Positions 1 through 64,000 of a DNA stretch of 64,000 nucleotides are shown piece after piece. The stretch lies in contig CBDFGH010000006.1 in the NCBI GenBank assembly GCA_965247145.1, positions 168,778-232,777 of the forward strand, read 5' to 3'. Under the pieces are notes generated by a model. It was given only the letters and a program-made list of their open reading frames with translations, had not been told where the DNA came from and did no database searches. This stretch comes from Rickettsiales bacterium (GTDB taxonomy: Bacteria; Pseudomonadota; Alphaproteobacteria; Rickettsiales; JAIXRX01). How positions within the stretch are numbered: the first letter of the stretch is position 1; each line of letters starts with the position of its first letter. A program made the translations under genes and the position numbers.

Positions 1-1
1 T

Positions 2-175
2 GCCACACAAGATGGCATCGACGTACCCCCCTTATCCGATCGCAGAATTCGTTTGATTTCTTTGGGTGGCGAGAACAGCATCGAACTAGGTGCATTGCAG
101 ACCAGTGGGGGCCTTAAGGACGCAACATTCAAATGCGCGGCAGAATTGCACTGCCAAACTAAACCAGGCCATTGA
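2..175 (+). CDS. 3' end of an unidentified CDS entering from upstream of the window
   Basis: Frame 2 is open from the window edge to TGA 173-175 (hand translation ends ...KCAAELHCQTKPGH*). No start codon in window and product not recognised. Confidence 0.3.
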   Translation, partial: ATQDGIDVPPLSDRRIRLISLGGENSIELGALQTSGGLKDATFKCAAELHCQTKPGH

Positions 176-177
176 CC

Positions 178-414
178 ATGTCCATGACTGCTCAACAAAT
201 CACCGCCTATCTCACCGAAGCTCTACCGGATGCGGTGGTGGAATTGACGGCGTTGGCGAATGACGACGATCATTGGTCGGTCACCGTCACCTCCGCCGCC
301 TTCGCTGGCAAAAGCCGGGTGGCGCAGCATAAGATGGTGTATGACGCGCTGCAGGGCCATATGGGTGCTACGCTGCATGCCTTGCAGGTGAAAACTTCGG
401 TGCCGGTTTCGTGA
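178..414 (+). CDS. bolA: BolA family protein
   Basis: 78 aa with BolA-like core ...FAGKSRVAQHKMVYDAL...ATLHALQVKT. The ORF track starts at TTG 172; the first ATG is 178. Sits near a monothiol glutaredoxin, the usual BolA partner. Confidence 0.85.
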   Translation: MSMTAQQITAYLTEALPDAVVELTALANDDDHWSVTVTSAAFAGKSRVAQHKMVYDALQGHMGATLHALQVKTSVPVS

Positions 415-740
415 TGCGGCGGATCGCGAAAACACTTCCGCTGCTGGCGCTTTCCGGCTGTGTGCAATATGCGCCGCCGCAATATGTGAAGGCCTGCCTG
501 ATTGCGCCGCGCACGCTGCATGTGACGCTGGATCATTCCATGTTCGGGATATCGGACGTGGATGTGGAGAACCGCAGCGGGATATGGACCATAGAACTGT
601 ATCAAGGGCTGGATAGCAGTGAAAACGCGCGTAATTTCACGATTCCGAACAATGCGGATTCCATTCGGGTGAATGCTGTCCTATATAAGGTGAAGACACT
701 GACGCCCTGCCCGCCACCCGCCACCGAGAAAACATCATGA
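414..740 (+). CDS. hypothetical lipoprotein
   Basis: 108 aa with signal peptide and lipobox ([16 protein letters not shown]). Start overlaps the bolA stop (GTGATG) and stop overlaps the grxD start (ATGA at 737-740). Confidence 0.6.
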
Positions 741-1096
741 CCGAATCCCCTGCCCCAGAATCGCCCATCTTCGAGCGCATCCGTGATGATATTTCCACGC
801 ATGATGTGGTGCTGTTCATGAAGGGCAGCAAGAAGATTCCGCAATGCGGTTTCTCCAGCGCCGTGGCGCAAGTGCTTGGCCATCTCGGCGTGGAATATAA
901 GGATGTCAACGTATTGGCGGATCAGGAATTGCGCGAAGGCATCAAAGCCTTCTCCGACTGGCCGACCATTCCGCAGCTCTACGTCAAAGGGGAATTCGTC
1001 GGCGGGTGCGATATCGTGCGCGAAATGTTCCAGACCGGGGAATTGCAGACCCTGCTGAAAGAGCAGAACATCCCTTTCAATGAACAGGCGGCCTAA
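737..1096 (+). CDS. grxD: Grx4-type monothiol glutaredoxin
   Basis: CGFS active site (KIPQCGFSS) and [19 protein letters not shown] motif; 119 aa. Confidence 0.95.
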
Positions 1097-1098
1097 TC

Positions 1099-1278
1099 AT
1101 GCGTATTCTCCTCAGTACCGCCTTTATGGCCTGCCTGCTCGCCGCCTGCGGTGCGCCCACCAGCGAATCCATCCGCCCCCGCGCAGACGAAGGCGCCTGC
1201 CCCCGCATCGACGGCCAAACCCGCTGCAGCGATTCCCTGAGCAGCGCCCGCACGCCAGCGGAAAAAGCGCCTTTCTGA
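1099..1278 (+). CDS. small hypothetical lipoprotein (59 aa, below ORF-track cutoff)
   Basis: Hand translation MRILLSTAFMACLLAA-CGAPTSES...AEKAPF* with lipobox LAAC. ATG lies 2 nt after the grxD stop. Confidence 0.45.
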   Translation: MRILLSTAFMACLLAACGAPTSESIRPRADEGACPRIDGQTRCSDSLSSARTPAEKAPF

Positions 1279-1364
1279 AGCTGCGCAAATCAAAACTTTA
1301 ATAAATAATTAATACAATTTTTTTGCTTATTTGATTTATAATCTCCGAACATTTTGGAGAGTTT

Positions 1365-2507
1365 ATGGATCAGCATGCGAACAATTATGTAAGCCCGTCA
1401 TTTGAGATGAGCCGACAGGACTGGGACGCGGTTTACGGTTATTTGCTGGCTTGCTTGAAAGAAGCCAATCCTAAAGCTGACCTTTCCCAGGTTTATTATG
1501 ACAACACTCCACTTCCGTGGATCGCATACGATGAATTTGATGTTCTTCGCTATTATCGCGAAGAAGTACCCGCTTTGTGCGAGATGATCGGGCTGCCACC
1601 GCATGAGTTACGCAATTTATTCAACAGCGCGATTGTTGGCCGCACTGAGCATTTCGAACCAGTGGATTTTAAAGATTTTGTCAGTCCGCTCCTTACTGCG
1701 GACATGTTAGATGCGGTGATGAATCACGCCGGATACGATAACTGGAGGTCTTTTGTCGCTCATTATCAAGGGCCGAATTATCAAAACGACATTCGCAGGG
1801 ACATAAGCACGCTGGCTCCGCATCGACCGGATTCACAATGCAAATCTGATTTGGTGCGCCGCGTTGCGCCGCTTGGTTACGCGATGGCGGAAATCAGTGC
1901 CAAACCGGTCAACGAGCAACCTGACACTTATATCTTTACGATCAAGCTTTATCAGGATGACAGTTGGGCCGGTGATTCGGATCATGAGATAAAATTCCGC
2001 ATGCAAACCGACCAACCCATGCGAGTTATCAACCGTATCGGCAACCGCCTGAAAGACGCTCTGCCATTGGGAGTTGAAGATGCGCTGGCGGTGGCAAAGG
2101 ATTTCAAACAACGCTATGCAGTGCCGGAAGTAGCGAAAGCAAAGCTTCCACCAAAACGAGCGCCCATTGTCAAAAAGCCGGTTATCGCTGTAAAAAAAGA
2201 TGAAGTTATCAAAGCGCCTGTTTTGGAAGAGGCAGCATTCAATGAGGAGCTACTTATAAAGTCTGCACGCTCTTTCTGGAAAGAGCGTATTTCTCACCAG
2301 AATCACTCCGCCATCGAACGCATTCAAAATGGTGGCTTTACGATGGTGAAACAGTTTGTTGAAAAAAGATATACTGGCGGCAACATGACAAAGTTTGCCG
2401 ATTGGGCAGTCGCTTATGCCAAACAAAGCGATAACAATTACACACTAGCGCAGTTGGTGAGAGATCATGGACAACCCACCCGGCAGGTTCCGGTGCCCAA
2501 TCGCTAA
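1365..2507 (+). CDS. hypothetical protein (380-aa ORFan, AT-richer than flanks)
   Basis: Long ORF with GGAGA 4 nt upstream of the ATG and an AT-rich leader at 1290-1364. One counted 60-nt line is ~42% G+C. No motif recognised; has a Lys/Pro/Val-rich linker KLPPKRAPIVKKPVIAVKKDEVIK. Confidence 0.7.
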   Translation: MDQHANNYVSPSFEMSRQDWDAVYGYLLACLKEANPKADLSQVYYDNTPLPWIAYDEFDVLRYYREEVPALCEMIGLPPHELRNLFNSAIVGRTEHFEPVDFKDFVSPLLTADMLDAVMNHAGYDNWRSFVAHYQGPNYQNDIRRDISTLAPHRPDSQCKSDLVRRVAPLGYAMAEISAKPVNEQPDTYIFTIKLYQDDSWAGDSDHEIKFRMQTDQPMRVINRIGNRLKDALPLGVEDALAVAKDFKQRYAVPEVAKAKLPPKRAPIVKKPVIAVKKDEVIKAPVLEEAAFNEELLIKSARSFWKERISHQNHSAIERIQNGGFTMVKQFVEKRYTGGNMTKFADWAVAYAKQSDNNYTLAQLVRDHGQPTRQVPVPNR

Positions 2508-2521
2508 ATCCATCTAATCCG

Positions 2522-3106
2522 TTACTGCCGCTGAATGCCCGCATCCCGGTCGCGTGCAGGCGCGCCGATGGCGGGGGCGCTGATGCGGCCGAGGCTGGCT
2601 TCGGTGATGCGTACCGTGTCGGCGGCGACGCCCATATTCAGCAGGCGTTCGCCTTCGCGCATGATGCTTTGCGCCAGATTCGGCTGGCTCATGAAGATTT
2701 TCTTGATGCGTTCCATCGTCGCTTCCGAGATCAGCGCGGCGGCGGCGGCCAGATCAAAGGCGGCGCGGCTCATGCCGCTGGCGCGGGTGGTTTTCTCCCG
2801 CGTCTGGCGCGCCATTTCGTGTTGGCGATTGTCGCGCTCGATGCTCCATGCGGCCATGCGCTGGCGCAGCATCTGCTTCACATGTTCCGGCAGATTGGCA
2901 AACATCGCATTGATGATCGTATCCGGTGCCACGCCGGACTCCAGGCCCGGCAGCGCCATCTCCAGGCAGGTTTCCACCGTCTGGTCGTCCGACTGCGAAG
3001 GCGTGGCGGGCGGGGCGCTGGCCTGCGTCAGATATTGCGCATCGGCATCGCTATCCTCGTAGCCGCTGAATTGCTTTTCTTCGTCGCTCACGGCGCGTTC
3101 CTTCAC
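2522..3106 (-). CDS. hypothetical protein (194 aa, acidic Ser/Pro-rich N-terminus)
   Basis: G/C-rich third codon positions on the minus frame. The overlapping plus-strand ORFs are Arg/Ser/Ala-rich antisense-type products. No family recognised. Confidence 0.65.
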   Translation of the reverse strand: MKERAVSDEEKQFSGYEDSDADAQYLTQASAPPATPSQSDDQTVETCLEMALPGLESGVAPDTIINAMFANLPEHVKQMLRQRMAAWSIERDNRQHEMARQTREKTTRASGMSRAAFDLAAAAALISEATMERIKKIFMSQPNLAQSIMREGERLLNMGVAADTVRITEASLGRISAPAIGAPARDRDAGIQRQ

Positions 3107-3152
3107 TGGATGGATGGTAGGAATCTAGCAGAAAGCCGGTAACTGGCCAATG

Positions 3153-3190
3153 CAAAACGCCCCGGACAGGGCCGGGGCATTTCGTTCTTC
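3153..3190 (-). terminator. putative intrinsic terminator downstream of rpsD
   Basis: Hairpin gccccgg-acaggg-ccggggc (3159-3178). On the minus strand it is followed by GTTTTGCATT, and a T-rich run also follows on the plus strand. Confidence 0.5.
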
Positions 3191-3285
3191 CGTTATGCGA
3201 AGGCAACAGCCCAAGCCAGCCTTGAGCTCGCGAAGCGTCAGGCCCATGCGATTGCCAACAGGCAGTCGCGGAGCGAAACGAAAAA

Positions 3286-3906
3286 CTATCGCGAGTAATA
3301 TTCCACCACGAGGTTGGGCTGCATGATGGTGGCGTAGGGCACTTCGGACAGGGTGGGGACGCGCACATATTTGGCGACCAGAGCCTTGTTGTCGAATTCG
3401 ATATATTCCGGCACGCCGCGCTCGGCGGCTTGCAGCGATTCGAGCACGACGGTCATCTGTTTCGACTTTTCGCGCACTTCCACCATATCGCCCGCTTTCA
3501 AGCGGTAGCTGATGATGTTCACGCGGCGGCCGTTTACCTTCACATGGCCGTGGCTAACGAACTGGCGGGCGGCGAAGACGGTTGGCACCAGGCCGGTGCG
3601 GTAGACGAAGGCATCCAGGCGGCTTTCCAGCAGGCCGATCAGGTTTTCGCTGGTATCGCCACGGCGACGGGCGGCTTCCTGGTAGATCTTGCGGAACTGG
3701 CGCTCGCCGATGTTCCCGTAATAGCCTTTCAGCTTCTGTTTTTCCTGCAGCTGAATCCCGAAATCCGACATTTTGGCTTTGCGCGCGCCGGGGCCATGCT
3801 GGCCGGGCTTGTAATCGCGCTGGTTGACGGGGTCCTTCGAACGGCCCCACAGGCTCGCGCCGATGCGGCGGCTGATCTTGTATTTCGAGGAAATGCGCTT
3901 GCTCAC
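3286..3906 (-). CDS. rpsD: 30S ribosomal protein S4
   Basis: [16 protein letters not shown]...LWGR...DYKPGQHG...; 206 aa with a typical S4 N-terminus and S4 RNA-binding domain. Confidence 0.97.
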
Positions 3907-4028
3907 GATGCGTGCTCTAATTGTCAGTGAATTTAAGGAAGCGGAACTATAATCAGGACGTAAGCCTTGTCAAACGCTTTTGGCGGTTATGCGCTCTTTT
4001 TCTCGGCATGCTTTCCTACGCCCCGCCC

Positions 4029-4065
4029 AGAAAAGCAAACGGGTGGCACGAAGCCACCCGTTTGC
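4029..4065 (-). terminator. intrinsic terminator after the 185-aa ORF
   Basis: Perfect 13-bp stem gcaaacgggtggc / gccacccgtttgc (4035-4065) with loop acgaa, followed on the minus strand by TTTTCTGGG. Confidence 0.8.
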
Positions 4066-4081
4066 AGGATACGATGAATGC

Positions 4082-4639
4082 CTAGCGCGCCATGGAGGAT
4101 TGTAGCGAGGCCGGGGCTTCCGGCTGCAAGCGCGATTCTGCGAGCTGGCCCCAGCGGTTGCCCGCGCTATTGGCCGGGTGGTCGGGGTAGTGGTTGAGTT
4201 GACCAGCCTGACGCAACGCTGCGGTTTCTGCCCGCACATCCGCCGTGGCAACTTGCAAAGCCGAAGCTTGGCGGGCTTCTTTGCGGTTTTGGTAGGCTTT
4301 GTAGCCGGTGAATACCGCCGTACCTGCGATCAGGAGAGACCAACCGGGATGGTTGGTAGCAAACTTCGTGGCGAGCCTCAGCGGTTGTACGACGAGATGC
4401 CCAGCAAAGCGCCCCATTTTCCCAAGCACACCGCCCGCAGCGCCGCCAGCGCCGCTGATGAATTCCCAGGATTTACCCGGCGCCGCACTTGCAAATGTCT
4501 TCAGGGCCGACCATTGTTCCGTCAACGGTGCGCTGATACCCACGCTATTGGCGGCATCAATGGCCGTATTCGTCGCCACCGCTTCGGGGCTGGGAGCGAC
4601 GGCTGCACGGCTGAACATTCTAGTGACCCAGTTTGCCAT
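4082..4639 (-). CDS. hypothetical protein (185 aa, one central hydrophobic segment)
   Basis: ORF with coding-like codon usage and hydrophobic WSLLIAGTAVFTGY segment. Followed by a strong terminator. No family recognised. Confidence 0.6.
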   Translation of the reverse strand: MANWVTRMFSRAAVAPSPEAVATNTAIDAANSVGISAPLTEQWSALKTFASAAPGKSWEFISGAGGAAGGVLGKMGRFAGHLVVQPLRLATKFATNHPGWSLLIAGTAVFTGYKAYQNRKEARQASALQVATADVRAETAALRQAGQLNHYPDHPANSAGNRWGQLAESRLQPEAPASLQSSMAR

Positions 4640-4652
4640 GATCTAGCTCCCT

Positions 4653-5219
4653 CTACGCGACGGCGTTGGATTGGGAAACACCGGCCGTGCGGCGGGCGTT
4701 GATCAGATTCTGCTGTTGCTGCCCGACCATGGGAATGATCGGTTGGCTGTTTTGCAGCTGCTGCAGCGCGGCGTTATATTCCTGCTTGGCCTGCGCATAT
4801 TCCTCGCGGCCATTCGCTGCCGCCAGTTGCGGATTGCCCGCCGACATGCCATGCGCCTGCATCTGAATGGCCGCGCGCGCATCCGCTGCTTTGCTCGGGG
4901 CGTTGACGCCGCCAATAGCGGCACCGGCAGCGGTGGCTGTACCGACGATGGGACCAAAAGTTGACACCCCCGCCACAACGGCCATGACTCCACCGACGAT
5001 GGTAGAAGCAACGGCGCTGCCTGCACCGAACACACTTGCGGCCAATGCGAAAAAGCCCAAACCGCTTGCGGCAACCACGGCGGCAAAAATCGCCAAGCCG
5101 ATCAGCGCACCTTTGGTGCCACCCCGCCAACCACCGCCGACCACATCGCTGCCTACGGTGAATGCTTGTTGCAGCACGCCCGGTTTTTGAAATTGAACGT
5201 CGCCCGTCTCGGTGGCCAT
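4653..5219 (-). CDS. hypothetical membrane protein (188 aa, Gly/Ala-rich bilobed hydrophobic domain)
   Basis: Longest of several overlapping ORFs, with GAGGA 9 nt upstream of the ATG. Has a ~55-aa hydrophobic block ALIGLAIFAAVVAASGLGFFALAASVF...IVGGVMAVVAGVSTFGPIVG followed by a Gln-rich tail. Confidence 0.55.
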   Translation of the reverse strand: MATETGDVQFQKPGVLQQAFTVGSDVVGGGWRGGTKGALIGLAIFAAVVAASGLGFFALAASVFGAGSAVASTIVGGVMAVVAGVSTFGPIVGTATAAGAAIGGVNAPSKAADARAAIQMQAHGMSAGNPQLAAANGREEYAQAKQEYNAALQQLQNSQPIIPMVGQQQQNLINARRTAGVSQSNAVA

Positions 5220-5299
5220 AATCCGGCATCCTCGGCGCGATCGCGCCTTTTTAGGTTTTTCCTACCCTAACTGTACCCCAGTGCCGCAAGCGCTTAAAG

Positions 5300-5782
5300 T
5301 TAAGATTGTATGACAGCGTCGGACGAAAGCGAGGGCACGACAAGGGCGCGTTCACCCAAAGGCCCATCTCCCGCCGCTTGCCGTGCACGCAGCAATGTCA
5401 GCAGGTCGGATGCGCCGTAGATATGGGCATGCACGAAGGCGCGCGACTCGCGGTAGGATGCAGGAAGAACGGGGATATGGGGCGCAGGCGGCGGCGTCCA
5501 ATCGCTTTCGGCGGCCAGGGTCATGCCGCCTTGCGGCATCAGCCGCCATTCGGTGTGCGGTGTGCCGCGCATCAACAACCAGGCACGACCGAACCATGCA
5601 CCCAGCGCCATATTCGCACCGAATGCCAATCCCAGCATCGGCGGAGAGGAGATCTGCGCCCAGACGGCTTGACACAAAGCCAGCAAAGCCCCGACCGACA
5701 AACCGGCCATGATCGGCCCATACCGACGCAGCCAGCGCAAACGTCGCAAAGCGCGCCGTTTTTTTAAGCGATGCTCTTTCAT
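5300..5782 (-). CDS. hypothetical membrane protein (~160 aa; alternative start 5863)
   Basis: Basic N-terminus KKRRALRRLRWLRR followed by two predicted TM segments. The ORF-track start at 5863 gives 187 aa. No family recognised. Confidence 0.5.
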   Translation of the reverse strand: MKEHRLKKRRALRRLRWLRRYGPIMAGLSVGALLALCQAVWAQISSPPMLGLAFGANMALGAWFGRAWLLMRGTPHTEWRLMPQGGMTLAAESDWTPPPAPHIPVLPASYRESRAFVHAHIYGASDLLTLLRARQAAGDGPLGERALVVPSLSSDAVIQS

Positions 5783-5933
5783 AACCAACCCCGCGTTCTG
5801 AACGGAATCCTGAATTATCCTGCGGCTCTTGACGGCCGGTGCATGTTTTCCATGCGCGACCATGCCTACACGAATTCAGTTTAAAAATCATCTAAAATTA
5901 AACTGTATTAAGCCAACGCAGGAAATCAGCCAC

Positions 5934-5963
5934 AAAAATGCCCGGGGCTGCAGCTCCGGGCAT
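5934..5963 (-). terminator. intrinsic terminator after the 609-aa ORF
   Basis: 8-bp stem atgcccgg / ccgggcat (5938-5963), followed on the minus strand by TTTTTGTGG. Confidence 0.75.
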
Positions 5964-6003
5964 GGTGTGCGGCCACGTAGAACGGGCCCGCGAAGACTGG
6001 ATA

Positions 6004-7833
6004 TCAGCCCAGCACGGTTTGCGCGCTCTTGGGCCCGCTCTGCATCGGTGTCGTTTTCGGTACTGTGCTGGTCGCTTGCGCCAAGCTCACATTGCCCTCA
6101 TTCTGCGAGAGCATGCCAAGCGATGCCTGTAACTTGGCCAGATCGACCGGGCTTGTGGCGGATTTGTCCGATTCGATCAGGCTGCCCCCCAGGGAAACCA
6201 CCCGCGTGTTGATCGCCGCCGCCACCGCTTCCTGCGCTTGGGGCGTGACGGATGCGGGAATGCGCGATTCGGCGGGCGCGTTCTGCGCCGTGCGCACGGC
6301 CGGCTGAGCCGGATCTTCCTCGTGCATGACGGCTGCGCCGTTACTGTTTACACCACGCTGCATCGGGTGCTGCTTGGCATATACGACAGCAGCAGCCCGC
6401 ACGTCAGCGTTGAACTCTGCTTCACTAAGACCACCGTTAAAACGCGGATGGCTTTTGATGTTTGCCGTAGGATGGTTGGAGAGAAACTCGGTATAGGTGT
6501 ATTTTTCGATCTTGGTGTTGGAAGTTCCGCCGCTCGCTTTATACTGCTCGCGCATATCGAGAATAACGGCTTTGCCCAATGCATCATAGGCCTGCTTCTC
6601 TGTTTTCGATTCATACAGATCAGCTACGATTTGCGCATCGCGCATCTGTAAATTGCCCACAGCACCGTTATTCGGTCTGGCAGGGGCTGCGTTCGCCGCA
6701 GGGCTAGCAGGGGCGACCGCTGCCGGTGGCGTTGGCGTTGGCGGTGTCGGTGTCGAACTCTGCGCTTGCGGCGCAACGGTGCCAGTCGATTGTGAAGCAG
6801 CACTTTCTTGCGGAGCGCTCGCGGCCGTAAAAACTTCCTGCGCCCAAGGAGCAAAGGTATAGGCGTTCCAGCCGTTGGCTTGGGCGAATACTTGAATGTT
6901 GCTGGCATTGAGCGGGTTCGGCGCGTCCAGGCGCGTTTCACCACGACTATACCGGCAAAGCTGTACGTAATCTTCTACGATATGTTTAAACGCCGTTTGT
7001 GCCATAATTGCGGCATCTGAGCTCTTTGGCTGTGTGGGATCGCCGTATTTAAACCAATTTCCGGCATTGTTTTTATATTCTTGTGCATGTTGGGCCATAT
7101 TAGCGGCTGCGGTGTTGCGGCGAGAAATCACTACGGTGAATGGCAGTTCACCAATGGCATTATCGGAAGTGTTGGCGCTCTTTTCGCGGAGATCGTCCAA
7201 TTCTTGCTTCTGTGTCTTAATCTGCGTTTTCACCGCAGCCAGACTTTCGGCATACTCCATCACCGCTTCGTAATCACCCGGCGTGATTTTGATTTTGGTT
7301 TTGGCCGTGAATTCATTTGGATCTATTTCGTCTCGGTTTAGCAAGCATGCTGTGAAATAAGAAGTCTGGGATTTCGTAAGCCCAGTCAGTCGGCGCTTGT
7401 AAAACTGGTCCAGATTCTCTTGATAGCGAAGCTGCTCTTGCTGGTAGATATCTGTCACATCATTGTTGATACGGGCGTTGGCTTTGTTTGTTTCACCGTC
7501 CAATATGACATTGGCCGCTCTGTTGGCCACACCACGAACGATATTGGTAGCTTCGCCAGGAAATGCATTGGCGAGAATCCCTGCCACTTCTTCAACGCCT
7601 ACTCCAATCGCCAATTGTTTGACACCACTTCCACTGAAAGCCGGGGAAGTCTGGGAATAATTCAATTGGCCATCTTTGAACGTATTCTTATCAAGCTTGC
7701 TTAAGCTGAACCCATATTTGCGGGATTTTTTACCGGCAAGAATGGCGAACGGATTTTCATCATCCACCACATGGGATTGGGATTCGGGATTTGTCAGCTC
7801 GACCATGGGGATATCCGCTTTGATAAAGTACAT
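6004..7833 (-). CDS. hypothetical large protein (609 aa) with Pro/Thr/Ala linker
   Basis: Long ORF with central low-complexity linker SSTPTPPTPTPPAAVAPASPAANAAPARP separating two globular halves. Has its own terminator. No signal peptide or known domain seen. Confidence 0.75.
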   Translation of the reverse strand: MYFIKADIPMVELTNPESQSHVVDDENPFAILAGKKSRKYGFSLSKLDKNTFKDGQLNYSQTSPAFSGSGVKQLAIGVGVEEVAGILANAFPGEATNIVRGVANRAANVILDGETNKANARINNDVTDIYQQEQLRYQENLDQFYKRRLTGLTKSQTSYFTACLLNRDEIDPNEFTAKTKIKITPGDYEAVMEYAESLAAVKTQIKTQKQELDDLREKSANTSDNAIGELPFTVVISRRNTAAANMAQHAQEYKNNAGNWFKYGDPTQPKSSDAAIMAQTAFKHIVEDYVQLCRYSRGETRLDAPNPLNASNIQVFAQANGWNAYTFAPWAQEVFTAASAPQESAASQSTGTVAPQAQSSTPTPPTPTPPAAVAPASPAANAAPARPNNGAVGNLQMRDAQIVADLYESKTEKQAYDALGKAVILDMREQYKASGGTSNTKIEKYTYTEFLSNHPTANIKSHPRFNGGLSEAEFNADVRAAAVVYAKQHPMQRGVNSNGAAVMHEEDPAQPAVRTAQNAPAESRIPASVTPQAQEAVAAAINTRVVSLGGSLIESDKSATSPVDLAKLQASLGMLSQNEGNVSLAQATSTVPKTTPMQSGPKSAQTVLG

Positions 7834-7891
7834 TTGGGCTTATCCTATCAAGCCCATGTGACGATATTATGACAAAGAGATGACGGAATGG

Positions 7892-8620
7892 TTACCGTGG
7901 TTTGAGGCCGGAGAGGCTGCGGAGGACGCCGTGGAGGGTTTGCAGGTCCTGGCGGTCGGGGGCCATGCGCAGGAACATTTGGCGCAAGGTCAGCCACATA
8001 CGCTCTTTTTTTTCCGGCACGCGCCAGAAATTCACCTCGTCCAGCCGGGCTTCCAGCGCATTGAGGAAACTATCGAATTCCTGTTTCTCCGCCACTTCCT
8101 TGAATGGCTGCACAGAGGCAAGCGCCGCTTCGGCGAACCAGGCATAGCCGAGCACCACTACCGCCTGGGCGAGATTGAGCGAGGCCGCGCCCGCTGCGGT
8201 AGGGATGGTCACCACCGCATCCGCCAGAATCAGTTCTTCGTTTTCCAGCCCCGTGCGCTCGGAGCCGAACATGAGACCGACGGCTTGCGCGCCTGTGCCC
8301 TGCCCGGCCCTGTTGCGCAGTTCGCGGGCGCATTCGGCGGGGGTGTGGCTGGGTTTTTCCATGTCGCGTGGGCGGGCGCTGCAAGCGGCCACGTAGTGAA
8401 GACCTGCCAGAGCGGAAGGCACATCCGCGAATAATTGCGCGGATTCGACGAGATGGGCGGCGTGGGAAGCCATGTCGATGGCCTTCTGGTTCGGCCAACC
8501 GTCGCGCGGCGCAACGATGCGCAGATCGGTGAGGCCGAAATTCGCCATGGCGCGCGCGGTGGCACCGATATTCTCACCCATCTGCGGGCGGACGAGGATG
8601 ATGGCGGGAGGAATGCTCAT
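7892..8620 (-). CDS. SpoU/TrmH-family RNA methyltransferase (TrmJ-like)
   Basis: Motifs LVRPQMGENIGATARAMANFG, MFGSERTGL, IPT...SLNLAQAV. ORF-track ORF 7892..9079 trimmed to ATG 8620, which overlaps the upstream stop as ATGA. Confidence 0.85.
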   Translation of the reverse strand: MSIPPAIILVRPQMGENIGATARAMANFGLTDLRIVAPRDGWPNQKAIDMASHAAHLVESAQLFADVPSALAGLHYVAACSARPRDMEKPSHTPAECARELRNRAGQGTGAQAVGLMFGSERTGLENEELILADAVVTIPTAAGAASLNLAQAVVVLGYAWFAEAALASVQPFKEVAEKQEFDSFLNALEARLDEVNFWRVPEKKERMWLTLRQMFLRMAPDRQDLQTLHGVLRSLSGLKPR

Positions 8621-8928
8621 TCGCCGGGATCGCTGAGCCAAAGGTGCCCGAGCAGGCTGAGCGCCATGATGCCGCCGGAAACATAGGCCACGTCGATCGG
8701 CATATCCCCCACCATGATTGCGCCAAGGCCCGCGCTGCGCAGCGCGAACCACATGGCCCACAGCACCACGACCAGCACCCCCGCCACGCCCACCACCTGA
8801 TATTGCGGATCCCGGCTCATGCGCACCACGAAGCTGAGCGCGAAAGCGGAGGAGATGAGCGAGGCATAGAGCCGCCAATGGGCGATGAGATGATTCCAGA
8901 CCTGGGCGAGATGGTGTGAGATATGCAT
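8617..8928 (-). CDS. small hypothetical membrane protein (103 aa)
   Basis: ATG at 8928 lies 2 nt after the cimA-type stop. Three hydrophobic segments. The ORF-track extension to 9327 overlaps the upstream gene and was trimmed. Confidence 0.55.
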   Translation of the reverse strand: MHISHHLAQVWNHLIAHWRLYASLISSAFALSFVVRMSRDPQYQVVGVAGVLVVVLWAMWFALRSAGLGAIMVGDMPIDVAYVSGGIMALSLLGHLWLSDPGE

Positions 8929-8930
8929 GG

Positions 8931-10553
8931 CTAGCGGGCTTTTTTGACCGGTTTCGGATTGACCGGTTTTGGAGCGGCGTGCAGCAGGTGATAGACCACC
9001 GCATCCTGCAATGCGTTGAACGAAGCGTCGATGATGTTGGTGCTGACGCCAATGGTGTTGACGCGCCGCCCTGCCCCATCGCTGCTTTCGATGCGCACGC
9101 GGGTGAGGGCGCGGGTGGCGTCTTCCGGGGTGAGAATGCGAACTTTGTAATCGGTCAGTGTGAGGCTGGCCAAGGCCGGGTAATGCGATTCCAGCGCTTT
9201 GCGCAGCGCGCCGTCCAAGGCGTTCACCGGGCCGTTGCCTTCGGCCACCGTCATCACGCTTTCGCCCTTCACCCCCAGCTTCACGGTGGCTTCCGAAAGC
9301 GTCACCAGCTTGCCGCGCGCATTCCACCGGCGCTCATCCAGCGCGCGGAAATGCTGCACGGTGAAGTAATCCGGCACGAGGCCGAGTGTTTGGCGGGCGA
9401 GCAGCTCGAAGCTCGCATCCGCCTCTTCGTAGGCATAGCCCAGCGTTTCGCGCTCCTTCACCAGCCGCACGAGATCGGTGATGTGGTCGTTTTCGGCGAT
9501 GCCGGTCAGGCCCATCTGCTCCAGACGCGCCACGATATTGGCGCGGCCGGATTTGTCCGAGACCAGAATCACGCGATCGTTCCCCACGCTGGCGGGGAGA
9601 ATGTGTTCGTAGGAGCGGCTGTCCTTCGCCATGGCCGAGACATGCAGCCCGCCTTTGTGCGCGAAGGCCGCAGCCCCCACGTAGGCCGCATGCGCGTTCG
9701 GCAGGCGGTTCAACCGTTCGTCGAGCATCCGTGAAAGGCGCGTGATCTGCGGCAGGCGCGCGGGGTCGATGCCCGTTTGCATGTTCATTTTCAGCATAAG
9801 GGTGGGGATGATCGAGATGAGGTTGGCGTTGCCGCAGCGCTCGCCCACCCCGTTGATCGTGCCCTGCACCTGGCGCACGCCCGCGCGCACGGCGGCCAGG
9901 CTGTTGGCCACGCCATGCTCGGTGTCGTTGTGGCAATGGATGCCGAGTTTGGCGCCGGCAATGTGGCGGGCCACTTCGGCCACGATGCGTTCGATCTCAT
10001 GCGGCAGCGAGCCGCCGTTGGTGTCGCACAACACGATCCAGCGCGCGCCCGCTTCCGCCGCCGCGCGGGCGCATTCCAGCGCATATTCGGGGTTGGCTTT
10101 GTAGCCGTCGAAGAAATGTTCGGCGTCGAAGATCGCTTCGCGCTTTCTGGCTTTCAGCAGCGCGATGCTTTCGGTGATCATGCGCAGATTTTCGCGCTTG
10201 CTGATGCCGAGCGCCTTCTCCACCTGCCAGTCCCACGCTTTCCCCACGATGCAGATGCTGGGCGTACCCGCATCGAGCAAAGCCGCCAAGCCGGGATCGT
10301 TGTCCGCCGAGCGGCCATGGCGGCGGGTCATGCCGAAGGCGGTGAGTTTGGTTTTGCCCAAGGAAGGGCATTTCGCGAAGAACTGATCGTCGTTCGGGTT
10401 CGCCCCCGGCCAGCCGCCTTCCACATAATCGATCCCGAAATCGCGCAAAGCCGCGGCGATGGCCAGCTTGTCCGTCACCGTAAAATCCACCCCACGGGCT
10501 TGCGCGCCATCGCGGAGGGTGGAGTCGTAGAGATAGACGCGGTTGTCGGTCAT
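8931..10553 (-). CDS. cimA: citramalate synthase / LeuA-related synthase
   Basis: N-terminal LYDSTLRDGAQ and GGWPGANPNDDQFF motifs, typical of the CimA/LeuA-related branch; 540 aa with a C-terminal regulatory domain. Substrate cannot be fixed by eye. Confidence 0.85.
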   Translation of the reverse strand: MTDNRVYLYDSTLRDGAQARGVDFTVTDKLAIAAALRDFGIDYVEGGWPGANPNDDQFFAKCPSLGKTKLTAFGMTRRHGRSADNDPGLAALLDAGTPSICIVGKAWDWQVEKALGISKRENLRMITESIALLKARKREAIFDAEHFFDGYKANPEYALECARAAAEAGARWIVLCDTNGGSLPHEIERIVAEVARHIAGAKLGIHCHNDTEHGVANSLAAVRAGVRQVQGTINGVGERCGNANLISIIPTLMLKMNMQTGIDPARLPQITRLSRMLDERLNRLPNAHAAYVGAAAFAHKGGLHVSAMAKDSRSYEHILPASVGNDRVILVSDKSGRANIVARLEQMGLTGIAENDHITDLVRLVKERETLGYAYEEADASFELLARQTLGLVPDYFTVQHFRALDERRWNARGKLVTLSEATVKLGVKGESVMTVAEGNGPVNALDGALRKALESHYPALASLTLTDYKVRILTPEDATRALTRVRIESSDGAGRRVNTIGVSTNIIDASFNALQDAVVYHLLHAAPKPVNPKPVKKAR

Positions 10554-10564
10554 GGCACTCGCTC

Positions 10565-10676
10565 AAAGCCCTCTCCCTATGGGAGAGGGTTGGGTGAGGG
10601 TCTCTCCGCTCGTTCCGTCGCAAGTTGATGGACCCTCATCCTCCGCTTCGCTCCTCCTTCTCCCAAAGGGAGAAGG
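10565..10676. repeat. MITE-like structured intergenic element, copy 1
   Basis: Starts aaagccctctccctatgggagagggttgggtgagggtct, about 45 bp near-identical to 59745-59790. Contains hairpins ccctctccc-tat-gggagaggg and ccttctccc-aaa-gggagaagg, plus inverted gtgagggtc/gaccctcat. Confidence 0.75.
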
Positions 10677-10682
10677 CGTATT

Positions 10683-12350
10683 CTAAACCTTCAGCACCAG
10701 CACCTCGACCACCGGCTTCTTACCCAGTTCGTTGTTGCATACGCGGCGCACGGCTTGGCGGGCGGCTTCCTGCAAAGCGGGGGTGTTGACGTTGCGCTTC
10801 ATGTTTTCCACCGAATTGGTCACCGCTTCCACCAGCGCGTCGATCAGATCGGCGTCGGATTCGGAATCGAGGCTGCCGGGGGCGGTCACGCGCACATCGG
10901 CGGCGAGCTTCCAGTCTTCATCCACCGCGATGGCCACGAACACGCCGCCATCGTCGCGCAATTTGCGGCGGGTGCGCAGCACGGGGCTGTCGGTCGGAAG
11001 CAGGGTGATGCCGTCGATCGCGACATAGCCGCTGGCAACGGTGCCGATCTGGCGCGCACCTTTTTCGGCGTCGATCGTGATCGCCATGCCGTTTTTCATC
11101 TCGATGGCGAAGGGCACGCCTAAGGAACGGGCGAGCTTGGTATGCTCGTGCAAATGGCGGGGTTCGCCATGGACTGGGATGGAAATGCGCGGTTTCATCA
11201 TCTCATACATGCGGATCAGTTCGTCGCGCGCCGGGTGGCCGGAGACGTGCACGTCCAGATCCTTGTCCGTCATCACCTCGATGCCCATCTGCACCAGATG
11301 ATTGTGCGTATAGCTGATCTTCGATTCGTTCCCCGGGATTTTCCGCGAGGAGAAGATGACCGTATCGCCCGCGCTCAGGCGGATGGAATGATGCTCGCCG
11401 CGCGCGATTTTCGAAAGTGCGGCGCGTGCTTCGCCCTGGCAACCGGTGCAGAGGATGAGGATTTTATCTTTGGCGACATTCATCGCTTCCTTGTCATTCA
11501 ACGGCAGCTTGATGCCTTTGAGATAGCCCGCTTCTTTGGCGGCTTCATAGACGCGCCAGAGCGAGCGCCCGGCCATGACCACGCTGCGGCCCGCCGCTTC
11601 GGCGGCCACAAAGGCGGATTCGACGCGGGCGAGATTGGAGGCGAAGGTGGTGATGACGACGCGGTTGGGCGGGCAGGCTTTCACCGCCTCGATCATCCGC
11701 TCGCGCACACCGGATTCGGAACCGGATTCGCCGGGCACGAAAACGTTGGTCGAATCGCAGACGATGGCCATCACGCCTTCGTCCCCGTAGCGCTTCAATT
11801 TTTCCATATCGCAGGCCGGGCCGATCTGCGGCGCGTCGTCGAATTTCCAGTCCCCCGTATGGAAGATCACGCCCTTGTCGGTGCGGATGGCGAGGGCCTG
11901 CATTTCGGGAATGGAGTGGGTGAGTTCGACCATTTCGATCTCGAACGGCCCGAGGCTGATCTTGCCGCCGTTTTTCACTTCCTTCACATCCACCCGCCCG
12001 CGCATGCCTTCTTCGGCCAGCTTCAGCTTCAGCAGCGACCCGGTGAAAGGCGTGGCATAGACCGGCACATTGATTTCGTCCCACAAATAAGGAATGCCGC
12101 CGAAGTGATCTTCATGCGCATGCGTCAGCACGATACCGAGAATTTTGCCCTTGATCTCCTGCAGGAAGGAAATATCCGGCACGGTGACATCGACGCCGGG
12201 AAGGAATTCATCGGCGAAACCGATGCCCACATCCACGATGATCCATTGATCTTTGTAGCCGTAGAGATTGAGGTTCATCCCGATCTCGTTCGAACCGCCG
12301 AGCGGAATGAAAACGATCTGGTTGGCGGTGTCTTTGAAATTCAGGGCCAT
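10683..12350 (-). CDS. rnj: ribonuclease J
   Basis: Metallo-beta-lactamase motif LTHAHEDHFGG with a beta-CASP-like body; 555 aa from ATG 12350 (MALNFKD...). The ORF-track N-terminal extension reads through hairpin repeats. Confidence 0.9.
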   Translation of the reverse strand: MALNFKDTANQIVFIPLGGSNEIGMNLNLYGYKDQWIIVDVGIGFADEFLPGVDVTVPDISFLQEIKGKILGIVLTHAHEDHFGGIPYLWDEINVPVYATPFTGSLLKLKLAEEGMRGRVDVKEVKNGGKISLGPFEIEMVELTHSIPEMQALAIRTDKGVIFHTGDWKFDDAPQIGPACDMEKLKRYGDEGVMAIVCDSTNVFVPGESGSESGVRERMIEAVKACPPNRVVITTFASNLARVESAFVAAEAAGRSVVMAGRSLWRVYEAAKEAGYLKGIKLPLNDKEAMNVAKDKILILCTGCQGEARAALSKIARGEHHSIRLSAGDTVIFSSRKIPGNESKISYTHNHLVQMGIEVMTDKDLDVHVSGHPARDELIRMYEMMKPRISIPVHGEPRHLHEHTKLARSLGVPFAIEMKNGMAITIDAEKGARQIGTVASGYVAIDGITLLPTDSPVLRTRRKLRDDGGVFVAIAVDEDWKLAADVRVTAPGSLDSESDADLIDALVEAVTNSVENMKRNVNTPALQEAARQAVRRVCNNELGKKPVVEVLVLKV

Positions 12351-12384
12351 GGGGTTTTGGTGCTTTCGGACAACCCCCTCCCTT

Positions 12385-12472
12385 GTCATCCCGGCCTTGT
12401 GCCGGGATCTGGTGGTTGACCTGCGAGAGCAGCGCATCAGCACACCGGATCCCGGCAAAAGGCCGGGATGAC
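12385..12472. repeat. GTCATCC...GGATGAC hairpin-pair element
   Basis: gtcatcccggc-cttgt-gccgggatc ... ggatcccggc-aaaag-gccgggatgac: two 8-bp-stem hairpins whose outer ends are mutually inverted. Confidence 0.8.
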
Positions 12473-12501
12473 GAAGAAAGAGGAATTTAGTCGGGTTAAA
12501 G

Positions 12502-13272
12502 TTAGCGTTCGTTGCGTGTATAGATAAGGCGTAGACCGGCAATGGTCAAATCCGGATCCTGGGCTTGGATGGTTGCGGTGCCGCTGGCGAAGAGCGGGGC
12601 GAGGCCGCCGGTGGCGGTTACGCGCATTTCGGCCCCGTATTCGGCGCGGATCCGCGCCACAAGTCCTTCGATTGCCCCGATATATCCCCAAAAGATGCCG
12701 GATTGCATCGCCTCCTCGGTATTCCGCCCGATGACGCGCGCCGGGCGCGCGATCGCCACGTTCGGCAGCTTGGCCGCGGCGCGGTGCAGGGCTTCCATGG
12801 AAAGATTAATGCCGGGCGCAATGGCGCCGCCGATGTAATGGCCCTGCGCGTTCACCGCATCGAACGTGGTCGCAGTGCCGAAATCGAGGATGATCAGCGC
12901 TTCGCCATATTTCTCCCAGGCCGCCACCGCATTCACCAGACGGTCCGCCCCGATTTCGCCCGGGCGGTCGATATCCACCTTCATGCCGATCTGCACATTC
13001 GGCTCGCCCACTACCAAGGCTTCCGTGCTGAAATAATGGCGGAACAGCATGCGCAGCGCGAATAGCGCCTGCGGCACCACGGTGGCGACGATGCCCGCTT
13101 TCACTTGCGCGAAATCCAAACCGCGCAATTGCATCAGGCTGCGCAGCCACACGGCATATTCATCCGCCGTGCGTTTGGCGTCCGTGCTCATGCGCCACTG
13201 CGCGACCAGAACATCGCCCTCATAGGCAGCAAAAACCGTATTGGTATTCCCTGCATCCACCGCGAGCAGCAT
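12502..13272 (-). CDS. coaX: type III pantothenate kinase
   Basis: MLLAVDAGNTNTVFA N-terminus; 256 aa in the conserved birA-coaX-rnj context. Confidence 0.93.
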   Translation of the reverse strand: MLLAVDAGNTNTVFAAYEGDVLVAQWRMSTDAKRTADEYAVWLRSLMQLRGLDFAQVKAGIVATVVPQALFALRMLFRHYFSTEALVVGEPNVQIGMKVDIDRPGEIGADRLVNAVAAWEKYGEALIILDFGTATTFDAVNAQGHYIGGAIAPGINLSMEALHRAAAKLPNVAIARPARVIGRNTEEAMQSGIFWGYIGAIEGLVARIRAEYGAEMRVTATGGLAPLFASGTATIQAQDPDLTIAGLRLIYTRNER

Positions 13273-13278
13273 GGGAAT

Positions 13279-14088
13279 CTACGCGGGCACGGGGGTGGAT
13301 TCGATGAACACATCCCCCGCCGTGATCAGGCGTTCCTTGCCCTCTTCCGGCTTCAGGCGGCAAGCGCCCGTCTCGTCGAGTCCTTGAAAAATGCCGGTGA
13401 TGGTTTCGTTCATCAGGCGCGCGCGCATCGGCGTGCCTTTGGGGTGGGCGAGTTTCAACCAATCCGCGCGGATGGGTTTGAAACCTTTGGTGCACCAGGC
13501 GTCGTAGCGCTGCATGAAATGGTGGATGAAGCGGCTGAGCACGATCTTCGCGCTGACGATCTCCACCCCGGCGGCTTTCAGATGCGTGGCAAGCATTTCG
13601 CCCTCGGCGATCTCGGATGCATGCGGGCAGTTTTCGATATTGATGCCGACGCCGACCACGATCCAGCTCTTGGCGGGCTGGCCGTCTTTGGCCGGGGTGG
13701 TGAAGGCTTCGAGCAGAATGCCGCCGAGCTTCTTGCCGTTCAGCATCAGATCATTCGGCCATTTCACTTTCAGATCTTCCTCTTGCGGCAACAAGGGCTG
13801 CACCGCATCCGCTGCGGCCAGCACGGCGGCGAAAGAAAGCTGCGGCCAATCCGCTTGTGCGGCGGTGGGGCAGAGCAGCAGAGAGACGAAGAGATTGCCA
13901 TCATGCGAAATCCATTGGCGGCCCATGCGGCCTTTGCCCGCATCCTGGCGCTTGGCCCAGATCACCGCACCATGGCCGCCCCCGCCGATGGCGAGGCGCT
14001 TGGCTTCTTCGTTCGTGCTGTCGAGCGACTCGTAGGAAAGCAGATGATAGCTCTCGAGCAGCGGCGTGGGTTTGGGTTGGGGAATCAC
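13279..14088 (-). CDS. birA: biotin--[acetyl-CoA-carboxylase] ligase
   Basis: GKGRMGRQW...GNL motif; 269 aa (no N-terminal HTH). Immediately downstream of nuoN, as in many alphaproteobacteria. Confidence 0.9.
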   Translation of the reverse strand: MIPQPKPTPLLESYHLLSYESLDSTNEEAKRLAIGGGGHGAVIWAKRQDAGKGRMGRQWISHDGNLFVSLLLCPTAAQADWPQLSFAAVLAAADAVQPLLPQEEDLKVKWPNDLMLNGKKLGGILLEAFTTPAKDGQPAKSWIVVGVGINIENCPHASEIAEGEMLATHLKAAGVEIVSAKIVLSRFIHHFMQRYDAWCTKGFKPIRADWLKLAHPKGTPMRARLMNETITGIFQGLDETGACRLKPEEGKERLITAGDVFIESTPVPA

Positions 14089-14100
14089 GCCGCGCCTCCC

Positions 14101-15573
14101 CTAGCTTGCGAAGGCCAGCGCGGCCCGGTGCGCAACGGAGAGCAACGGCGCGGGCAGCAGCAGGAAGAACAAGGTCACGATCAGGCAGACCAACACCACG
14201 AAGCGCGAAAGCAACGGCAGCCCGACATCGAAGGCGGCACTCGGCTCATCGAAATACATGATCTTGATGATCTTCAGATAATAGAAGCAGGAAACCACGC
14301 TGGCCAGCACGCCGATGACGGCCAACCCGATCATGCCGCTCTGGATGGCGGCGAGGAAAACGTAGAACTTCCCGAAGAACCCGGCCAGCGGTGGAATGCC
14401 CGCCATGGAAAGCAGGAAGGACGCCATGGCGAAGGCCATCAGTGGATGGGTGCGCGAGAGCCCGGCGAGCTCGGCCGTGTGTTCCACCGGCTCCTCGCGG
14501 CGTGTGAGCAGCAGCACCACACCGAACGCGCCGATGTTGGAAGCGGCATAGATCACCAGATAGATGAACACCGAACTGATCGCCGCCTGCCCGCCCGCAG
14601 CCAAGCCCACCAGCATGAAACCGACATGGCCGATGGAGGAATAGGCCAGCAGGCGTTTCAGCTGCGTCTGCGTAATCGCGCCCCAGGCCCCGACCAGCAT
14701 CGACCCCACCGCCACCAGCACCACGATGCCCTGCCAGAAACCAGGCGCAGCGGCGAAGGGACCGGCAAGCAAGGTGGTCAGCGCCAGCACGGCGGCGATT
14801 TTCGGCGCGGCGGCAAACAGCGAGGTGACCACGGTGGGCGTGCCGCTATAGACATCCGGCGTCCACATATGGAAAGGCACGGCGGAGATTTTGAAGAACA
14901 GACCGACCAGCACCAGCACGAGGCCGAGCAGGAAGGCGAGCTGTTCGGAAGGCACGGTGCCCTGCCCCGGCTTCAAGGCTTCGAGCAGATGCCCGACCGC
15001 GGCATAATCCACGCTGCCGGTGGTGCCGTAGATCAACGAAATGCCGAAGAGCATGAGGCAGGAAGACAGCGAGCCGAGCACGAAATATTTGATGCCCGCC
15101 TCGGAGGATTGCCCGTCATCGCGGCGGATGGCGGCAAGCACGTAGAGCGCCAGGCTTGAAAGCTCGAGCGACATATAGAGCATGAGGAAGCTGGATGCTG
15201 AAATCAGCAGCATCAGGCCCAGGGCGGAGAAGAGCGACAGCACCACGAATTCGTTCGGCGCATCCGGGTGTGAAAGCAGCCAGGGCCGCGCCTGCATCAG
15301 CACCAGCGCGCTGGAAAGCAGCAGCAGGGCCTTGCCATATTGGGTGAAGTCGGAGAGATGCAGCAAACCGTGGAAGGGCGAAGTGTTCACGGGCGTCACC
15401 AGGCTGCACACGCCCGCCGCATAAAGCAGCACCAGCACGGCCAGGGCATGCACCGTATTCTTGCGCGCACCGAAAGCCACGCCCATCAGCAGCACCAAGC
15501 CCGAAAGCGCCAGCAGCATTTCGGGCGCGATGGCGCGCAGATCCAACCAATCGAATATCAAAGCATTGCCCAT
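14101..15573 (-). CDS. nuoN: NADH-quinone oxidoreductase subunit N
   Basis: Polytopic antiporter-like subunit and last nuo gene. ATG 15573 follows a GGGGGG-type SD and sits 1 nt after the nuoM stop; the ORF-track start is 15591. Confidence 0.93.
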   Translation of the reverse strand: MGNALIFDWLDLRAIAPEMLLALSGLVLLMGVAFGARKNTVHALAVLVLLYAAGVCSLVTPVNTSPFHGLLHLSDFTQYGKALLLLSSALVLMQARPWLLSHPDAPNEFVVLSLFSALGLMLLISASSFLMLYMSLELSSLALYVLAAIRRDDGQSSEAGIKYFVLGSLSSCLMLFGISLIYGTTGSVDYAAVGHLLEALKPGQGTVPSEQLAFLLGLVLVLVGLFFKISAVPFHMWTPDVYSGTPTVVTSLFAAAPKIAAVLALTTLLAGPFAAAPGFWQGIVVLVAVGSMLVGAWGAITQTQLKRLLAYSSIGHVGFMLVGLAAGGQAAISSVFIYLVIYAASNIGAFGVVLLLTRREEPVEHTAELAGLSRTHPLMAFAMASFLLSMAGIPPLAGFFGKFYVFLAAIQSGMIGLAVIGVLASVVSCFYYLKIIKIMYFDEPSAAFDVGLPLLSRFVVLVCLIVTLFFLLLPAPLLSVAHRAALAFAS

Positions 15574-15574
15574 A

Positions 15575-17065
15575 TTATTCCCCCCGCCCATGCGGCGGAA
15601 TCAGGTGATGCACCGGCTCAAGCAGGCTCTGCACGGCGGGCGCGATGCCGTCGAAAACCGGTTTCGGATAGATGCCGAGCGCCAGCGTGAGCAGCACCAG
15701 CGGCACGAAGATCAGCATCTCGCGACGGTTCACATCCACCATCGCCTTCAAATCCACCCGCACCAATTCGCCGAACACCACGCGGCGATAGAGCCACAAA
15801 GCGTAAGCCGCGCCCAGCACCATACCGGTGGCGATCAGCAATGCCACGGTGGTGTTTGCCTGAAAGGTTCCGGCGATCACCAGGAATTCGCCCACGAAGC
15901 CGCTGGTGCCGGGCAGGCCCGCGGAGGCCATGGTAAAGAACAGAAAGAGCACCGCATATTTCGGCATCACGCTCACCAGCCCGCCATAGCGCACGATTTC
16001 GCGGGTGTGCAGGCGGTCATAGACCACGCCGACGCAGAGGAAGAGCGCGCCGGAAACCAGCCCGTGGCTGATCATCTGAATCACCGCGCCTTCGACACCC
16101 TGCTGGCTGAAGGAGAAAATACCGGCGGTGACGAAACCCATATGCGCCACGGAAGAATAGGCGATCAGCTTCTTCATGTCCTCCTGCACCAGTGCAATCA
16201 AGGAGGTGACGATGACGGCGACGACGCTGAGCGCGAAGACCAGCCAGGCCAGATCGATCGAGGCTTGCGGCAGCATGGGCAGGCTGAAACGCAGGAAACC
16301 GTATGCGCCCATCTTCAACAGAATCCCCGCCAGAATCACCGAACCGGCGGTGGGCGCCTGCACGTGCGCATCCGGCAGCCAGGTATGGAACGGCCACATC
16401 GGCACCTTCACCGCGAAGGAAGCGAACAGGCCGAACCAGAGCAGGCGCTGAATATGCAGCGGCAGACTGGGCGCGCGTTCGGTGATGGTCGGAATGTCGG
16501 TCGTGCCGAAGGCCATGTAGAAATACAGCACGACGATCAGCAGCAACACAGAACCGGCGAGCGTATAGAGGAAGAATTTATAGGAGGCATAAACGCGATT
16601 ATCCCCGCCCCAGATGCCGATGATGAGGAACATCGGGATCAGCATGCCTTCGAAGAACAGATAGAACAGCACCATATCCAGCGAGCAGAAGACGCCGATG
16701 ACCATGGCTTCCAGCGCCAGGAAGGCGATCATGTATTCGCGCACGCGCTTCTGCACGGAGGTCCAGCTGCAGAGGATGCAGATCGGCATCAGAAGCGTGG
16801 TGAGCAGAATTAGGAACAGCGCCAGCCCGTCGATCCCCAGATGGTAGCGGATGGCTTCGCCGCCGAACCATGCGTGGTTCTCCAGGAACTGGTAACCCGC
16901 TGTGCCATTGTCGAACCCGCTCCACATCAACAGCGAGGCGGCGAAGGTGACGAGCGTGGTGCCGAGCGCGATCCAGCGCGCGGCACAATCATTGCGGCCG
17001 AAAAGCATGATGAGCGCGATGCCGAGGACCGGCAAGGCGAGCAAGGTGGAGAGCAGATACGGCAT
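15575..17065 (-). CDS. nuoM: NADH-quinone oxidoreductase subunit M
   Basis: Antiporter-like subunit starting MPYLLSTLLALPVLG (TAATG overlap with the nuoL stop; alternative ATG 17071). The ORF-track extension to 17329 overlaps nuoL. Confidence 0.93.
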   Translation of the reverse strand: MPYLLSTLLALPVLGIALIMLFGRNDCAARWIALGTTLVTFAASLLMWSGFDNGTAGYQFLENHAWFGGEAIRYHLGIDGLALFLILLTTLLMPICILCSWTSVQKRVREYMIAFLALEAMVIGVFCSLDMVLFYLFFEGMLIPMFLIIGIWGGDNRVYASYKFFLYTLAGSVLLLIVVLYFYMAFGTTDIPTITERAPSLPLHIQRLLWFGLFASFAVKVPMWPFHTWLPDAHVQAPTAGSVILAGILLKMGAYGFLRFSLPMLPQASIDLAWLVFALSVVAVIVTSLIALVQEDMKKLIAYSSVAHMGFVTAGIFSFSQQGVEGAVIQMISHGLVSGALFLCVGVVYDRLHTREIVRYGGLVSVMPKYAVLFLFFTMASAGLPGTSGFVGEFLVIAGTFQANTTVALLIATGMVLGAAYALWLYRRVVFGELVRVDLKAMVDVNRREMLIFVPLVLLTLALGIYPKPVFDGIAPAVQSLLEPVHHLIPPHGRGE

Positions 17066-19119
17066 TACCATGGCATGCCTCCGGTCGCGCGCATCACGAC
17101 GAAGAAGGTGATCAACAACACGACCCCGCTGAGCATGACGAATGCGTAATGATAGATGTACCCGCTTTGCAGGCGGCTGGTGATGCCCGCCAGGCGCACT
17201 TGCGTCCAGACCAGCCCGTTCGGGCCGAGGCCGTCCACCACCCGCATATCCAGGAAGCGCCACAGGAAACGGCCCAATGCTTTGGCGGGGCGCACGAAAA
17301 GGAAATCGTAGAGCTCGTCGAAATACCATTTGTTCAGAAAGAAACGATAGAGATGCGGGAAGGTGGCAGCCACTTTGCCCGGCAGATCGGTGCGCTTCAC
17401 ATAGAAGATATAGGCCAGCCCGATGCCCAGCAGCGCGAGAATCAGCGCGGCGTATTTCACCAGCAGGGGCGCATGGTGGGCGTGTTCGATGGCGTTGTGA
17501 TCTTCCAGGGTATGAATCGCGCCGTTCCAGAAAGCCAGATCCGGCGCGGCCATGCCCAGGTGCTCGCCCGCCGCCCCGGCGAACAACGCGCCCAAAGCCA
17601 GCACCACCAGCGGCAACAGCATGATGGCGGGCGATTCGTGAGCCTTATGGCTGTCATGCGCATCATGAGCGTGCGCATGGTCGCAATGAGCGCCATGGAC
17701 GTGATGATGCACAGGTGCAGTGGTTTCCACTTTGTGGTGTCCTGTAGCATCCGCGCGCGAGGTACCGTGGAAGGTCATGAACATCAGGCGGCTGGAATAG
17801 AAGGCGGTGAGGAAAGCGGCGGCCAGACCCATGACGAAGGCATACATATGCGCGGGTTGGTGCTCGGCGGCGTAGGCCGCTTCGATGATCAGATCCTTGG
17901 AATAATAGCCTGCAAAACCGACGCCCGCCGCGCCGATGCCGGCCAAAGCCAACGTGCCGATCCACATATAGGCGTAGGTCCAGGGCATTGCATGCCGCAC
18001 GCCGCCCATGCGGCGCATATCCTGCTCATGATGCAGACCGTGAATCACCGAACCCGCGCCGAGGAAGAGCAGCGCTTTGAAGAAAGCATGCGTCATCAAA
18101 TGGAAAATACCCGCGCTGTAGGCCGAGATACCGCAGGCGAAGAACATGTAGCCCAGCTGCGAGCAGGTGGAATAGGCGATGACGCGTTTGATGTCGTTTT
18201 GCACCAGGCCCACGGTGGCCGCGAAAATGGCGGTGGTCGCGCCGACGATGGTGACCACGGTTAAGGCCGTGGGCGAGAGTTCGAAGAGCGGCGAGCAGCG
18301 CGCGACCAGGAACACGCCCGCCGTCACCATGGTCGCCGCATGGATAAGCGCAGAGACCGGGGTCGGGCCTTCCATCGCGTCCGGCAGCCAGGTGTGCAGG
18401 CCGATCTGGGCGGATTTGCCGCAGGCGCCGATGAAGAGCAGCAGGCAGATCACCGTCATCGCATGCCAATCATGACCGAGGAAATGCATCTGCGCATTCG
18501 CCAGCTCCGGCGCGCGGGCGAAGATTTCGGAGAATTGCAGGCTGCCGAACAGCACGAAGATGGCGAAGATGCTGAGGGCGAAACCGATGTCGCCCACGCG
18601 ATTCACCAGGAAGGCTTTCATCGCCGCCTTGTTCGCTTCGGGCTTTTTGTACCAGAAACCGATCAGCAGGTAAGACGCGAGCCCCACCCCTTCCCAGCCG
18701 AGAAACACCTGCACGAAATTATCCGCCGTCACCAGCATCAGCATGAAGAAGGTGAAGAGGGAGAGATACGCCATGAAGCGCTGGCGGTGCGGGTCTTCGT
18801 GCATGTATCCGATGGAATAGAGATGCACGACGGCGGAAACGCTCGTCACCACCACCAGCATCACGGCGGTCAAGGCATCGACATGCGCGCCGAAGGAGGC
18901 GTGGAAATTGCCGGAGGCGATCCATTCGAACCAGCTTTCGTGGATGAGATTCTGGTCGATCGCGACTTGCTTGAAGGTGATGGCGGCGAGAATGGCGGTG
19001 AGCACCAGCAGACCGGAGGTAAGCAACTCAACCGTGCGCGCACCCAGCACGCGGCAGAACAGGCCGCCCACCAGGGCGCCGAATAACGGAAGGAGAACGA
19101 CGGCGGAAGCGAGGCCCAT
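17065..19119 (-). CDS. nuoL: NADH-quinone oxidoreductase subunit L
   Basis: 684-aa antiporter-like subunit with a long C-terminal extension, in canonical position between nuoK and nuoM. Confidence 0.95.
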   Translation of the reverse strand: MGLASAVVLLPLFGALVGGLFCRVLGARTVELLTSGLLVLTAILAAITFKQVAIDQNLIHESWFEWIASGNFHASFGAHVDALTAVMLVVVTSVSAVVHLYSIGYMHEDPHRQRFMAYLSLFTFFMLMLVTADNFVQVFLGWEGVGLASYLLIGFWYKKPEANKAAMKAFLVNRVGDIGFALSIFAIFVLFGSLQFSEIFARAPELANAQMHFLGHDWHAMTVICLLLFIGACGKSAQIGLHTWLPDAMEGPTPVSALIHAATMVTAGVFLVARCSPLFELSPTALTVVTIVGATTAIFAATVGLVQNDIKRVIAYSTCSQLGYMFFACGISAYSAGIFHLMTHAFFKALLFLGAGSVIHGLHHEQDMRRMGGVRHAMPWTYAYMWIGTLALAGIGAAGVGFAGYYSKDLIIEAAYAAEHQPAHMYAFVMGLAAAFLTAFYSSRLMFMTFHGTSRADATGHHKVETTAPVHHHVHGAHCDHAHAHDAHDSHKAHESPAIMLLPLVVLALGALFAGAAGEHLGMAAPDLAFWNGAIHTLEDHNAIEHAHHAPLLVKYAALILALLGIGLAYIFYVKRTDLPGKVAATFPHLYRFFLNKWYFDELYDFLFVRPAKALGRFLWRFLDMRVVDGLGPNGLVWTQVRLAGITSRLQSGYIYHYAFVMLSGVVLLITFFVVMRATGGMPW

Positions 19120-19122
19120 GAA

Positions 19123-19455
19123 CTATCCGTGCAATTGATTGATGTCTTCGACCGCGATGGTGCCGCGGTTGCGATAGAAAGTAACGAGAATGGCGAGCCC
19201 GATGGCGGCTTCGGCGGCGGCGACCGTCAGCACGAAGACGGTGAAGACCTGCCCCGTGAGATCATGCAGCATTGTGGAGAAGGCCACGAAATTGATGTTC
19301 ACCGAAAGCAGCATCAATTCCACCGAAAGCAGGATGGTGATGATGCTCTTGCGGTTGATGAACATGCCGCAGACGCCGATGACGAAGAGAATACCCGACA
19401 AGATCAGGTAATGCAGAATGCCGACGGAGCCGAAGAAGGGTTGCATGGAAAGCAT
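19123..19455 (-). CDS. nuoK: NADH-quinone oxidoreductase subunit K
   Basis: ~100-aa 3-TM protein with [13 protein letters not shown]...[20 protein letters not shown]. Confidence 0.95.
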
Positions 19456-19456
19456 G

Positions 19457-20080
19457 TTATGCCCCTTCCCCGGATTGCACTTGGACTATGCGCATCGCAT
19501 CCGACTTTTTGCGGTTGATCTGGCGCGAAATATTCTGGCGGCGCACATCCTTGCCATGGCGCAGGGTGAGCACGATGGCCCCGACCATGGCGACCAGCAA
19601 GATCAGCCCGGCCACCTGGAAGGGCAGCAGGAAATGGGTGTAGAGCACCTGGCCCACGGCCTGGGTATTGGTGGTAGTGGCGGCGGAAACCGTGGTGGTC
19701 GCGGCGCTCATCGCGCCTTCGTAGCCGGGCAGCTGATTCGAGGCGCGGAAGATCAGCACCAATTCGCCCAACAGAACCACCCCGATGATCGCGCCGATGC
19801 CCGCATAGCGCAAAAAGCCCTGGCGCAGTTCCGCGACATTGATATTCAGCATCATGACGACGAAGATGAACAATACCGCCACCGCGCCGACATAAACGAT
19901 CACTAAAGTCATGGCGATATATTCCGCCCCGAGCAGCAGCATGAGGGCGGCGGCATTGAAGAAACCGAGAATGAGGAAGAACACGCTGAGCACGGGGTTC
20001 CGCGCGGTGATGACGAGCAGACCCGACACCACGGTGAGCGCGGCGAAGAAGTAGAAGAGGAGTGTGGTGATATCCAGCAC
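19457..20080 (-). CDS. nuoJ: NADH-quinone oxidoreductase subunit J
   Basis: 207 aa starting [30 protein letters not shown], as is typical of NuoJ. Confidence 0.93.
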
Positions 20081-20152
20081 AGGCGGCTCAGTTTGGTTCG
20101 ATGGGTGAGGTCATAGTGGGTTTTGAATCACGCGTCCAGAATTTGAAGTATC

Positions 20153-20485
20153 TTACGATAAGACTTCACTCTGTTTCTTTTTCGATTGGCGAATAAGGCA
20201 CCATAGGCCGAATGCAACGAGCAAAACAATCACCGCCATATATTGCCAGAGTGGCAAAAAGATCATGATAAGGCCACTGGTGGATCGCAAATGGCTGGGC
20301 GAAAATTCCGAAAGATAAATGAGTACCGACCCCGCAGCCATGAGCGCTTGCGCGATGAGTGCCATTTTCTTATCCCTGTCTCGCAAACAGCCGACAATGA
20401 TCAGCCAAGCATATTGTGGACCAGCAGCCCACGCAGCCATCGTCAAGCTCATCACCGTCGCATCAGGGGTTAACCAAGCAGACAC
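20153..20485 (-). CDS. hypothetical membrane protein inserted between nuoI and nuoJ
   Basis: 110 aa with 3-4 hydrophobic segments. AT-richer than neighbours, same strand as nuo, with ~70-nt gaps on both sides. Confidence 0.55.
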   Translation of the reverse strand: MSAWLTPDATVMSLTMAAWAAGPQYAWLIIVGCLRDRDKKMALIAQALMAAGSVLIYLSEFSPSHLRSTSGLIMIFLPLWQYMAVIVLLVAFGLWCLIRQSKKKQSEVLS

Positions 20486-20552
20486 TATGCATATGTAGAG
20501 CAGACAGATAATGATAGAAATTCAAAGGGATGAATTTTTAAACATAACAAGC

Positions 20553-21044
20553 CTACCGGTAAGCCGCATCCGCGCTCAAATTCGCGGCGATCGCCGCTTC
20601 CCATTGCGCGCCATTCTCCAGCAATTTCGTTTTATTATAAAGCAGTTCTTCGCGCGTTTCGGTGCTGAACTCGAAGTTCGGGCCTTGCACGATGGCATCC
20701 ACCGGGCAGGCTTCTTGACAGAAACCGCAATAGATGCATTTCACCATGTCGATGTCGTAGCGCGTGGTGCGGCGGCTGCCATCCCCGCGCGATTCGGCTT
20801 CGATGGTGATGGCCTGCGCCGGGCAGATCGCCTCGCAGAGTTTGCACGCGATGCAGCGTTCTTCCCCGTTCGCATAACGGCGCAGCGCATGCTCGCCACG
20901 GAAGCGCGGGGAGATCGGGCCTTTTTCGTAGGGGTAGTTCAGCGTCACCTTCTTCTTGAAGAAGTATTTCAGCGTGATCCACAAACCCTGCACGAGTTCG
21001 ATCAGCAAGAAGGAGCGGAAGGATTGGGCGATCATGGTAGGCAT
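20553..21044 (-). CDS. nuoI: NADH-quinone oxidoreductase subunit I
   Basis: Two 4Fe-4S motifs, [12 protein letters not shown] and [12 protein letters not shown]; 163 aa from ATG 21044. The ORF-track extension to 21146 translates a hairpin repeat (AGIH...IPAFAGMT). Confidence 0.95.
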
Positions 21045-21065
21045 CCTCGGGTTGGCTTTTGGTTT

Positions 21066-21150
21066 CGTCATCCCCGCAAAGGCAGGGATCCACGATCTTA
21101 CTTCCTCGAAGAAAGGAATTTCGTGGATGCCCGCCTGCGCGGGCATGACG
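21066..21150. repeat. nested GTCATCC...GCATGAC palindromic element (nuoH/nuoI junction)
   Basis: cgtcatccccgc-aaag-gcagggatccacga...ttcct-cgaagaa-aggaa...tcgtggatgcccgc-ctgc-gcgggcatgacg: nested inverted repeats spanning 85 bp. Confidence 0.8.
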
Positions 21151-21155
21151 GTGTA

Positions 21156-22175
<1,020 letters not shown>

Positions 22176-22198
22176 CGTGTCGGTCCTTTTCTAATTCG

Positions 22199-22240
22199 TC
22201 ATTCCCCGAATTTTCCAAAGGAAAATTATAGGGGAATCCT
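22199..22240. repeat. hairpin element at the nuoG/nuoH junction
   Basis: cgtcattcccc-g-aattttcc-aaa-ggaaaatt-ata-ggggaat: nested stem with the same CGTCAT lead-in as the other hairpin elements. Confidence 0.65.
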
Positions 22241-24304
22241 TTACGCGGCTTGCGCTTCCTGACCCACCTGCCCCATGCGGCTGCATTCGGCCATGGTTTT
22301 GCTGACGCGGCTGATGGGGTCGGTGCGGTAGAAATCTTCGATCGGGTAGCTGAAGGGCGCGCTGTTGGCGGGCAAGGCGTTGGCCAGGCGCGAGGCTTTC
22401 CATTCCGCGGGGGTCACGCGCTCATAGGCGGCACCCGGCAGGGATTTCAGCATGCCCGCGCGCACTTCTTCGTAGGTCTCGTAGGGCAGGGTTTTGCCCA
22501 GAGCCTCGCTCAAAGCGCGCAGTACTTTCCAGCTTTCCCGCGCTTCGCCACGCGGGCCCACGGCACGCACGGCCTGTTGCAGGCGGCCTTCGGTGTTCAT
22601 GTAGCTGCCATGCTGTTCGGTGTAGGCGGCGGAAGGCAGAATCACATCCGCCCGCGAAGCACCCGCATCCCCATGGTGGCCTTGATAGACCACGAAAGTA
22701 TGGGCGCCGATTTCGTGTGCGGAAATTTCATCCGCGCCCAGCAGATACAATATATCGAGCGCATCCGTACGGCTGGCGGCGAGCATATCCGCCACGTTCA
22801 GGCCTTGCGCGGCAGGCACGAAACCGAGTTCCAGCGCGCCGACGCGGCTGGCGGCTTTGTGCAGCAGGTTGAAGCCGTTCCAATCCGCCTTCACCACGCC
22901 GGAAGCTTCGGCAATCGCCATCGCCATCGCCAGAATCGCCGCACCGTCTTCGCGCGCCACGGCACCTGCGCCCAGGATGATCATCGGGCGTTGCGCTTTT
23001 TGCAGCGCGGCGAATACTTCGCCTTTGGCGGAATGCAGATCGTTCAAAATGCTGGGGGATTCGCCCAGCCAGGTGACTGGATAGGTCAGCGCGGTCTCCG
23101 GCCCGATGGCGAAGATGTTTTTCAAGCTGCCATGCAGATAGCCCTTGCGGATACGGCTGTTCAGCACCGCCGCCTCATGGCGCGGATTGGTGCCGATGAG
23201 CAGGATCGCGTCCGCTTCCTCGATACCGGCGAGGCCGCTATTGAAGCGCCAGGAACCGCGATTGGCCGCGTCCAGAGCAGCGCCGTCCTGGCGGCAGTCG
23301 ATGTTGCCGGAACCTAAGGAAGCGAAAAGCTGGCGGGCGAGGAAGAGCGATTCCATCTCCACCAGATCGCCCGCGATCACGCCCATGCGGTTGCCTGCGC
23401 TGGCTTTCGCTTTTTCGGCGATGGCGGCGAAGGCTTCGGCCCAGCTGGCGGGCTGCAGGCGGCCATCGCGGCGCACATAGGGGCGATCCAGGCGCTGGTA
23501 GCGCAGGCCGTCGCAGGCGTGGCGGGTTTTATCGGAAATCCATTCCTCGTTCACCGCTTCGTTGATGCGCGGCAGCACGCGCAGCACCGCATCCATCCGC
23601 GCATCCACGCGGATGTTGCTGCCCAGGGCGTCATGCACGTCGATCGATTCGGTTTTCTTCAATTCCCACGGCCGCGCCACGAAGGCATAGGGCCGCGAGG
23701 TGAGCGCGCCCACGGGGCAGAGATCGACGAGATTCCCCGCCAGCTCGGACTGGATGGCTTTTTCCAGTGTGGTGATTTCGGTGTGTTCGCCGCGGCCCAA
23801 GGTGCCGATGGCGGGCACGCCCGCGACATCTTCGGCGAAGCGCACGCAGCGGGTGCAATGGATGCAGCGCGTCATCTGCGTCTTGATGACCGGGCCCATG
23901 AATTTGTCTTCGACCGCGCGCTTTTCCTCGTGGTAGCGGCTGGTGCCGCGACCAAAGGCCATGGATTGATCCTGCAGATCGCACTCGCCACCCTGATCGC
24001 AGATCGGGCAGTCCAGCGGATGGTTGGCCAGCAGGAATTCCATCACGCCTTCGCGCGCCTTCTTCACCATCGGCGTGTTGGTTTTCACCACCATGTTTTC
24101 GGCCACCGGCAATGCACAGGAGGCTTGCGGCTTCGGCGGGCCGGGCGAAACTTCGACCAGGCACATGCGGCAATTGCCCGCGATGGCGAGTTTTTCGTGA
24201 TAGCAGAAGCGCGGAATTTCCACGCCCGCTTTTTCGCAGGCCTGAATGACCGTGGAGCCTGCCGGAACTTCGATCTCGGTGCCGTCGATGGTGAGTTTGG
24301 TCAT
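22241..24304 (-). CDS. nuoG: NADH-quinone oxidoreductase subunit G
   Basis: N-terminal Fe-S cysteine clusters (CYHEKLAIAGNCRMCLVEV; HPLDCPICDQGGECDLQD; CIHCTRCVRF); 687 aa. Confidence 0.96.
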   Translation of the reverse strand: MTKLTIDGTEIEVPAGSTVIQACEKAGVEIPRFCYHEKLAIAGNCRMCLVEVSPGPPKPQASCALPVAENMVVKTNTPMVKKAREGVMEFLLANHPLDCPICDQGGECDLQDQSMAFGRGTSRYHEEKRAVEDKFMGPVIKTQMTRCIHCTRCVRFAEDVAGVPAIGTLGRGEHTEITTLEKAIQSELAGNLVDLCPVGALTSRPYAFVARPWELKKTESIDVHDALGSNIRVDARMDAVLRVLPRINEAVNEEWISDKTRHACDGLRYQRLDRPYVRRDGRLQPASWAEAFAAIAEKAKASAGNRMGVIAGDLVEMESLFLARQLFASLGSGNIDCRQDGAALDAANRGSWRFNSGLAGIEEADAILLIGTNPRHEAAVLNSRIRKGYLHGSLKNIFAIGPETALTYPVTWLGESPSILNDLHSAKGEVFAALQKAQRPMIILGAGAVAREDGAAILAMAMAIAEASGVVKADWNGFNLLHKAASRVGALELGFVPAAQGLNVADMLAASRTDALDILYLLGADEISAHEIGAHTFVVYQGHHGDAGASRADVILPSAAYTEQHGSYMNTEGRLQQAVRAVGPRGEARESWKVLRALSEALGKTLPYETYEEVRAGMLKSLPGAAYERVTPAEWKASRLANALPANSAPFSYPIEDFYRTDPISRVSKTMAECSRMGQVGQEAQAA

Positions 24305-24311
24305 GGTCTGC

Positions 24312-24518
24312 TCAGTGAAAGAATGTTTCTTTAGTTAGTCCGGATTGCCGCACGATGGAAGCGAAGGTTCCTTGCGGTGTGCCGGGCTTAGGGTGTGGCA
24401 CGATCACCGTGCGTTCGCCGCGTACGTATTTGGCGTGACTGCCGCGCTTGGATTTGAAGATGAATCCCTCTCGTTCCAGCACCGCGATGATCTCCCGTGA
24501 GCTTAAAAGCTTAGCCAT
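24312..24518 (-). CDS. hicA: HicA-family mRNA interferase toxin
   Basis: 68 aa; LEREGFIFKSKRGSHAKYVR...VIVPHP...GTFASIVRQSGL matches the HicA/YcfA pattern (GSH motif). Overlaps hicB by 8 nt, and its stop lies 7 nt before the nuoG start. Confidence 0.85.
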   Translation of the reverse strand: MAKLLSSREIIAVLEREGFIFKSKRGSHAKYVRGERTVIVPHPKPGTPQGTFASIVRQSGLTKETFFH

Positions 24519-24720
24519 GAATCGTGCTTTCGCCGATCATCGCCAGTTCTATCGGCACAAAATCTGCCGGATCGTGATCTTCAAAATACAGTTCCACCGC
24601 TTCGCGAATGTTGCGCACCGCTTCGTCGATCGAATCACCGAAAGTGCTCACATCCACGTTCAGGCATTGCGCCACGTAATGTTCGCCTTCCTTGGTCACG
24701 ACATATTGAATGCTGCGCAT
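24511..24720 (-). CDS. hicB: HicB-like antitoxin (short form, no DNA-binding domain)
   Basis: 69 aa; YVVTKEGEHYVAQCLNVDVSTFGDSIDEAVRNIREAVELYFE matches the HicB/UPF0150 N-terminal fold pattern. Sits immediately upstream of hicA. Confidence 0.8.
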   Translation of the reverse strand: MRSIQYVVTKEGEHYVAQCLNVDVSTFGDSIDEAVRNIREAVELYFEDHDPADFVPIELAMIGESTIHG

Positions 24721-24735
24721 GGCTCGCGTTCCTCG

Positions 24736-25410
24736 TTACTTCAGTTCTTTTTGAATGTTGTTCTTCGCACAGGGGAATTTGATCACCAAGGCGTTGATGA
24801 TTTCCTGGGCGGCGGGGGCTTTGGTGGGGCGGTCGGGGCGGGCTTTGCGCCATTCCTGAATGGCCGTCATCACCTCGGCATCGGTCATCTGCAGTTTGGG
24901 TTTCATGTCCGCGCCGCAGAAAAGCGTTTTGCCTTCCAGGGCTTTTTCCTTTTTGGCTTTCACTTCGAAGAAAGCGAGCGCCATATCGAGCGTGCCGGCG
25001 ATGTAGGCATGGCAGAGATTCTGGTCGGGTTCGGCTTTCGCATCGCACTTTTCCAGCAATTCGCTGAAGCGCATGCCCAAGGAACACATTTCCGATTTGG
25101 TGGCGATGAGATGCTGCAGGAGGATGTAGGAAGCCGGGGTTTCGGGGTCTTTGGCAGCGGCAAAGAGACCTTTGGGACCGTCCACCGCATCCATCACCGC
25201 GTCCAGCGTTTTGATGTCTTTTTCCTCGCAGCCTTCATGCTTGCTGTGCAGCAGCCAATAGCGCTCCGAACCGCCCAGGGCATACGCCCGGCATATCGGG
25301 CTGCCCGCCGTGCAGATGGGTTTCAGCTCGCCCGCATTGGTGAAGGCGCTGGCCGCGATGGGCAGCAGCGAAGCCAGCCCGAGGATAATGGTAGAAATCA
25401 AAATACGCAT
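24736..25410 (-). CDS. periplasmic protein with Rap1a/Tai4-like domain(s)
   Basis: Signal peptide MRILISTIILGLASLLPIAASA. The C-terminal half LCHAYIAGTLD...LFCGAD...TDAEV...W...RPD...PAAQEIINALVIKFPC fits the Rap1a/Tai4 Cys pattern, and the N-terminal half is a degenerate copy. Confidence 0.6.
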   Translation of the reverse strand: MRILISTIILGLASLLPIAASAFTNAGELKPICTAGSPICRAYALGGSERYWLLHSKHEGCEEKDIKTLDAVMDAVDGPKGLFAAAKDPETPASYILLQHLIATKSEMCSLGMRFSELLEKCDAKAEPDQNLCHAYIAGTLDMALAFFEVKAKKEKALEGKTLFCGADMKPKLQMTDAEVMTAIQEWRKARPDRPTKAPAAQEIINALVIKFPCAKNNIQKELK

Positions 25411-25425
25411 AAGACTCTCGTTTTT

Positions 25426-25451
25426 GTCATCCCAGCGAATGCTGGGATGAC
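25426..25451. repeat. perfect GTCATCC...GGATGAC hairpin (nuoF / next-ORF junction)
   Basis: gtcatcccagc-gaat-gctgggatgac: 11-bp perfect stem with a 4-nt loop. Confidence 0.9.
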
Positions 25452-25457
25452 GTTACA

Positions 25458-26741
25458 TTAAGCAGCCACCTGTGCTTGTTTGAATGCCGCGATGCGCGCT
25501 TCGACCATGGGGCGGAAGTGGCGCATGAGGCCTTGGATGGGCCAGGCGGCCGCATCGCCCAAAGCGCAGATGGTGTGGCCTTCGATGCGGGTGGAGAGAT
25601 CGAGCAGATGGTCGATCTCCTCGACTTCCGCATTACCCGCAGCCAGGCGCTCCATCATCCGCCACATCCAGCCCGTACCCTCGCGGCACGGCGTGCATTG
25701 GCCGCAGGATTCGTGCATGTAGAATTTGGAGAGGCGCGCGATGGCTTTGATGAGGTCGGTGGATTTATCCATTACGATGACCGCCGCCGTGCCGAGGCCG
25801 GAGCGTTGCTCGCGCAAGCTATCGAAATCCATCAGCACCGTGTCGCAGATGTCTTTCGGCAGCAGCGGCACGGAAGAGCCGCCGGGAATGATGGCCAGCA
25901 GATTATCCCACCCGCCGCGCACGCCACCGGCATGTTTCTCGATAAGTTCTTTGAGCGGAATGCCCATTTCCTCTTCGACGTTGCAGGGGTTGTTCACATG
26001 CCCGCTGATGCAGAACACCTTGGTGCCGGTATTGTTGGGCCGCCCCAACGCCGCAAACAAGGCCGGGCCGCGGCGCAGAATGGTGGGTACGACGGCGATG
26101 GATTCGACGTTGTTCACCGTGGTCGGGCAGCCCCACACGCCCATGGCTGCCGGGAAAGGCGGTTTCAGGCGCGGCTTGCCCATTTTGCCTTCCAGCGATT
26201 CGATCAGCGCGGTTTCTTCCCCGCAGATATAGGCGCCCGCGCCGCGATGGACGTAGATCTCGAAATCATAACCCGAACCGCAAGCGTTCTTGCCCAGGAA
26301 ACCCGCCGCGCGCGCTTCGTCGATCGCGGCTTCCAGCCGGTCCGCTTCCTCGCGGAATTCGCCGCGGATGTAGATGTAGGCCGCCACCGCGCGGATGGCG
26401 AAGCCGCCGATGAGGCAACCTTCCAGCAATTTGTGCGGCTCGTGGCGCATCATGTCGCGGTCTTTGCAGGTGCCGGGCTCGCCCTCATCCGCATTGACCA
26501 CCAGATAGCTGGGGCGGCCATCGCTTTGCTTCGGCATGAAAGACCATTTCATGCCCGTGGAGAACCCTGCCCCGCCGCGCCCGCGCAAGCCGGATGCCTT
26601 CACTTCCTCGATGATCGCTTCCTGGCCTTTGGCCAGAATCGCTTTGGTATTGTCCCAATCGCCGCGCGCTTGCGCCGCGTTCAAACGCCAGTCGTGGAAA
26701 CCGTAGAGGTTCTGGAAAATACGGTCTTCGTTCTTCAACAT
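25458..26741 (-). CDS. nuoF: NADH-quinone oxidoreductase subunit F
   Basis: [20 protein letters not shown] motif and [12 protein letters not shown] 4Fe-4S motif; 427 aa from ATG 26741 ([14 protein letters not shown]). Confidence 0.96.
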
Positions 26742-26742
26742 G

Positions 26743-27615
26743 TCATTTCGCCTTATTCGCAGGAATGGTGGGCGTGGGAGCGGCTTTACCCGAAAAAAGT
26801 GCGCGTAGCGGCGCATCCAATATCAGTTTGGAAGGCAGGGCCACATCCACCACCACCGGCTCGTCCTTTTTGCCGATGCTGAGCATCTCGATGTCCAACC
26901 CTTTGGGTGTATAATAATAACCAAGGCAATTCGGGCATTCACCCATTTTGAAGGGGCGCGCGAAGCCCGGCGCGTCGATCGGGCGGGCCTGAATTTTCTG
27001 CTGGCGCAAGATTTCTTTGTTGATCGCTTCGTCCTGATTCGCGCCGAGCAGATCGATAAGATTCACCGCTTCTCCCGTGGCGATATTCAGCAACAAACCA
27101 CGGTGAGACAATACCGGCTCTTCGCTACCGTCCCGGTCGTAATAGCGATAGGTCATGCCGATATAGTCGCCTTTCAGGAAAGTCACCGTTCCTTCGAGGG
27201 TACTGACAATGGCGGCACTGGCCAGAAAATCGCGGGGTCTGCCTGCCTGTTTTTGACTATAATTCGGCGGGCATACCCCTTCCTCAACGCCTGCCTGGGT
27301 AAAAGCTTTCAACGCGTCGTTCAGCGCTTCGGCGTGCGGCAAGGCGTTTGCGTTGGGTGGCTCGGCGGGCTCGGCAAGGTGACGGTCGGTCGCCGCTTTG
27401 GCGGCAGCGGCGGTAACGAAGCGGGGATAGGCGGTATCAATTGCGCAGAAACATGCAGGTATCGCCCCTTTCTTGGCCATACATGCGGGATCGGCCAAGA
27501 CGGCGCGCGCTTTCACCCGCTCTTCCAGATAGGCGGGCCACGCCAGCACTGCGGGCTCTGCGGCCAGCGCGGGCAACGGCAGCAGCAAAATCAGAAGCAG
27601 AAGTGCATGGCGCAT
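26743..27615 (-). CDS. hypothetical periplasmic protein inserted between nuoE and nuoF
   Basis: 290 aa from ATG 27615 with signal peptide [19 protein letters not shown]. Stop lies 1 nt before the nuoF ATG and start 8 nt after the nuoE stop. No confident family. Confidence 0.65.
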
Positions 27616-27623
27616 GGAAACTC

Positions 27624-37205: not shown

Positions 37206-38060
37206 ATGAACCCACCCGATTTCCCCTTCCTCTGGCTGAACGGCAAGCTGCTGCCCGCCGCCGAAGCCTGCCTGCCGGTGGCGGATCGCGGCTTTCGTTA
37301 TGGGGACGGATTGTTCGAAACCCTGCGCGTCTCGCAAGGCAAACCGGAATTCTGGCAAGCGCATGTGGCGCGGTTGTTGCGCGGCATGGAAGCATTGAAG
37401 CTTCCACCTCTCGCTTACGATCTCGCCGATGCTGCGCGCACTTTGATCGCTGCGAATACCCAGCCCGAAGGCGTGCTGCGCATCGCGCTCAGCCGTGGCC
37501 CCGGTGGGCGCGGCTATCTTCCGCCCGCACAACCGCAACCGACCTTGCTGCTGGAAATGTCTCCCCTGCCCCCCGCCCCCACCGAACCCTTGCGCCTGTG
37601 GCACGCCAGCCTGCGCCGCCCCGGCCCCCAACATCTGCCCAGCGATTGCAAGACCGCCAATGCTTTGGGCAGCGTGCTGGCGCGCATGGAAGCCGAGACG
37701 CAAGCCTGCGACGAAGCCTTGATGACGGATGCGCAGGGCAATCTCAGCGAATGCGCGGCGGCCAATCTGGTTTGGCAGGAGCCGGATGGAACCTGCTTCA
37801 CCCCCGCGCTGGAAAGCGGCGCGGTGGCGGGCGTGGCGCGGCAATCTCTGCTGCAGCTGGGCTTTATTGAAGAAATCACCGCACCGCTGGCGCGCCTGCC
37901 ATCGGCGGTCGCCGTGGCCAGTTGCAACAGTCTTTATTACACGTGCCCCATCGCCTCCCTCGCGCCCTATGGTTGGCGGTGGGAATCACAGGCATTGGCC
38001 GCGCGTTGCCATGCGGCGCTCTCCCGTGCCGCTGCCGAGAGCCAGCGGGATTTCGCGTGA
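37206..38060 (+). CDS. pabC: aminodeoxychorismate lyase (class IV aminotransferase fold)
   Basis: LNGKLLP...ADRGFRYGDGLFETLRV N-terminus; 284 aa, immediately upstream of pabB. Confidence 0.8.
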   Translation: MNPPDFPFLWLNGKLLPAAEACLPVADRGFRYGDGLFETLRVSQGKPEFWQAHVARLLRGMEALKLPPLAYDLADAARTLIAANTQPEGVLRIALSRGPGGRGYLPPAQPQPTLLLEMSPLPPAPTEPLRLWHASLRRPGPQHLPSDCKTANALGSVLARMEAETQACDEALMTDAQGNLSECAAANLVWQEPDGTCFTPALESGAVAGVARQSLLQLGFIEEITAPLARLPSAVAVASCNSLYYTCPIASLAPYGWRWESQALAARCHAALSRAAAESQRDFA

Positions 38061-39310
38061 GGCCTGCCGATTTCACCTGGGCCTGGGAAGCACCACTGGC
38101 GGTGGCGGCGCAATGCACCACGCCGCAGGACAGCTTCGTGCTGCTGCACAGCGCCCGCCTTTCGCCGGATGCGCGCTATTCCTATCTGGCGCTGAACCCG
38201 CAGCGCATTTTCACCGGCAGTGGTTGGAACCTGCTGGAAGACGCTTTGACCACCCTGCCCCAAGGCGAGCGGCTTTTCGGCTATGCAAGCTATGAACTGG
38301 GTGCGGAGCATGCGCCGCAATCCAGCACCCATACGCTGCCCGAACAATGGTGGATGCTGCCCGCCACTCTGTTGCGTTTCGATCTGATCGATCAACGCAT
38401 CGAAGGATGGGGCGAAGAGCCGGTGCGGCATGCAGCGCCTATTTCCGATAATGTGCCCTGCATCGAAACACTCACCAGCAACTTCTCGGGGGACGCGTAC
38501 AGAGAGAAGGTCGCGGCGATTCTGGAAGACATTCGCGCGGGCGAATATTACCAGGCGAACCTCACACGCAAATTCCTTGGGCGCATGAGCGCGCCGCCGG
38601 ACAGCCTTACTTTGTTCGCCCGGCTCTGCACCATCAGCCCCGCCCCTTTCGCCGCGCTCATCCACACGCCGGACTGGCAGATAATTTCCTCCAGCATGGA
38701 AGAATTTCTTCATGTGGAAAACGGCCAGGCCCGCGCGCGCCCGATCAAAGGCACCTGCCCGCGCGGCGCAACACCGCAGGAAGACACGGCTTTGGCTGCC
38801 GCCCTTTCCGCCAGCACGAAAGACCGTGCGGAAAACATCATGATCGTCGATCTCATGCGTCACGACTTGTCGCAAGTCTGCACGACCGGAAGCCTGCGCG
38901 TGGAAAAACTCTGTGCGCTGGAATCCTATGCCCAGCTGCATCATCTGGTCTCGACCATTGAGGGCAGTCTGCGCGCGGATTGCGGGCCGCTGGATGCGCT
39001 GCGCGCCTGTTTCCCGCCCGGCTCGATGACTGGCGCACCGAAACGCGCCAGCGTGCGGCGGCTGGCTGAACTGGAAGCCAGCGCGCGCGGGCCTTACAGC
39101 GGCATGCTCGGCTGGATCGCGGCGGATGCGGCGCAGACTTCGGTGGTGATCCGCACGCTGATTCTCGAAGGTGCGTGCTTCGAATTCCAGGTGGGTGGCG
39201 GCATCGTGCAGGATTCCAACCCCGAACAGGAATGGCGCGAAACCTTGGTAAAAGCCCGGGGCATGGCGGAGTTGCTAAGCATTTCGCCCAATACGCTGGC
39301 AGAGCAATAA
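38057..39310 (+). CDS. pabB: aminodeoxychorismate synthase component I
   Basis: Chorismate-binding motifs (YQANLTRKF, FPPGSMTGAPK, GGGIVQDSNPEQEWRE). GTG 38057 overlaps the pabC stop (GTGA). The ORF-track start 37922 lies inside pabC. Confidence 0.85.
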   Translation: MRPADFTWAWEAPLAVAAQCTTPQDSFVLLHSARLSPDARYSYLALNPQRIFTGSGWNLLEDALTTLPQGERLFGYASYELGAEHAPQSSTHTLPEQWWMLPATLLRFDLIDQRIEGWGEEPVRHAAPISDNVPCIETLTSNFSGDAYREKVAAILEDIRAGEYYQANLTRKFLGRMSAPPDSLTLFARLCTISPAPFAALIHTPDWQIISSSMEEFLHVENGQARARPIKGTCPRGATPQEDTALAAALSASTKDRAENIMIVDLMRHDLSQVCTTGSLRVEKLCALESYAQLHHLVSTIEGSLRADCGPLDALRACFPPGSMTGAPKRASVRRLAELEASARGPYSGMLGWIAADAAQTSVVIRTLILEGACFEFQVGGGIVQDSNPEQEWRETLVKARGMAELLSISPNTLAEQ

Positions 39311-39422
39311 TCCACAAGTATGCATTGAATGCATGGCTACTAGCATAAATTGCCAGTTCCCATCGCATCATGGAATAGCTACATTCACCCCATCGAAACA
39401 ACACCGGATGGGGAGGACGACA

Positions 39423-39560
39423 ATGAAAACGCTGACGAAAATCACGATCGCGATGATGATCGCCCTCACCGCTGCCGCCTGTTCCGCTTCGCCCGAAACC
39501 AGCTACCGCAGCAATTACAGCGCGCAAGGCAGCTATTACTTCGAGCAGCTCGACAATTAA
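39423..39560 (+). CDS. small hypothetical lipoprotein (45 aa)
   Basis: GGAGG 6 nt upstream of ATG 39423. MKTLTKITIAMMIALTAAA-C lipobox. Followed by a strong terminator. Confidence 0.5.
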   Translation: MKTLTKITIAMMIALTAAACSASPETSYRSNYSAQGSYYFEQLDN

Positions 39561-39620
39561 TTCCGGCTCCGCGCCACAGCGCGACCCGACCCGCCATAAC
39601 CTCCTGTTCAAACTTGAACG

Positions 39621-39677
39621 CCCGGGAACGCAAGTTCCTGGGCATCTTTTTTTGTATCGCACGCGATACAAAAAAAG
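39621..39677 (+). terminator. double hairpin terminator (second hairpin bidirectional)
   Basis: cccgggaac-gcaa-gttcctggg followed by a T7 run. Then tttttttgtatcgc-ac-gcgatacaaaaaaa, a 14-bp stem flanked by T/A runs. Confidence 0.75.
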
Positions 39678-39685
39678 AGGTGTTA

Positions 39686-39921
39686 CATTTCGCTCCGTAT
39701 CGCGCCTGCTGGCGTTCACATGAGCCTGACGTCTTCTGCGAGCTCAAGGCTGGGTTTTTGGCGTTTCGCTCCGCGAAGGTCTGCTGGCCTTCACATGAGC
39801 CTGACGGCTGCGCCGAGCTCAAGGCTGGGTTTTTGGCGTTTCGCTCCGCGAAGGTCTGCTGACCTTCACATGAGCCTGACGGCTGCGCCGAGCTCAAGGC
39901 TGGTTCGGCCTGCTGGCCTCA
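39686..39921. repeat. 75-bp tandem repeat array (about 3 copies plus partial ends)
   Basis: The motif cacatgagcctgacgg recurs at 39717, 39792 and 39867 (period 75). Units 1-2 differ at a few positions, unit 3 carries an internal deletion, and a degenerate half-unit precedes unit 1. Confidence 0.9.
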
Positions 39922-40234
39922 CATTACTGGATAGACCTTCCCACTGCCCCACTGCCCCATTCTCCCGCATCCCCAATGCCCACACTGCGCACTGGGTGCG
40001 GAGTGCGCCACTTGCAACATAGAGATATCCGAGCGGCACTGCGCATCATGTGCGGAGTGGGGAGAATCAGGGGCAAGTGTCCAATGATGCAAAGGTAGCA
40101 AGCCCGATGCGGAGCAAACGCAATATGCATTTTCAGTATGCAATCGCATGCTGGAAATGCAAAAAGCATGCTTGACGCATGACGAACAAAGGGCCAATTT
40201 GCGATCAATAAATTTACGACCAGAGTGAGATTTC

Positions 40235-40627
40235 ATGAGCGCAAAACTTCGGGCCGAGCGGCCGCTTTCGCCGCATTTGTCGGTGTACAAACCGCAGATC
40301 ACCTCGATGCTTTCGATCCTTCACCGCATCACCGGCTTCGGCCTTTCGGTCGGCACCCTGCTGCTGGGCGCGTGGTTGTGGTCCGCCGCCTTCTCCCCCA
40401 GCTTCTACGCGACACTGACGGAAGTCACCGCCAGCTGGTTCGGGCGTGTCTTCCTATTCGGCTGGACGGTGGCGTTCTTCTACCATCTCTTCAACGGCAT
40501 CCGCCACTTGATGTGGGATGCGGGCATGGGGCTCACCATTCCCTCCGTGAACCGCAGCGGCATCGCCGTGCTTCTGCTCACCCTGGCGCTGAGTGTCGGC
40601 GTCTGGGCTTACGTGCTTCTCTACTAG
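40235..40627 (+). CDS. sdhC: succinate dehydrogenase cytochrome b556 subunit
   Basis: RPLSPHLSVYKPQITSMLSILHRITG motif; 130 aa, 3 TM. Confidence 0.95.
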   Translation: MSAKLRAERPLSPHLSVYKPQITSMLSILHRITGFGLSVGTLLLGAWLWSAAFSPSFYATLTEVTASWFGRVFLFGWTVAFFYHLFNGIRHLMWDAGMGLTIPSVNRSGIAVLLLTLALSVGVWAYVLLY

Positions 40628-40638
40628 GATCGCCCGTC

Positions 40639-41064
40639 ATGGAAAAGCCCAACAAGCAAGATTACTATTCCGCGCCGCTGAAACGCGCCAAATTCCTCGG
40701 CTCCGCCAAAGACGGCACGGGGCATTGGTGGTGGCAGCGCGTCACTTCCGTGGCGCTGATTCCGCTCGGCGTGTGGTTCGTGGTTTCCGTGCTGAACCTT
40801 ATCTATGTCGGCGGCAGCGCCGAGGCCACCGCCGCCTGGGCACAAGTGCCGGCAAACGCATTGCTGATGGCCTTATTCCTGGTGGCGCTCTTCTGGCACA
40901 CCGCCCAAGGCCTGCAGGTCATCGTCGAGGATTACGTGCATCAGATGGGCTGGAAGGTCGGCCTCGTCATGCTCATCAAACTCGGCTGCTTCGCCGCCGC
41001 CACGGCGACCATTTTCGCGCTGATCAAAATGCACTTCGCGGGCTATCAGCCCGCAAGCTACTAG
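40639..41064 (+). CDS. sdhD: succinate dehydrogenase hydrophobic membrane anchor subunit
   Basis: 141 aa from ATG 40639 with [18 protein letters not shown] motif. The long ORF-track ORF (from 40225) runs over sdhC out of frame. Confidence 0.9.
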
Positions 41065-41074
41065 GAATCCGGAT

Positions 41075-42862
41075 ATGACGACGAGCTATCAGATCGAAGA
41101 TCATTATTACGACGTGGTCGTGGTCGGGGCCGGGGGCGCGGGTTTGCGCGCCACTTTCGGCATGGCGGAAGCAGGTTTGAGCACCGCCTGCATCACCAAG
41201 GTTTTCCCGACACGGTCGCATACCGTCGCGGCACAAGGCGGCATCTCGGCCGCGCTCGGCAATATGAGCGAAGATGACTGGCGCTGGCACTTCTACGACA
41301 CGATCAAAGGTTCGGATTGGCTGGGCGATCAAGACGCCATCGAATATATGTGCAAAAACGCCGCCGCCGCGGTGATCGAGCTCGAACATTACGGCGTGCC
41401 TTTCAGCCGCACCGAGGAGGGCCGCATCTATCAGCGCCCCTTCGGCGGCATGACCACGCAATTCGGCGAAGGCCCGCCCGCGCTGCGCACCTGTGCAGCC
41501 GCCGACCGTACCGGTCACGCCATCCTGCATACGCTCTATACCCAGGCTTTGCGCCACCGCGCGCAATTCTTCATCGAATATTTCGCGCTCGATCTCATCA
41601 TGGATGACGGCGTGTGCCGCGGCGTCATCGCCTGGAATCTGGATGACGGCACGATCCACCGCTTCCACGCGCACCAAGTGGTCATCGCCACCGGCGGTTA
41701 CGGCCGCGCCTATTTCTCCTGCACCTCCGCCCACACCTGCACGGGCGATGGCAATGCCATGGTCACCCGCGCGGGGCTACCATTGCAGGACATGGAATTC
41801 GTGCAATTCCACCCCACCGGCGTCTACGGTTCCGGCTGCCTCATCACCGAAGGCGCGCGCGGCGAAGGGGGTTACCTAGTGAACTCCGAAGGCGAGCGCT
41901 TCATGGAGCGTTACGCCCCGCACGCGAAAGATCTCGCCAGCCGCGACGTGGTTTCGCGCGCGATGACGGTGGAAATCCGCGAAGGGCGCGGGGTCGGTCC
42001 GAAGAAGGATCACATCCATCTGCACCTCAATCATCTCGACCCCGAAATCCTGCATCAGCGCCTGCCCGGCATTTCCGAAACCGCGAAGATCTTCGCGGGT
42101 GTGGACGTGACGAAAGCGCCGATTCCCGTGCTGCCCACCGTGCATTACAATATGGGCGGCATCCCCACCAATTATCACGGCGAAGTGCTCACCGTCGGGG
42201 CCGATGGCCCGGATACGGTGGTGCCCGGCCTGATGGCCATCGGCGAGGCGGCCTGCGTTTCGGTACATGGCGCGAACCGCCTGGGCTCGAACTCGCTGCT
42301 CGATCTCGTCGTCTTCGGCCGCGCCGCCGCGCACCGCGCGAAGGAACTGGTGAAGCCCGGCCAGCCGCACAAGGTGCTGAGCCAGGATCTCACCGACAAG
42401 GCCCTCGCCCGTCTGGATAAAATCCGCCACGCCAAGGGTTCCTTGCGCACCAGCGAAATCCGCCGCGCGATGCAGGATACGATGCAGACCCATGCCGCCG
42501 TCTTCCGCCAGGAAGACACGTTGGTCGAGGGTGTGAACAAAATGTCGGACATCTATCAGTCCTTCGAAGATGTGCAGATTTCCGACCGCAGCATGATCTT
42601 CAATTCCGATCTGGTCGAAGCGCTGGAACTCGACAATCTGCGCGGCCAAGCGCTGATCACCGTCGCCAGCGCGCAAAACCGCAAGGAAAGCCGCGGCGCC
42701 CACGCCCGCGAAGATTTCCAGGACCGCGACGACAAGGAATGGCTGAAACACACCGCCGCCTGGCTGGACGAGAACGGCAAAGTCGGTTTCGATTACCGCC
42801 CCGTGCATCTGAACACCATGGGCGGCGTCGAATCCGTGCCGCTGAAAAAGCGGGTTTATTGA
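41075..42862 (+). CDS. sdhA: succinate dehydrogenase flavoprotein subunit
   Basis: FAD motif [13 protein letters not shown], the covalent-FAD His region [11 protein letters not shown], and HPTG; 595 aa. Confidence 0.97.
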
Positions 42863-42896
42863 TGCTAGCCGCTTCCACGCACTTTCCCTTTTTCTC

Positions 42897-42970
42897 CGTC
42901 ATCCTGCGCGCAGTCGCAGGATCTCTGAGCGCTTCCGGCACGCGATCCTGCGACTGCGCGCAGGATGACG
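42897..42970. repeat. 74-bp palindromic element of the GTCATCC family
   Basis: Perfect 27-bp arms cgtcatcctgcgcgcagtcgcaggatc / gatcctgcgactgcgcgcaggatgacg around a 20-nt spacer. Each arm can also fold on itself. Confidence 0.9.
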
Positions 42971-42975
42971 AAAAT

Positions 42976-43818
42976 ATGATTTATCGCCTGCCCATAAAAA
43001 ACATTTTCGCCAATAATATCCTCGTCGCCCTGTCCGCCTGCCTCCTGCTCGCCGCCTGCGCCGAGCCGGTCACCCGCACGCCTGGCATCTCCAGCCAGGA
43101 AATCGCCGCCGAAGCCAAAGTGCACGAAGATGCAGTCGCCGCCGCCAAGCGTCAGTCCGGCGGCAGCAAAACCAGCATCGACCGTAGCATCGCACAAAAT
43201 GGCCTGAATGCGGTTGCCGCGAAACTCCTTCCCGCCGCCGCGGCCTATTGCCAGCAATTTGATGGCCAATCCCCCTGCCCCTACACCTACCAACTCGACA
43301 AGGACGACGCGCCGCTGAACGCCTATGCGGACGGTTCGCAGATCGTGGTGGCGCCCGCCATGATCGCCTTTACCCAAAGCCCGGATGAACTCGGCGTGGT
43401 GCTCGGCCACGAACTCGCCCACAACATCCTCAAGCACCCCGCCAAAGCCCAGCAAAACGGCATGCTGGGGGGGCTGGCCGGAACCGCACTCGGCGCGGCC
43501 GCGCAGGCCTACGGCTACAATCTCGGCGATCTCGGCGGCATGGGGCAGCAACTGGCAGTCGGCCATTACAGCCAGGATTTCGAGCGGGACGCGGATTATC
43601 TCGGCATCTACATCACCTACGCCGCCGGTTACAACGTCGATGTCGCCCCCACTTTCTGGCAGCGCATGAGTGTGGCGGACCCGGACGGCATCTACAGCGC
43701 TTCCTCCCACCCCACCAACCCCGAGCGTGCCGTGCTTCTGCGCAAGGCCATTGCCGAAATCCGCGCCAAAGTCGCCGCCGGTCAGCCGCTGGTGCCCGAA
43801 TTGCGGAAGCAGAAATGA
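42976..43818 (+). CDS. M48-family zinc metallopeptidase, lipoprotein
   Basis: Lipobox LLLAA-C, HELAHN zinc motif, downstream FERDADYLG and SSHPTNPER; 280 aa from ATG 42976. Confidence 0.85.
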   Translation: MIYRLPIKNIFANNILVALSACLLLAACAEPVTRTPGISSQEIAAEAKVHEDAVAAAKRQSGGSKTSIDRSIAQNGLNAVAAKLLPAAAAYCQQFDGQSPCPYTYQLDKDDAPLNAYADGSQIVVAPAMIAFTQSPDELGVVLGHELAHNILKHPAKAQQNGMLGGLAGTALGAAAQAYGYNLGDLGGMGQQLAVGHYSQDFERDADYLGIYITYAAGYNVDVAPTFWQRMSVADPDGIYSASSHPTNPERAVLLRKAIAEIRAKVAAGQPLVPELRKQK

Positions 43819-44774
43819 TGCGCGCGCTGAATCTGCTCCCTTTCCTCGTGCTTGCCCTGGCTGCCTGCCAGCCTTCGCCCTTCGCCACGGAACGAACCGA
43901 CCGCGCGGAGCAATCCTATGTCGAGCCGCTAATCCGGGTTACGGATGCCGAAGGCAAGGAGATGATGCGTCCCGCCAAGGCAGACGACGCCAGCCAGGGT
44001 CTCTACCGCATCCAAAACGTCCGCACCCTGACGTTCCGAACACTGAGCGAATATGGCAACGATATGAAGCGCGACGTGTATCTATTGCAGGAAAAACAGA
44101 ATTTCCTCGCTGACGACGAGCGAGATGTCGCGTTCGGCACATCGAACATTGCGGTGACATTGTACCATCAATCTTCAACCAGCGCGACAGAGAGCGAACG
44201 CGTTTGGAGCCATCATTTCGCGGCGGATCGCAGCGATCTCATCGCTAATACGGGGATGCCGCTTGAAATCTATCGCCTGACCGTTTTCGGCTGCTGCGGC
44301 ACCCACGACAATTACCGCTATCTAGACGCGATGACCGGCAGGTTGCTGGGCGGGGGAGACAGTCCCCTGACGCCGGTCGATCTGATGGAACCGTCGGGTG
44401 CGACGATCCGGCGTTACATTTCCGTGGAATCCGATTACGCTGAGATAGAATATGCCCGCCCTTCCTGCCGGGCAGCCCTGGTCAGTCTGGCCGACGAGAC
44501 ACACATCTTGGCAACCGTGGCCTTGACCGCGCCCCAGACGATTCAATGCGCGAAAGAAGCATCCAGCTTCAAGGATTTCGGCAGCCGTAAGCTGGTGCAT
44601 TCCAGTGCCAAACGCGACCGCGCGACGGTGGTTCTTCCACTGGCCGAAGGCGGGCAAGGCCCCCGTCTGCCGTTCGATGCCAAAGGATTCCTGATGGATA
44701 AAATCAAACTTCCCGCCGGCTGGAAGGCCGCCCCTGCCCGACTGGATTGGCCGGGCGAGCATGCCGCTAAATAA
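43815..44774 (+). CDS. hypothetical lipoprotein (319 aa)
   Basis: ATGA overlap with the M48 stop. Signal/lipobox MMRALNLLPFLVLALAA-C. No family recognised. Confidence 0.65.
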   Translation: MMRALNLLPFLVLALAACQPSPFATERTDRAEQSYVEPLIRVTDAEGKEMMRPAKADDASQGLYRIQNVRTLTFRTLSEYGNDMKRDVYLLQEKQNFLADDERDVAFGTSNIAVTLYHQSSTSATESERVWSHHFAADRSDLIANTGMPLEIYRLTVFGCCGTHDNYRYLDAMTGRLLGGGDSPLTPVDLMEPSGATIRRYISVESDYAEIEYARPSCRAALVSLADETHILATVALTAPQTIQCAKEASSFKDFGSRKLVHSSAKRDRATVVLPLAEGGQGPRLPFDAKGFLMDKIKLPAGWKAAPARLDWPGEHAAK

Positions 44775-44822
44775 AAATTAACACAGAAACGAAGCCCAAA
44801 AAACAAAACGAGAGAGAAGACC

Positions 44823-45623
44823 ATGGTTGAGTTCTCACTGCCCGCCCGCTCCAAACCCACCAAGGGCCGTACCTATCCCGCCCCTGCAGGCGCGAAAAAT
44901 GTGAAGGTGTTCAACATCTACCGCTGGGACCCCGAGGACCGCGACGCTTCCGGCGCGCCGAAAAACCCGCGCATCGACCGTTTCGAGATCGATATGGACG
45001 ATTGCGCGCCGATGGTGCTCGATGCCTTGGGCAAAATCAAAGACGAAGTGGACAGCACGCTGGCCTACCGCCGCTCCTGCCGCGAAGGCATCTGCGGTTC
45101 CTGCTCGATGAACATCGACGGCACGAATACCTTGGCCTGCCTGAAACCGATCAGCGAAGTGAAAGGCGAGGTGGCGATCTACCCGCTGCCGCACATGCCG
45201 GTGGTGAAGGATCTCGTGCCCGACCTCACGCATGTCTATGCCCAATATGAATCGATCCAGCCCTGGCTGCAGACCCAAAGCCCGGCACCGAGCAGCCGCG
45301 AGCGTTTGCAATCTCCCGAGGATCGCGAGAAGCTGGACGGCTTGTACGAATGCATTCTCTGCTTCTGCTGCACCACCTCCTGCCCCAGCTACTGGTGGAA
45401 CGGCGATCGCTATCTCGGCCCGGCCATCCTCCTGCAAGCCTACCGCTGGATCGCCGACAGCCGCGACGAATTCACCGGCGACCGGCTGGACGCGCTCGAA
45501 GACCCCTTCAAACTCTACCGCTGCCACACCATCATGAACTGCACGAAGACCTGCCCGAAAGGTTTAAATCCCGCCAAGGCGATTCAGCAGATCAAGCAAT
45601 TGATGGTTGAGCGCGTGGTGTAA
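44823..45623 (+). CDS. sdhB: succinate dehydrogenase iron-sulfur subunit
   Basis: Cys clusters [27 protein letters not shown] and [12 protein letters not shown]; 266 aa. Confidence 0.97.
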
Positions 45624-45662
45624 CTACGTCAGTTCCCTTGGTCGATTGCGCAACAGAAAACC

Positions 45663-46208
45663 TCAATTCGTGAACCCGGCTTTTTGCAGCGTAATGCCAG
45701 TATTTTCGCAGTGATTCGAGTTTTCTGTAGGAAGAAACTTCGGGCGCCAGGGTAAAAGTAGTATCGAAGTCAACATGACGAATCCGTACGCCACTGGGAA
45801 TGTATAAAGCGCCACGAACCCCTGGCCGGCAGTCAATGCCAGAGCCAAAAAGGCCAGATCAGAGCCAAAGCTATGCAGTGGCGAAACGGGGTCCGTCCAA
45901 AACTCGCTCACCGCCACTGCGAACAATCCAGCAGCCTGACAGAGCCAGAAAATTTTATAGAATTTAAGCGGCAGTTTCCATCGATTTGCCCAGATCTTTG
46001 GCCAAGGCTCTGTACGCAAGACCGCATATTGCTGCGCGATAAAAATGAGATACGCTACCACCACCGTAGGCGGAATAAGAATTTCTATCGCACCCGCATG
46101 GTTGTTGATTGAGGTCCGCATAAAATAGGCGGCGACCACCGTGATCGGGATTAGTGGTATCCAAAAAAGCAGAATGGTCGGCCAAAGTTTCTGCATATCA
46201 ATCCCCAT
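45663..46208 (-). CDS. hypothetical polytopic membrane protein (181 aa, AT-richer)
   Basis: Five hydrophobic segments. Lower G+C than the flanking sdhB/carD. No family recognised. Confidence 0.55.
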   Translation of the reverse strand: MGIDMQKLWPTILLFWIPLIPITVVAAYFMRTSINNHAGAIEILIPPTVVVAYLIFIAQQYAVLRTEPWPKIWANRWKLPLKFYKIFWLCQAAGLFAVAVSEFWTDPVSPLHSFGSDLAFLALALTAGQGFVALYTFPVAYGFVMLTSILLLPWRPKFLPTENSNHCENTGITLQKAGFTN

Positions 46209-46369
46209 CGAACGAAAACGTTCAGAGGCCAGCGTAGTATAAGTTCATGAAGAAACAATAAAAGTAGGAGAGGTATCGTATAACCTTCAGCTTCAATCTT
46301 TAGAACCCTCCCAAAAAACCCAGCCAAGCGGCCACCTTTCGTAACGAGCACGAAAATTTCGAGAGATCA

Positions 46370-46426
46370 CGTCATTGCGAGCGGAGCGAAGCAATCCAGC
46401 CCCTCGGCTTGCGGAACCGCTGGATT
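46370..46426. repeat. CGTCAT-led hairpin element
   Basis: cgtcattgc-gagcggagcga-gcaatccagc...gctggatt: two adjacent inverted repeats with the same CGTCAT lead-in as the other elements. Confidence 0.6.
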
Positions 46427-46482
46427 ACCGCGTCGGCGTTGCCTTCTCGCAACGAAGAATTTCTGGCAGAAATGTCGTGAAT

Positions 46483-46516
46483 AAAAAAAGCCGGAGAAAA
46501 ATCTCCAGCTTTTTTC
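46483..46516 (-). terminator. bidirectional intrinsic terminator downstream of carD
   Basis: aaaaaaa-gccggaga-aaaa-tctccagc-tttttt: 8-bp stem (one mismatch) flanked by an A7 and a T6 run. Confidence 0.7.
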
Positions 46517-46534
46517 TCCTTTCAGGGCTTAGAC

Positions 46535-47404
46535 TTAAGCCGCTTGCTTCTTCAGCACCCCGACCAATTTCTCCGTCGCCAGCTTCGTATCCAGCTTTTC
46601 AGCCGCGGCGAGTTCGCCGACCATGCGGTTGAAGGCGGATTCGAAGATGATGCGTTCGCTGTAGGAGCGTTCGGATTGATCGACGTTTTTGTAGAGATCG
46701 CGCACCACTTCGGCCACGCTGAGCAGGCAGCCGCTGTTGATCTTCGCTTCATACTCTTGAGCACGGCGGCTCCACATACCCCGGCCGGCTTTGGCTTTGC
46801 CTTTCAGGGTCTTCAGAGCTTTTTCGATCTTTTCCGAACCGCTGATGCAGCGCAGACCGGCGGCTTCGGCGCGGTGCACGGGCACGCGCAGGGTCATTTT
46901 ATCGCGTTCGAAGTTGATCACGAACACTTTCAGCGACACTTCGCCGAAGGTCTGAGTCTCTTCGCCGATGATGTTGCCGACGCCGTGGGTGGGATAGACC
47001 ACGAAGCTGCCGACCTTGAAATCGCCCTTCGCGGCGGCAGGGGCTTTGACGATGGCGATGGGGGCAGTCACGACTTGCTTCGACATAATGGTTTTCGTTT
47101 CCATGATTTTGGTGGGAATGACGGTCTTGGCGATGGCCCTGGCAGGCGCTGCTTTGGCTGCAACCGCCTTCGGTACGGCCTTGATAACCGCTTTGGGCGC
47201 AGTTTTCATCGGGGCGGATTTGGCAGGAAGCGCTTTCTGGGCAGCTTTGCCTTTTACAGAAACCGGCTTCGTTTTGGCCGCAGGTTGTTTGGAAACGGCT
47301 GTTTTCGAAGATTTCGATTTGGCAGCAACCGGCTTGATTGGGGATGCCTTGATTGCGGATGCCTTGGTTGCGGGGGAAACGGACAATTTTTTAGCAGTCG
47401 CCAT
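46535..47404 (-). CDS. carD: CarD/CdnL-family transcription factor with ~125-aa Lys/Ala/Pro-rich N-terminal extension
   Basis: Residues ~128-289 carry FKVGSFVVYPTHGVGNI...MTLRVPV...MWSRRAQEYEAKINSG...VVRDL (CarD_TRCF-like). Residues 1-125 are KAxP-type low complexity. Internal Mets at 101/107 would give a standard-length protein. Confidence 0.8.
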   Translation of the reverse strand: MATAKKLSVSPATKASAIKASPIKPVAAKSKSSKTAVSKQPAAKTKPVSVKGKAAQKALPAKSAPMKTAPKAVIKAVPKAVAAKAAPARAIAKTVIPTKIMETKTIMSKQVVTAPIAIVKAPAAAKGDFKVGSFVVYPTHGVGNIIGEETQTFGEVSLKVFVINFERDKMTLRVPVHRAEAAGLRCISGSEKIEKALKTLKGKAKAGRGMWSRRAQEYEAKINSGCLLSVAEVVRDLYKNVDQSERSYSERIIFESAFNRMVGELAAAEKLDTKLATEKLVGVLKKQAA

Positions 47405-47746
47405 AAGACCGACTATCCTTCACGTTGCGCCGCGGCAAAACCCAGCGGCAGGATGAACACAGATGCGGCCTGATCCGTAAGGAAAAGGCCCGGCTTTGGT
47501 CAAAACACCCGATAAGTCGGGCGTCCCCTCTTCGAACGTTGCGTGCAGTGGATAAGGGTCGGATCCTGGTGTCCGGCGGCGGCTGGCCAAAAGGCGGACG
47601 CTTGCTCGAATCCCTTACTGCGATGTGAAGACACCATACCACGATTAACGATACCTTAATAGCATTTTAAGCGCTTTTGCATCAAATGTAATATAAATGC
47701 CACAAATAATAATGAATCGATGGATCAAAAGGGTAGCGAGAAAGCG

Positions 47747-47905
47747 CTAGGCTTGGCGCATCCACCATTCATTGACTGAGCGTTTTTCGCCGCAGGGACT
47801 GCCTGCCGCGCCCACACATGGGCTCTTCAACTCATGGGTTTCCTTTTCGCAGGCGGTCAGGCCAGCGGTCAGGATCAGAGTAAAAAGTGCGATGCGTACA
47901 ATCAT
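47747..47905 (-). CDS. 52-aa lipoprotein downstream of the virB6 paralogs (VirB7-like candidate)
   Basis: Not in the ORF track (<60 aa). Hand translation MIVRIALFTLILTAGLTA-CEKETHELKSPCVGAAGSPCGEKRSVNEWWMRQA* with lipobox LTAC. Lies 72 nt downstream of the last virB6 paralog on the same strand. Confidence 0.55.
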   Translation of the reverse strand: MIVRIALFTLILTAGLTACEKETHELKSPCVGAAGSPCGEKRSVNEWWMRQA

Positions 47906-47977
47906 ACCCACGACATTACCAAATCACGCCGCCAGTGCAATGGCATTTCTTTTCAGACCCGGCACAGGCGGAGCGCA

Positions 47978-49648
47978 TCATTCGGAAATCTTGGGACCGT
48001 TCTCCGAGATACCTTGCTGCACATTCGAAACGACACCGCCGATTTTATCATTGAGTATGTCGTTCGGGGATTCGCCGGGCGTGCTGCGCACTTCTCCGGC
48101 GGCGCTTTTCAATGTTTCCATCATCGATTCGCCTTGTTTGGCGCCTTCCCCCATGGCTCCCGTGGCCATCTTCATCATGGCGCTGCCCGCGCCGCTGACG
48201 CTGCCTGCGGCACGCTGTGCCATACCCATCGGGTCGATGCCGTTGCGCTGGGCCATGGCGGCAAGTTCCTGGCCGGAAGTGGTGATGCTGACATTCCCAC
48301 CCGAAAGTTCGCTGGCGATCTGCTGGACATAACTGCTGTAGCGCCAGGACAGCGAGGAAAGCAGCACGAACATAAGCACGTCCACCATGTGAATCTGCAT
48401 GTTCGCCTTCTGCCAAAGGTCGGTGGCGATGGGAATGGGACTGTTGCCGCCACGGTTGCTGACATAGCCGAGCACGTCGTTTGCCGTAGCGTGATGAGCA
48501 AATGAATCCGAAACCGGAAAGAACCACCAAATCTGCGCGATTTCCATATCCCAAAACGGTCCATAGCACACATTGATTTCAAGAATTGGTTTGAGCACAC
48601 CCGCAATCATCGTCATGAAGAATCCGAGGAAGGCGAAGACGAAGACGGGTTGAAGGGCGAAGCTGAGGCAAAGGTTGAACCAGCCGTCGAACAATCGCCG
48701 GGTCTGGTCGAACAACAGACAGACGATGAAGATCGGGGAAATGGCGAAGAGCACGAATAGACCGATCAGGGCCTTGACGTAGGTAGCCAGCGCCCCGAGC
48801 GCCGCCAGCAGGAAAAAGAAGGTGCCCTGAATCAGGAAGAGCATCAGCACGAATCCGCTCAAACCCGCGAACATCATGCTGAGAATGACCATGATAAAGC
48901 GGATATCCATGACCATCTGCAACGGCACGATGAGAAAGTTCAGCGGGGCGTTGGTGAGCATGGTGTTTGGCAGCTGGTGCAGCCCCACATTCAAACCTCT
49001 CGGCAATGCATTCAGACTACCGACGGTGGCGGTGTAATAGGCGGTAATCAATTCGTTCATGCCGCCGATGAAGAAGCTCTGGATGATGATGCTCACCCCG
49101 CCCCCCACGATCAGGTAATACATGATCGCGATCTTCAATATACGGATGAAGGCTTCGTACCATGTGATGTCGACCAGATTGAACAGCACCATGATGCCGA
49201 ATACGACGAGATACAGCATCACCGTCGCATTCATCGCAGCAACAAAACCGGTATCGTGGGTCAGGGTTCGGAAGAGGTCTTTCCACCGCGGGCTGGAAGC
49301 GCTGGAACCGATGAACATGGTATTGATCTTGTCAAACACCGCGTCGAGCGTCGCGGCGACTTGCATGAGATTGCGCGAACCTTCGGGCGGGCCGGAGACG
49401 TCTGTCATCGAAACATATTGCGCGCATTCCGGCGGTGGGCTCGCGCCAACGCATTCTGGGTGAAAATCTCTTGACTGCAATGTCGTTGCAGGAGCCGCTT
49501 TTCCAAACGAACAAAACGGACCCAACCGATCGGTGGCGGAAACCTGGGCATGCGCCGTGTGCGGCGCAATCGCCACCAACCACATCAGAAGGACATACAG
49601 GCAAATAGGTGAATATCTGCGGAAGGGATAAGAGAGCATAAGCATCAT
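47978..49648 (-). CDS. virB6: VirB6/TrbL-family T4SS inner-membrane protein, paralog 3
   Basis: 556 aa with signal peptide ...APHTAHA and a polytopic core bearing FDQTRRLFDGWFNLCLSFALQP, shared with the two upstream paralogs. Hydrophilic Gly/Met-rich tail. ATGA overlap with the upstream stop. Confidence 0.8.
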   Translation of the reverse strand: MMLMLSYPFRRYSPICLYVLLMWLVAIAPHTAHAQVSATDRLGPFCSFGKAAPATTLQSRDFHPECVGASPPPECAQYVSMTDVSGPPEGSRNLMQVAATLDAVFDKINTMFIGSSASSPRWKDLFRTLTHDTGFVAAMNATVMLYLVVFGIMVLFNLVDITWYEAFIRILKIAIMYYLIVGGGVSIIIQSFFIGGMNELITAYYTATVGSLNALPRGLNVGLHQLPNTMLTNAPLNFLIVPLQMVMDIRFIMVILSMMFAGLSGFVLMLFLIQGTFFFLLAALGALATYVKALIGLFVLFAISPIFIVCLLFDQTRRLFDGWFNLCLSFALQPVFVFAFLGFFMTMIAGVLKPILEINVCYGPFWDMEIAQIWWFFPVSDSFAHHATANDVLGYVSNRGGNSPIPIATDLWQKANMQIHMVDVLMFVLLSSLSWRYSSYVQQIASELSGGNVSITTSGQELAAMAQRNGIDPMGMAQRAAGSVSGAGSAMMKMATGAMGEGAKQGESMMETLKSAAGEVRSTPGESPNDILNDKIGGVVSNVQQGISENGPKISE

Positions 49649-51714
49649 TTTTTAACTTCCGGTTTGGCGGCGCTTTGAATGCGGCTGAGAATGGCGCCGA
49701 GATCGGTATTTTCCACAATGGCTTCCCGCCCGCTGGCCACCAGGGCTCCGCCCCCACGTCGCACGAAATTGCTGACATTGTCGACGGGATTGAAAGTGGA
49801 GCCGCCGCGCTTTTCCGCGCGTGTCCAGCGCGCTTCGGTACTACCGAGAAAGCTTTCGATACGGTCCGCGAACGGCACCCCGCTGTCGCCGCTCACCGGC
49901 GCGCTGCGCCCGCCGCGCGAAAGCAGGCTTGCCATGCCGCCGGTAATGGCAATGCCGCCACTGCCGACAATGGAACGCGCGATCTGCGGCACGGCCTGAT
50001 TGAGCGAGACGAAAAGAAATATCATCAGAAAGGCGCTGAATACCGAGCCACTGAGCTTCATCAGAAACCATTCCTGAAAATTGGCGTCCACCCTTCCAGG
50101 AATCAACGTAATGTAATGCGGATTCGGCCCACCGCTGGCGACCCATTTATGCGTCTGCGGATCGAAGGCGCCGCCCACCATGCCCGTAGCACGAAACGCC
50201 TGCAATATCTGCGGGGTCAACCCGTCGTTTGCCGGAGTGGCGGGAATCTCGCCCTGTACCTTTCTAAGGAACCGATCGTAGGTGCCGTTGATGCGCAGAT
50301 CGATGATCGGCATCCAGATCGGATCGAGCGAGACACTGCTCAAGCTTTGCAACGAGCGGATCATCGTGCCGACATCGCTGCTGGCGGTGAAGGCATCCAA
50401 ATATTTTTTGGCCGTTGCGAGTCCGCCCGCCACATCCCGTGTTATTTGTTTGCCTACGATATCTGCGATATTGGATAGCTCTCTCGAGCTCAAAATATCG
50501 AATAACACCACGCCCTCGTCTCGTACCATGTTGCGCAACACGATGCGGCGCATTTCCGATTGGACTTTCAAATCAGCATTCCTGATGCGATCAAAGCCCA
50601 GCACCTCGTAGATGCTGTAGACGACCCCAGCATTCCTTGTCCAATTGCTCGGTGGAGATCCTGTGCTGCCGGCGATGAAGTAGCTCGCGCCGAAAATACT
50701 CACCGACATGAAAATGACGAGAATAAACGGCTGAAAGATGATGCCGATATAGATGAACAGCCATTTGGTGAAATAGCTCATGGTGCGCCGGAACATGAGC
50801 GTGGGTATGACCAGCGGCACGAAAATGAGAATGACCGCGATCGCCAGATAGGCATGCATGATGTAGAAAATACAGCGCATGACATAAAGTATGATGGTAA
50901 ACATCAGCATGATCGTGCCGAAGAGAATGGCGATGCCCAGCGGCCCGCTCATCGCCGTGGCCATGATGAGCGACACGATGCCCGTCCAGAACGCCACACC
51001 CGCCACCATGCCGAACAGCATGCCGAGAATGCAATCCAGCGCGTTCCATAAGCGCACTTCCTGCTTGACGTCCTGCATGGTAACCGATGTTTGCCCGTTG
51101 GGGCTTGTGGTGGTGATAGGGATATGCAGCTCGATGCTACTGCGGTTGAGCCCACCAGCAGGCCCGGGTAGAGTGGGATCAAGTGAATTGTTGCAGCGTA
51201 TGAACAATTGCGCGGTGCCTTCCTGCGCCATATTGCCAAACAGGGTCGCGCCCCAATCCATCAACTCGTCCTGCACCGCCACGGCAATGCGCCCGATATT
51301 GAGGCTGCTCGCCCCGGTGGAAAGGCTCGTCAGCATCACCATCACGAAAGCGGCTTTGATCAACAGCAGCAACCCCTCGCCCTTCGGCGAGCGCACGCCG
51401 CCCATAGTCATCCGCACCCCGAACAACACGATGGAGAGAAAAATCACCGCGCCACCGATGGGCAGCATGAAGCGTGCGATGGGTGCCACCACGGTGGCTG
51501 CCGCCGTATAGGTCATCACCCGCATACAAGCCACCGCACGTGCACTGAGCGTGCCGGCCAGCTCGGGCACTCTCATGCATTCGGACTGCGAAATGTCTGC
51601 CAGATCGATAACGTAGCCGAGTGGGTCTAAGGCCAAAGCGGGGGTTGCCACACCGATCATGCCGCAGCAGAAAACCGCGATCATGAGGAAAAAGAGGATG
51701 CGGGGCTGCTGCAT
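49645..51714 (-). CDS. virB6: VirB6/TrbL-family T4SS inner-membrane protein, paralog 2
   Basis: 689 aa with signal peptide ...GVATPALA and core motif FRRTMSYFTKWLFIYIGIIFQP, plus a large hydrophilic C-terminal region. Starts 2 nt after the upstream stop. Confidence 0.8.
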   Translation of the reverse strand: MQQPRILFFLMIAVFCCGMIGVATPALALDPLGYVIDLADISQSECMRVPELAGTLSARAVACMRVMTYTAAATVVAPIARFMLPIGGAVIFLSIVLFGVRMTMGGVRSPKGEGLLLLIKAAFVMVMLTSLSTGASSLNIGRIAVAVQDELMDWGATLFGNMAQEGTAQLFIRCNNSLDPTLPGPAGGLNRSSIELHIPITTTSPNGQTSVTMQDVKQEVRLWNALDCILGMLFGMVAGVAFWTGIVSLIMATAMSGPLGIAILFGTIMLMFTIILYVMRCIFYIMHAYLAIAVILIFVPLVIPTLMFRRTMSYFTKWLFIYIGIIFQPFILVIFMSVSIFGASYFIAGSTGSPPSNWTRNAGVVYSIYEVLGFDRIRNADLKVQSEMRRIVLRNMVRDEGVVLFDILSSRELSNIADIVGKQITRDVAGGLATAKKYLDAFTASSDVGTMIRSLQSLSSVSLDPIWMPIIDLRINGTYDRFLRKVQGEIPATPANDGLTPQILQAFRATGMVGGAFDPQTHKWVASGGPNPHYITLIPGRVDANFQEWFLMKLSGSVFSAFLMIFLFVSLNQAVPQIARSIVGSGGIAITGGMASLLSRGGRSAPVSGDSGVPFADRIESFLGSTEARWTRAEKRGGSTFNPVDNVSNFVRRGGGALVASGREAIVENTDLGAILSRIQSAAKPEVKK

Positions 51715-51716
51715 AC

Positions 51717-53432
51717 CTACCCCTTCCCGCCGAATTTGCTGAAAACATCGGCCAATCCCTGCTGGGCTTGCCCCATCGAACCTTCCGAGCCGCGTAGGCC
51801 ACCCTCGATGCCGCGATTCAGGCTGCTGACCCCGGAAAGTGCGGTTTTCCCAAGATCACCGCCCATGCGATTGACCTTGTTGATGTCCCCGCTATCCACC
51901 GCTGCTGCCGCCAGCAGGTTCACGAATTCCGGCAGCTGACGTAGAAAATGATAGAGTACGAAGAGGATGATGAAGGCGGTGAACATCGCCAGAAAGGGCC
52001 TTGCCATGGCCTGCGCGGTCCGCACGTCGTAGGATTGGGTGGAAATGCTCGGCCAACTGTAGCCGTTGTTTTTCTGAATCAGCGCCTGGCTTGCACTACG
52101 GAACTGGGTTAGCAGGTAATCCAACACCTCGCCGGAAATAGGCAGGCTCTTGAGTTCAGATTCGGTCGAGGCACTGGCAAGGGTGGTGAGTTCGACGATG
52201 AAACGGTTGATCGAACGCTCCCCGATGCGGTTGAACGCCTTCTGGATTTGCGGCACCGTGCATTCGGACTCGCCATAGGCCTTGACGTTGGTATGCGACA
52301 ATTCATTGGCCGCTTGGTTCAACGCCGCCACTACCGAATATTTCTTCAGGCAGACCACATTTTCGAACACGGTGACGAACATCATCAAAAACAGGCACAG
52401 TAATATGGGCTGCATGGTGAAACCCACCAACATGCCGAACCAGCGCGTGAAATAATCACGGGTTTTCTGAAAGAAAATGCATGCCCAGGCCAGCGGTGCG
52501 ATCATCATCAACAGTATGATCGATATATGTGCGAGGATCATGATGCTGATCGAAATCTCCATCACCACGCCCAACGCATAGATCATGCCCCCGAATGCCG
52601 CAGCCGCGCCTTTGGCCAGATAACCGGAGAAGGCGTTTTTCATCATGACCCCGATCGGGGAGTTCGCGGAATTCTGTCCGACTTCGATGATGGATTGGGC
52701 GGCGCAATCGAGCTTGGCCCAGGGCACCAGGAAAATGTAATTGGGCCCGATGCTGGCCCCGGTGTAGGCGCTGCACAGAGAGCTGGGAATTTTCAGCGCG
52801 ATGGTGCCCGACCAATTGTTCAGCGTTTCGATCAGCGACTCGTAAAGCATGGGTATGGCCGCCACTGCCGCCAGCAAAATACCGATCTTCATGAAAATGA
52901 CGAAGATGCCGGAGAGAAATTCATTATGCCTTCCCAGCGCTACTTTCACACCCAGCATCACCAGCGCCAATAAAGAAACGGCGAGGATGATGTCGGTGAA
53001 AAGATTCGAGGTGGCGGTAATGGCAATCCGGCCGAAATAAATGATGGCCCCCGGCATATTGGCTGCGCCGTCGCCCGGCTGAGTTCCCAATAGACAACCG
53101 ACGATGCGCAGGGTGAGATAGAAATTTTCGCGGCCTGTTCCTGTGCCGTTGCCGGGTACATTCTGCCATTGGGCATGATTGACCGTTCTGAATTTTTTGA
53201 TGCCTTCGCTTTCGCCGCAGAAACGCGTTGATCCTATGCCCGACCACATGTTCGACAGACTGGTGAAGCTGGCATTCGGCCGCTGCTGTGCTTCCACCGA
53301 GAGCTTGTTGGGGAAAAAAGCGGAGGAAAGGATGAAGCAGAGAAACGTTCCGAAAAGAACGGCAAGGATGTGCCGCACCACCAACGGCCGTGCCGATCGC
53401 GCCAAACCGGCCGAAACGCTTCCCGCGCTCAT
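51717..53432 (-). CDS. virB6: VirB6/TrbL-family T4SS inner-membrane protein, paralog 1
   Basis: Core motif FQKTRDYFTRWFGMLVGFTMQP. ATG 53432 forms an ATGA overlap with the virB4 stop; the ORF-track start 53468 would overlap virB4 by 40 nt. Confidence 0.8.
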   Translation of the reverse strand: MSAGSVSAGLARSARPLVVRHILAVLFGTFLCFILSSAFFPNKLSVEAQQRPNASFTSLSNMWSGIGSTRFCGESEGIKKFRTVNHAQWQNVPGNGTGTGRENFYLTLRIVGCLLGTQPGDGAANMPGAIIYFGRIAITATSNLFTDIILAVSLLALVMLGVKVALGRHNEFLSGIFVIFMKIGILLAAVAAIPMLYESLIETLNNWSGTIALKIPSSLCSAYTGASIGPNYIFLVPWAKLDCAAQSIIEVGQNSANSPIGVMMKNAFSGYLAKGAAAAFGGMIYALGVVMEISISIMILAHISIILLMMIAPLAWACIFFQKTRDYFTRWFGMLVGFTMQPILLCLFLMMFVTVFENVVCLKKYSVVAALNQAANELSHTNVKAYGESECTVPQIQKAFNRIGERSINRFIVELTTLASASTESELKSLPISGEVLDYLLTQFRSASQALIQKNNGYSWPSISTQSYDVRTAQAMARPFLAMFTAFIILFVLYHFLRQLPEFVNLLAAAAVDSGDINKVNRMGGDLGKTALSGVSSLNRGIEGGLRGSEGSMGQAQQGLADVFSKFGGKG

Positions 53433-55828
53433 AGACGCCGCGCGCGTTCGAAGAAGACGGGCAGCCACTGGTCGGGATCGTCGCCCACTTTGGCGCGGAT
53501 GTCGTCGAGCAGGCGCACGGTATCGGCGCGCGCGGAAAGCACATTCACCGCATCCGTCATCCCGCTTAAGTCGATGCGGGCCACCACCATGTCTTTGTTC
53601 TGCTTCACCAGGAAGAAGCGGGAGCCGGGGTCGGTGCTTTTGATCAGGTTGAATTCCCGTTCGCTCAGCATGAAGGCGCTTCGATACACGCTGGTGGCTT
53701 TCGGGTTGGGCAGAAAAATCTGCGTGGCGGTCTGCTGGATCAGCGTGTCCGAGATCGCGCTGCTCGCCGCATCTTCGACCGATTGGGTGGCGAAGATCAC
53801 GAAAGCGTTCAGTTTCCGCAAGGTTTTCAGCCAGTCCTTGATCTTGCTCGCGAAGACAGAGTTATCGATCAGCGCCCAGGCTTCGTCCAGCACCAGCATG
53901 GTGGGCGTGCCGTCGAGCGAGAGGTTAATCTTGTGGAAGAGATACAGCAGCACCGGCGCCAGCGTGACTTTGTTGGAAAGCACCGGGCCCATTTCGAAAC
54001 CGAAATTGGCATGGGTGCTGAAATCCAGCGAGTCGAAGGGATTGTCAAACAATTTGGCGTATTGCCCGTCCGAATGCCACATGCGCAGGCGGCCCGCCAG
54101 CGAGCCCGGCCCCTCTAAGCCCAGGAAGGGCGCGATGTTGCGCAGCATGCGGTCTTTGCGGGCGAGCTTGAAATTGCCGTTCACCGCTTCGGTGATGAGC
54201 GCCATGTCTTCCGCCGTCAGCGGCTCGCCATACACCGTCACCAGCGTGCGCATCCATTCGCTGATGAAATTGCGATTCTCGTTGGTATCCGGCAGTTGCA
54301 GCGGGTTGAAGTTGCAGCGCTCGCCGGGTTCGATGATGTTGTAGGAGCCGTGGATGGCGCGGATGAAGATTTCGGCGCCGCGATCTTTGTCGAAGAAGAA
54401 CAGGCGGCAATTGAATTTCTGCGCCTGCGCGCAGAGGAAGTTCATCAGCACCGTTTTGCCCGCACCCGTGGGCCCGATGATGGTGGTGTGGCCCACGTCG
54501 CGTGCGTGGAAATTGAAATAATAGGGCGTGCCGGAAGTCGTATCCAGCACGCTCACCGCATCCCCCCAATGGTTGCCCGCAATGCGACCGGTGGGGTAAT
54601 TGTGCAGGCTCGCCATGCCCGCCACATTCAGGCTGTGGATTTTGGATTTGCGCGCCACATAGTCGAAATTCGCCGGCAGCTGCGACCAGAAGGCCTGCTC
54701 CAAGATCATCTTCTCCCGCGTCGGGTTGAAGCCGATATTGACCATTTCGGCCACTGCCATCGAAAGCGAGGATTCCATCGATTTTAGATCGTCTTCGATC
54801 ACCATCACCGTCATCTGGTGCTGCCCGAAGGCGACCGCCCCACCGGTGGCGAGATCGAGCGCATCCGAGATTTCGATGACCTGGCTGATCGCTTTATCCT
54901 GGCTCGCCATCTTGCGGCGCTGCTCGGTCTGCATGCTCTGGATCGAGGTGGCGCGGTTGATGAAGATGTAGGAATGGGTCACGATGAGTTCGCAGGGCAA
55001 TTGCAGAAACCCGTCCAGCATCCCGGCGGCGGTGGCGCTGGGATATTCCCGCACCGAAAGCATCGCGCCGTAGCGCGTTTTGTTCAGGCCGCGAAATTCG
55101 ATGGCACGGCTGCCGAAATAGATGCGCTGATAGGGCAGATAATGCGAGATGTCGGTCATCGGCACATGCATCTGCTTGCCGTCGCCGCCATTGATGAGCT
55201 TGCTCAGAAATTCCAATGGCTCGGAAACGGGGCCGTTTTCGGTGTCGATCGTGGTCAGCAATTCCGGGCTGTAATCGCGCAGGCTGGCCATCACGCGGTT
55301 CACCGCATCCGCCAGATCCTTGAAGGATTCCTGCATGCCCATGGCACGCTGCTGCTCGTTCACCCCGGCTGCGAGTTTGTTGAAATAATATTCCAGCTTG
55401 GCGAAACCGGCCTTGTCCGCCTTGCGCACCACGGTGATGTAGAGTTCGTTGATGAAGGCCTGTTTCGCGGTGCGCTTGGCCTTCCATTGCTCGTTGAGCA
55501 TATTGGCGAAACCGCGGCGGAATTTGCCCTTGGGGAAGCCCGGCTTGCGGCGGCGGATGGTGTGGAACCACAATGCGAAGTCGCCGTCCGACATGCTTTT
55601 CAGCAGCGAATTGCGCACCAGTTTCTTCATGTCCACGTCTTCGTCGTCCGCCGTTTCGAAAGCGAAACCGCTGACGCGGATGGTCTGCATCATCTCCCCG
55701 TTCTTGGTGATGATGGTCTCGCGGTCCCAATGATAATGGTAGGGAATGAACTCGGCGGCGGCCACCTCATGGGCGCTCTGCCACGATTGTGCCGTCTTGC
55801 GGATGGAGAATTGCTTGTAACTGCGCAT
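53429..55828 (-). CDS. virB4: type IV secretion system ATPase VirB4
   Basis: 799 aa with N-terminal FIPYHYHWDRETIITKNGEMMQTIRVSGFAFE, Walker A IIGPTGAGKT and Walker B MLVLDEAW. Confidence 0.93.
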   Translation of the reverse strand: MRSYKQFSIRKTAQSWQSAHEVAAAEFIPYHYHWDRETIITKNGEMMQTIRVSGFAFETADDEDVDMKKLVRNSLLKSMSDGDFALWFHTIRRRKPGFPKGKFRRGFANMLNEQWKAKRTAKQAFINELYITVVRKADKAGFAKLEYYFNKLAAGVNEQQRAMGMQESFKDLADAVNRVMASLRDYSPELLTTIDTENGPVSEPLEFLSKLINGGDGKQMHVPMTDISHYLPYQRIYFGSRAIEFRGLNKTRYGAMLSVREYPSATAAGMLDGFLQLPCELIVTHSYIFINRATSIQSMQTEQRRKMASQDKAISQVIEISDALDLATGGAVAFGQHQMTVMVIEDDLKSMESSLSMAVAEMVNIGFNPTREKMILEQAFWSQLPANFDYVARKSKIHSLNVAGMASLHNYPTGRIAGNHWGDAVSVLDTTSGTPYYFNFHARDVGHTTIIGPTGAGKTVLMNFLCAQAQKFNCRLFFFDKDRGAEIFIRAIHGSYNIIEPGERCNFNPLQLPDTNENRNFISEWMRTLVTVYGEPLTAEDMALITEAVNGNFKLARKDRMLRNIAPFLGLEGPGSLAGRLRMWHSDGQYAKLFDNPFDSLDFSTHANFGFEMGPVLSNKVTLAPVLLYLFHKINLSLDGTPTMLVLDEAWALIDNSVFASKIKDWLKTLRKLNAFVIFATQSVEDAASSAISDTLIQQTATQIFLPNPKATSVYRSAFMLSEREFNLIKSTDPGSRFFLVKQNKDMVVARIDLSGMTDAVNVLSARADTVRLLDDIRAKVGDDPDQWLPVFFERARRL

Positions 55829-55874
55829 GGGTCAGGCGGGTGCCGCGGCTTTCAAGTGGAGGAGGTTGAGTGGG

Positions 55875-56171
55875 CTAGAACAGATCGTAGGAATTCGTGC
55901 CGCCATGATAGCGGCGATTGACGCAACGCATGCCCTTGCTCATTCGCAGCATGACCAGTTCCAGCGCGCGCGGTTCTTTGCGACATACGAGAAAAGCGAA
56001 AGCGTGCAGGATGGGGAATACGACGCCGAGATAAATGAAATTCTTGGTATTGATGAAGGTCAACAGACAGATCATGCTGTTGAAGATGAAGAACATGTAG
56101 CTGACGCCACCAACCATGGTCGGACGGGTGAGGCCTTGAAAGAGCGGATCGACTTGCAAACGACCGGACAT
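55875..56171 (-). CDS. virB3: type IV secretion system protein VirB3
   Basis: 98 aa with DPLFQGLTRPTMVGGVSY followed by a hydrophobic hairpin. Immediately upstream of virB4. Confidence 0.88.
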   Translation of the reverse strand: MSGRLQVDPLFQGLTRPTMVGGVSYMFFIFNSMICLLTFINTKNFIYLGVVFPILHAFAFLVCRKEPRALELVMLRMSKGMRCVNRRYHGGTNSYDLF

Positions 56172-56180
56172 GATATTTCC

Positions 56181-56435
56181 TTACAGTTTCTGACTTTGAT
56201 GATCGGGCGCGGAAAGGCGCTTCGCATCGTGCCGCGTAGCAAAAAAACCAATCATATGCCCGATGGGGAAAAGGACGGACAGAAAGATAAAATTTCTAAA
56301 GAACAAGAATAGGGCTAGGCACAACAGCGAATTGATTAAAAAATAACGGTAACGCACACCGCCGACAAGCACCGGCCCAAGCACTGATTCATTGCCTGAT
56401 GCGCGCTTTGCTGTTTCGATTTTACCACCAGCCAT
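56181..56435 (-). CDS. VirB3-like paralog (84 aa)
   Basis: Ungapped hand alignment to the adjacent VirB3 core gives 24 identities over 55 residues (P.VGGV.Y..F..NS..C....F....NFI.L.V.FPI.H...F...R). Lies 9 nt upstream of virB3. Confidence 0.7.
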   Translation of the reverse strand: MAGGKIETAKRASGNESVLGPVLVGGVRYRYFLINSLLCLALFLFFRNFIFLSVLFPIGHMIGFFATRHDAKRLSAPDHQSQKL

Positions 56436-56916
56436 TGTCGTCCTTCTTGTCGGATTTCACCACTGTGCCATCCTTATTATAGAAGTTATTAATAAATTGT
56501 TGCGTCATGGCGGCGGCTTGCTGTGCTTGGGCAAGCTTCAGTGCGGCGGCTGCAGGCGTCCCATTGGCACCATTCAGCATTTTCCGCACTTCTTCGCGTT
56601 TCTTTTCCCGCTGTTTGATTGTTTTGTTGGCTTTGTCGATGGTGGCTTTGGTCTGAGAGGAAATCATCGCCTGCACCAGCTTCTTGGCTTTGCCCTGCAT
56701 GACGGGTTCGCCCGATTCGTCCACCACGTCAAGGCGCTTGGAAAGCATCTTCGCCTGAATCTCCGCCGTTTTGCGCGCGGTCATCAGCGTGTAGCGGTCG
56801 TCGGCGTTCATCTTCAGCAGCTTTTGTTTGTCGGCCGCGCTGCCGCCGGAATTTTTGTTCAGAATGCTGCCGCCGCCGCTTTTTCCGCCACTGCCGCCAC
56901 CCATCGAATACCGCAT
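56422..56916 (-). CDS. hypothetical Gly-rich / Lys-rich coiled-coil protein, first gene of the T4SS operon (orf164)
   Basis: Start chosen at ATG 56916 (AGGAG 6 nt upstream); the ORF-track start 57045 collides with the divergent gene. GGGSGGKSGGGS N-terminus, K/Q/A-rich middle, C-terminus ...KKDDNGWW*. Overlaps the virB3-like ORF by 14 nt. Confidence 0.55.
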   Translation of the reverse strand: MRYSMGGGSGGKSGGGSILNKNSGGSAADKQKLLKMNADDRYTLMTARKTAEIQAKMLSKRLDVVDESGEPVMQGKAKKLVQAMISSQTKATIDKANKTIKQREKKREEVRKMLNGANGTPAAAALKLAQAQQAAAMTQQFINNFYNKDGTVVKSDKKDDNGWW

Positions 56917-57043
56917 ATGCATCTCCTGCTTGGCCGTTGCCCGCCGCCGTTTTGCCAAGACAAAGCGGGCCGTTTCCATTAGTTTCATTCTACTGCAAAC
57001 CATGCCGAACCGCGTATGAAGGTTTTGTGACAGGAGCTGTGCC

Positions 57044-57631
57044 ATGCAACAGGAAAACCCGGAAAATCCACCGCTTCGTTCGTTCGGTTATCAACGGCTC
57101 GGGCTGTTGATCGCGGCATCCATGGTGGCGCTGCTGGCGATTCTCTTCGCGCCGCGCCCCATCATGCGCGACCGCCGCGACCCTGCACCCATCGCCCGCG
57201 CGCAGGAAGGCTTGGAAAAGCACACTTTCACGCTCACCCGCCAGGATGGGCGTGTGTTGCCTTTCACCCTCGAAATCGCAGCCACCGAGCGGCAGCAGGA
57301 AATCGGGCTGATGTTTCGCACCCAGTTGGCGGAAAACGAAGGCATGCTTTTCCCCTACCCGGATGACGCGCCGCGCATGATGTGGATGAAAAATACGCTG
57401 ATTCCGCTCGATATGCTCTTTTTCGATGGGGAAGGACGCCTCGTCTCGGTCATCACCCGCGCACAGCCGGAATCGGAGACCATTTTGGAATCGGTCGCTC
57501 CCGCGCGTCAGGTGCTGGAATTGCGGGCCGGTACGGTCGAAGCCTACGGCCTCGCGGTGGGTGATCGTTTGCGGGAAACCAGTGCAGCCCCCGGCAGCGT
57601 GCCCGCCGAAGCGCAGCCGAAGACGCACTAG
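57044..57631 (+). CDS. DUF192 domain protein
   Basis: CAGGAG SD. N-terminal TM, then GMLFPYPDDAPRMMWMKNTLIPLDMLFFDGEGRLVSV (DUF192 pattern). Confidence 0.8.
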   Translation: MQQENPENPPLRSFGYQRLGLLIAASMVALLAILFAPRPIMRDRRDPAPIARAQEGLEKHTFTLTRQDGRVLPFTLEIAATERQQEIGLMFRTQLAENEGMLFPYPDDAPRMMWMKNTLIPLDMLFFDGEGRLVSVITRAQPESETILESVAPARQVLELRAGTVEAYGLAVGDRLRETSAAPGSVPAEAQPKTH

Positions 57632-57633
57632 CC

Positions 57634-58185
57634 ATGTCCTTCCGCCGGTTCTTCTTACTGCTGCTCGCCCTGCCCTGCCTTGCGGCGGCCACCCCGTTTC
57701 TTTTCCGCCAAACCGAAATCACCATCCTCGCCCTCGGGCCGAAGCCCGGCAGCGTCGCCGCGCCTGCGGGGGCCGAAGGGAAAAACCCGCCCGCGCAGCC
57801 CATTGCGCCCACGCCGCGGCAGTTTCAGTTGAAAGCGCAGATGCGCCCGGCCTCGGCCCTGCTGCAGAAAGATCTCTTCAGCGTCGATCCTTTCGTGCAT
57901 ACCAGCGCGCATCTCTTCGTCTTCGACACGCCGAGTCTGACCGGGTTTCAAGCGCCCGCCATCCAGAAGCCGGTGGATATTCTGGCCATCAACCAGAACG
58001 GCATCATTCTGGAGATTATTCCCCAGGCCGTGCCCGCCCATCTCGACCCCAGCCAATATTCCGTGGAAGAACCCGTGCGCGCCCTGCTTTTCCTGCCGCG
58101 CGGCAGCGTGGACGCCAATGGATTAAGACCGGGGGACCGCGTGCTCAACGCCATCTTTGCGCGTCCACCGGAAAAAAGGAACTAA
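57634..58185 (+). CDS. DUF192-like paralog (degenerate)
   Basis: Signal peptide MSFRRFFLLLLALPCLAAA. HLFVFDTP...KPVDILAINQNGIILEI... parallels the DUF192 core of the upstream gene. Starts 2 nt after the upstream stop. Confidence 0.6.
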   Translation: MSFRRFFLLLLALPCLAAATPFLFRQTEITILALGPKPGSVAAPAGAEGKNPPAQPIAPTPRQFQLKAQMRPASALLQKDLFSVDPFVHTSAHLFVFDTPSLTGFQAPAIQKPVDILAINQNGIILEIIPQAVPAHLDPSQYSVEEPVRALLFLPRGSVDANGLRPGDRVLNAIFARPPEKRN

Positions 58186-58187
58186 CC

Positions 58188-58490
58188 ATGAAATTTCGCG
58201 TGGGAGATGCGAATCTCGTTTTTTGGCTTTTAGTCTGGCTGGGCTCGGTAACCATCTATATTCTATCCAGCTTCGTCCTGGTGTTGATTGTTGGAATCGG
58301 TATTACGAGTTCCCCGATAGACGCAAAAAACATTCCCATTTTCTTGCCCTTGATTGGAGCTTTGATCGCGTTTTCGGCAGCTACGTTGATGCACATTTTC
58401 AACCTCTCATTTCGTGGCAAACGGTTCCCCTTTTGCTTCACGCCATGGGCGGTATGCTGCATCAGTTCCGTCGGGTTTCTGATTTTCTAA
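58188..58490 (+). CDS. small hypothetical membrane protein (100 aa, AT-richer)
   Basis: ATG 58188 lies 2 nt after the upstream stop. Three hydrophobic segments. Part of the long ORF-track ORF 57426..58490. Confidence 0.5.
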   Translation: MKFRVGDANLVFWLLVWLGSVTIYILSSFVLVLIVGIGITSSPIDAKNIPIFLPLIGALIAFSAATLMHIFNLSFRGKRFPFCFTPWAVCCISSVGFLIF

Positions 58491-58501
58491 ATTTGATTTT
58501 T

Positions 58502-58906
58502 CTAAAGCGGCCCCGGCATGCTTTCGATCACCACGAAGGCCTGCGCATAGGGAAACTCATCCGTCAGCGTAAGGTGGATACGGGCGCTGCTGGCCGGGGG
58601 CAGTAGTTCGTGCAAAGCTTGTGCGGCGCGGCCGTGCAATTCCAGGCTGGGCTTGCCGTTTACATCCCGCACCACTTCGATATCGCGCAATGCCAGCCCG
58701 CCGCGAAAACCGCTGCCCAGGGCCTTGGCGCAAGCCTCCTTGGCCGCGAAACGCTTGGCATAGACGCTCGCGGTGTGCGGATGCGCTTGCGCATAGGTGC
58801 TTTCGCCCGCCGTGAACATGCGCGCCTCGAAACGCGCCCCATGGCGCAGCAATGCCTGCCCGATGCGGCGGATGTCGACGAGGTCTGAGCCGATGCCTAA
58901 GATCAT
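58502..58906 (-). CDS. acpS: holo-[acyl-carrier-protein] synthase
   Basis: MILGIGSDLVDIRRI N-terminus and ...FAAKEACAKALG motif; 134 aa. Confidence 0.93.
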   Translation of the reverse strand: MILGIGSDLVDIRRIGQALLRHGARFEARMFTAGESTYAQAHPHTASVYAKRFAAKEACAKALGSGFRGGLALRDIEVVRDVNGKPSLELHGRAAQALHELLPPASSARIHLTLTDEFPYAQAFVVIESMPGPL

Positions 58907-58938
58907 GATGATTCGATGATTCGATGATTCGATGATTC
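58907..58938. repeat. 8-bp microsatellite (GATGATTC)x4 abutting the acpS start codon
   Basis: Four perfect tandem copies at 58907-58938, directly adjacent to the acpS ATG (58904-58906). An inverted copy gaatcatc lies at 58949-58956 and a further aatcatc at 58966-58972. Confidence 0.9.
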
Positions 58939-58983
58939 TTTCTACATCGAATCATCGTGTGATCCAATCATCAATGACCGCCC

Positions 58984-59736
58984 TCACATCGCGCCCGAAA
59001 CGGTGCGTGCGGAATCCATCACCATGCGCATGCGGCTGATCGCTTCCTCCAGCCCAACGAACAGTGCCTCTCCCACCAGAAAATGCCCGATGTTGAGTTC
59101 GCTCAAAAACTCGATGGCCGACACGGCGCGGGTATTGTCATAAGTCAGGCCGTGGCCTGCATGCACTTCCAGGCCCAGTTCGAAAGCATGCGCCGCCGCC
59201 ATCTGCAGCCGCACCAATTCGCCATGCCGCGCCTCGCCTTCCGCCGCTTCGGCATAAGCGCCCGTGTGCAATTCCACCACCCTGGCCCCGATGTCGTGCG
59301 CCGCTTCCACCTGGTCGAAATCGGGGTCGATAAACAGGCTGGTGCGGATGTCCGCTTCGTTCAAGCGCGCCACCGCTTCGGCCAGAAATGCATCCGCCCC
59401 GCGCACGTTCAGCCCGCCTTCGGTGGTCACTTCCTCGCGCTTTTCCGGCACCAGGCACACCGCATGCGGGCGGGTGCGCAGTGCGATCTCCAGCATTTCC
59501 GGCGTGGCCGCCATTTCCAGATTCACCGGCAGCGCGATGCCTGCGATGATTGCCTCCACATCCGCATCGCGAATATGGCGGCGGTCTTCGCGCAGATGAA
59601 TCGTGATCCCGTCCGCCCCCGCCGCCTGCACCAATTGCGCCGCCCGCAACGGATCGGGATGCGCCCCGCCGCGCGCATTCCGCACGGTGGCAATATGGTC
59701 GATATTCACGCCGAGGCGGAGATGGCCGTTGGTCAT
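58984..59736 (-). CDS. pdxJ: pyridoxine 5'-phosphate synthase
   Basis: LGVNIDHIATVRNARG motif; 250 aa. Confidence 0.95.
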   Translation of the reverse strand: MTNGHLRLGVNIDHIATVRNARGGAHPDPLRAAQLVQAAGADGITIHLREDRRHIRDADVEAIIAGIALPVNLEMAATPEMLEIALRTRPHAVCLVPEKREEVTTEGGLNVRGADAFLAEAVARLNEADIRTSLFIDPDFDQVEAAHDIGARVVELHTGAYAEAAEGEARHGELVRLQMAAAHAFELGLEVHAGHGLTYDNTRAVSAIEFLSELNIGHFLVGEALFVGLEEAISRMRMVMDSARTVSGAM

Positions 59737-59744
59737 GGGTTCGA

Positions 59745-59871
59745 TTCCTTGGATAAAGCCCTCTCCCTATGGGAGAGGGCTGGGTGAGGGTCTATCCGTT
59801 GGATTTAGAACGAGCCGATAGACCCTCACCGGCTCGCTCCGCTCACCACCCTCTCCCTTCTAGGGAGAGGG
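59745..59871. repeat. MITE-like structured intergenic element, copy 2
   Basis: aaagccctctccctatgggagagggctgggtgagggtct... is near-identical to the first ~45 bp of copy 1. Right end gaccctcacc...ccctctccc-ttcta-gggagaggg. Same orientation and same kind of position (between a gene start and the upstream gene's stop). Confidence 0.75.
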
Positions 59872-59881
59872 AATGTATCAA

Positions 59882-62068
59882 TTACGCCTGCACCCGTTCC
59901 ACCGCCTGCACCACATCCTTCGTGCGCAGATTGGCGATGATCGAACTCAGGTGGTTTTTGTCGCGCACCTCCACGTCCAGCAGCATGTCGATATAATCGG
60001 TCGCGCGGTTGATGACCTTGAGGTTGGTGATATTGCCCAAGTCCTTGGCGATCACATTGGTCAGCGCGGCGAGCGAGCCGGGGTCGTTACTCAATGTCAC
60101 TTTCAAGCGGCTGGTGTGCTTCTGCTCTTTACCCGTGGCGGTGCTTTCCCACGCCACGTCCAGCCAACGCTCCGGCGTATCGGCATAATTCTCCAGCGTT
60201 TCGCAGCCATGGGTGTGGATGGTCACGCCCTTGCCGGTGGTGACGATGCCGACGATGCGGTCGCCGGGAATCGGGTGGCAGCAGCCCGCGAAATGCACCG
60301 CCATGCCGGGGATGAGGCCGGTGATAGGGATAGCATGCTTGCCGGGTTTTTCGGGTTTTTTCTTGCGCAGCAGATCGAGCAGATTGCCTTTTTTCGCCGC
60401 CGCATTTGCGCTGCGCAGTTCGGGGAAGATCGCATCCAGCACCGCGAGGCGGTTCAATACGCCCTCGCCCACTTCGGCATAGACATCTTCCAGCGACTTG
60501 CGACCGATGGTGGGCAGCGAGGTGGTGATCTCCTTTTCCATCTCCTTATCGTTCAGCCCCTTGCCCTCCTGCTTGAAGGTTTTGGAGAGAATGGCGCGGC
60601 CCAGATTCACATATTCCGCCCGCTGCTGCGTGCGCACGAATTTGCGGATTTCCGAGCGCGCCTTGCCGGTGACGACAAAGCGCTCCCAGGCAGGGCTGGG
60701 CGAGGAATTCTTCGAGGTGATAATCTCGACCTGATCGCCATTGCGCAGCTGCGTGCGCAATGGCACGATGCGGCCGTTGACCTTCGCGCCCACGCATGCG
60801 AACCCGACTTTGGAATGCACGGCGAACGCGAAATCCACCGGCGTTGCGCCGCGCGGCATGGCGTACAAATCCCCCTTCGGCGTGAAGCAGAAGACCTGAT
60901 CGTGGTACATCTCAAGTTTGGTGTGTTCGAGGAATTCCTCCGAATCCGTCGATTGCTCGAGGATTTCCAGCAATTCCCGAATCCATCGGTACTGCTTGCC
61001 TTCGGTCTGCGCATTGTCTGCCACGGCATGGCGTTGTTTGTAGCTCCAATGCGCGGCCACTCCATATTCGGCGATGTCGTGCATTTCCTGGGTGCGGATC
61101 TGAATCTCGATGCGGTGTTGCTGCGGCCCGATCACCGCCGTGTGAATGGATTGGTAGCCGTTGCCTTTCGGCGTGCTGATGTAATCTTTGAATTGCCCAG
61201 GAACCGTGTGATACTTCGCATGAATCGCCCCAAGCGCCTGATAGCATTCGGGAATGCCCGCTACCGTCACGCGGAAGGCGATGATGTCGGACATCTGCTC
61301 GAAAGTGGTGTTCTTGTCTTCCATTTTCTTCCAAATGGAATAGGGCCGTTTTTCGCGCCCCGAAACCACAAAATCCTTTAGCCCCGCTTCTTCCATCACG
61401 CGTGTGAGGTTGCTCTTGGTTTTATCGATCTCCGCCTTGCCCTGCTCGCGCAGAAATTCCAGGCGGTTTGTGATGGATTCGCGTGCTTCCGGGTGCAGCG
61501 CGCCGAAGGCCAGATCCTGCAATTCGTCTTTGATCGCGCGCATGCCGATGCGTTCGGCGAGCGAGGCGTAGATTTCCAGCGTTTCCTTGGCGATGCGCTT
61601 GCGCTTGTCTTCGTTTTTGATGAAATGCAAAGTGCGCATATTGTGCAGCCGGTCCGCCAGCTTCACCAGCAGCACGCGCAGATCCTCGCTCATCGCCAGC
61701 AGCAGTTTGCGGAAATTCTCGGCTTGTTTGGTGGATTCGGACTTGATCTCCAGCTGCGTGAGCTTGGTCACGCCGTCCACCAGCATCCGCACCTGCGGCC
61801 CGAACAATTCTTCGATTTCCTCCAACGTCGCGTCCGTATCTTCCACCGTGTCATGCAGCAGGGCGGTGACGATGGAAGTGGCGTCCAGCTTGAATTGCGT
61901 GAGCAGGTAGGCCACTTCGACGGGATGCGAAAAATACGGATCGCCATTCGCGCGCTTCTGGCTGCCATGCATCTTCATCGCATAGACATAAGCACGATTG
62001 ATAAAGTCCTCATCCGCATCCGGATCATAGGACTTCACTTTTTCGACGAGTTCATATTGGCGGATCAT
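59882..62068 (-). CDS. spoT: bifunctional (p)ppGpp synthetase/hydrolase (RelA/SpoT homolog)
   Basis: HD hydrolase motifs (YFSHPVEVA, LHDTVEDT) and a synthetase region (YQSIHTAV), followed by TGS- and ACT-like C-terminal domains; 728 aa. Confidence 0.95.
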   Translation of the reverse strand: MIRQYELVEKVKSYDPDADEDFINRAYVYAMKMHGSQKRANGDPYFSHPVEVAYLLTQFKLDATSIVTALLHDTVEDTDATLEEIEELFGPQVRMLVDGVTKLTQLEIKSESTKQAENFRKLLLAMSEDLRVLLVKLADRLHNMRTLHFIKNEDKRKRIAKETLEIYASLAERIGMRAIKDELQDLAFGALHPEARESITNRLEFLREQGKAEIDKTKSNLTRVMEEAGLKDFVVSGREKRPYSIWKKMEDKNTTFEQMSDIIAFRVTVAGIPECYQALGAIHAKYHTVPGQFKDYISTPKGNGYQSIHTAVIGPQQHRIEIQIRTQEMHDIAEYGVAAHWSYKQRHAVADNAQTEGKQYRWIRELLEILEQSTDSEEFLEHTKLEMYHDQVFCFTPKGDLYAMPRGATPVDFAFAVHSKVGFACVGAKVNGRIVPLRTQLRNGDQVEIITSKNSSPSPAWERFVVTGKARSEIRKFVRTQQRAEYVNLGRAILSKTFKQEGKGLNDKEMEKEITTSLPTIGRKSLEDVYAEVGEGVLNRLAVLDAIFPELRSANAAAKKGNLLDLLRKKKPEKPGKHAIPITGLIPGMAVHFAGCCHPIPGDRIVGIVTTGKGVTIHTHGCETLENYADTPERWLDVAWESTATGKEQKHTSRLKVTLSNDPGSLAALTNVIAKDLGNITNLKVINRATDYIDMLLDVEVRDKNHLSSIIANLRTKDVVQAVERVQA

Positions 62069-62167
62069 AGAAGAAGTATACTGGCGATAGCATCATTCTT
62101 CCAGCCATCCTTTTAGATCAAGAAGCAGTTTACGCTTGATGAACCATTCAAAGCAAACCGCGACTTA

Positions 62168-63424
62168 TCAGCGAGCACTACGTTTGTCTTCTTCGCGTTT
62201 ATCTTCCTCTTCAGACCGAAAAAAGATGGCTACCGCATCTTTATTCGGAGCCCAGTCTGTCAAAATGACATCCTGATCCTCTGCACCTGTAAACAAGATC
62301 GGGGTGGTGGGGCTGCAGAGTATGCCAATATGACCTGGTAGCGGTTTCAGGCGGATGCGTAAATCTCCAATTTTACCACCCCGCCAATTCCCGCCGGTCT
62401 TCAAAATGAAGGTCGTGTAACCCCTGCTAAGGTATATCTGTTTGAGCGTTTTGAGCCTTTCCACGAAAAGCTTATTGATCGGAGCCTCGCAGCCATCCGG
62501 TGGCGCGCTATAATCCAGCAGCTTGATTGGATACTTTTCCACAGCCGTGCTTGGAGAAAGCCTGAAAACGTTGCTGCCCCAACTGTCATATAACGTGTTC
62601 ATAGCTTGCCTTATTTGTGTGACTGAATCGGCGGCTAGCGTTTCCTGCCACAGATAATTCAACTGAGCGACCCAGTTCGGGAAGTAATGATCTTCTTTTG
62701 TGGAGTAGGTATAGGCGTGGGCGTTGAATAAAGGTTGCAATAAAGCGCGGTCCACGCGGTTTGGTCGGATGAAATCTTTCGGTCTTTCGACCGACAAGCC
62801 AGCATGATGGAGCAATTGGGTGATGTCCGCCTGTTTCTCTGGCTCATAGAATGGCTCGACGTTTTCACTGTATTCTTTCCACTCCGCCCATTGTTTGGTG
62901 TCTCGATCCAATGGCTGTTGCAGATCGGCCAAAGCGCGGAAGGTCGGCGTCACATTTAAAATAGCCTGACTATTCACCCAAACTTGGAATTCGCTAGAGA
63001 GCGTCATGGGCTTTTGCAGGACGGCGCGCTGTATTCGTTTGTTAGTGGAAATGTCAGAATCAAAAAGATTTCCGTATTGGTCGATGTAGATGCGCCGACT
63101 AAGACACCAGCCGTTCAAGGAATCGACCAGATCTTCAAATTTTTTCAGATTTTCGGGCAGCGGTGCGGCGCCGAAACAGAAGGGGGGAGCATGAACAGGG
63201 AATGCTATGTTCATGGTCAAATCCTGGTTGGAGAATGAGTGGAAGTCGTAATTCACCTCCGTGCGCGATTCGCCGATGACGAGCTCTTCGCGCTCCATGC
63301 TGATGAGATCGGTTTTCATATATTGCGTGACGACCCCATCCTCTACGCTGCCTTCGAACGCAGTATCGTCTGCCCATGCATTGGTTACAAGGCATAGACC
63401 GACAACAAAAATTTTATATTTCAT
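62168..63424 (-). CDS. DUF4424-like secreted protein (AT-richer)
   Basis: Signal peptide MKYKIFVVGLCLVTNAWA. The N-terminal ...DLISMEREELVIGESRTEVNYDFHSFSNQDLTMNIAFPV resembles the DUF4424 opening pattern. About 42% G+C in one counted line. Confidence 0.6.
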   Translation of the reverse strand: MKYKIFVVGLCLVTNAWADDTAFEGSVEDGVVTQYMKTDLISMEREELVIGESRTEVNYDFHSFSNQDLTMNIAFPVHAPPFCFGAAPLPENLKKFEDLVDSLNGWCLSRRIYIDQYGNLFDSDISTNKRIQRAVLQKPMTLSSEFQVWVNSQAILNVTPTFRALADLQQPLDRDTKQWAEWKEYSENVEPFYEPEKQADITQLLHHAGLSVERPKDFIRPNRVDRALLQPLFNAHAYTYSTKEDHYFPNWVAQLNYLWQETLAADSVTQIRQAMNTLYDSWGSNVFRLSPSTAVEKYPIKLLDYSAPPDGCEAPINKLFVERLKTLKQIYLSRGYTTFILKTGGNWRGGKIGDLRIRLKPLPGHIGILCSPTTPILFTGAEDQDVILTDWAPNKDAVAIFFRSEEEDKREEDKRSAR

Positions 63425-63428
63425 AATG

Positions 63429-64000
63429 CTACCTCGGCAGAATACACAGCACCCGCGTCGCGCCGTCGCTCAGCGTTTCCAGCTCCACCCGGCCGCCATG
63501 CAGAAGAATATAGCTTTTCGCCATCGATAGCCCGAGGCCGACGCCGGATTTGCGGAAGCCGCTAGCGCTGAAGCGATAGAAGGCGCTTTCCTGGCCTTCC
63601 TCGGCCTTGGCGCGGGGGGCAGCGCCGGGGGGGAGGCGTTCTTCGACCCACAAAGCCACTTCCTCGCGCGTGCGCCCGAAATGCATCGGGCCGTTGGGCT
63701 GCAGCGCCAGGCGCGCGGAGGCGCCGATGGCGACGGAGCCGCCGCGTTCGGTGTATTTCAAGGCGCCGCTGGCCAGGGCCAGCAGGCTCTGGCGCATGCG
63801 TGGTTCGTCAAGCAGCAGCGGCGGCAGCGCTTCGGCTTCGATGAGTACGCCCACCCCCTGCCCTTCGGCCTGCGGCTGCAGTTGCGCGGCCAGCCGCGTC
63901 AGCATCGCGCTCACATCGGTGGGTTGCAGATCGAGATAGCTCGCGCCACTTTCAATGCTGGCGATATCGAGAATATCGTTGATGAGGCTGGAAAGCTGCA
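63429..64000 (-). CDS. sensor histidine kinase, 3' portion (5' end outside window)
   Basis: The frame stays open upstream of the ORF-track start to the window edge (...QLSSLINDILDIASIESGASYLDLQPTDV...). The HATPase_c-like C-terminus carries GVGLGLSMAKSYILLHGGRVELE. Confidence 0.85.
   Translation of the reverse strand, partial: QLSSLINDILDIASIESGASYLDLQPTDVSAMLTRLAAQLQPQAEGQGVGVLIEAEALPPLLLDEPRMRQSLLALASGALKYTERGGSVAIGASARLALQPNGPMHFGRTREEVALWVEERLPPGAAPRAKAEEGQESAFYRFSASGFRKSGVGLGLSMAKSYILLHGGRVELETLSDGATRVLCILPR

Follow-up and report, generated by a model that had tools for sequence, protein, structure and literature searches.

In the complex I (nuo) operon of a Rickettsiales bacterium, a hicB-hicA toxin-antitoxin pair with the properties of Class 2 hicBA modules lies immediately upstream of nuoG, and diverged lineages have related pairs at this junction or within other core operons. 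It is this comparative result that is new. The pair is probably a type II cassette which was inserted seamlessly into the operon, lacks transcription signals of its own and is expressed by the operon as a selfish hitch-hiker. The window, i.e. the whole stretch of 64,000 nucleotides that was analysed, carries the pair on its minus strand.

The regulation of Class 2 hicBA modules has been posed as an open question (Gerdes, 2024, mBio 15:e03293-23, PMC10865869). The context of the pair in the window suggests host-operon read-through as the answer, and the locus together with its relatives makes this answer testable: some modules may be carried along by host operons without any regulation of their own. 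If true, this would be the first concrete answer on Class 2 HicBA regulation, toxin release would be a direct read-out of respiratory-operon expression, and there would be a possible physiological link from complex I expression to growth arrest.

Organization of the locus

The hicB open reading frame (24511-24720, minus strand) encodes 69 amino acids from an ATG start, and hicA (24312-24518, minus strand; TGA at 24312-24314) encodes 68 amino acids. They overlap by 8 nt (24511-24518, minus strand; ATGGCTAA), a geometry shared by most family members, and the arrangement of the reading frames implies translational coupling. Seven nucleotides (24305-24311, minus strand) separate the hicA TGA from the ATG of nuoG at 24304. 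The downstream core gene nuoG (22241-24304, minus strand; 687 amino acids) and the upstream gene nuoF (25458-26741, minus strand) were both identified by Pfam domains; the nuoF frame extends without a stop as far as 26816, but alignments with homologues begin at the Met at 26741 (tblastn). The initial annotation had described the two short overlapping frames on the nuo strand and the 7-nt distance to nuoG, and the coordinates bear out both. It had also placed the pair between nuoF and nuoG. While nuoG does adjoin hicA, an open reading frame that had been overlooked separates nuoF from hicB.

This additional frame (24736-25410, minus strand) is the immediate upstream neighbour of hicB and encodes a Rap1a-like secreted protein of 224 amino acids with a signal peptide (PF18602, E 7.7e-12). 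A spacer of 15 nt (24721-24735, minus strand) lies between it and hicB and contains the hicB Shine-Dalgarno sequence GAGGAA, 8 nt upstream of the ATG. The orthologue from locus L178 shows 57% identity and is ~15 amino acids longer at the C-terminus; because of this difference, the tail of the window's Rap1a-like frame appears to have been replaced by the hicBA insertion. The hicBA pair sits in the middle of an essential operon of 14 genes, with spacers of only 15 nt and 7 nt on its two sides. The nuo region of the window holds six further inserted open reading frames besides hicBA.

Most of the 47-nt spacer between nuoF and the Rap1a-like gene is occupied by an 11-bp hairpin (25426-25451, minus strand; GTCATCCCAGC-ATTC-GCTGGGATGAC), with a dG of -23.9 kcal/mol and a z-score of -4.6. 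It was rejected as an intrinsic terminator as it has no U-tract and is absent from the terminator-like sites found. The hairpin could attenuate or process the transcript. A pattern search of the window for further copies, as expected of a REP-type element, found none. A longer hairpin with similar ends is present between nuoH and nuoI. A 21-nt inverted match between 24721-24741 and 19179-19199 was judged to be due to chance.

The predicted toxin and antitoxin

The 68-amino-acid product is identified as a HicA toxin by profile, motif and predicted fold. It scores 53.3 bits against Pfam HicA_toxin (PF07927; cut-off 27) and covers all profile positions (1-58 of 58), as the initial annotation had led one to expect. 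Sequence matches in the PDB include 1WHZ and 4C26. The sequence KRGSH aligns with the GSH motif of solved HicA toxins (GSH in Burkholderia pseudomallei HicA, GGH in TTHA1913), and G26-S27-H28 is invariant among 30 HicA homologues. The His of this motif is retained in the alignment, and we take it to be the catalytic residue, following published mutagenesis. The AlphaFold (AF2) model has a pLDDT of 93.6 and an alpha-beta-beta-beta-alpha topology (H7-16, E20-25, E28-33, E36-41, H49-59). It superimposes on 1WHZ with a TM score of 0.90 and an rmsd of 1.3 A (Foldseek), and it also matches HicA chains 6G26_E, 5YRZ_B, 4P78_C and 6HPB_A. The gene is thus assigned as encoding a putative ribosome-independent RNase toxin.

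The identity of the antitoxin is less directly evident from standard profiles. Against HicB_lk_antitox (PF15919) the 69-amino-acid product scores 17.3 bits, below the cut-off of 27, and against DUF7387 18.1, below 27.9; NCBIfam and PADLOC gave no HicB match. Identification by Pfam search therefore falls short, but a profile built from the family matches HicB chains in the PDB (9SVK_B, E=0.003), and so does the structural model. There are 638 homologues of ~69 amino acids, several of them labelled 'HicB family antitoxin' by their sources, and the family alignment has the invariant pattern QCLN..S.FG...N...A..LY. In each of the ten intact embedded pairs, and in 58 of 80 metagenome loci, the frame that immediately follows hicB matches HicA. 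Although below the Pfam threshold, the protein models as a HicB N-domain fold. The AF2 model (pLDDT 93.9) is beta-beta-beta-alpha (E6-11, E14-19, E25-28, H31-48), the last beta strand of the partial RNase-H-like fold not being formed in the monomer. In structural comparison it comes closest to 2YZT, 3K6Q and the HicB N-domain of B. pseudomallei (6G1C), the last with an rmsd of 1.0 A over 46 residues and a Foldseek probability of 1.00.

Neither Pfam profiles nor the model reveal an RHH, HTH or Phd-type DNA-binding domain in HicB, and the 69-amino-acid chain is fully accounted for by the HicB fold and a 20-amino-acid tail. The lack of such a domain had been noted at the outset and holds; its treatment as something unusual does not, since it is the defining trait of the prevalent Class 2 hicBA modules (PMC10865869).

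Transcription and translation signals

No terminator-like sites were found on the minus strand from nuoF to nuoG, in agreement with the initial annotation, which had seen none between the pair and nuoG. No sigma-70-like sites were found on the same strand in the 11 kb from 21000 to 32000, in a consensus scan that may miss non-canonical alphaproteobacterial promoters. The 15-nt spacer before hicB has no room for a promoter or an upstream operator region. An internal promoter in the 3′ part of the Rap1a-like frame, or in nuoF, sucC and other genes at the related loci, could escape a consensus scan.

Most of the embedded loci described below are compact as well. In eight of the ten sequence-distinct intact pairs, a gap of 6-37 nt separates hicB from the stop codon of the preceding co-directional gene, which is Rap1a-like, nuoF, mdh, sucC or guaA; in L083 this gap is 81 nt and in L172 134 nt. 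The next co-directional gene follows hicA at a distance of -1 to 18 nt, again in 8/10. The other embedded loci have an SD-like GAGG or AGGG at 6-10 nt ahead of hicB, with the exception of L171, where the start is ambiguous. Beyond the SD, no sequence upstream of hicB is conserved across the embedded loci. The initial annotation had proposed that the pair depends on read-through from the nuo promoter, to which an independent promoter upstream of hicB would run counter. The short spacer, the 11 kb free of sigma-70-like sites and the tight gaps in 8/10 pairs argue indirectly but quite strongly for such dependence.

The 7-nt spacer between hicA and nuoG is unstructured (fold dG -2.3 kcal/mol, z -0.16) and displays no clear SD; for this reason, nuoG is probably initiated through coupling to the translation of hicA. 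At L178, where hicBA is absent, the Rap1a-like stop is followed 2 nt later by the nuoG start. If a toxin gene does form part of the translational-coupling chain of the essential nuoG, one may ask how the cell copes with a toxin made at the rate of the operon.

Related pairs in core operons

The initial annotation had suggested a search for relatives with the pair at the same junction, and these were found in diverged lineages. The nearest homologues of the window's pair show 57-70% identity. Besides the window's, six lineages (L083/84, L085/86, L168/169, L170, L177 and L172-174; the order in L083/84 is nuoF-hicB-hicA-nuoG) have an intact pair between nuoF and nuoG, and an eighth, L001/L002, has a decayed remnant there. 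The NuoG proteins of these lineages are 56-83% identical to that of the window. There are seven sequence-distinct intact pairs downstream of nuoF, and in 5/7 nuoG comes immediately after hicA. Three other loci have the pair in different operons: sucC-hicBA-sucD in L171, mdh-hicBA-sucC in L088 and guaA-hicBA-hemD in L175.

In neighbour-joining trees of ~140 columns, the ten intact embedded pairs form one clade when HicB and HicA are combined, with a bootstrap of 240/300 (80%); with HicB alone or HicA alone the clade is poorly supported. As judged from these sequences, the window's pair belongs to a clade of hicBA pairs that reside inside core operons of uncultured Alphaproteobacteria-like genomes. 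The other loci of the family (~80, nearly all from the metagenome scan) mostly have gaps of >100 nt or no co-directional neighbour.

Selection, composition and turnover

All ten HicA reading frames are intact, with KGSH in nine and KGNH in L171, and VIVPHPK is present in 10/10. Where dS is measurable, dN/dS values are 0.04-0.19, dS being saturated in most pairs. By these ratios hicBA is under purifying selection. Between the window and L001, dS is 2.2 for hicB, a figure from 49 codons, versus 0.83 for nuoG. The GC content of hicBA is 5-17 points below that of the flanks in 11/11 embedded loci. In L083, L001 and L172 the cassette is bordered by directly repeated copies of the nuoG 5′ or nuoF 3′ end, and these suggest recombination between close relatives.

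Losses are seen as well. At this junction L001, whose NuoG is 83% identical, has lost hicA and has hicB truncated to 49 codons; upstream of hicB, ~35 nt are similar between L001 and the window. In L178 (NuoG 75% identical) the order is nuoF-rap1a-nuoG, with no hicBA. No hicBA was found near nuoG in the 80 other alphaproteobacterial species listed, and no closer hicBA-bearing species was present among the matches listed in the GTDB scan. The initial annotation had offered, as one possibility, an addiction module that stabilises this segment of the operon. The state of L001 and L178 contradicts this; since nearer relatives lack hicBA, the pair does not stabilise the operon.

Several vehicles of transfer were considered and rejected. 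An integron gene cassette does not fit, as only 7 nt follow hicA (-1 to 18 nt in 8/10 loci), compared with ~60-140 nt for attC, and the junction is unstructured. A scan of viral contigs gave distant relatives only (best 56%, most 31-33%), which speaks against phage carriage. Co-transfer with the flanks by homologous recombination between the window lineage and other hicBA lineages was not supported at this depth of divergence: over 60 or 150 amino acids, neither the start of NuoG nor the end of NuoF is closer to those of hicBA loci than to those of 80 non-bearing genomes. Annotation as a defence system was likewise discarded, there being no PADLOC or NCBIfam match. At neighbouring nuo junctions, L168 has a MNT/HepT pair (at the next junction) and L085 an extra HicA-domain open reading frame.

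Proposed mode of action and alternatives

In the reading favoured here, hicBA would be included in the polycistronic nuo mRNA made from the nuo promoter. HicB would be translated from its own SD, 15 nt past the Rap1a-like stop, HicA by coupling through the 8-nt overlap, and NuoG by reinitiation 7 nt beyond the hicA stop. The partial RNase-H fold of HicB would bind HicA and mask its His-dependent RNase site. Should operon transcription or translation halt and HicB be broken down more quickly than HicA, the toxin set free would cleave RNA and bring about growth arrest. As a selfish hitch-hiker, the cassette would obtain expression at no cost, and essential neighbours would shield it from sloppy deletion; purifying selection would maintain it, with occasional loss in which the toxin goes first. 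Recurrence at the exact nuoF|nuoG junction across a NuoG divergence of 56-62% is unexplained by a purely selfish model, and because the co-transfer test was negative, hitch-hiking on homologous flanks does not explain the fidelity to this junction either. Perhaps, and this can be put forward tentatively, the clade is specialised in essential energy-metabolism operons (mainly nuoF|nuoG; also mdh-sucCD and guaA), without transcriptional autonomy and with nuoG reinitiated from hicA.

Alternatively, the pair might have been domesticated, i.e. co-opted to tune the expression of complex I and energy metabolism, in which case its position between nuoF and nuoG would be functional and not accidental. 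HicA might, for example, cleave polycistronic nuo or suc mRNA, or growth might be arrested when respiratory-operon expression falls. Occupation of one junction in eight lineages (NuoG 56-83% identical to the window's), residence of the other clade members in operons of energy or core metabolism, purifying selection on both genes, the apparent coupling of nuoG to hicA and the negative flank test are all consistent with this. Nevertheless, a domesticated regulator is rather unlikely, given that the closest relatives whose operon is otherwise identical (L178, L004) do not have the pair, nor do the 80 other alphaproteobacterial species listed, and that it has decayed in L001. The GC deficit and flanking duplications are typical of inserted DNA, and genes of selfish or defence type occupy neighbouring nuo junctions (MNT/HepT in L168, the HicA-domain frame in L085). 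A role as a sensor in abortive infection would also make use of dependence on the operon: phage shut-off of a strong constitutive host operon would deplete the labile HicB, and HicA would kill or arrest the cell. A promoterless design tied to host transcription would suit a shut-off sensor, the HepT/MNT pair at the next junction in L168 is in keeping with it, and genomic contexts have led to the proposal that HicA domains take part in defence against phages (PMC10865869). This explanation is nonetheless unlikely. No PADLOC model is matched, the neighbours are nuo genes and not a defence island, close members of the clade are absent from viral contigs (best 56%, most 31-33%), and Class 2 modules as a whole lack experimental support (PMC10865869).

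The two remaining explanations question the dependence on the operon or the activity of the pair. The module could be autonomous, with a cryptic promoter in the 3′ end of the upstream frame and an unlinked regulator, the embedding being merely physical. Non-canonical alphaproteobacterial promoters can escape consensus scans, the upstream spacers of L083 (81 nt) and L172 (134 nt) could hold a promoter, and the ~35 nt similar in the window and L001 might be read in this way. Yet the spacer is only 6-21 nt in six loci, and these follow four different core genes (nuoF, mdh, sucC, guaA); nothing but the SD is conserved upstream across loci, and the hicBA strand has no sigma-70-like match in 11 kb. 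Autonomy is thus improbable. That the pair is an inert relic, a decaying insertion kept since precise deletion is rare, is very improbable indeed. The decay of L001 at the same site and a GC content below that of host genes would accord with it, but both reading frames are full length with the invariant family residues and the GSH motif kept, dN/dS is far below 1, the models are of high confidence and intact pairs have been retained in ten diverged loci.

Comparison with known systems

In Class 2 hicBA modules, hicB precedes hicA, HicB has 60-90 amino acids and no identifiable DNA-binding domain, HicA has 60-85 amino acids, and the genes are close or overlapping, suggesting translational coupling; the class is among the most prevalent, and is one of the commonest HicA contexts (PMC10865869). 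The window's pair, with 69 and 68 amino acids, an 8-nt overlap and no DNA-binding domain, agrees with this in gene order, sizes, overlap and the presence of a partial RNase-H fold only. It differs in that modules embedded in core operons are not described in the text of Gerdes (2024; PMC10865869). Canonical autoregulated HicAB systems (E. coli K-12, 6HPB; B. pseudomallei, 6G26; Yersinia pestis HicA3B3, 4P78; Streptococcus pneumoniae HicBA, 5YRZ) have in common with the window's pair the HicA fold with its GSH/His motif and the HicB N-terminal fold, which in the window is predicted to contact HicA. In canonical HicB proteins an HTH or RHH domain follows at the C-terminus, with which they bind an operator within the promoter of their own genes (PMC10865869), whereas the 69-amino-acid HicB of the window has no such domain, and no upstream intergenic region is available for an operator. 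Stand-alone short HicB-like proteins of 67-71 amino acids from Thermus thermophilus, TTHA1756 (2YZT) and TTHA1013 (1WV8), are among the best matches to the model, but their sequence identity to the window's HicB is 19-27%.

Toxin-antitoxin modules whose expression is tied to an adjacent host operon include mazEF upstream of the sigB operon in Staphylococcus aureus and mazEF downstream of relA in E. coli. Each of these is autoregulated from a promoter of its own, encodes an antitoxin that binds DNA, and is located at an operon edge. The window's pair is unlike them in being mid-operon and in having no DNA-binding domain. The alphaproteobacterial nuo/nqo clusters of Paracoccus denitrificans and Rhodobacter capsulatus are interspersed with unidentified reading frames (URFs) on the same strand, and to these the window's non-nuo frames between nuo genes correspond in position and orientation.

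The embedded loci indicate that toxin-antitoxin cassettes can persist in core operons over deep divergence, and that insertion scars and toxin-first decay can be seen. They also provide a warning for annotation, as ~200-nt open reading frames between nuo genes of uncultured Alphaproteobacteria (Rickettsiales-like) may be active toxins and not 'URFs'. Accessory reading frames are present between nuoF and nuoG in many Alphaproteobacteria. Among those seen in the 80 species listed there is no toxin-antitoxin pair; they include a ~230-amino-acid protein in Mesorhizobium, and pentapeptide-repeat proteins.

Organization of the locus

The hicB–hicA pair (hicBA) is encoded on the minus strand within the nuo (complex I) operon. 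hicB (24511–24720, 69 aa) and hicA (24312–24518, 68 aa) overlap by 8 nt (ATGGCTAA), and nuoG (22241–24304, minus) begins 7 nt after hicA. These coordinates, the overlap, the gap and the GSH motif of HicA are as given in the initial annotation, which had also placed the pair between nuoF and nuoG. hicA does lie next to nuoG, but nuoF (25458–26741, minus) does not adjoin hicB. A 224 aa open reading frame carrying a signal peptide and Rap1a domain (24736–25410, minus; PF18602, E 7.7e-12), which had been missed, intervenes, and hicBA is therefore not immediately beside nuoF. Rap1a is a family of type VI secretion immunity proteins. The Rap1a-like open reading frame is kept at the same place in the complex I operon of L178, a relative without hicBA (57% identity).

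The minus-strand spacer between the Rap1a-like gene and hicB is 15 nt and carries a GAGGAA Shine–Dalgarno sequence. That between nuoF and the Rap1a-like gene (47 nt) is mostly taken up by an 11-bp hairpin (25426–25451, minus; ΔG −23.9 kcal/mol, z −4.6). A second hairpin is found between nuoH and nuoI (∼21055–21150, minus; ΔG −56, z −6.6). These strong hairpins share CGTCAT...ATGACG ends and lack a U-tract. They could represent palindromic repeats or serve in mRNA processing or stability; no further exact copies are found in the window. There is no terminator-like site on the minus strand from nuoF to nuoG, in line with the initial annotation, which noted none between hicBA and nuoG.

Besides hicBA, the nuo operon (14100–32200, minus) contains six non-nuo open reading frames. 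These include three between nuoC and nuoD (30193–30921, 29862–30254 and 29425–30006), a secreted one between nuoE and nuoF (within 26743–27828) and a 110 aa membrane protein between nuoI and nuoJ (20153–20485), all on the minus strand. Most inserted open reading frames have a GC content below that of the nuo genes, and the L178 operon has a comparable set. Just past the 5′ end of the operon is a low-GC island (32550–33450; 0.37–0.45 vs. 0.59 overall) with a DUF4145 open reading frame (32678–33373, minus).

Identity and class of the module

HicA passes the profile search proposed in the initial annotation (PF07927, full profile, 53.3 bits vs. a Pfam cut-off of 27). Its sequence matches solved HicA structures (1WHZ, E 8.6e-8; 4C26, E 1.4e-5), and G26-S27-H28 is unvarying among 30 homologues. 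The AlphaFold model (pLDDT 93.6) has an alpha-beta-beta-beta-alpha order and superposes on 1WHZ (TM 0.90) and on HicA chains from four HicAB complexes. The 68 aa open reading frame is HicA.

HicB remains below the Pfam threshold (17.3 bits vs. 27) and has no match in NCBIfam or PADLOC; its family profile and its model favor HicB. The family is compact (∼69 aa, 638 matches), with several members named HicB-family antitoxin by their sources, and has invariant Q18-C19-L20-N21, S25, F27-G28, N37, A41 and L44-Y45. Searched against the PDB, the family profile finds HicB chains 9SVK_B (E 0.003), 6G1C and 6G1N. The HicB model, three strands plus one helix at pLDDT 93.9, is structurally closest to the short HicB-like TTHA1756 (2YZT), 3K6Q and the Burkholderia pseudomallei HicB N-domain, the last with an rmsd of 1.0 Å over 46 residues and a probability of 1.00. 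HicB shows no signal of an RHH or HTH domain and has no space for one.

Class 2 hicBA modules have hicB first, a HicB of 60–90 aa that lacks a DNA-binding domain, and genes that overlap; they are among the most prevalent classes, have never been experimentally tested, and their regulation is an open question (Gerdes, mBio 2024; PMC10865869). The window module shares this gene order, short HicB and overlap, and is a Class 2 module by this classification. Thus, the lack of a DNA-binding domain, remarked on initially, is real but ordinary, as it defines a prevalent class. Full-text literature searches turned up neither a toxin-antitoxin pair located between nuoF and nuoG nor hicAB in Rickettsiales. 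The module type is already known, but that one clade repeatedly lives embedded in operons appears not to have been described.

Related pairs in core operons

The exact HicB and HicA of the window occur in one contig only. Next-best homologues are only 57–70% identical, except for the truncated L001 HicB, at 88%. Their contigs show hicBA in the same position, downstream of nuoF, which answers a question raised with the initial annotation. The gene orders are nuoD-ORF-nuoE-nuoF-hicB-hicA-nuoG-nuoH in L083/L084 (GCA_964588995.1), nuoE-ORF-nuoF-hicB-hicA-nuoG in L085/L086, nuoE-MNT/HepT-nuoF-hicB-hicA-nuoG-nuoH-nuoI in L168/L169 (GCA_964643145.1), nuoF-hicB-hicA-nuoG in L170 (GCA_964532685.1), nuoE-nuoF-hicB-hicA-methyltransferase-nuoG in L177, and nuoF-(97 aa ORF)-hicB-hicA in L172–L174. 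Other core operons are occupied as well, by three more close homologues: mdh-sucC-hicB-hicA-sucD (L171, hicBA at 4001–4409), mdh-hicB-hicA-sucC (L088, 4001–4403) and guaA-hicB-hicA-hemD (L175/L176, L175:4001–4415). The spacers are 6–8 nt upstream at these three loci, and 2–11 nt downstream at L088 and L175.

Nuo junctions near hicBA also house other selfish-type genes in three carriers: an MNT (NTP_transf_2)/HepT toxin-antitoxin pair (L168:2024–2686) and a 102 aa HicA-domain open reading frame (L085:1392–1700), both between nuoE and nuoF, and a Methyltransf_21 gene between hicA and nuoG (L177:3048–3971).

The ten intact embedded pairs form a single clade in a neighbor-joining tree of concatenated HicB and HicA from 47 distinct loci (bootstrap 240/300; weak with either protein alone). 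The gap from the upstream co-directional open reading frame to hicB is 6–37 nt at eight of the ten (81 nt in L083, 134 nt in L172), and that from hicA to the next is −1 to 18 nt, also at eight. Family loci outside the clade mostly have gaps >100 nt or no co-directional neighbor. Embedding is sporadic elsewhere in the family; two more distant Class 2 examples, with neighbors identified from their translations, read recA-hicBA-efp (L126:2932–5033) and sugar ABC-transporter binding protein-hicBA-ATPase (L134:2–2371). Operon embedding may be a broader habit among hicBA modules without a DNA-binding domain.

Gain, decay and recombination scars

hicBA is missing from L178 (NuoG 75% identical; 2.3-Mb contig), where the order is nuoF-rap1a-nuoG and a 2-nt spacer precedes nuoG. 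The Rap1a-like protein of L178 is ∼15 aa longer than that of the window, so that in the window the inserted hicBA apparently took the place of the end of this gene. In the closest relative, L001/L002 (NuoG 83% identical), hicB is cut to 49 codons at the same junction, hicA is absent, and ∼135 nt of unrelated sequence is in its stead. This remnant is toxin-first decay, as expected of a toxin-antitoxin pair. About 35 nt upstream of hicB are similar between the window and L001, which suggests one insertion predating their split (nuoG dS 0.83).

The pair recurs between nuoF and nuoG in hosts with NuoG only 56–62% identical to that of the window. Among matches listed, 0 of 80 other alphaproteobacterial species (NuoG 57–62% identical) have hicA or hicB within 7 kb of nuoG. 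Five carriers are monophyletic in a NuoF tree, and the window instead pairs with L004, a non-carrier (NuoF 84% identical). Co-transfer with pieces of nuoF or nuoG is not supported, the adjacent gene ends of the window being no more like those of other carriers than those of non-carriers. Recurrence may reflect an ancient insertion with many losses, or repeated insertion at a preferred site; the junction is a general hot spot, occupied by non-toxin-antitoxin open reading frames in many Alphaproteobacteria.

At three loci the end of a neighboring core gene is directly duplicated around hicBA: the nuoG 5′ end in L083 (2946–2979/3405–3438; 34 nt, 91% identical), the nuoG start in L001 (1195–1219/1573–1597; 25 nt, 100%) and the nuoF 3′ end in L172 (450–532/1377–1459; 83 nt, 88%). 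The unequal lengths rule out transposase target duplications and indicate separate recombination scars. Such duplications could mediate precise excision. In L083 and L001 the residual nuoG start is a mini-ORF that stops 14–15 nt before hicB. L001 also has two paralogous open reading frames (L001:105–1204; 191 and 175 aa, no Pfam family) in place of the Rap1a-like gene, the second of which overlaps the duplicated nuoG start by ATGA at its end. This suggests an allele swap at the nuoF/hicB-remnant junction.

Proposed expression and role

hicBA would be transcribed from the nuo promoter, hicB translated from its own Shine–Dalgarno sequence, and hicA coupled to hicB via the overlap. nuoG has no clear Shine–Dalgarno sequence, the 7-nt spacer before it is unstructured, and nuoG of L178 starts 2 nt past the upstream stop; together these suggest that nuoG is probably reinitiated from hicA. 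HicB is predicted to neutralize HicA by direct binding. Loss of operon expression might then release HicA, should HicB be the more labile partner.

Overall, hicBA is best read as a selfish cassette that has no promoter of its own and lives off core operons, and this is probably correct. No sigma-70-like sites were found on the minus strand between 21000 and 32000, and a cryptic promoter belonging to hicBA itself is improbable. The embedded pairs appear foreign and unstable: the GC content of hicBA is 5–17 points lower than that of flanking DNA at all eleven embedded loci (window, 0.53 vs. 0.59; GC3 0.59–0.61 vs. 0.77 for nuoF and nuoG). Domestication as a regulator of respiratory-operon expression is unlikely, and a role in abortive infection, with hicBA sensing the shut-off of host transcription, is slightly more doubtful still.

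The HicA open reading frame is intact in 10/10 embedded pairs, with KGSH in nine and KGNH in L171; VIVPHPK and GT..SI.RQSG are kept in all ten, and dN/dS is 0.04–0.19 for hicB and hicA in pairs with unsaturated dS. The embedded pairs are thus maintained by selection, and that hicBA is an inert relic is scarcely credible. An addiction module stabilizing this operon segment, as first proposed, is unsupported: relatives that lack the pair keep an intact operon, and the pair is itself subject to decay.

Other features of the window

A VirB4/TrbE gene (53429–55828) is followed by two VirB6/TrbL-like genes (51717–53468 and 47978–49648), with a 689 aa open reading frame of no Pfam family between them (49645–51714), all on the minus strand. 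This cluster (47978–55828) is presumably similar to the Rickettsiales-type (rvh) cluster for type IV secretion. It is consistent with the label 'Rickettsiales bacterium' borne by metagenome-assembled genomes among the NuoG relatives, and the window accordingly probably comes from an uncultured, Rickettsiales-like alphaproteobacterium. On the plus strand, sdhA (41075–42862) and sdhB (44823–45623) are separated by an M48-peptidase open reading frame (42739–43818) and a 319 aa open reading frame of unknown family (43815–44774). The sdhA–sdhB region (41075–45623) is one more core operon with inserted genes.

Follow-up and report, generated by a model that had tools for sequence, protein, structure and literature searches.

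The locus at positions 47747–56916 of the window (the whole 64,000-nucleotide stretch of DNA that was analysed) is very probably the islet rvhB3-rvhB4(I)-rvhB6(x3)-rvhB7 from a P-type type IV secretion system (T4SS) of the rvh (Rickettsiales vir homolog) type, inherited with the chromosome of an uncultured GC-rich 'basal Rickettsiales' host within or next to the Mitibacteraceae. An earlier sequence-only reading had called it an rvh-type islet and not a conjugative system, which is borne out by the equivalog models passed and by the order virB3-virB4-multiple virB6, with no virB5 between virB4 and virB6 and apart from virB8-11/virD4. Comparable systems in bacteria of this sort were already published in 2022–2024, so the locus is a new example with small lineage-specific extras and not a new kind of system.

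Gene content and operon layout

Eight minus-strand genes of the same orientation occupy the locus, and all ORFs are present at the coordinates below.

56422..56916, minus strand: orfX (orf164), first gene of the operon
56181..56435, minus strand: VirB3', divergent VirB3 paralog, 14-nt overlap with orfX
55875..56171, minus strand: RvhB3 (VirB3), by Pfam and NCBIfam matches
53429..55828, minus strand: RvhB4-I (VirB4 ATPase), by NCBIfam match and Walker motifs
51717..53432, minus strand: RvhB6 paralog a (VirB6a), 571 aa from the ATG overlapping the VirB4 stop, by Pfam TrbL
49645..51714, minus strand: RvhB6 paralog b (VirB6b), 689 aa, by position, Pfam TrbL being below cut-off
47978..49648, minus strand: RvhB6 paralog c (VirB6c), 556 aa, by Pfam TrbL
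47747..47905 (47911 with a GTG start), minus strand: RvhB7 lipoprotein, 52–54 aa, by lipobox LTAC and position

The gene order first read from the letters, with VirB3 directly upstream of VirB4 and then three VirB6/TrbL paralogs of 556–689 aa, holds at these coordinates, and the tight packing described for the eight co-oriented genes is exact: ATGA overlaps join VirB6b to VirB6c (49645–49648) and VirB4 to VirB6a (53429–53432), orfX and VirB3' share 14 nt (56422–56435), and the intergenic gaps measure 2, 9, 46 and 72 nt, the last being 66 nt with the GTG start of the lipoprotein. The mechanical ORF of orfX reaches 57045, and its relatives begin at the same MR[YH]xM. The 4-nt VirB4/VirB6a overlap is also called in the related loci L006, L007, L011 and L012. 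Because the VirB4 stop and the VirB6a start share nucleotides, the canonical virB5 slot is empty, and no VirB5/TrbJ family was found within the window. All loci retrieved that span the whole islet, at a G+C content of 48–55%, share the layout B3-B4-3xB6-B7. Promoter and terminator scans of the locus gave signals at or below shuffled expectation, and an Rfam search returned two tRNAs only.

VirB4 and VirB3

VirB4 matches Pfam CagE_TrbE_VirB with 163 bits and the NCBIfam equivalog NF010473/PRK13898 with 1200 bits, above its cut-off of 1050; the Agrobacterium-type model NF010427, with a cut-off of 957, gives only 446 bits, and the NCBIfam TrbE and TraC models stay far below theirs. VirB3 likewise matches Pfam VirB3 (85 bits) and the equivalog NF010474/PRK13899 (114.6 bits, cut-off 74), and both equivalogs are presumably the Rickettsiales models of VirB4 and VirB3. 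The Walker A (GPTGAGKT, residue 452) and Walker B (LVLDEAW, residue 645) motifs of VirB4, as originally noted, are both intact, and the protein matches the R388 TrwK structures (7o41) over its full length with 473 bits. Purifying values of dN/dS were obtained against relatives for VirB4 (0.05–0.11) and for VirB3 (0.03–0.09), the latter being 54–93% identical across all related loci and the predicted inner-membrane subunit partnering VirB4.

Hundreds of metagenomic proteins are 62–97% identical to this VirB4, and the few named matches are all 'Rickettsiales bacterium', while among more than 5000 plasmid VirB4s the closest is 41.9% identical and comes from a plasmid with contiguous B1-B11/D4 including B2, B5 and a 340-aa B6. 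In a neighbour-joining tree of environmental VirB4 sequences and one plasmid outgroup, whose root position is unreliable, a very long branch splits the whole group from the plasmid. Classical Rickettsiales VirB4 are not part of this tree, and assignment to the rvh clade comes from the NCBIfam models and the labelled MAGs.

VirB6 paralogs and the RvhB7 lipoprotein

The three VirB6 paralogs are anciently diverged, conserved in position and enlarged. Their tandem lengths of 571, 689 and 556 aa exceed the VirB6 core of ~300 aa, and their number falls within the three to five copies typical of rvhB6. When the profile-HMM check proposed at the outset was run, VirB3, VirB3', VirB4, VirB6a (TrbL, 53.6 bits) and VirB6c (54.7 bits) passed in Pfam, and VirB6b, the most divergent of the three paralogs, remained at 21.8 bits under the TrbL cut-off of 25.9. 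Position supplies the assignment: in all related loci VirB6b corresponds by position to the middle VirB6 as its ortholog, and its top matches are the middle VirB6 of L006, L007, L009 and L004. Correspondingly, VirB6a, which has multiple hydrophobic spans, finds its top matches in the first VirB6 of other loci and VirB6c in the third of every other locus; a sequence search with VirB6c gave no solved structural relative. At dN/dS of ~0.3, the paralogs are 53–61% identical in amino acids to their counterparts in relatives where VirB4 is 90–97% identical.

The terminal lipoprotein had been counted among the 'extra parts' of the operon, together with the second VirB3 and orf164. It is instead a predicted outer-membrane, VirB7-like RvhB7 and thereby a standard component, whereas the other two extras are real and restricted to a small clade. 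Rickettsia RvhB7/ComB7 proteins feature '[KI]KSP' plus Cys and a P[ILV]NK-like motif (PMC2653234). The window protein possesses the lipobox LTAC, followed by LKSPC...SPCG.KRSVNEWW, and the motif string runs LTAC...LKSPC...SPCGEKRSVNEWW, with PVNE or PVND in orthologs; lipobox Cys, KSP plus Cys and the P[ILV]NK-like motif are all there, at a gene position unlike that in Rickettsia. Orthologs of 47–55% identity directly follow the third VirB6 in L001, L002, L004, L006, L007, L009 and L012, and a weak NCBIfam LvhB7 match (19.6 bits) covers the lipobox region.

orfX and the second VirB3

VirB3' is a genuine VirB3 derivative, extremely fast-evolving and clade-restricted. It is a two-transmembrane hairpin with a truncated C-terminus that matches Pfam VirB3 with 29 bits (cut-off 23.9), and hhalign of its family profile against the VirB3 profile gave a probability of 95.4% (E = 1.9e-8). 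Positional ORFs of 70–91 aa are found in L007/L008, L011 and L012, and are absent from L006 and L009. Amino acid identity is 36% to L011 and 29% to L012, where VirB4 is 97% and 90% identical, and the GC3 of 0.49 is atypical. That VirB3' represents the missing VirB2 pilin was considered and rejected: a search permitting E <= 10 showed no TrbC/VirB2 signal, against 75 bits for a genuine plasmid VirB2 used as control.

The product of orfX, which matched no family in Pfam, NCBIfam or PADLOC, is Lys-rich and helical, with a Gly-rich N-terminus, a conserved C-terminal ...GNGWW and no signal peptide. Orthologs occupy the same position in L006, L007/L008, L009, L011 and L012, and a search of 1.84 billion representatives yielded just 3 homolog clusters. 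With dN/dS of 0.11–0.23 and an AF2 model of three long helices (pLDDT 61), orfX is a putative helical orphan, clade-restricted and under selection. Both orfX and VirB3' are lineage-specific additions apparently co-translated with the operon, and most likely would be accessory or modulating inner-membrane/cytoplasmic factors.

Genomic context, inheritance and host lineage

Housekeeping genes surround the islet, with carD, sdh and DUF192 at its flanks, and the synteny RelA-PdxJ-AcpS-DUF192x2-orfX-(B3')-B3-B4-B6x3-B7-CarD is common to L006, L007 and L009, the shorter loci L008, L011 and L012 showing the same order across the spans covered. For contigs carrying both genes, the RelA identity closely tracks that of VirB4 (RelA/VirB4: 100/100, 83/84, 82/80, 75/73, 70/67 and 69/66). 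The GC3 of the rvh genes is 0.69–0.81 versus 0.74–0.82 for housekeeping genes, and the cluster has a G+C content of 56.3%, the remainder of the window one of 59.1%. On account of the housekeeping synteny in six related genomes, the RelA-paced divergence and the native codon usage, the islet is judged to be vertically inherited and not a mobile element. The initial impressions that it was not recently acquired, and that it is native to the GC-rich, metabolically well-equipped alphaproteobacterial chromosome, are upheld by these conserved flanks, by the codon usage and by co-divergence with RelA.

In line with the gene inventory first given for the window, the Pfam scan of its ORFs showed no virB1, B2, B5, B8-B11, virD4 or relaxase; among the ~56 further ORFs nothing matched another T4SS family, a relaxase or an integrase, no coupling protein, B1, B2 or B5 was found within the window, and rvhB8-B11, rvhD4, rvhB4-II and rvhB2 are likewise not in it. 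As expected of a scattered islet, B8-B11/D4 are absent within 47 kb upstream and 7 kb downstream, and they are not beside the islet in L006, L007, L009 and L012 either. The marks of a conjugative system (an adjacent relaxase and coupling protein, contiguous B1-B11, a mobile context) were not found in the window.

That the host lies outside the Rickettsiales, in another alphaproteobacterial lineage which acquired rvh laterally long ago, is unlikely. Points in its favour are a G+C content of 59%, well away from that of classical Rickettsiales, several related MAGs with no label beyond 'Alphaproteobacteria bacterium', and the first split of the window clade in the neighbour-joining tree rooted on the plasmid, a root that is unreliable; the host is placed by the single-gene proxies RelA and VirB4. 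However, a RelA search finds the same contigs in the same ranking as VirB4, including RS372 (L002; RelA MBN66909 68% and VirB4 62% identical to those of the window), a Mitibacteraceae genome (PMC9352585; PMC11077975), and the accession of one RelA match falls into the numbering of a MAG, a 'Rickettsiales bacterium', from the set of Lehman et al. Published Mitibacteraceae MAGs have 58.3% and 61.1% G+C, and T4SS are near-universal in the basal families (Castelli et al. 2024, PMC10847448); the host stays within the published 42–61% range, and its relatives form a G+C continuum of 43–59%.

Still less probable is a decaying remnant, in which rvh is being lost in a free-living lineage and the machine is non-functional. 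The window shows no more than half of a T4SS, and VirB3', with its atypical GC3, and the VirB6 paralogs have moved fast (36% and 53–61% identity) where VirB4 has not (90–97%); yet 8 of 8 ORFs are intact and translationally coupled, dN/dS is 0.03–0.11 for VirB4 and VirB3 and ~0.3 for the VirB6 paralogs, the ATPase motifs are intact, every relative examined has the same intact gene set, and the complete system is documented in the literature for basal Rickettsiales (PMC9352585; PMC10847448). An ordinary conjugative plasmid or ICE T4SS fragment (Trb/Tra/VirB) integrated into the chromosome is effectively refuted. VirB3, VirB4 and TrbL/VirB6 are generic P-type components, and full-length alignments join VirB4 to plasmid VirB4s and to R388 TrwK, but the best plasmid VirB4 reaches 42% against 62–97% for chromosomal Rickettsiales-type homologs, the TrbE and TraC models lie far below their cut-offs, relaxase, integrase, coupling protein, B1, B2 and B5 are absent from the window, the housekeeping flanks are identical in clade-mate genomes, and codon usage is native with co-divergence with RelA.

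Comparison with known systems

An rvh system had been regarded by the sequence-only reading as not classically described in such a lineage and lifestyle, a view that is outdated, as it is already present in published work (PMC9352585; PMC11077975; PMC10847448). In free-living-like Mitibacteraceae and Athabascaceae with larger, higher-GC genomes, rvh with duplications was described by Schon et al. (2022, PMC9352585), and RvhB4-I and RvhB4-II were tabulated for 33 environmental MAGs (Lehman et al. 2024, PMC11077975), among them RS372 (RvhB4-I MBN66708, RvhB4-II MBN67286; Table S1). Like the window, basal environmental Rickettsiales such as RS372 and UBA1002 (L001) have an islet of B3-B4-three B6-small lipoprotein, on the chromosome of larger, higher-GC and biosynthetically complete genomes. 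The window clade adds orfX (6 of 6 clade-mate loci) and the VirB3 paralog (4 of 6), its flanking synteny is unlike that of L001, L002 and L004, and the G+C content of the window lies towards the upper end of published values.

As published (PMC10732058), rvh genes lie in scattered clusters, rvhB6 is enlarged and present in 3–5 copies, and VirB5 is lacking. Duplication of rvhB4, rvhB8 and rvhB9 into divergent -II copies is a further mark of rvh. With Rickettsia and Orientia (Gillespie 2009; PMC10732058) the window shares the scattered islets, B3-B4(I) followed by multiple enlarged B6, a virB4-virB6 junction that leaves no place for virB5, and an RvhB7 lipoprotein bearing KSPC together with a P[ILV]NK-like motif. 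In contrast, it has three B6 copies of 556–689 aa versus five of 674–1154 aa in Rickettsia, rvhB7 follows rvhB6 while it is clustered with rvhB8 in Rickettsia and Orientia, and the host is GC-rich with a genome that is not reduced.

The VirB3, VirB4, VirB6 and VirB7 of VirB/D4 and conjugative P-type systems (A. tumefaciens Ti, R388 Trw, Shinella plasmid CP132319) are homologous to those of the window, where VirB4 can be aligned with TrwK (7o41) along its whole length and the archetypal order B3-B4-...-B6-B7 is kept. Those systems differ in that B1-B11/D4 form one uninterrupted operon, B2 pilin and B5 included, with VirB6 present once at ~300–340 aa; VirB4 identity is ~42%, and they are plasmid-borne and serve DNA transfer. 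The X-T4SS of Xanthomonas and Stenotrophomonas delivers toxins to rival bacteria by contact, the function proposed for free-living basal Rickettsiales rvh, but its genes form a contiguous operon, and its VirB7 is large and includes an N0 domain. Neither an XVIPCD-type effector nor a matching immunity gene was detected in or around the locus.

By analogy with R388 and Agrobacterium, VirB4 hexamers would dock on VirB3 and VirB6 and form an inner-membrane energising/translocation platform, and RvhB7, lipid-anchored in the outer membrane, would clamp a VirB9/VirB10 core whose genes would lie at another locus beyond the window. The machine would then export proteins by cell contact and not conjugate DNA. 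Its targets may be neighbouring bacteria, as published for basal Rickettsiales, or protists, the two being about equally plausible.

Implications

A further-reaching view, possible though rather doubtful, is that the window clade is a distinct, perhaps the earliest-splitting, GC-rich rvh branch, with orfX and VirB3' as new T4SS parts and the break points B6|B7-B8 and B6-B7|B8 as two independent operon fragmentations. If so, the cytoplasmic orfX could be an adaptor or a substrate, and VirB3' a regulatory decoy of the VirB3-VirB4 interface. Divergent -II duplicates are presumed to autoregulate rvh, and such a decoy would be analogous.

As an rvh islet of basal Rickettsiales, the locus adds a well-assembled GC-rich case to the small set in which rvh predates host dependence. 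For reconstruction of the rvh 'archipelago', it presents rvhB7 still after rvhB6 and the rvhB6 triplication already fixed with positions conserved, while the VirB6 paralogs and the VirB3 duplicate diverge very fast and VirB4 and VirB3 barely. The current picture, of rvh present in free-living-like ancestors and repurposed later, is unchanged.

Gene content and family assignments

Mechanical ORF lists of the window return all eight minus-strand genes of the islet where a sequence-only reading had placed them, with the junctions it had claimed: neighbouring genes share an ATGA at 49645-49648 and again at 53429-53432, another pair overlaps by 14 nt (56422-56435), and the remaining gaps measure 2, 9, 46 and 72 nt.

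[quoted passage not shown]
56422-56916 (-), orfX (orf164)
56181-56435 (-), VirB3', an 84-aa divergent VirB3 paralog

The start codons implied by that reading are backed by relatives. For ATG 53432 of the first VirB6 the support is the 4-nt VirB4/VirB6 overlap, called identically in four related loci (L006, L007, L011, L012); for ATG 56916 of orfX it is the N-terminus MR[YH]xM, present in all homologs. The VirB4 motifs are likewise present, Walker A at residue 452 and Walker B at residue 645. VirB-family profiles recognize VirB4, VirB3, VirB3', VirB6a and VirB6c, but VirB6b stays below the TrbL cut-off.

Pfam assignments of the islet proteins
VirB4: CagE_TrbE_VirB, 163 bits, cut-off passed
VirB3: VirB3, 85 bits, cut-off passed
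VirB3' (84-aa ORF, upstream): VirB3, 29 bits, cut-off 23.9
VirB6a, VirB6c: TrbL, about 54 bits, cut-off passed
VirB6b (689 aa): TrbL, 21.8 bits, cut-off 25.9, failed

With the NCBIfam models, which are more specific than Pfam for these proteins, VirB4 passes the equivalog NF010473/PRK13898 (1200 bits, cut-off 1050) and VirB3 passes NF010474/PRK13899 (115 bits, cut-off 74); we take PRK13898 and PRK13899 to be Rickettsiales clusters. The same VirB4 fails the Agrobacterium-type model (446, cut-off 957) and lies far under threshold for TrbE and TraC, while R388 TrwK chains from cryo-EM align with it end to end.

Relatives and inheritance of the islet

An identical database copy of the window VirB4 lies on a 234,684-bp contig, followed by L011 (97% identity), L012 (90%), L006 (84%, 2.3-Mb contig), L007 (80%) and L009 (73%), and by hundreds of further relatives at 62-68%, of which all that carry an organism name are 'Rickettsiales bacterium'. 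Two clade members, L006 and L011 (8.7-kb contig), come from one metagenome, ENA sample ERZ26165376. A scan of genome contigs retrieved isolate RS372 (L002), which Schon et al. (2022, PMC9352585) place among Mitibacteraceae in their trees and to which Lehman et al. (2024, PMC11077975) give the label MITI. Among more than 5000 plasmid VirB4s the best match, from a Shinella plasmid, reaches 41.9% identity, and that plasmid shows a contrasting archetype with contiguous B1, B2, B3, B4, B5, a 340-aa B6, B8-B11 and a coupling protein. In a neighbour-joining tree of environmental sequences and one plasmid outgroup, the window VirB4 groups with L006, L007, L009 and P0004, and a very long branch splits the whole environmental group from the plasmid.

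The islet is native, vertically inherited and under selection, as shared synteny, RelA-parallel divergence, matching GC3 and dN/dS together indicate. Over the stretch that each of them covers, the six clade-mate loci retain the neighbourhood RelA-PdxJ-AcpS-DUF192x2-orfX-(B3')-B3-B4-B6x3-B7-CarD, and a search with the window RelA retrieves the same contigs in the same ranking as VirB4, with RelA/VirB4 identities on shared contigs of 100/100, 83/84, 82/80, 75/73, 70/67 and 69/66%; RS372 RelA (MBN66909) is 68% identical. GC3 of the rvh genes (0.69-0.81) matches that of housekeeping genes (0.74-0.82), and the earlier view of an islet not recently acquired is borne out. Nei-Gojobori dN/dS is about 0.05 (VirB4), 0.03-0.09 (VirB3), about 0.3 (VirB6 paralogs) and 0.11-0.23 (orfX). 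The tandem DUF192 pair (57044-58185, +), divergent to the rvh operon, is adjacent in all clade-mates, not in L001 (UBA1002) or L004.

Duplicated, clade-restricted and terminal components

Each window VirB6 (556-689 aa, many hydrophobic spans) finds its best match in the same-position paralog of nearly all other loci, RS372 included, and the triplication thus predates the divergence of these lineages. These sizes fit the 'enlarged RvhB6' hallmark of rvh (PMC10732058), and the paralogs diverge far faster than VirB4. Between the window and L011, amino-acid identity within the operon ranges from 97% for VirB4 over 93% for VirB3, 83% for orfX and 58% for VirB6a down to 36% for VirB3'.

Both parts singled out as extra upstream of VirB3 are real. 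VirB3' is a gene family limited to part of the clade, present in the window, L007/L008, L011 and L012 and absent from L006 and L009; Pfam detects only the window copy among four, but a four-copy profile matches the VirB3 profile across the two-TM hairpin (95% probability, E = 2e-8). Its assignment as VirB2 was rejected, there being no VirB2 signal. orfX is confined to this clade, and a search of 1.84 billion representatives places its homologs in 3 clusters. The protein has no signal peptide, ends in a conserved GNGWW and is modelled, at low confidence, as three long helices. Since orfX is translated together with the operon and is under purifying selection, it is a candidate accessory factor. 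A Trp-Trp pair near or at the C-terminus is conserved in all relatives of both orfX (GNGWW, 56422-56435) and RvhB7 (VNEWW, 47747-47770).

The terminal lipoprotein, in contrast, is not the extra part it had been taken for but RvhB7, given its conserved position and pattern: a 49-64-aa lipoprotein directly follows the third VirB6 in L001, L002, L004, L006, L007, L009 and L012, with the invariant pattern lipobox-Cys ... [LM]KSPC.G....SPCG.[KR]R.VN[EDN]WW. The defining features of Rickettsia RvhB7 are a P[ILV]NK-like motif, the lipobox Cys and a further Cys after [KI]KSP, the last of which it has in common with ComB7 (Gillespie et al., 2009, PMC2653234). Whereas rvhB7 is clustered with rvhB8 in Rickettsia and Orientia (PMC2653234, PMC10732058), the window gene keeps the ancestral place after rvhB6, and the operon break point therefore differs.

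Remainder of the window

Outside the islet the window holds housekeeping genes, and a Pfam scan of about 56 further window ORFs bears out the earlier statement that it contains no relaxase or other type IV secretion genes; it found no integrase either.

Housekeeping set I: bolA/grx, rpsD, LeuA-like synthase, RNase J, coaX, birA, nuo operon
Housekeeping set II: folC/folP/folK, pabB, sdhCDAB, carD, acpS, pdxJ, relA
24312-25410 (-), three genes breaking the nuo operon between nuoG and nuoF: HicA toxin (53 bits), weak HicB-like ORF, signal-peptide protein with Rap1a domain (46 bits)
32678-33698, DUF4145 gene just upstream of nuoA, adjoining tRNA-Asp and tRNA-Val
1365-2507 (+), 2522-3106 (-), 6004-7833 (-), 62168-63424 (-), orphan or near-orphan genes with GC3 below background

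Rap1a proteins are periplasmic immunity proteins against peptidoglycan-amidase effectors, and this gene could have a bearing on interbacterial antagonism. The DUF4145 gene, with a very low GC3 of 0.35, resembles a short foreign insert next to tRNA genes. Among the low-GC3 orphans are a DUF4424 protein and a 609-aa protein in which a long linker is rich in Pro and Ala; most of the group match no Pfam or PADLOC family.

Lineage context and putative function

The central inference of the sequence-only reading, that a GC-rich lineage without genome reduction carries an rvh-like system, stands, but not its novelty, as such systems were published between 2022 and 2024. In Mitibacteraceae and Athabascaceae the genomes are larger and richer in G+C, the biosynthesis of amino acids and nucleotides is complete, and an rvh system with its duplications is present, for which a bacteria-directed role was proposed (Schon et al., 2022, PMC9352585). 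RvhB4-I/II were given for 33 environmental MAGs (Lehman et al., 2024, PMC11077975), and Castelli et al. (2024, PMC10847448) added Arkhamiaceae and Jistubacteraceae, found the type IV secretion system almost universally conserved and reported Mitibacteraceae MAGs at 58.3% and 61.1% G+C. By homology, the encoded machine would be a contact-dependent protein exporter, with a putative inner-membrane platform and outer-membrane lipoprotein anchor, the targets of which may be bacteria or protists.

Follow-up and report, generated by a model that had tools for sequence, protein, structure and literature searches.

The window (the whole 64-kb stretch of DNA that was analysed) carries a minus-strand T4SS operon in the order virB3-like, virB3, virB4 and three copies of virB6, with a small lipoprotein gene as its last member (Table 1). 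The operon is chromosomal and lies between housekeeping genes in a synteny that is conserved across lineages; carD, the next gene downstream, is likewise the neighbour in the related T4SS loci L001-L005. Neither virB8-virB11 nor virD4 was found within the 64-kb window, and a minus-strand gene run at 21-31 kb, considered as a candidate for virB8-D4, was rejected as it is nuo.

Table 1. Coordinates of the small lipoprotein gene, its parts and the neighbouring genes in the window
Feature	Position	Strand	Remarks
carD	46535..47404	minus	Next gene downstream, outside the T4SS operon; Pfam CarD_C, CarD_TRCF_RID
Promoter-like site of carD	47664-47692
Weak hairpin over the stop codon, then CCCTTTTGAT	47734..47749	minus	Possible operon end; not above shuffle expectation
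Small lipoprotein gene	47747..47905	minus	52 codons plus TAG; proposed VirB7/RvhB7-type subunit; alternative GTG start 47911
Mature lipopeptide, residues 19-52 (CEKETHELKSPCVGAAGSPCGEKRSVNEWWMRQA)	47750..47851	minus	34 aa including the lipidated Cys
S-V-N-E-W-W, residues 43-48	47762..47779	minus	Variant of P-[VI]-N-[DE]-W-W; proposed VirB9-binding segment
Second S-P-C, residues 36-38	47792..47800	minus	Third Cys 7 residues after the second
K-S-P-C, residues 27-30	47816..47827	minus	'[KI]KSP + second Cys' signature, RvhB7/ComB7 type
Lipobox L-T-A-C	47849-47860	minus	Cys at position 19
Signal peptide, residues 1-18 (MIVRIALFTLILTAGLTA)	47852..47905	minus	Read from sequence
Spacer, virB6-3 stop to ATG	47906..47977	minus	72 nt; without terminator-like site; weak SD-like GTGGG only
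virB6 paralogue 3	47978..49648	minus	Pfam TrbL E 1.5e-14; homologues P0002-P0006
virB6 paralogue 2, divergent	49645..51714	minus	Pfam TrbL E 1.8e-4, below cutoff; conserved in L002-L005
virB6 paralogue 1	51717..53468	minus	Pfam TrbL E 3.4e-14
virB4	53429..55828	minus	Pfam CagE_TrbE_VirB E 1.1e-47
virB3	55875..56171	minus	Pfam VirB3 E 4.3e-24
Second, divergent virB3-like gene	56181..56435	minus	Pfam VirB3 E 1.4e-6

The ORF listing gives a minus-strand ORF of 54 aa with a GTG start (47747..47911), within which an internal ATG at 47905 yields a product of 52 aa (MIVRIALFTLILTAGLTA followed by CEKETHELKSPCVGAAGSPCGEKRSVNEWWMRQA). The ATG is the likelier start because the N-termini of the orthologues (M-K-T-R-I-A) align with M-I-V-R-I-A of the window protein. 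The small minus-strand ORF described in an earlier reading made from the letters of the window (hereafter, the sequence-only reading) is thus present, from ATG 47905 to TAG 47747, and its distance downstream of virB6 paralogue 3 had been given correctly. The gene had also been called unannotated, and this was borne out: the source annotation has no call here, and the GTG-start and ATG-start products are both absent from a collection of 15 billion proteins in which the VirB6 neighbour from the same contig is present (P0002, 100% identity). As had been noted, two plus-strand ORFs (47772.. and 47834..) overlap the lipoprotein ORF in antisense; they were rejected as genes, since they fail the substitution test. 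Hairpins of differing sequence occur 3′ of the stop codon in L001, L007 and L019, and Rfam returned no match near the locus.

A real gene under purifying selection

Comparison of the ORF frame with its two closest orthologues (L001 and L002) returned pN/pS values of 0.09-0.12 for the mature peptide; over all four tested pairs, the values were 0.09-0.29 for the ORF frame and at least 0.34 for the other five frames. Among the orthologues, dN/dS was 0.51 for the signal peptide vs 0.07 for the mature part, and the signal peptides diverge in sequence while keeping the lipobox and their general character.

Homologous small ORFs at the same syntenic position, which the sequence-only reading had proposed looking for, were found in 21 related T4SS loci (L001-L005, L007, L011-14, L016, L017, L019, L022, L023, L030, L035, L045, L047, L050 and L052). 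In all 22 loci, the window included, the lipoprotein ORF comes immediately after the final virB6 copy and closes an operon of the type virB3-virB4-virB6x3-4, with VirB6 identities that range from 60% down to about 21-29%. A scan of genome contigs of GTDB representatives with VirB6-3 alone returned no relative.

These data show that the 52-codon ORF is a real gene under purifying selection. Its shortness, the weak SD-like sequence and the missing call in the source annotation would fit an ORF that arose by chance in the untranslated 3′ end of the virB6 operon; this explanation is, however, refuted by the frame-specific purifying selection, the 22 syntenic loci and the hundreds of homologues, which reach E values down to 1e-19, and we regard it as exceedingly improbable.

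The lipopeptide family and its ties to VirB7 proteins

The PROSITE PS51257-type rule for lipoproteins asks for positive charge in the n-region, no charge in the h-region, the lipobox [LIVMFWSTAG]2-[LIVMFYSTAGCQ]-[AGS]-C and a Cys within residues 15-35. The window protein has R4 in its n-region, followed by the uncharged IALFTLILTA and by G-L-T-A-C19; the lipoprotein signal described in the sequence-only reading is therefore borne out, with a lipobox (L-T-A-C19) that is rule-perfect. The mature peptide contains two further cysteines (C30 and C38), again in agreement with that reading. The AF2 model (pLDDT 78) predicts a signal helix (residues 2-16) and an extended mature chain with a short helix at residues 46-50; such a predicted extended, non-globular mature chain is compatible with, and not diagnostic of, a partner-free VirB7.

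The protein belongs to a family for which an exhaustive search recovered 99 representatives at E<=1e-3 and an indexed search at least 680 protein clusters. Family members are named "hypothetical" or "lipoprotein" only, and for the clusters of ten members 'hypothetical protein [Rickettsiales bacterium]' is the sole label. Five residues (C19, P29, C30, P37 and C38) are invariant in 90-99 family members and two more (S28 and N45) nearly so, and the spacing between the second and third Cys is 7 residues in 198/210 members. The signature of the family can be written as lipid-Cys, x10-11, [LIV]KSPC, x7, SPC, x3-4, P[VI]N-[DE]-WW, with I-K-S-P-C as the form of the [LIV]KSPC motif in an AT-rich subclade.

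The sequence-only reading had suggested that S-V-N-E may be a variant of the P-[ILV]-N motif, and the family upholds this. Among 210 members, 143 carry P and 30 carry S immediately ahead of [VI]N, which makes S-V-N the second commonest variant of P-V-N, and four of the five distinct orthologues of the close clade have K-R-P-V-N. In the window protein, S-V-N-E stands at +24 from the lipid Cys, and the K of P-[ILV]-N-K is replaced by D/E in the family.

According to Gillespie et al. 2009 (PMC2653234), Rickettsia VirB7 (RP288) and ComB7 share a '[KI]KSP' motif beside a second Cys, together with a P[ILV]NK-like motif at a greater distance from the lipid Cys than is usual, and the layout of the present family is exactly the same. 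The window protein has L-K-S-P-C30 at this place; strictly, L rather than K/I precedes KSP. Among the NCBIfam models, LvhB7 (NF041529) was the top match of the window protein (E 5e-4), which is not an LvhB7 equivalog, because it scores 19.7 bits vs the equivalog cutoff of 70 bits; the same model is matched by 52/90 family members (best E 1.3e-7). Pfam DUF2706 (PF10913), which we take to be the family of Rickettsia RP288, gave 12.3 bits and E 0.15 with the window protein, below the gathering cutoff of 25 bits, and E<0.01 with 25/90 family members (best 1.8e-5). LvhB7 and DUF2706 remain the recurrent top match after removal of the signal peptide. All HMM matches of the window protein are below the curated cutoffs.

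Pfam PF20898 (P_T4SS_TraN) returned no match at E<=10; this test with curated VirB7 models has little power, since the positive controls fail as well (18.1 bits for TrwH, where the cutoff is 27, and no VirB7 model matched by the annotated VirB7 of pVir). In searches with the family profile, the best match among solved structures was TrwH/VirB7 (E 0.046), with 'krpvN' aligned with REPVNK; outside the signal peptide, the hhalign score against TrwH was reached by 25/200 shuffles and is not significant. Against the Campylobacter jejuni pVir VirB7, whose layout is C-x10-KSPC, hhalign returned a probability of 93.6%, and once the signal peptides were removed, 2/200 shuffles reached the score. Three features tie the family to RvhB7/LvhB7/ComB7: the [KI]KSP-Cys motif, the LvhB7/DUF2706 matches and the ancestral virB6-virB7 gene order.

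Other assignments were considered and set aside. An LptM-like lipoprotein was rejected, as only 5/90 members match and the LptM motif is absent from the family. The entry-exclusion type (EexN/TrbK) was rejected in view of an NCBIfam EexN match that is below membership (E 0.087, 12.8 bits vs a cutoff of 33, signal peptide only) and of the chromosomal operon in housekeeping synteny. A tblastn search of plasmids with the family consensus found no match.

Alternative readings and proposed role

The most probable reading, in our view, is that this ORF, missed by gene calling, closes a chromosomal P-type T4SS operon of rvh-like (Rickettsiales-vir-homologue-like) type and encodes its VirB7-type lipoprotein. 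The canonical P-type order is virB6 followed by virB7. The sequence-only reading had proposed a VirB7 analog from position and size, and both lend it support: the product is 52 aa long, the gene starts 72 nt after the last virB6 and it is operon-terminal in the 22 loci. In the broad sense of the name, too, VirB7 is a lipoprotein of ~40-60 aa encoded inside the virB operon, typically directly after virB6, as found here, and neither the operon nor the rest of the window yielded a competing VirB7 candidate. Systems of the rvh type have multicopy virB6 after virB3-virB4, no virB5 and genes divided among islets, with duplicated virB4, virB8 and virB9 as another hallmark (PMC11077975); of these traits, the window shows three virB6 copies, an operon without virB5 and the placement of virB8-D4 elsewhere. 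The plasmids with the closest VirB4 carry avhB-like conjugative systems (about 41% identity), and the best of them, from Sphingomonas, has a gap at the expected place of virB5-virB7, with no lipoprotein ORF there.

The distribution of the family bears on a first alternative, namely that the protein is a general outer-membrane or periplasmic lipopeptide with a T4SS-independent role in the envelope, which in some lineages just happens to be encoded last in the virB6 operon. When loci were retrieved via the small protein itself, without sampling bias, 8 of about 17 informative loci were T4SS-adjacent and at least 9 were not (no T4SS gene within 6-9 kb). Away from the T4SS, members of the AT-rich subclade adjoin tyrA, ctpA and surA, always with ctpA and surA (envelope-protein quality control) and with a conserved partner gene of 121-135 aa alongside, while those of a short-type subclade adjoin htpG and other, unrelated genes. 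Yet wherever a T4SS gene is nearby, the ORF occupies one place only, directly after the last virB6, in 22 loci of very divergent lineages, and short-type members without WW also take this position (L016, L050 and L052). Moreover, the named members are labelled as Rickettsiales, Alphaproteobacteria or Pseudomonadota bacterium, and dispersal of rvh genes into islets is known from Rickettsiales. The motif shared with RvhB7 and ComB7 likewise speaks against a T4SS-independent role, and we consider this explanation unlikely.

A second alternative keeps the protein in the T4SS, as an accessory lipoprotein other than a VirB9-binding VirB7, i.e. a VirB6-associated factor or a protein of the exclusion/immunity type such as EexN/TrbK. 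The gene is co-encoded with the virB6 copies and not with virB8 and virB9, the EexN model gives the weak signal-peptide match mentioned above, and small lipoproteins other than VirB7 do occur in T4SS operons: one of the EexN family adjoins virB6 in R388, and L024, L027 and L028 have small lipoprotein ORFs upstream of virB6. Exclusion and immunity proteins, however, are variable and system-specific, whereas this family has five invariant residues, a fixed spacing and hundreds of clusters, and the operon belongs to the chromosome, in conserved synteny with housekeeping genes, rather than to a conjugative element. The published RvhB7/ComB7 motif signature (PMC2653234) argues against an accessory role, as does the lack of a rival VirB7 candidate in the window, and we hold such a role to be quite improbable.

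For a VirB7-type subunit, we infer an outer-membrane location, binding to VirB9, a role for the P/S-V-N motif and a disulfide arrangement along the following lines. The 18-residue signal peptide would take the precursor through Sec, and Cys19 would be diacylglycerol-modified, with cleavage at L-T-A/C, so that a 34-residue lipopeptide would be anchored in the inner leaflet of the outer membrane. Its extended chain may wrap the C-terminal beta-sandwich of VirB9, with (P/S)-V-N-E-W-W occupying the VirB9 pocket that takes P-[ILV]-N-K in TraN and TrwH, and the lipopeptide would stabilise the VirB7-VirB9-VirB10 outer-membrane core complex. C30 and C38 could form an intramolecular 9-residue disulfide loop or, as in Agrobacterium tumefaciens, engage in a disulfide to VirB9 or to another VirB7. 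A C30-C38 loop would cut the 24-residue distance between the Cys and the motif to the canonical 16, i.e. 11 (C19-C30) plus 5 (C38-43).

A bolder proposal, which we offer as speculative and rather doubtful, is that the hybrid signature of the family represents the first sequence-level bridge from the KSPC-type VirB7 proteins (ComB7, LvhB7 and RvhB7) to the PVNK-type (TraN and TrwH), with the C30-C38 loop restoring the 16-residue spacing, and that the family may have a second, T4SS-independent role in the envelope. The latter is conceivable because about half of its members are encoded away from T4SS genes.

T4SS annotations lack VirB7 more often than any other component, and whether the rvh system has one is still debated. 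In a 2025 cryo-ET study of Wolbachia wMel, no VirB7 was identified and the subunit was omitted from the model of the outer-membrane complex (10.1101/2025.08.29.673095). Since many rvh-like operons carry the gene in a constant place, after the last virB6, the signature C-x10-11-[LIV]KSPC-x7-SPC-x3-4-P[VI]N[DE]WW should serve as a practical aid for annotating the subunit in environmental Rickettsiales-like and other alphaproteobacterial genomes, and it offers a testable target for modelling of the VirB7-VirB9 interface. The result is an annotation fix, which leaves knowledge of how T4SSs work unchanged and brings no new kind of biology.

Comparison with known systems

Within the outer-membrane core complex, classical VirB7 proteins clamp the VirB9 C-terminal domain, and the same task would be expected of the present family. 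The family resembles the classical representatives (TrwH of R388, PDB 7O3J; TraN of pKM101; Ti VirB7) in size, in the lipid anchor, in the position of the gene after virB6 (in R388, TrwH is encoded in the gap between VirB6 and VirB8) and in P-V-N. In contrast to the family, the classical proteins are without KSPC/SPC, and their PVN-K is at +16 vs (P/S)VN-[DE]-WW at +24; the similarity in sequence is at the level of the motif only and not significant.

ComB7 of pVir and of Helicobacter pylori is also encoded inside a T4SS operon, and the C. jejuni pVir VirB7/ComB7 (WP_002815096.1) has a lipobox Cys followed, after ~10-12 residues, by K-S-P-C (...PKKSPCAC...). Unlike the family, ComB7 ends soon after KSPC(AC), without the second SPC and the PVN-WW tail, and its system, in which the gene lies between virB4 and virB8, serves competence or conjugation. 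The likeness to LvhB7 extends over an alignment from the signal peptide through KSPC, and mature peptides alone still match this model best; it has 45 positions, of which the best match from a mature peptide alone reached position 41.

The likeness to RvhB7, the proposed VirB7 of the Rickettsia rvh T4SS (RP288; R. typhi YP_067241), as judged from its published description, covers both the protein and its system: a small lipoprotein with '[KI]KSP' beside a second conserved Cys and a P[ILV]N(K)-like motif more distant from the lipid Cys than in classical VirB7, in a T4SS that has multicopy virB6 and no virB5. The two differ in that the host of the window operon is GC-rich (about 58%), with the operon placed among housekeeping genes, and in gene position: the Rickettsia gene is immediately upstream of virB8b, between the virB8/virB9 duplicates (PMC2653234), whereas the window gene follows virB6-3 and is followed in turn by carD. 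If the window gene is indeed the virB7 of its operon, it marks how the ancestral virB operon broke up, namely after virB7 here and before virB7 in Rickettsia.

Coding status of the small ORF

The small ORF adjoining virB6-3 is a real gene. Measured against L001, one of the database loci compared, its mature part gave a dN/dS of 0.07 (at dS 0.93) and its signal peptide 0.51; pN/pS in the annotated frame was 0.09–0.12 against L001 and L002 and 0.09–0.29 over four pairwise comparisons together, with values of 0.34 up to infinity in the remaining five frames. This substitution pattern confirms that the ORF is coding. A chance ORF, to which we accord next to no probability, is refuted, and the pN/pS of the other frames marks the antisense plus-strand ORFs as shadows, in agreement with their dismissal in the sequence-only reading. 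The ATG start is favoured over the GTG because orthologues beginning M-K-T-R-I-A align with M-I-V-R-I-A of the window protein; the resulting product is MIVRIALFTLILTAGLTACEKETHELKSPCVGAAGSPCGEKRSVNEWWMRQA (52 aa). Read directly, the N-terminus conforms to the lipoprotein rule (R4 precedes an uncharged core, and Cys19 closes the stretch G-L-T-A-C), and the ORF begins 72 nt after the virB6-3 stop; the ORF, lipobox and spacing described in the earlier reading were all verified. An AF2 model (99 homologues, pLDDT 78) predicts a signal-peptide helix (residues 2–16), an extended mature chain and a short helix (residues 46–50), a predicted shape that would be expected for a VirB7 folding only on VirB9.

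Among 5.8 billion proteins, one close homologue was found (P0001, 51 aa, 71 % identity), and its contig shares the neighbours seen in the window, VirB6 upstream and CarD downstream. Both start variants of the window protein are absent from a 15-billion-protein collection in which the adjoining VirB6 of the same contig is present, indicating that the small ORF was unannotated at source.

The operon and its surroundings

Positions of the features discussed (in the window unless a locus is named)
Feature	Coordinates	Strand	Remark
Small ORF	GTG 47911 or ATG 47905 to TAG 47747-47749	-	ORF reading
virB6-3 (TrbL/VirB6)	47978-49648	-	E 1.5e-14
VirB6 paralogue	49645-51714	-	upstream of virB6-3
VirB6 paralogue	51717-53468	-	upstream of virB6-3
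VirB4	53429-55828	-	upstream, same strand
VirB3	55875-56171	-	Pfam VirB3 E 4.3e-24
Second, divergent VirB3-like gene	56181-56435	-	Pfam VirB3 E 1.4e-6
Gene of the protein of up to 207 aa	56422-57045	-	directly upstream of virB3 genes
carD	46535-47404	-	downstream of small ORF; own promoter-like site
Promoter-like site	47692-47664
Conserved non-coding block	47640-47700		between small ORF and carD
sdhA	41075-42862
M48 peptidase gene	42739-43818	+
319-aa ORF	43815-44774	+
sdhB	44823-45623
Three ORFs in nuo operon	30193-30921; 29425-30006; 26743-27828	-	between nuoC, nuoD, nuoF
Other lipoprotein ORF	39279-39557	+	putative
Its look-alike	L004 17502-17681	-	called gene, 59 aa
AT-rich subclade VirB7-like gene with partner gene	L009 5771-6364; L029 9001-9552; L031 9001-9611		partner 121-135 aa
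trwH of R388	L034 7269-7412

The window is chromosomal (~58 % G+C) and carries nuo, sdh, relA/spoT, pdxJ and acpS; virB8–virB11 and virD4 are absent from its 64 kb. The nearest titled genomes are MAGs of Rickettsiales and unclassified Alphaproteobacteria, with VirB6 identities of only 24–29 %; PMC9352585 describes an rvh T4SS in environmental Rickettsiales whose genomes are larger and richer in GC. The stretch from virB6-3 to the small ORF contains no terminator-like site, and a weak hairpin overlaps the stop codon of the latter. The VirB6-3 homologues P0003–P0006 (39–60 % identity) led to five further loci (L002–L006) with the common order pdxJ, acpS, two DUF192 genes, a conserved unknown gene, virB3-like genes, virB4, three virB6 and CarD. 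In all five, a small lipoprotein ORF separates the last virB6 from carD; gene callers had overlooked it in two. A search for such ORFs in related T4SS loci, as the sequence-only reading had proposed, returned homologues at the same position, L001–L006 included.

The true start of virB6-3 is uncertain, as its database version (P0002) has 476 aa versus 556 aa for the longest ORF, which shares 4 nt with the end of virB6-2. The operon opens with two tandem VirB3-like genes, and VirB3 duplication is not listed among the rvh hallmarks in PMC11077975; a small gene occupies the same position ahead of virB3 in L002 and L005/L006. Directly upstream of the virB3 genes, the window encodes a conserved protein of up to 207 aa that is hydrophilic and coiled-coil-like, ends ...NGWW and matches no Pfam family; it may be a component or substrate of the T4SS not recognised so far. 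Homologues (E 7e-68 to 1e-26) occupy the corresponding site in L002, L004 and L005, that of L004 being a 165-aa protein encoded directly ahead of virB3. A conserved non-coding block (..GCATTTGAT..CTTAAAATGCTATTAAG..), also found in L001 (about 1850–1900), L002 and L004, overlaps the promoter-like site and is probably the carD promoter; the carD 5′ leader (~250 nt) is partly conserved too. CarD itself has an Ala/Lys/Pro-rich N-terminal extension of ~125 residues before the CarD_TRCF_RID domain, unusually long for CarD/CdnL.

Elsewhere in the window, an M48 peptidase gene and a 319-aa ORF break the usual sdhA–sdhB adjacency, which is intact in L004. Three ORFs in the nuo operon have no Pfam family; alphaproteobacterial nuo clusters contain small genes without assigned function, and some of these ORFs may be such genes or spurious long ORFs in GC-rich DNA. 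A further small ORF (..MKTLTKITIAMMIALTAAACSASPETSYRSNYSAQGSYYFEQLDN) encodes a putative lipoprotein with no relation to the VirB7-like family; L004 contains a look-alike without a Pfam match.

Family signature and genomic position

A two-sequence profile, run exhaustively by HMM search against 1.84 billion representatives (E<=1e-3), returned 99 matches, nearly all lipoproteins of 45–65 aa, and a 90-member profile extended these to 680 clusters. None of the clusters carries a Pfam domain, and the names that some bear, given in MAGs of Rickettsiales, Alphaproteobacteria or Pseudomonadota, go no further than 'hypothetical protein' or 'lipoprotein'. The lipid Cys, P29-C30 and P37-C38 are invariant in the family, and S28 and N45 nearly so. 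Among 210 members fitting the pattern, 10–11 residues separate the lipid Cys from the second Cys in 184 and exactly 7 separate the second from the third in 198, while the P position is offset by 23–25 from the lipid Cys in 177. The residue preceding [VI]N is P in 143 members and S in 30, and four of five distinct close orthologues of the window protein read K-R-P-V-N; S-V-N, suspected from the sequence to be a variant of P-V-N, is by these counts a common one. After N, D/E-W is usual, with D/E-W-W in closer relatives.

GTDB species genomes scanned with an alignment of VirB6 gave 18 loci, a sample biased towards virB6; 13 of them have rvh-like VirB6 arrays. The family ORF directly follows the last virB6 in nine of these arrays (L011–14, L016, L017, L019, L022, L023); it is absent near the VirB6 arrays of L015, L018, L020, L021 (Wolbachia) and L026. 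Given this bias, we also sampled outwards from the small protein (five look-ups plus a metagenome scan, counting L001; informative loci only). Eight loci had it directly after the last virB6 (L001, L007, L030, L035, L045, L047, L050, L052), and at least nine had no T4SS gene within 6–9 kb. In total, 22 loci, window included, show the 'after the last virB6' arrangement, and no locus has the family ORF at any other T4SS-operon position.

The subclades unlinked to T4SS genes favour a T4SS-independent envelope lipopeptide, which we nonetheless consider unlikely. In the AT-rich subclade (L009, L029, L031) the gene always lies between tyrA and ctpA-surA, with no T4SS gene within 6–9 kb; it is always paired there with a gene for a conserved, cytoplasmic-looking protein of 121–135 aa without a Pfam match. 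The short-type subclade (L038, L040, L041, L043, L044, L051) adjoins htpG and other unrelated genes, and no VirB homologue was found within 6 kb of the short-type genes in L038, L040, L041–L044 and L051, metagenome contigs (GC 0.42–0.45) whose members end ...SPCERRAVNNDHA, without WW. Members without WW also hold the T4SS position (L016, L050, L052), and the rvh genes of Rickettsiales are known to be dispersed as islets, which would explain the copies without nearby T4SS genes.

The small ORF likely encodes a VirB7-type lipoprotein of a chromosomal rvh-like T4SS. A lipid attached at Cys19 would hold the protein in the outer membrane, where the (P/S)VN-E-WW segment would clamp it on the C-terminal domain of VirB9; the two P-C motifs would supply a putative disulfide. 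The reality of the gene, its lipobox and operon position, the family signature and the resemblance to LvhB7, DUF2706 and ComB7 are observed, and the location, binding partner and disulfide are inferred from them. A role as T4SS accessory without VirB9 binding seems distinctly improbable.

Comparison with known VirB7 proteins

Gillespie et al. (2009; PMC2653234, section 13) proposed Rickettsia RP288 as VirB7 because it has a Cys for lipo-processing, because '[KI]KSP' flanks its second conserved Cys, as it also does in the ComB7 proteins of H. pylori and C. jejuni, and because a potential P[ILV]NK motif stands at a greater distance from the lipid Cys than is usual; this description agrees with our family in every point. 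The annotated VirB7 of C. jejuni pVir (MKILKISILTITIIFFSACATTNKEIPKKSPCACNYDVIKIS) matches the family with an hhalign probability of 93.6 %, and the alignment of lipid Cys and KSPC persists once the signal peptides are taken off, at a score reached by 2 of 200 shuffles. NCBIfam LvhB7 is the top match of the window protein (E 5e-4; 19.7 bits, below the cutoff of 70) and is matched by 52 of 90 family members (best 1.3e-7), as is Pfam DUF2706 by 25 (best 1.8e-5); both recur as top matches with mature peptides alone (LvhB7 4/10, DUF2706 6/10, best E 0.0046). The controls TrwH and pVir VirB7 likewise match no VirB7 model of Pfam or NCBIfam above cutoff, so sub-threshold scores are normal for such peptides and carry little weight.

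Among solved structures, the family profile best matches that of TrwH, which is the VirB7 of R388 (7O3J; E 0.046), with family 'krpvN' opposite REPVNK; the match of the mature peptides is not significant (score reached by 25 of 200 shuffles). If C30 and C38 form the putative disulfide, the path from C19 to position 43 would, by arithmetic, be 11 + 5 = 16 residues, equal to the C17-to-P33 distance in TrwH and to the distance of about 16 residues that PMC2653234 cites for the TraN-TraO structure. TrwH is encoded in the 253-nt gap between VirB6 and VirB8 of R388, and the trwH ORF is missing from the distributed gene table of even this model plasmid, showing that VirB7 genes routinely drop out of annotations. 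The order virB6 then virB7 is ancestral, and the operon appears to have split after virB7 in the window lineage and before virB7 in Rickettsia.

The family's sharp signature and fixed genomic position are of practical value for a subunit routinely overlooked by gene callers and by curated models, and bear on VirB7 as one still questioned in rvh systems. We would place the small ORF as a new, unannotated VirB7 of the RvhB7/LvhB7/ComB7 type, a kind already known.

Follow-up and report, generated by a model that had tools for sequence, protein, structure and literature searches.

Enlarged VirB6 proteins in several copies are the least understood peculiarity of the rvh T4SS, and they are hard to study in obligate intracellular pathogens. 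The stretch of DNA analyzed here, a 64-kb window, contains three adjacent minus-strand genes of 571, 689, and 556 aa downstream of virB3-virB4, at coordinates that stand as first described. The question they raise is whether all three are genuine VirB6 proteins, and what one secretion system does with three of them.

Operon layout and family membership

The trio forms the distal part of an operon with the order hypothetical, virB3-like, virB3, virB4, virB6-1, virB6-2, virB6-3.

56422..57045, minus strand: lineage-specific hypothetical, first ORF of the operon, Gly/Ser-rich and helical, 207 aa as ORF
56181..56435, minus strand: truncated, fast-evolving VirB3 paralog, 84 aa; Pfam VirB3 29 bits (cut-off 23.9)
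55875..56171, minus strand: VirB3, 98 aa; Pfam VirB3 85 bits, NCBIfam PRK13899 114.6 bits (cut-off 74)
53429..55828, minus strand: VirB4 ATPase, 799 aa, Rickettsia-type (RvhB4-I-like); NCBIfam PRK13898 1200 bits (cut-off 1050)
51717..53432, minus strand: VirB6 paralog 1, orthogroup 1, 571 aa; Pfam TrbL 53.6 bits
49645..51714, minus strand: VirB6 paralog 2, orthogroup 2, 689 aa; Pfam TrbL 21.8 bits, under the cut-off
47978..49648, minus strand: VirB6 paralog 3, orthogroup 3, 556 aa; Pfam TrbL 54.7 bits

Paralog 1 is counted from its ATG and has 583 aa if an upstream GTG is the start; the public gene call for paralog 3 (P0004, 476 aa) is too short. The first ORF, ~161 aa in its orthologs, has no family match in Pfam or NCBIfam, and its orthologs are found only in the related loci L001 and L002 (72-81% identity), with a weak match in L003. 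The truncated VirB3 paralog is confined to the window and those two loci, L001 and L002 (29-36% identity). The window VirB4 is 97% identical to that of L001 and 90% to that of L002. The virB4 stop overlaps the paralog 1 start as ATGA, the paralog 1 stop is separated by a 2-nt spacer from the paralog 2 start, which is preceded by a GGGAAGGGG stretch, and the paralog 2 stop again overlaps the paralog 3 start as ATGA. By these junctions the trio is translationally coupled, which points to co-expression. The first overlap leaves no room for a virB5 between virB4 and virB6-1, and no VirB5-like match was found among the scanned ORFs of the window.

Paralogs 1 and 3 score above the gathering cut-off of Pfam PF04610 (TrbL/VirB6; 25.9 bits), and paralog 2 as a single sequence scores below it. 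The paralog 2 orthogroup profile matches R388 TrwI/VirB6 (E = 2e-5), and hhalign joins it to the paralog 3 orthogroup profile with 99.4% probability (E = 9e-22) over 266 columns. A profile of 132 clade sequences matches TrwI/VirB6 (7o3v_F) with E = 3e-16, spanning the conserved block treated below, the last TM helix, the motif after it, and the Gly-rich tail. Hydropathy gives at least 6 hydrophobic segments per protein, an N-terminal one and at least 5-6 further TM-like ones, a topology that may mislead because only two TrwI helices are membrane-inserted in R388 (PMC9259494). For paralog 3, AlphaFold2 with an alignment of 6 sequences gave an unusable model (mean pLDDT 40.8, pTM 0.22). With Pfam matches for paralogs 1 and 3 and orthogroup-profile matches for paralog 2, the original assignment to VirB6/TrbL is upheld, and each ORF reads as a complete polytopic protein of this family.

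Adjacency is the sole point in favor of reading the three ORFs as fragments of one disrupted gene or as pseudogenes, and the probability of that is negligible. Each ORF has its own signal peptide, full TM core, block, last TM, and tail, each has full-length orthologs, and omega is ~0.3, which together refute this reading; the preliminary description had likewise called fragments unsupported.

Shared block and domain architecture

The three proteins had been described as sharing one sequence block. We find the pattern F..T...F..W(9)QP in all three, and it holds the invariant Trp of the VirB6 family, a residue reported to be essential (PMC2653234).

52407..52472, minus strand: paralog 1 conserved block with the invariant Trp, FQKTRDYFTRWFGMLVGFTMQP
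50728..50793, minus strand: paralog 2 conserved block, FRRTMSYFTKWLFIYIGIIFQP
48647..48712, minus strand: paralog 3 conserved block, FDQTRRLFDGWFNLCLSFALQP

When the window is translated in all six frames, the strict motif F..T[RM].[YL]F..W[FL]x8QP turns up once per ORF and nowhere else, 3 occurrences where amino-acid composition predicts 4e-7, so the sharing is confirmed. The block aligns to 'LIWQPTHRFFDQW' of TrwI. Its residues F313, T316, F320, W323, and P334 reach 90% conservation or more among the 132 clade sequences and present in all 3 paralogs; together with the signal-peptide -1 Ala, C66, G151, G265, and P305, they make up the nearly invariant positions of that set. One distant position-2 ortholog (in L014) lacks the Trp, and therefore some copies may have drifted from the canonical role. 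Pairwise BLASTP between the paralogs finds similarity only around the block (27% over 123 aa, 33% over 60 aa, 24% over 49 aa), in keeping with the high divergence claimed for the remainder, but that claim went too far in that a W..DC loop motif and the last TM, followed in each paralog by a P-x-IA...GG juxtamembrane motif, are also common to the three.

Each paralog consists, in order, of a Sec-type signal peptide, a Cys-containing N-terminal segment, two TM helices, a loop, the hydrophobic core with the block, a hydrophilic insert, the last TM with its juxtamembrane motif, and a short Gly-rich tail.

53289..53432, minus strand: paralog 1 predicted signal peptide, aa 1-48, cleaved between SVEA and QQ (hydropathy; site kept in orthologs)
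51631..51714, minus strand: paralog 2 predicted signal peptide, aa 1-28, cleaved between PALA and LD (hydropathy; clade columns)
49547..49648, minus strand: paralog 3 predicted signal peptide, aa 1-34, cleaved between TAHA and QV (hydropathy; clade columns)
52014..52343, minus strand: paralog 1 hydrophilic insert, aa 364-473, bounded by the TM that follows the block and by the last TM
50071..50664, minus strand: paralog 2 hydrophilic insert, aa 351-548
48401..48574, minus strand: paralog 3 insert with a conserved CYGP motif, aa 359-416
51720..51857, minus strand: paralog 1 Gly-rich C-terminal tail, aa 526-571, with a nearly invariant LPEFVNLLAAAAVDSGDINKV just before it
49648..49899, minus strand: paralog 2 G/S/R-rich tail, aa 606-689
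47981..48268, minus strand: paralog 3 G/S/M-rich tail, aa 461-556

Over all three orthogroups, the cleavage columns have Ala at -1 in 100/108 sequences and mostly Ala, Ser, or Val at -3 (92/108), and the A-x-A signal peptides so predicted would export the N-termini of all 3 paralogs. Signal peptides had been noted for paralogs 2 and 3 and are found there; to these is added paralog 1, whose h-region and site between VEA and QQ are conserved in its orthologs.

The signal peptide plus N-domain occupies 72-135 aa and the inserts 58-198 aa. What follows the last TM and its motif, the tail, comes to 46, 84, and 96 aa in paralogs 1, 2, and 3, or 8-17% of the protein. Cysteines of the soluble segments lie in the N-domain, loop, and insert, with none in the tails. 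Disorder-promoting residues reach their highest share in the tails (0.61-0.67), which are G/S-rich, with Met in addition in paralog 3. The composition first given for them was right and the description of them as long was not; a Gly-rich tail is canonical and present in TrwI too. Nor do the tails account for the enlargement, since the extra length is mainly in the Cys-containing N-terminal domain and the internal inserts. The paralog 1 insert is its most variable segment (35% identity to L002, omega 0.85), and maps to clade-profile positions that have no TrwI counterpart. The paralog 2 insert makes up most of the ~200 aa by which this protein exceeds its orthogroup median (484.5 aa at position 2), and distant orthologs have little that corresponds to segments 353-366, 390-405, 416-439, and 475-544. 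At 556-689 aa against 342 aa for TrwI, and with sizeable hydrophilic flanks, the three proteins fall under the label 'extended VirB6-like'. The preliminary description took such extension as an rvh peculiarity, and here it does occur in an rvh context, but it is not exclusive to rvh.

Orthogroups, selection, and genomic setting

The 58 related loci are all from MAGs titled Rickettsiales, Alphaproteobacteria, Pseudomonadota, or (n = 1) Azospirillaceae. In ~41 of the ~41 with enough flank, virB4 is followed by at least 3 VirB6 copies, 4 loci carrying four, and across ~40 loci the genes fall into three orthogroups of fixed order. The third-position proteins separate perfectly as their own cluster, and the top-5 BLASTP matches go to the same position in 173/180 cases for position 1, 153/180 for position 2, and 180/180 for position 3. 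Orthogroup 3 is the most conserved, its members scoring 60-146 bits in every locus; paralog 1 shares 57% identity with its ortholog P0002 and 52% with P0003, and its orthology is also positional. The three positional orthogroups strongly support an ancient divergence of the paralogs, as first proposed, and recent lineage-specific duplication is contradicted by the third-position cluster and the same-position matches. The three paralogs may have been sub-functionalized, as was also first suggested.

Non-synonymous change in the VirB6 genes runs ~5-13x faster than in VirB4, with omega ~0.3 overall (0.08-0.28 in the core) against 0.05-0.11 for VirB4. The paralog 3 core is 88% identical to that of L002 with omega 0.08. 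All 3 paralogs are under purifying selection, and there was no sign of positive selection in the VirB6 genes.

The far greater conservation of paralog 3 raises the idea that there is one functional VirB6, probably the third, and that the others are regulators, decoys, or exposed or cleaved proteins. Paralog 2 being under the Pfam cut-off and the Trp-less L014 copy at position 2 would fit with this, as would the autoregulation of secretion proposed for duplicated rvh parts (PMC11077975) and the surface-exposed extensions of Anaplasma VirB6-3 and VirB6-4 (PMC7648143). However, all three window paralogs keep their signal peptide along with the Trp block and last-TM motif, purifying selection acts on every one of them, and the tails are short and non-repetitive, unlike the Anaplasma extensions, so that we consider a single functional copy quite unlikely.

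As to the system these genes belong to, VirB4 scores 1200.4 bits against the Rickettsia-type equivalog and only 445.6 against the Agrobacterium-type PRK13853 (cut-off 957), and VirB3 also passes its Rickettsia-type equivalog. Together with the tandem multicopy VirB6 after virB3-virB4, which is among the rvh hallmarks (PMC11077975, PMC2653234), this bears out the rvh context first assigned. Duplicated VirB4, VirB8, and VirB9 and the lack of a VirB5 analog are further rvh traits; within the 64-kb window no virB8-11, virD4, or second virB4 was found. On either side lie housekeeping genes (nuo, leuA, RNase J, folP, sdhCDAB, carD, DUF192 x2, acpS, pdxJ, relA), and the operon lies among them as an rvh islet does, rvh genes being scattered among chromosomal housekeeping genes with the virB8-D4 cluster at a separate site. 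GC content is that of the surroundings, in a host genome that is high-GC (~58%) and non-reduced.

In view of the TrbL/VirB6 name of the Pfam family, we considered whether the trio could be TrbL genes left by a plasmid or belonging to an integrated conjugative element, in place of an rvh effector or killing system. TrbL of conjugative systems can also exceed 500 aa and carry Gly-rich tails. We regard this origin as highly improbable, given that the 64 kb contain no gene for a relaxase, a coupling protein, or an integrase and no further tra/trb gene, that the flanks are core housekeeping genes, that VirB4, VirB3, and GC content are as stated above, and that the triple array is vertically conserved in a clade whose VirB4 proteins are 55-73% identical.

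The nearest GTDB representative has a VirB4 only 73% identical to that of the window. The rvh T4SS is present in basal free-living-like Rickettsiales (PMC11077975, PMC9352585), and the window belongs to an environmental, non-reduced relative of Rickettsia, most likely at home among the basal environmental Rickettsiales (Mitibacteraceae/Athabascaceae). The three VirB6 genes are a real and well-conserved feature, yet an expected one for such a bacterium; current understanding is unchanged because the rvh literature predicts such a pattern. What the window and ~40 related loci do offer is a simpler form of the array, with three paralogs strictly conserved in environmental relatives whose genomes are not reduced. 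Its architecture is cleanly delimited, and it makes a compact comparative set for asking which rvh VirB6 parts are ancestral, with smaller, repeat-free proteins that would ease expression for structural and interaction work.

Role of the trio and comparison with known systems

Our favored reading, which we hold to be probable, is that the three genes code for VirB6 subunits that diverged long ago, are not redundant with one another, and belong to the inner-membrane/stalk platform of a chromosomal rvh T4SS. In R388, TrwI/VirB6 is a pentamer at the stalk base contacting VirB3, VirB4, and VirB5 (PMC9259494), and by homology the trio would be expected to form a stalk base contacting VirB3 and VirB4. 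By analogy with TrwI and Ehrlichia, the three proteins may co-assemble into a heteromeric platform, in which periplasmic structure would come from the inserts, the loops, and the exported N-domains, virB5 being missing from its usual place, and the rapidly evolving hydrophilic parts could tune substrate or partner contacts.

A different assembly, which we think unlikely, would have each paralog form its own homo-oligomeric platform, swapped into the same core machine according to substrate, partner, or condition. Each could be a competent VirB6 because all three keep the invariant core residues; the hydrophilic parts differ greatly between paralogs and evolve fast, and the only solved precedent, TrwI, is a homopentamer (PMC9259494). 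The ATGA coupling, though, implies simultaneous and roughly stoichiometric synthesis, every locus with enough flank keeps all 3 orthogroups, and Ehrlichia VirB6 paralogs interact, at least as cited in PMC7648143.

The heteromeric platform can be extended to a bolder proposal, for which we would claim only a small chance: the triplet, with its fixed order, may be the ancestral rvh state and the source of the 4- and 5-copy arrays of Anaplasmataceae and Rickettsiaceae, forming an obligate hetero-oligomeric stalk base whose disulfide-bonded exported N-domains and inserts replace the VirB5 tip. If true, this would explain both the lack of VirB5 in rvh and the multiplication of VirB6.

Among known systems, Rickettsia RvhB6a-e (islet A, virB3-virB4a-virB6a-e; Gillespie et al. 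2009, PMC2653234) likewise has a tandem VirB6 array directly after virB3-virB4, paralog conservation limited to the surroundings of the TM/cytoplasmic block that holds the invariant Trp, enlargement over the ~300-aa archetype, and an islet among housekeeping genes (PMC2653234). It differs in having five copies to the three here, of 674-1154 aa to 556-689 aa, and long flanking extensions where the extra length here is mostly N-terminal and internal; the high-GC, non-reduced host is a further difference. The Anaplasma/Ehrlichia VirB6-1 to VirB6-4 also go with virB3-virB4, there co-transcribed, are of the same extended subtype, and have N-terminal signal peptides predicted for some paralogs (PMC7648143), whereas all three have A-x-A signal peptides here, with no lipoboxes, no sodB in the operon, and none of the huge C-terminal repeat extensions that reach up to 9,935 aa in Anaplasma. 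The rvh of basal environmental Rickettsiales (Schon et al. 2022, PMC9352585; PMC11077975) shares duplicated components, higher GC, and full biosynthetic and respiratory sets (leuA, trpE-like, nuo, and sdh in the window), to which the window sublineage adds the truncated virB3 duplicate and the novel leading ORF. The core is also homologous to A. tumefaciens VirB6 and R388 TrwI (PDB 7o3v; PMC9259494), corresponding to TrwI residues 5-244, and in TrwI the homology takes in the last TM, its P-x-IAS-LAGG motif, and the Gly-rich tail as well. TrwI, in contrast, is single-copy at 342 aa, without signal peptide, N-domain, or the ~60-200 aa insert before the last TM, and works with a VirB5 pentamer, for which the window has no gene at the corresponding place.

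Layout of the operon and identity of the system

In the window, a hypothetical ORF, a virB3-like ORF, virB3, virB4, and three adjacent virB6 genes (paralogs 1, 2, and 3) form a single compact string on the minus strand, and when the ORFs were re-read, the coordinates and lengths first proposed for the three paralogs proved exact.

ORFs of the minus-strand string
56422-57045, minus: hypothetical ORF, 207 aa (about 161 aa in orthologs), the operon's leading ORF
56181-56435, minus: VirB3-like ORF, 84 aa, Pfam VirB3 at 29 bits
55875-56171, minus: virB3, above the cut-off of NCBIfam PRK13899
53429-55828, minus: virB4, above the cut-off of NCBIfam PRK13898
51717-53432, minus: VirB6 paralog 1, 571 aa, polytopic, well above the Pfam TrbL/VirB6 cut-off
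49645-51714, minus: VirB6 paralog 2, 689 aa, polytopic, below the Pfam cut-off and placed via profiles
47978-49648, minus: VirB6 paralog 3, 556 aa, polytopic, well above the Pfam TrbL/VirB6 cut-off

Read directly at the junctions, the stop of virB4 and the start of paralog 1 overlap as ATGA, the stop of paralog 2 and the start of paralog 3 do likewise, and paralog 2 starts 2 nt past the paralog 1 stop, preceded by a GGGAAGGGG stretch. From these overlaps and the 2-nt spacing, we infer that the three virB6 genes are translationally coupled in one operon. Downstream of paralog 3, there is a gap of about 570 nt, and then carD (46535-47404). The exact window proteins are deposited in NCBI/ENA from a 234,684-bp contig, where the gene call for paralog 3 is a 476-aa protein (P0004) that begins at an internal Met and leaves out both the conserved signal peptide and the N-domain with its cysteines. 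The 556-aa reading appears preferable, supported by the ATGA overlap and by the signal peptide and Cys-containing N-segment that are conserved in orthologs (P0005, 565 aa).

The product of the leading ORF is Gly/Ser-rich at its N-terminus, helical in its body, and ends in WW; it is without a signal peptide and matches no family in Pfam or NCBIfam. Its orthologs are found only in the three closest loci, at 72-81% identity, and the last 14 nt of the ORF are shared with the start of the VirB3-like ORF. The latter encodes a C-terminally truncated VirB3 paralog and lies just upstream of the true virB3. Only the window and the related loci L001 and L002 have it, the remaining 56 loci being without it, and identity among the three is 29-36% versus 89-93% for true VirB3. 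It is an extra subunit that evolves fast, or else a duplicate in decay.

VirB4 and VirB3 pass Rickettsia-type equivalog cut-offs (PRK13898 and PRK13899), and VirB4 scores far under the cut-off of the Agrobacterium-type model. There is no space for a virB5 between virB4 and the first virB6, and no virB8-11 or virD4 lies within the 64-kb window. Around the operon lie core chromosomal genes: nuo operon, leuA, RNase J, folP, a chorismate-binding enzyme, sdhCDAB, carD, two DUF192 genes, acpS, pdxJ, and relA/spoT. So far as one window reveals, the locus matches islet A (the virB3-virB4-virB6 array) of the type IV secretion system called rvh, for Rickettsiales vir homolog (PMC2653234), and the hallmarks given in PMC11077975. 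A TrbL of a mobile element was considered and rejected, as the 64 kb hold no relaxase, coupling protein, integrase, or other tra/trb gene, the flanks are housekeeping genes, and VirB4 and VirB3 are of the Rickettsia type. The preliminary description rested on a real observation, and its interpretation was essentially right; the feature is a tandem multicopy VirB6 array of rvh.

Four other features of the window deserve mention. Upstream of sdhC there is a 75-bp tandem repeat (39706-39903; 2.6 copies, 95% matches), and sdhCDAB is broken, which is unusual, by an M48-family peptidase gene and a gene for a 319-aa hypothetical protein between sdhA and sdhB (42982-44774, plus). A DUF4145 ORF (32678-33373, minus; GC3 0.35) in a patch of about 51% GC within a region of about 58-60% GC adjoins tRNA-Asp/tRNA-Val (33487-33698), and is probably a small foreign insertion. 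The strong positive AT skew (0.2-0.3) at 14000-20000 coincides with minus-strand nuoL/M/N-type membrane subunit genes, and reflects the composition of hydrophobic proteins; it is no feature in its own right.

The VirB6 triplet in related genomes

The block F-x-x-T-(R/M)-x-(Y/L)-F-x-x-W-(F/L)-x8-Q-P, described as common to the three ORFs, is indeed so: a six-frame translation of the window has precisely three instances of the strict motif, one per ORF, against a composition-based expectation of 4e-7. BLASTP between the paralogs finds similarity only around the block, with 24-33% identity over 49-123 residues. By a profile of 132 clade sequences, the block aligns to 'LIWQPTHRFFDQW' of TrwI, the VirB6 of plasmid R388. 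As a motif it is not new, being the already known conserved VirB6 TM/cytoplasmic region, which holds an essential invariant Trp (PMC2653234, PMC7648143). Paralog 2 alone reaches 21.8 bits versus the Pfam TrbL/VirB6 cut-off of 25.9, while the profile of its orthogroup matches TrwI with E = 2e-5 and aligns to the paralog 3 orthogroup over 266 columns with a profile-profile probability of 99.4%.

Word-indexed homolog searches gave only 3 proteins for paralog 1, 5 for paralog 3, and 6 for the 132-sequence alignment, none from named classical Rickettsiales. An exhaustive profile search gave 3105 relatives, 119 at E<=1e-30, and the ten that were checked were metagenome proteins or labelled just 'VirB6-like' or 'hypothetical'. 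The whole arrangement is common to the window, L001, and L002, and a VirB4 scan of species-representative genomes produced 58 further loci. These are without exception metagenome-assembled genomes, under the titles Rickettsiales, Alphaproteobacteria, or Pseudomonadota (in one case Azospirillaceae), with GC of 38-60% and a VirB4 mostly 55-73% identical to that of the window, less for a few partial matches. With a GC of about 58% and genes for biosynthesis and respiration, the window fits the basal Rickettsiales of Schon et al., which are non-reduced, have a higher GC, and carry rvh (PMC9352585).

In each locus that reaches far enough downstream, virB4 is followed by three VirB6-like genes, or in four loci by four, the extra copy being of the third type. 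In L014, an apparent exception, the middle copy is present but divergent (13868-15199, plus); it is without the otherwise invariant Trp (FHYTSERITKKA), and had escaped single-sequence searches. Clustering on 320 well-occupied columns sets all third-position proteins apart at the first split, and of the top five BLASTP matches in other loci, 173/180 for position 1, 153/180 for position 2, and 180/180 for position 3 keep the position of the query. Such position-true clustering and matching indicates three fixed-order orthogroups older than the clade, to which the window proteins belong as 1, 2, and 3. That bears out the earlier suggestion that the array is not a recent duplication, and refutes fragments of one disrupted gene. 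A pseudogene reading was likewise discarded, since each ORF has full-length orthologs and an omega (dN/dS) of about 0.3. Flanking synteny is kept only in the three closest loci, and is therefore uninformative on deep vertical inheritance.

Median lengths at positions 1, 2, and 3 are 566, 484.5, and 478.5 aa, and the window proteins are longer; the roughly 200 surplus residues of paralog 2 lie mainly in the loop and the insert that precedes the last TM helix. Much longer proteins occur in L040 (12414-21486; 1522, 774, and 723 aa) and L041 (12369-19065; 697, 777, and 662 aa), the two loci in which full-length VirB4 diverges most (55% identity), and these proteins resemble the extended proteins of classical Rickettsiales.

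Protein architecture and evolutionary rate

A single plan is common to the three paralogs: signal peptide, N-segment, two TM helices, loop, core, insert, last TM helix with its motif, and tail. Signal peptides had been noted on paralogs 2 and 3, which stands, though they are not limited to those two. Predicted sites are VEA|QQ in paralog 1, ALA|LD in paralog 2, and AHA|QV in paralog 3, and in all three orthogroups, the -1 residue is Ala (100/108 clade sequences) and -3 mostly Ala/Ser/Val (92/108). The N-terminal hydrophilic segment of 44-98 aa has conserved cysteines and no counterpart in TrwI. It is followed by two TM helices, which a short basic loop connects, by a further loop, which in orthogroups 1 and 2 has a W..(L/I)DC motif, and by the hydrophobic core that carries the Trp block. 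Between the core and the last TM helix there is a hydrophilic insert of 58-198 aa, for which TrwI is without an equivalent. The juxtamembrane motif that follows has the clade consensus P-x-IA...AG, where TrwI has LPSIASGLAGG, and this segment with the last TM helix is the best-conserved part of paralog 1.

The tails are Gly/Ser-rich (with Met in paralog 3) and without Cys. The hydrophilic tails first described are thus real, but at 46-96 aa they are not long, and the enlargement of the proteins is mostly N-terminal and internal. Nor are they specific to rvh: TrwI has a Gly/Ala-rich tail of the same kind, which makes the tail a family trait and not an rvh novelty. The suggested check for disorder did not call any, the charge-hydropathy test leaving the tails unclassed as disordered, and some flexibility is hinted at only by their composition. 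Soluble-segment cysteines occur only in the N-domain, loop, and insert, a distribution suggesting that these are periplasmic and the tail cytoplasmic. Only two helices of R388 TrwI are truly in the membrane (PMC9259494), so a hydropathy-derived topology needs caution. The AlphaFold2 model of paralog 3 had a pLDDT of 40.8 and was unusable.

Relative to L001 and L002, VirB4 has 97% and 90% amino-acid identity and VirB3 has 93% and 89%, and the VirB6 paralogs have 51-60%. Nei-Gojobori estimates of dN are 0.35-0.40 in the VirB6 genes and 0.03-0.07 in VirB4, and those of omega about 0.30 and 0.05-0.11. Cores and last-TM motifs are constrained (omega 0.08-0.28), and N-domains, loops, inserts, and tails are loosely so, up to 0.85 in the paralog 1 insert. 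Omega was below 1 in all genes and segments, giving no sign of positive selection, but with dS at about 0.5-1.4, near saturation, and undefined for some segments. Recombination or cassette exchange was weighed for the drop in L001 from 97% (VirB4) to 57% (VirB6-1), and judged unnecessary: other quickly evolving neighbors, such as DUF192b at 57%, drop as far, and dS is similar, so no replacement event is needed. The tandem DUF192 genes (57044-57631, plus; 57634-58185, plus) are transcribed divergently from the rvh operon; between close relatives, the nearer one is as divergent as VirB6 (57% identity), and the other is 81-82% identical. High VirB6 variability within rvh has already been described (PMC2653234, PMC11077975).

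How the three proteins may work

The operon encodes three complete, co-translated VirB6 proteins of distinct ancient types, under purifying selection, in an rvh-type islet, and all three types are co-retained in every locus with enough downstream sequence. In R388, VirB6 is the pentameric base of the stalk, touching VirB3 and VirB4 and carrying VirB5 (PMC9259494). VirB6 paralogs are co-transcribed in Anaplasma, and in Ehrlichia they are reported to interact (PMC7648143). By analogy with these systems, we favor co-assembly, in which the three paralogs would join in a single heteromeric platform, and their exported extra domains would supply structure in the periplasm of a system whose usual virB5 site has no such gene. 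Each paralog could instead form its own homo-oligomeric module, which is possible, but translational coupling and universal co-retention favor co-assembly. The same two observations speak against one working VirB6 accompanied by specialised copies, also possible, which draws some support from the much greater conservation of paralog 3 and from the missing Trp of a single distant middle copy, that of L014.

In such organisms, rvh may serve bacterial killing, protist defence, or host interaction (PMC9352585). Arrays of this type are already known from rvh; the one described here is a simpler, three-copy, moderately extended form, and that form is kept across a large environmental clade.

Follow-up and report, generated by a model that had tools for sequence, protein, structure and literature searches.

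The window analysed here, a stretch of 64,000 nucleotides from a Rickettsiales bacterium, carries directly upstream of its canonical virB3 gene a second, trimmed and divergent copy of virB3, which lies in the same operon, is confined in our comparisons to a few related lineages, keeps an open reading frame in all of them, and evolves much faster than the genes on either side of it. The explanation that we favour, and to which we give about an even chance, is that this short paralog represents a genuine copy of virB3 that arose recently and is under weak constraint, is translated by coupling with its neighbours, and serves in the membrane as no more than a dispensable accessory or modulator.

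Sequence, predicted fold and operon of the short paralog

The preliminary description had placed open reading frames of 84 and 98 residues side by side, and both were found at those coordinates, on the minus strand (Table 1). The longer one encodes a canonical VirB3, composed of a DPLFQGLTRP lead-in, a core with two transmembrane (TM) helices and a KEPRALEL...NSYDLF tail. It scores 85.1 bits with Pfam PF05101 (VirB3) over profile positions 3–84, and 114.6 bits with NCBIfam PRK13899, the equivalog of the rickettsial-type VirB3, for which the whole-protein cut-off is 74 bits. The 84-residue product reaches 29.0 bits with PF05101 (E = 1.4e-6; gathering cut-off, 23.9 bits) over positions 12–64 of the 84 in the profile, in line with its earlier reading as a shortened and diverged VirB3 copy beside the canonical gene, and it scores 26 bits with PRK13899, below the equivalog threshold. 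BLASTP joined the two proteins in a single gapless block with 24 identical and 35 positive positions out of 55 (E = 1e-16, for this one comparison only). This block contains VGGV, NS, C, NFI, L, V, FPI and H, and thus reproduces the gapless alignment, the 24 identities and the motifs (VGGV, NS..C, NFI.L.V.FPI.H) first counted by eye in the letters alone. The similarity lies far above chance.

With regard to what has been trimmed, a multiple alignment of 13 sequences (both ORFs of the window and 11 other VirB3-type proteins) revealed that both the DPLFQGL.RP lead-in and the KEPRA.EL...NSYD.F tail are missing from the short paralog, as had been proposed for the DPLF segment and the C-terminal end. 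Two motifs near the N-terminus, '(G/A/T)L(S/T)RP' and 'GV', are conserved in VirB3 proteins (Gillespie et al. 2009, PMC2653234). The second is present in the short paralog (G26, V27), whereas 'L(S/T)RP' is absent together with DPLF, the sequence ..ESVLGP.. being found instead. All the family-invariant residues, G26, V27, N35, F43 and H60, are present. The protein consists of a polar N-end (residues 1–21), a hydrophobic hairpin of two helices (about 22–66) and a short basic C-end, which runs 13 residues past the aligned core (9 past the gapless BLASTP block) in unrelated sequence; the canonical protein is about 27 residues longer at this end. The short paralog keeps only the two-helix membrane core of VirB3. 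On all these points the preliminary description was accurate. Since it falls below the equivalog threshold, is devoid of lead-in and tail, and does not adjoin virB4, it should be named a VirB3-derived paralog and not VirB3.

The AF2 model of the short paralog is a helical hairpin, with helices at residues 29–46 and 50–75 and pLDDT values of 88–94 in the core. Together with the hydropathy profile, it describes a small protein with a predicted two-TM hairpin, as is characteristic of VirB3. The loop between the helices counts two residues and follows the pattern of the canonical copy, and the two proteins are also alike in the charges at their ends (in the short paralog, three K+R versus two D+E at the N-end and four versus two at the C-end). 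The predicted topology is that of VirB3, an inner-membrane protein whose two ends face the cytoplasm. A Foldseek search of the PDB with this model returned nothing below E = 6, as expected of a bare helical hairpin. When the PDB was searched by sequence, a VirB3 profile reached TrwM (7O41_C) at no better than E = 0.17, and the short paralog alone retrieved nothing meaningful.

Table 1. Position of the short paralog and of the surrounding features in the window.
Feature	Coordinates	Strand	Evidence
Two DUF192 genes, divergently transcribed	57044..58185	(+)	Pfam DUF192, 108.9 and 29.4 bits
Upstream gene, about 164 aa from MRYSM start	56422..56916	(-)	Homologs P0010-P0014
Overlap of upstream gene end and short paralog start, 14 nt	56422..56435	(-)	Sequence
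Short paralog (84-aa trimmed VirB3 paralog)	56181..56435	(-)	ORF, ATG start; Pfam VirB3, BLASTP, AF2 model, orthologs
Spacer between short paralog stop and virB3 ATG, 9 nt	56172..56180	(-)	Sequence
Canonical virB3 (98 aa)	55875..56171	(-)	ORF, ATG start; Pfam VirB3, NCBIfam PRK13899
virB4 (799 aa)	53429..55828	(-)	Pfam CagE_TrbE_VirB, 163 bits, and P-loop_TraG
Three consecutive VirB6/TrbL-like genes	53468..51717, 51714..49645, 49648..47978	(-)	Pfam TrbL

The short paralog belongs to the same operon as virB4, but the canonical virB3 stands between them. Three VirB6/TrbL-like genes follow (TrbL scores of 53.6, 21.8 and 54.7 bits, the second being under the gathering cut-off), and after these a CarD-like gene; the order virB3–virB4–virB6x3 is the 'islet A' architecture of rvh-type systems. 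On the other side, the DUF192 pair forms the upstream boundary of the operon and provides a synteny anchor, since it also flanks the operon in three of the related loci introduced below (L006, L050 and L052). Promoter and terminator scans at the operon start gave nothing beyond the shuffled expectation, and no such site stands out within the operon.

The gene that precedes the short paralog, referred to here as the upstream gene, has an open frame reaching position 57045, and the MRYSM start adopted in Table 1 is the one used by its orthologs. Its product combines a Gly-rich N-end, Lys-rich helices and an invariant ...GWW* end. It has no match in Pfam, in NCBIfam or among PDB folds, a Foldseek search of the PDB with its model (pLDDT 66) yielding helical matches only, none of them significant. 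In the loci compared, the upstream gene is always found immediately 5' of either the short paralog or virB3. It is the older of the two genes, since it is present in L052, where the short paralog is absent.

Both junctions of the short paralog suggest that it would be translated by coupling, as it begins within the region where the upstream gene terminates and ends within the ribosome-binding site of virB3. In the overlap, the codons AAT GGC TGG TGG TAA (NGWW*) that end the upstream gene read one base on as ATG GCT GGT GGT (MAGG), and the identical arrangement is found in L006 and L051. In L050, the ancestral ATG has gone and a new in-frame ATG stands two codons upstream, having arisen by a base change that is silent for the upstream gene. 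At the distal end, the virB3 ribosome-binding site TAAGGAAA overlaps the TAA stop codon of the short paralog.

Distribution and evolutionary state

Searched exhaustively with phmmer, a set of 1.84 billion representative proteins gave six matches to the short paralog at E <= 1e-3 (best 1.2e-10), all of VirB3 type, of which one, P0001 (94 residues, 50% identity), is an ortholog. The contigs bearing it, L006 (GCA_965189445.1) and L007, present two DUF192 genes, the upstream gene, the short paralog, virB3 and virB4 in the order of the window. Searching with the upstream gene recovered three more loci, L050, L051 and L052. The short paralog has 79 residues in L050 and 70 in L051. Beyond the window, orthologs were found in three lineages only (L050, L051 and L006/L007) and always in the same operon slot, with the succession upstream gene, short paralog, virB3, virB4, virB6. 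The 2.3-Mb contig L052 shows the synteny of the window (SpoT-PdxJ-AcpS...DUF192x2, upstream gene, virB3, virB4, virB6x3, CarD) and is without the short paralog, 56 nt separating the upstream gene from virB3.

More widely, a second VirB3-like ORF was found in none of 4 genome and 36 metagenome loci whose VirB4 is 41–70% identical to that of the window. Each has a single one, and about 35 of these 40 loci offer at least 300 nt upstream of virB3, enough to judge that the short paralog is absent. The preliminary description had called for a survey of related genomes for the same duplication, which is thus present in L050, L051 and L006/L007, and lacking in L052 and in about 35 distant rvh-like loci. 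A word-indexed homolog search with the short paralog alone as query returned no match; exact-sequence look-ups of the short paralog, the canonical VirB3 and P0010 found none of them on record; and a metagenome scan with peptide patterns derived from the short paralog produced 454 pattern matches, none of which was confirmed. All the sequences compared are of metagenome origin. Across this material, the short paralog is limited to a single small clade, made up of uncultured Rickettsiales-like alphaproteobacteria of high GC. By its high GC, its housekeeping neighbours and its rvh-type islet, the host would fit the basal, free-living-like Rickettsiales of Schön et al. (PMC9352585).

Within the clade, the short paralog stands apart by its rate of change. 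Between the window and L050, amino acid identity and dN are 0.97 and 0.023 for VirB4 (first 338 residues), 0.93 and 0.041 for VirB3, 0.81 and 0.151 for the upstream gene, and 0.36 and 0.73 for the short paralog. The first 338 residues of VirB4 are 97%, 88%, 84% and 78% identical between the window and L050, L051, L006 and L052, respectively, and the canonical VirB3 shares 76% to 93% identity with those of the same four loci, with virB3 dN/dS values of 0.03–0.09 against L050, L051 and L006, and 0.19 against L052. Over all pairs, dN of the short paralog ranges from 0.61 to 1.01; in the comparison with virB3 it is 0.61–0.88 against 0.04–0.12, and it is about 18–30 times that of virB3 and virB4. 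Set against the dS of the neighbouring genes (0.53–1.25), a dN of 0.73 would fit near-neutral evolution; the dN/dS of the short paralog is about 0.35, a ratio formed on its own saturated dS.

Its composition and profile scores vary in the same comparisons. GC3 is 0.47–0.62 in the short paralog and 0.68–0.82 in the neighbouring genes. PF05101 gives 20.2 bits, a sub-threshold score, for the L006 ortholog, and does not match those of L050 and L051. In L051, 13 codons of helix 1 are deleted and G26, V27, N35 and H60 are lost; no VirB3 profile is significant there, with no Pfam or NCBIfam match and 12.7 bits with a custom local profile. The high dN, the low GC3, the Pfam signal lost in orthologs and the losses in L051 all point to a very weak constraint on the short paralog, which would be evolving near the neutral rate.

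With regard to its coding state, the short paralog still appears to be a coding sequence, and its frame contains no in-frame stop in any of the four lineages. The other five frames contain 0–8 stops per sequence, and only one of these twenty other frames, a reverse frame of L051, is stop-free. All alignment gaps are multiples of three, apart from two in L050, of 14 and 40 nt, which add up to 54 nt. Under simulated neutral substitution, with indels uncounted, the frame remained open in 5–54% of the runs per lineage, the range being set by the starting sequence and the branch length. The five invariant residues are all kept in the window, L006 and L050. Between the window and L050, 19 of 49 core residues are identical, including all five invariants (hypergeometric P = 0.006), and between the window and L006 the identical residues are 28 out of 49 (P = 0.05). 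Even the L051 protein still displays the two-helix hydrophobic pattern. We read these features, along with the replacement ATG of L050 and the dN/dS of about 0.35, as weak purifying selection acting in most lineages on a translated hairpin, whereas the L051 copy would already be decaying. The upkeep of the frame could also serve the passage of ribosomes to virB3, through coupling or polarity, and not the peptide.

Origin of the short paralog and competing explanations

Since the short paralog adjoins virB3 and is absent in the syntenic L052, tandem duplication of virB3 in place would be the simplest and most likely route. A copy of virB3 would have landed between the older upstream gene and virB3 in the ancestor of the clade, then shed its cytoplasmic N-terminal lead-in and C-terminal tail, and retained the membrane hairpin. 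The 'VGGV' sequence is common to the short paralog and the canonical VirB3 of the clade, and occurs in only 2 of the 37 canonical VirB3s surveyed. The short paralog also scores higher with the VirB3s of its clade (110–138) than with other canonical VirB3s (median about 90). Recent gene conversion between the two genes was considered and rejected, their nucleotide identity being 49% (29% at third positions) with a longest identical run of 9 nt. Nor is it consistently the VirB3 from the same genome that lies nearest to the short paralog.

As to what such a protein might do, VirB3 of the R388 machine has two TM helices, touches VirB6 by its TM segments and wraps around the central VirB4 at its N-terminal domain; the central VirB4 is present in six copies per machine, and VirB3 binds its N-terminal domain in a 1:1 ratio (PMC9259494). 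A 'VirB2 recruitment site' made of VirB3 and VirB6 TM segments has also been proposed (PMC12624023). The hairpin of the short paralog may still contact VirB6, VirB10 and VirB2 in the membrane, as VirB3 does, but, with the cytoplasmic segments on either side of it lost, it would probably be unable to clamp VirB4 at its cytoplasmic N-terminal domain. Having the membrane part only, a narrow distribution and a high rate, the short paralog is most likely a dispensable accessory or modulator, and in at least one lineage it seems to be drifting towards loss. The functional proposals made for it at the outset find no support in its absence from L052 and about 35 related loci or in a dN 18–30 times that of virB3 and virB4. 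In particular, an essential stoichiometric subunit is disfavoured by the one-clade range, the fast dN and the losses in L051.

The main rival explanation, which we consider rather unlikely although it deserves serious weight, holds that the short paralog is a decaying, non-functional relic of virB3, with a frame that stays open because it is short or because it is read through for the coupling of virB3 and virB4. A relic would account for a dN of the same order as the dS of the neighbouring genes, for a GC3 sinking towards non-coding values, for the L051 copy, which has lost four invariant residues, 13 codons and any significant VirB3 profile, and for L052, which operates without the gene altogether; nor is the chance of an open frame under neutrality, 0.05–0.54 per lineage, negligible. 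It accounts less readily for a frame that is open in four lineages out of four with a net indel length always a multiple of three, for identities that cluster on the VirB3-invariant residues, for a hydrophobic two-helix pattern that survives even in L051, and for the gain of a replacement start codon in L050. A functional substitution is far less probable. The preliminary description had raised the idea that the short paralog stands in for the VirB2 pilin-like component missing from this locus, and the protein is indeed small, with two hydrophobic helices, and encoded directly upstream of virB3, where classical virB operons have virB2. We regard this reading as very improbable: VirB3 is the sole significant profile, no TrbC/VirB2 match appears at E <= 1, the N-end is polar and charged and has no hydrophobic segment resembling a signal peptide, the identity to VirB3 spans the whole hairpin, and the slot is empty in the sister genome L052. 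The absence of virB2 at the locus is itself uninformative and indeed expected, since virB2 of rvh systems normally resides in a separate islet (PMC2653234).

A different ancestry is suggested by four orphan N-extended VirB3-like proteins (P0003, P0005, P0007 and P0008; E-type hereafter), in which a helical N-terminal extension of 65–95 residues precedes a VirB3 hairpin core. They too are without the DPLF..RP lead-in and the KEPR..NSYD.F tail, they have 'P.LV' and 'H.IG[FY]' in common with the short paralog, and they are 33–55% identical to each other, which makes them better conserved than the orthologs of the short paralog. Their genes have housekeeping neighbours and no T4SS gene closer than 10 kb, a context like that of the scattered rvh genes. 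The short paralog might derive from this older tail-less family, having moved beside virB3 and lost the N-terminal extension, and might then act as a second VirB3, e.g., as membrane partner of a second VirB4 paralog or of the enlarged group of VirB6 proteins. In favour of this origin, the short paralog scores the E-type proteins (108–124) about as highly as the VirB3s of its clade; 'H.IGF' is kept in it, whereas the canonical VirB3 of the clade, that of L052 included, has 'HA.AF' or 'HFLAM'; and neighbour-joining on the 50-column core united it with the E-type proteins in 85 of 200 bootstraps, against 40 of 200 for a union with its own neighbours. However, the bootstrap support is below 50% on 50 columns, long-branch attraction is likely, 'VGGV' ties the short paralog to the local VirB3, and its tandem position together with its absence from L052 is explained more simply by duplication in place. 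Moreover, it carries no N-terminal extension, and the upstream gene is not homologous to that of the E-type proteins; the notion that the two genes are a split E-type protein was rejected on an hhalign alignment probability of 0.2% between the upstream gene and the E-type family. An E-type origin is improbable in our view. Slightly less probable again is the broader reading in which the short paralog and the E-type orphans make up one class of 'tail-less VirB3' hairpins ('RvhB3-II') of basal, high-GC, Rickettsiales-like bacteria, which would dock beside the expanded VirB6 paralogs or anchor a second VirB4 paralog; were it true, VirB3 would be the fifth duplicated component of the rvh system. 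In any case, the E-type proteins may be the better lead for a genuine 'second VirB3'.

Relation to known T4SS components and significance

Compared with canonical VirB3 (PF05101; RvhB3, PRK13899; TrwM of R388, PDB 7O41), the duplicate described here is alike in its small size, in a hairpin with the G-V, N, F and H residues, in its place in a virB3-virB4-virB6 operon and in the predicted cytoplasmic location of both ends. It differs in being devoid of the (G/A/T)L(S/T)RP lead-in and of the tail of about 27 residues, and in evolving about 18 times faster than the adjoining copy. The closest conceptual relatives, by analogy, would be the Rvh-II paralogs RvhB4-II, RvhB8-II and RvhB9-II, which are trimmed or atypical and evolve faster than the corresponding -I copies (Gillespie et al. 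2015, PMC4676284). The short paralog resembles them as a second, trimmed copy of a T4SS scaffold component, in this case with both flanks lost, that evolves faster than the canonical copy. The Rvh-II genes, however, are ancient and strictly conserved in derived Rickettsiales, at sites away from their -I partners (PMC4676284), whereas the short paralog, found in four lineages, is restricted in range, forms a tandem with the gene it derives from and is eroding in one of the four.

Pairs of VirB3-like proteins are also encountered in MPF-FA systems, where two of them are encoded upstream of virB4 (TcpD/TcpE of pCW3; Tn916, ICEBs1 and ICESt3), and CDS13/CDS15 of mycoplasma ICEs form a similar pair (PMC12857230). 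The likeness lies in adjacent genes for two small two-TM proteins, which precede the gene for the VirB4 ATPase. Those pairs belong to Gram-positive (monoderm) conjugation, were recognised by topology and not by sequence, and are not known to consist of sequence paralogs; they recur throughout their class of systems, where transfer requires both members of at least the TcpD/TcpE pair (PMC12857230). For rvh systems, VirB3 was first assumed to be normally single, and the literature consulted lists it as single-copy (PMC2653234, PMC4676284); it does not figure among the rvh components known to be duplicated (PMC4676284). A phrase search of the literature found no description of a virB3 duplication.

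The rvh systems are known for duplicated scaffold genes with trimmed and fast-evolving second copies, among which VirB3 had not been counted. The duplicate also delimits what can be kept of this protein: once the cytoplasmic, presumably VirB4-binding, flanks are lost, what survives of VirB3 is the hairpin in the membrane, G-V, N, F and H residues included. What we have found suggests that the short paralog is dispensable and leaves the picture of how the machine works unchanged. Its interest lies in capturing a T4SS duplicate at an early stage, with the parent gene adjacent, a sister genome without the copy and four lineages at differing degrees of erosion, so that the locus represents a small natural experiment on the birth, loss or recruitment of T4SS paralogs.

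The gene upstream of S and the start codon of S

The first gene of the virB3 operon, which precedes S (the 84-aa trimmed VirB3 paralog), codes for a product with a Gly-rich N-terminus, Lys-rich predicted helices and an invariant C-terminal GWW, and matches nothing in Pfam, NCBIfam or PDB folds. It is also found in the syntenic sister genome (L052), which lacks S, and in the L006 ortholog the F[LI]KKFY..D motif is duplicated. At the 40 loci that are more distantly related, the region 5' of virB3 lacks it.

The start codon of S has undergone turnover, as a comparison of positions 2995-3010 of L050, a relative carrying an S ortholog, with window 56422-56441 shows. In L050, ATA has taken the place of the ancestral ATG, located within AAT GGC of the upstream gene, and a new in-frame ATG lies two codons upstream. 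This new ATG arose by a GAC to GAT substitution, which leaves the protein of the upstream gene unaltered.

Operon flanks and other genes of the window

The tandem DUF192 pair is kept as operon flank in L006, L050 and L052. In one distant relative, a hydrophobic ORF, which may be spurious, ends 27 nt 5' of virB3 and has no recognisable VirB3 likeness.

The middle one of the three VirB6-like genes scores 21.8 bits against TrbL/VirB6, below the gathering score of 25.9, versus about 54 bits for each of its two neighbours; it is a divergent VirB6 paralog, typical for rvh islets. Elsewhere, Pfam at 1e-5 recognises none of four consecutive ORFs adjoining the SpoU-methylase and leuA genes; of these, the 188-aa ORF is rich in Gly/Ala with long hydrophobic stretches, and the 609-aa ORF harbours low-complexity, Pro/Ala/Gln-rich regions.

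Features discussed (positions in the window unless a locus is named)
Feature	Position	Strand	Length	Remark
Upstream gene, first in virB3 operon	56422-56916	-		frame open to 57045; conserved, clade-specific
DUF192 tandem pair	57044-58185	+		divergent from virB3 operon
Middle VirB6-like gene	49645-51714	-		weak TrbL/VirB6 match
Four consecutive ORFs	4082-7833	-	185, 188, 187, 609 aa	
Hydrophobic ORF	L024 512-667		51 aa	
P0003	L008 8001-8480		159 aa	orphan VirB3-like
P0005	L009 973-1440		155 aa	orphan VirB3-like
P0007	L049 1175-1573		132 aa	orphan VirB3-like
P0008	L046 10001-10492 (also L047, L048)		163 aa	orphan VirB3-like

Orphan N-extended VirB3-like proteins

In P0003, P0005, P0007 and P0008, a helical N-terminal extension of 65-95 residues precedes the two TM segments of the VirB3 core (MGVPY..NFIVLFF..H.IGY), and the C-terminus is short and basic; all four are devoid of both the DPLF..RP lead-in and the KEPR..NSYD.F tail. 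Their genes are surrounded by housekeeping genes and follow peptidase M3, pth, nuoF or the Mla genes; no gene of a T4SS occurs within 10 kb. These proteins could represent a second, so far unrecognised, class of VirB3.
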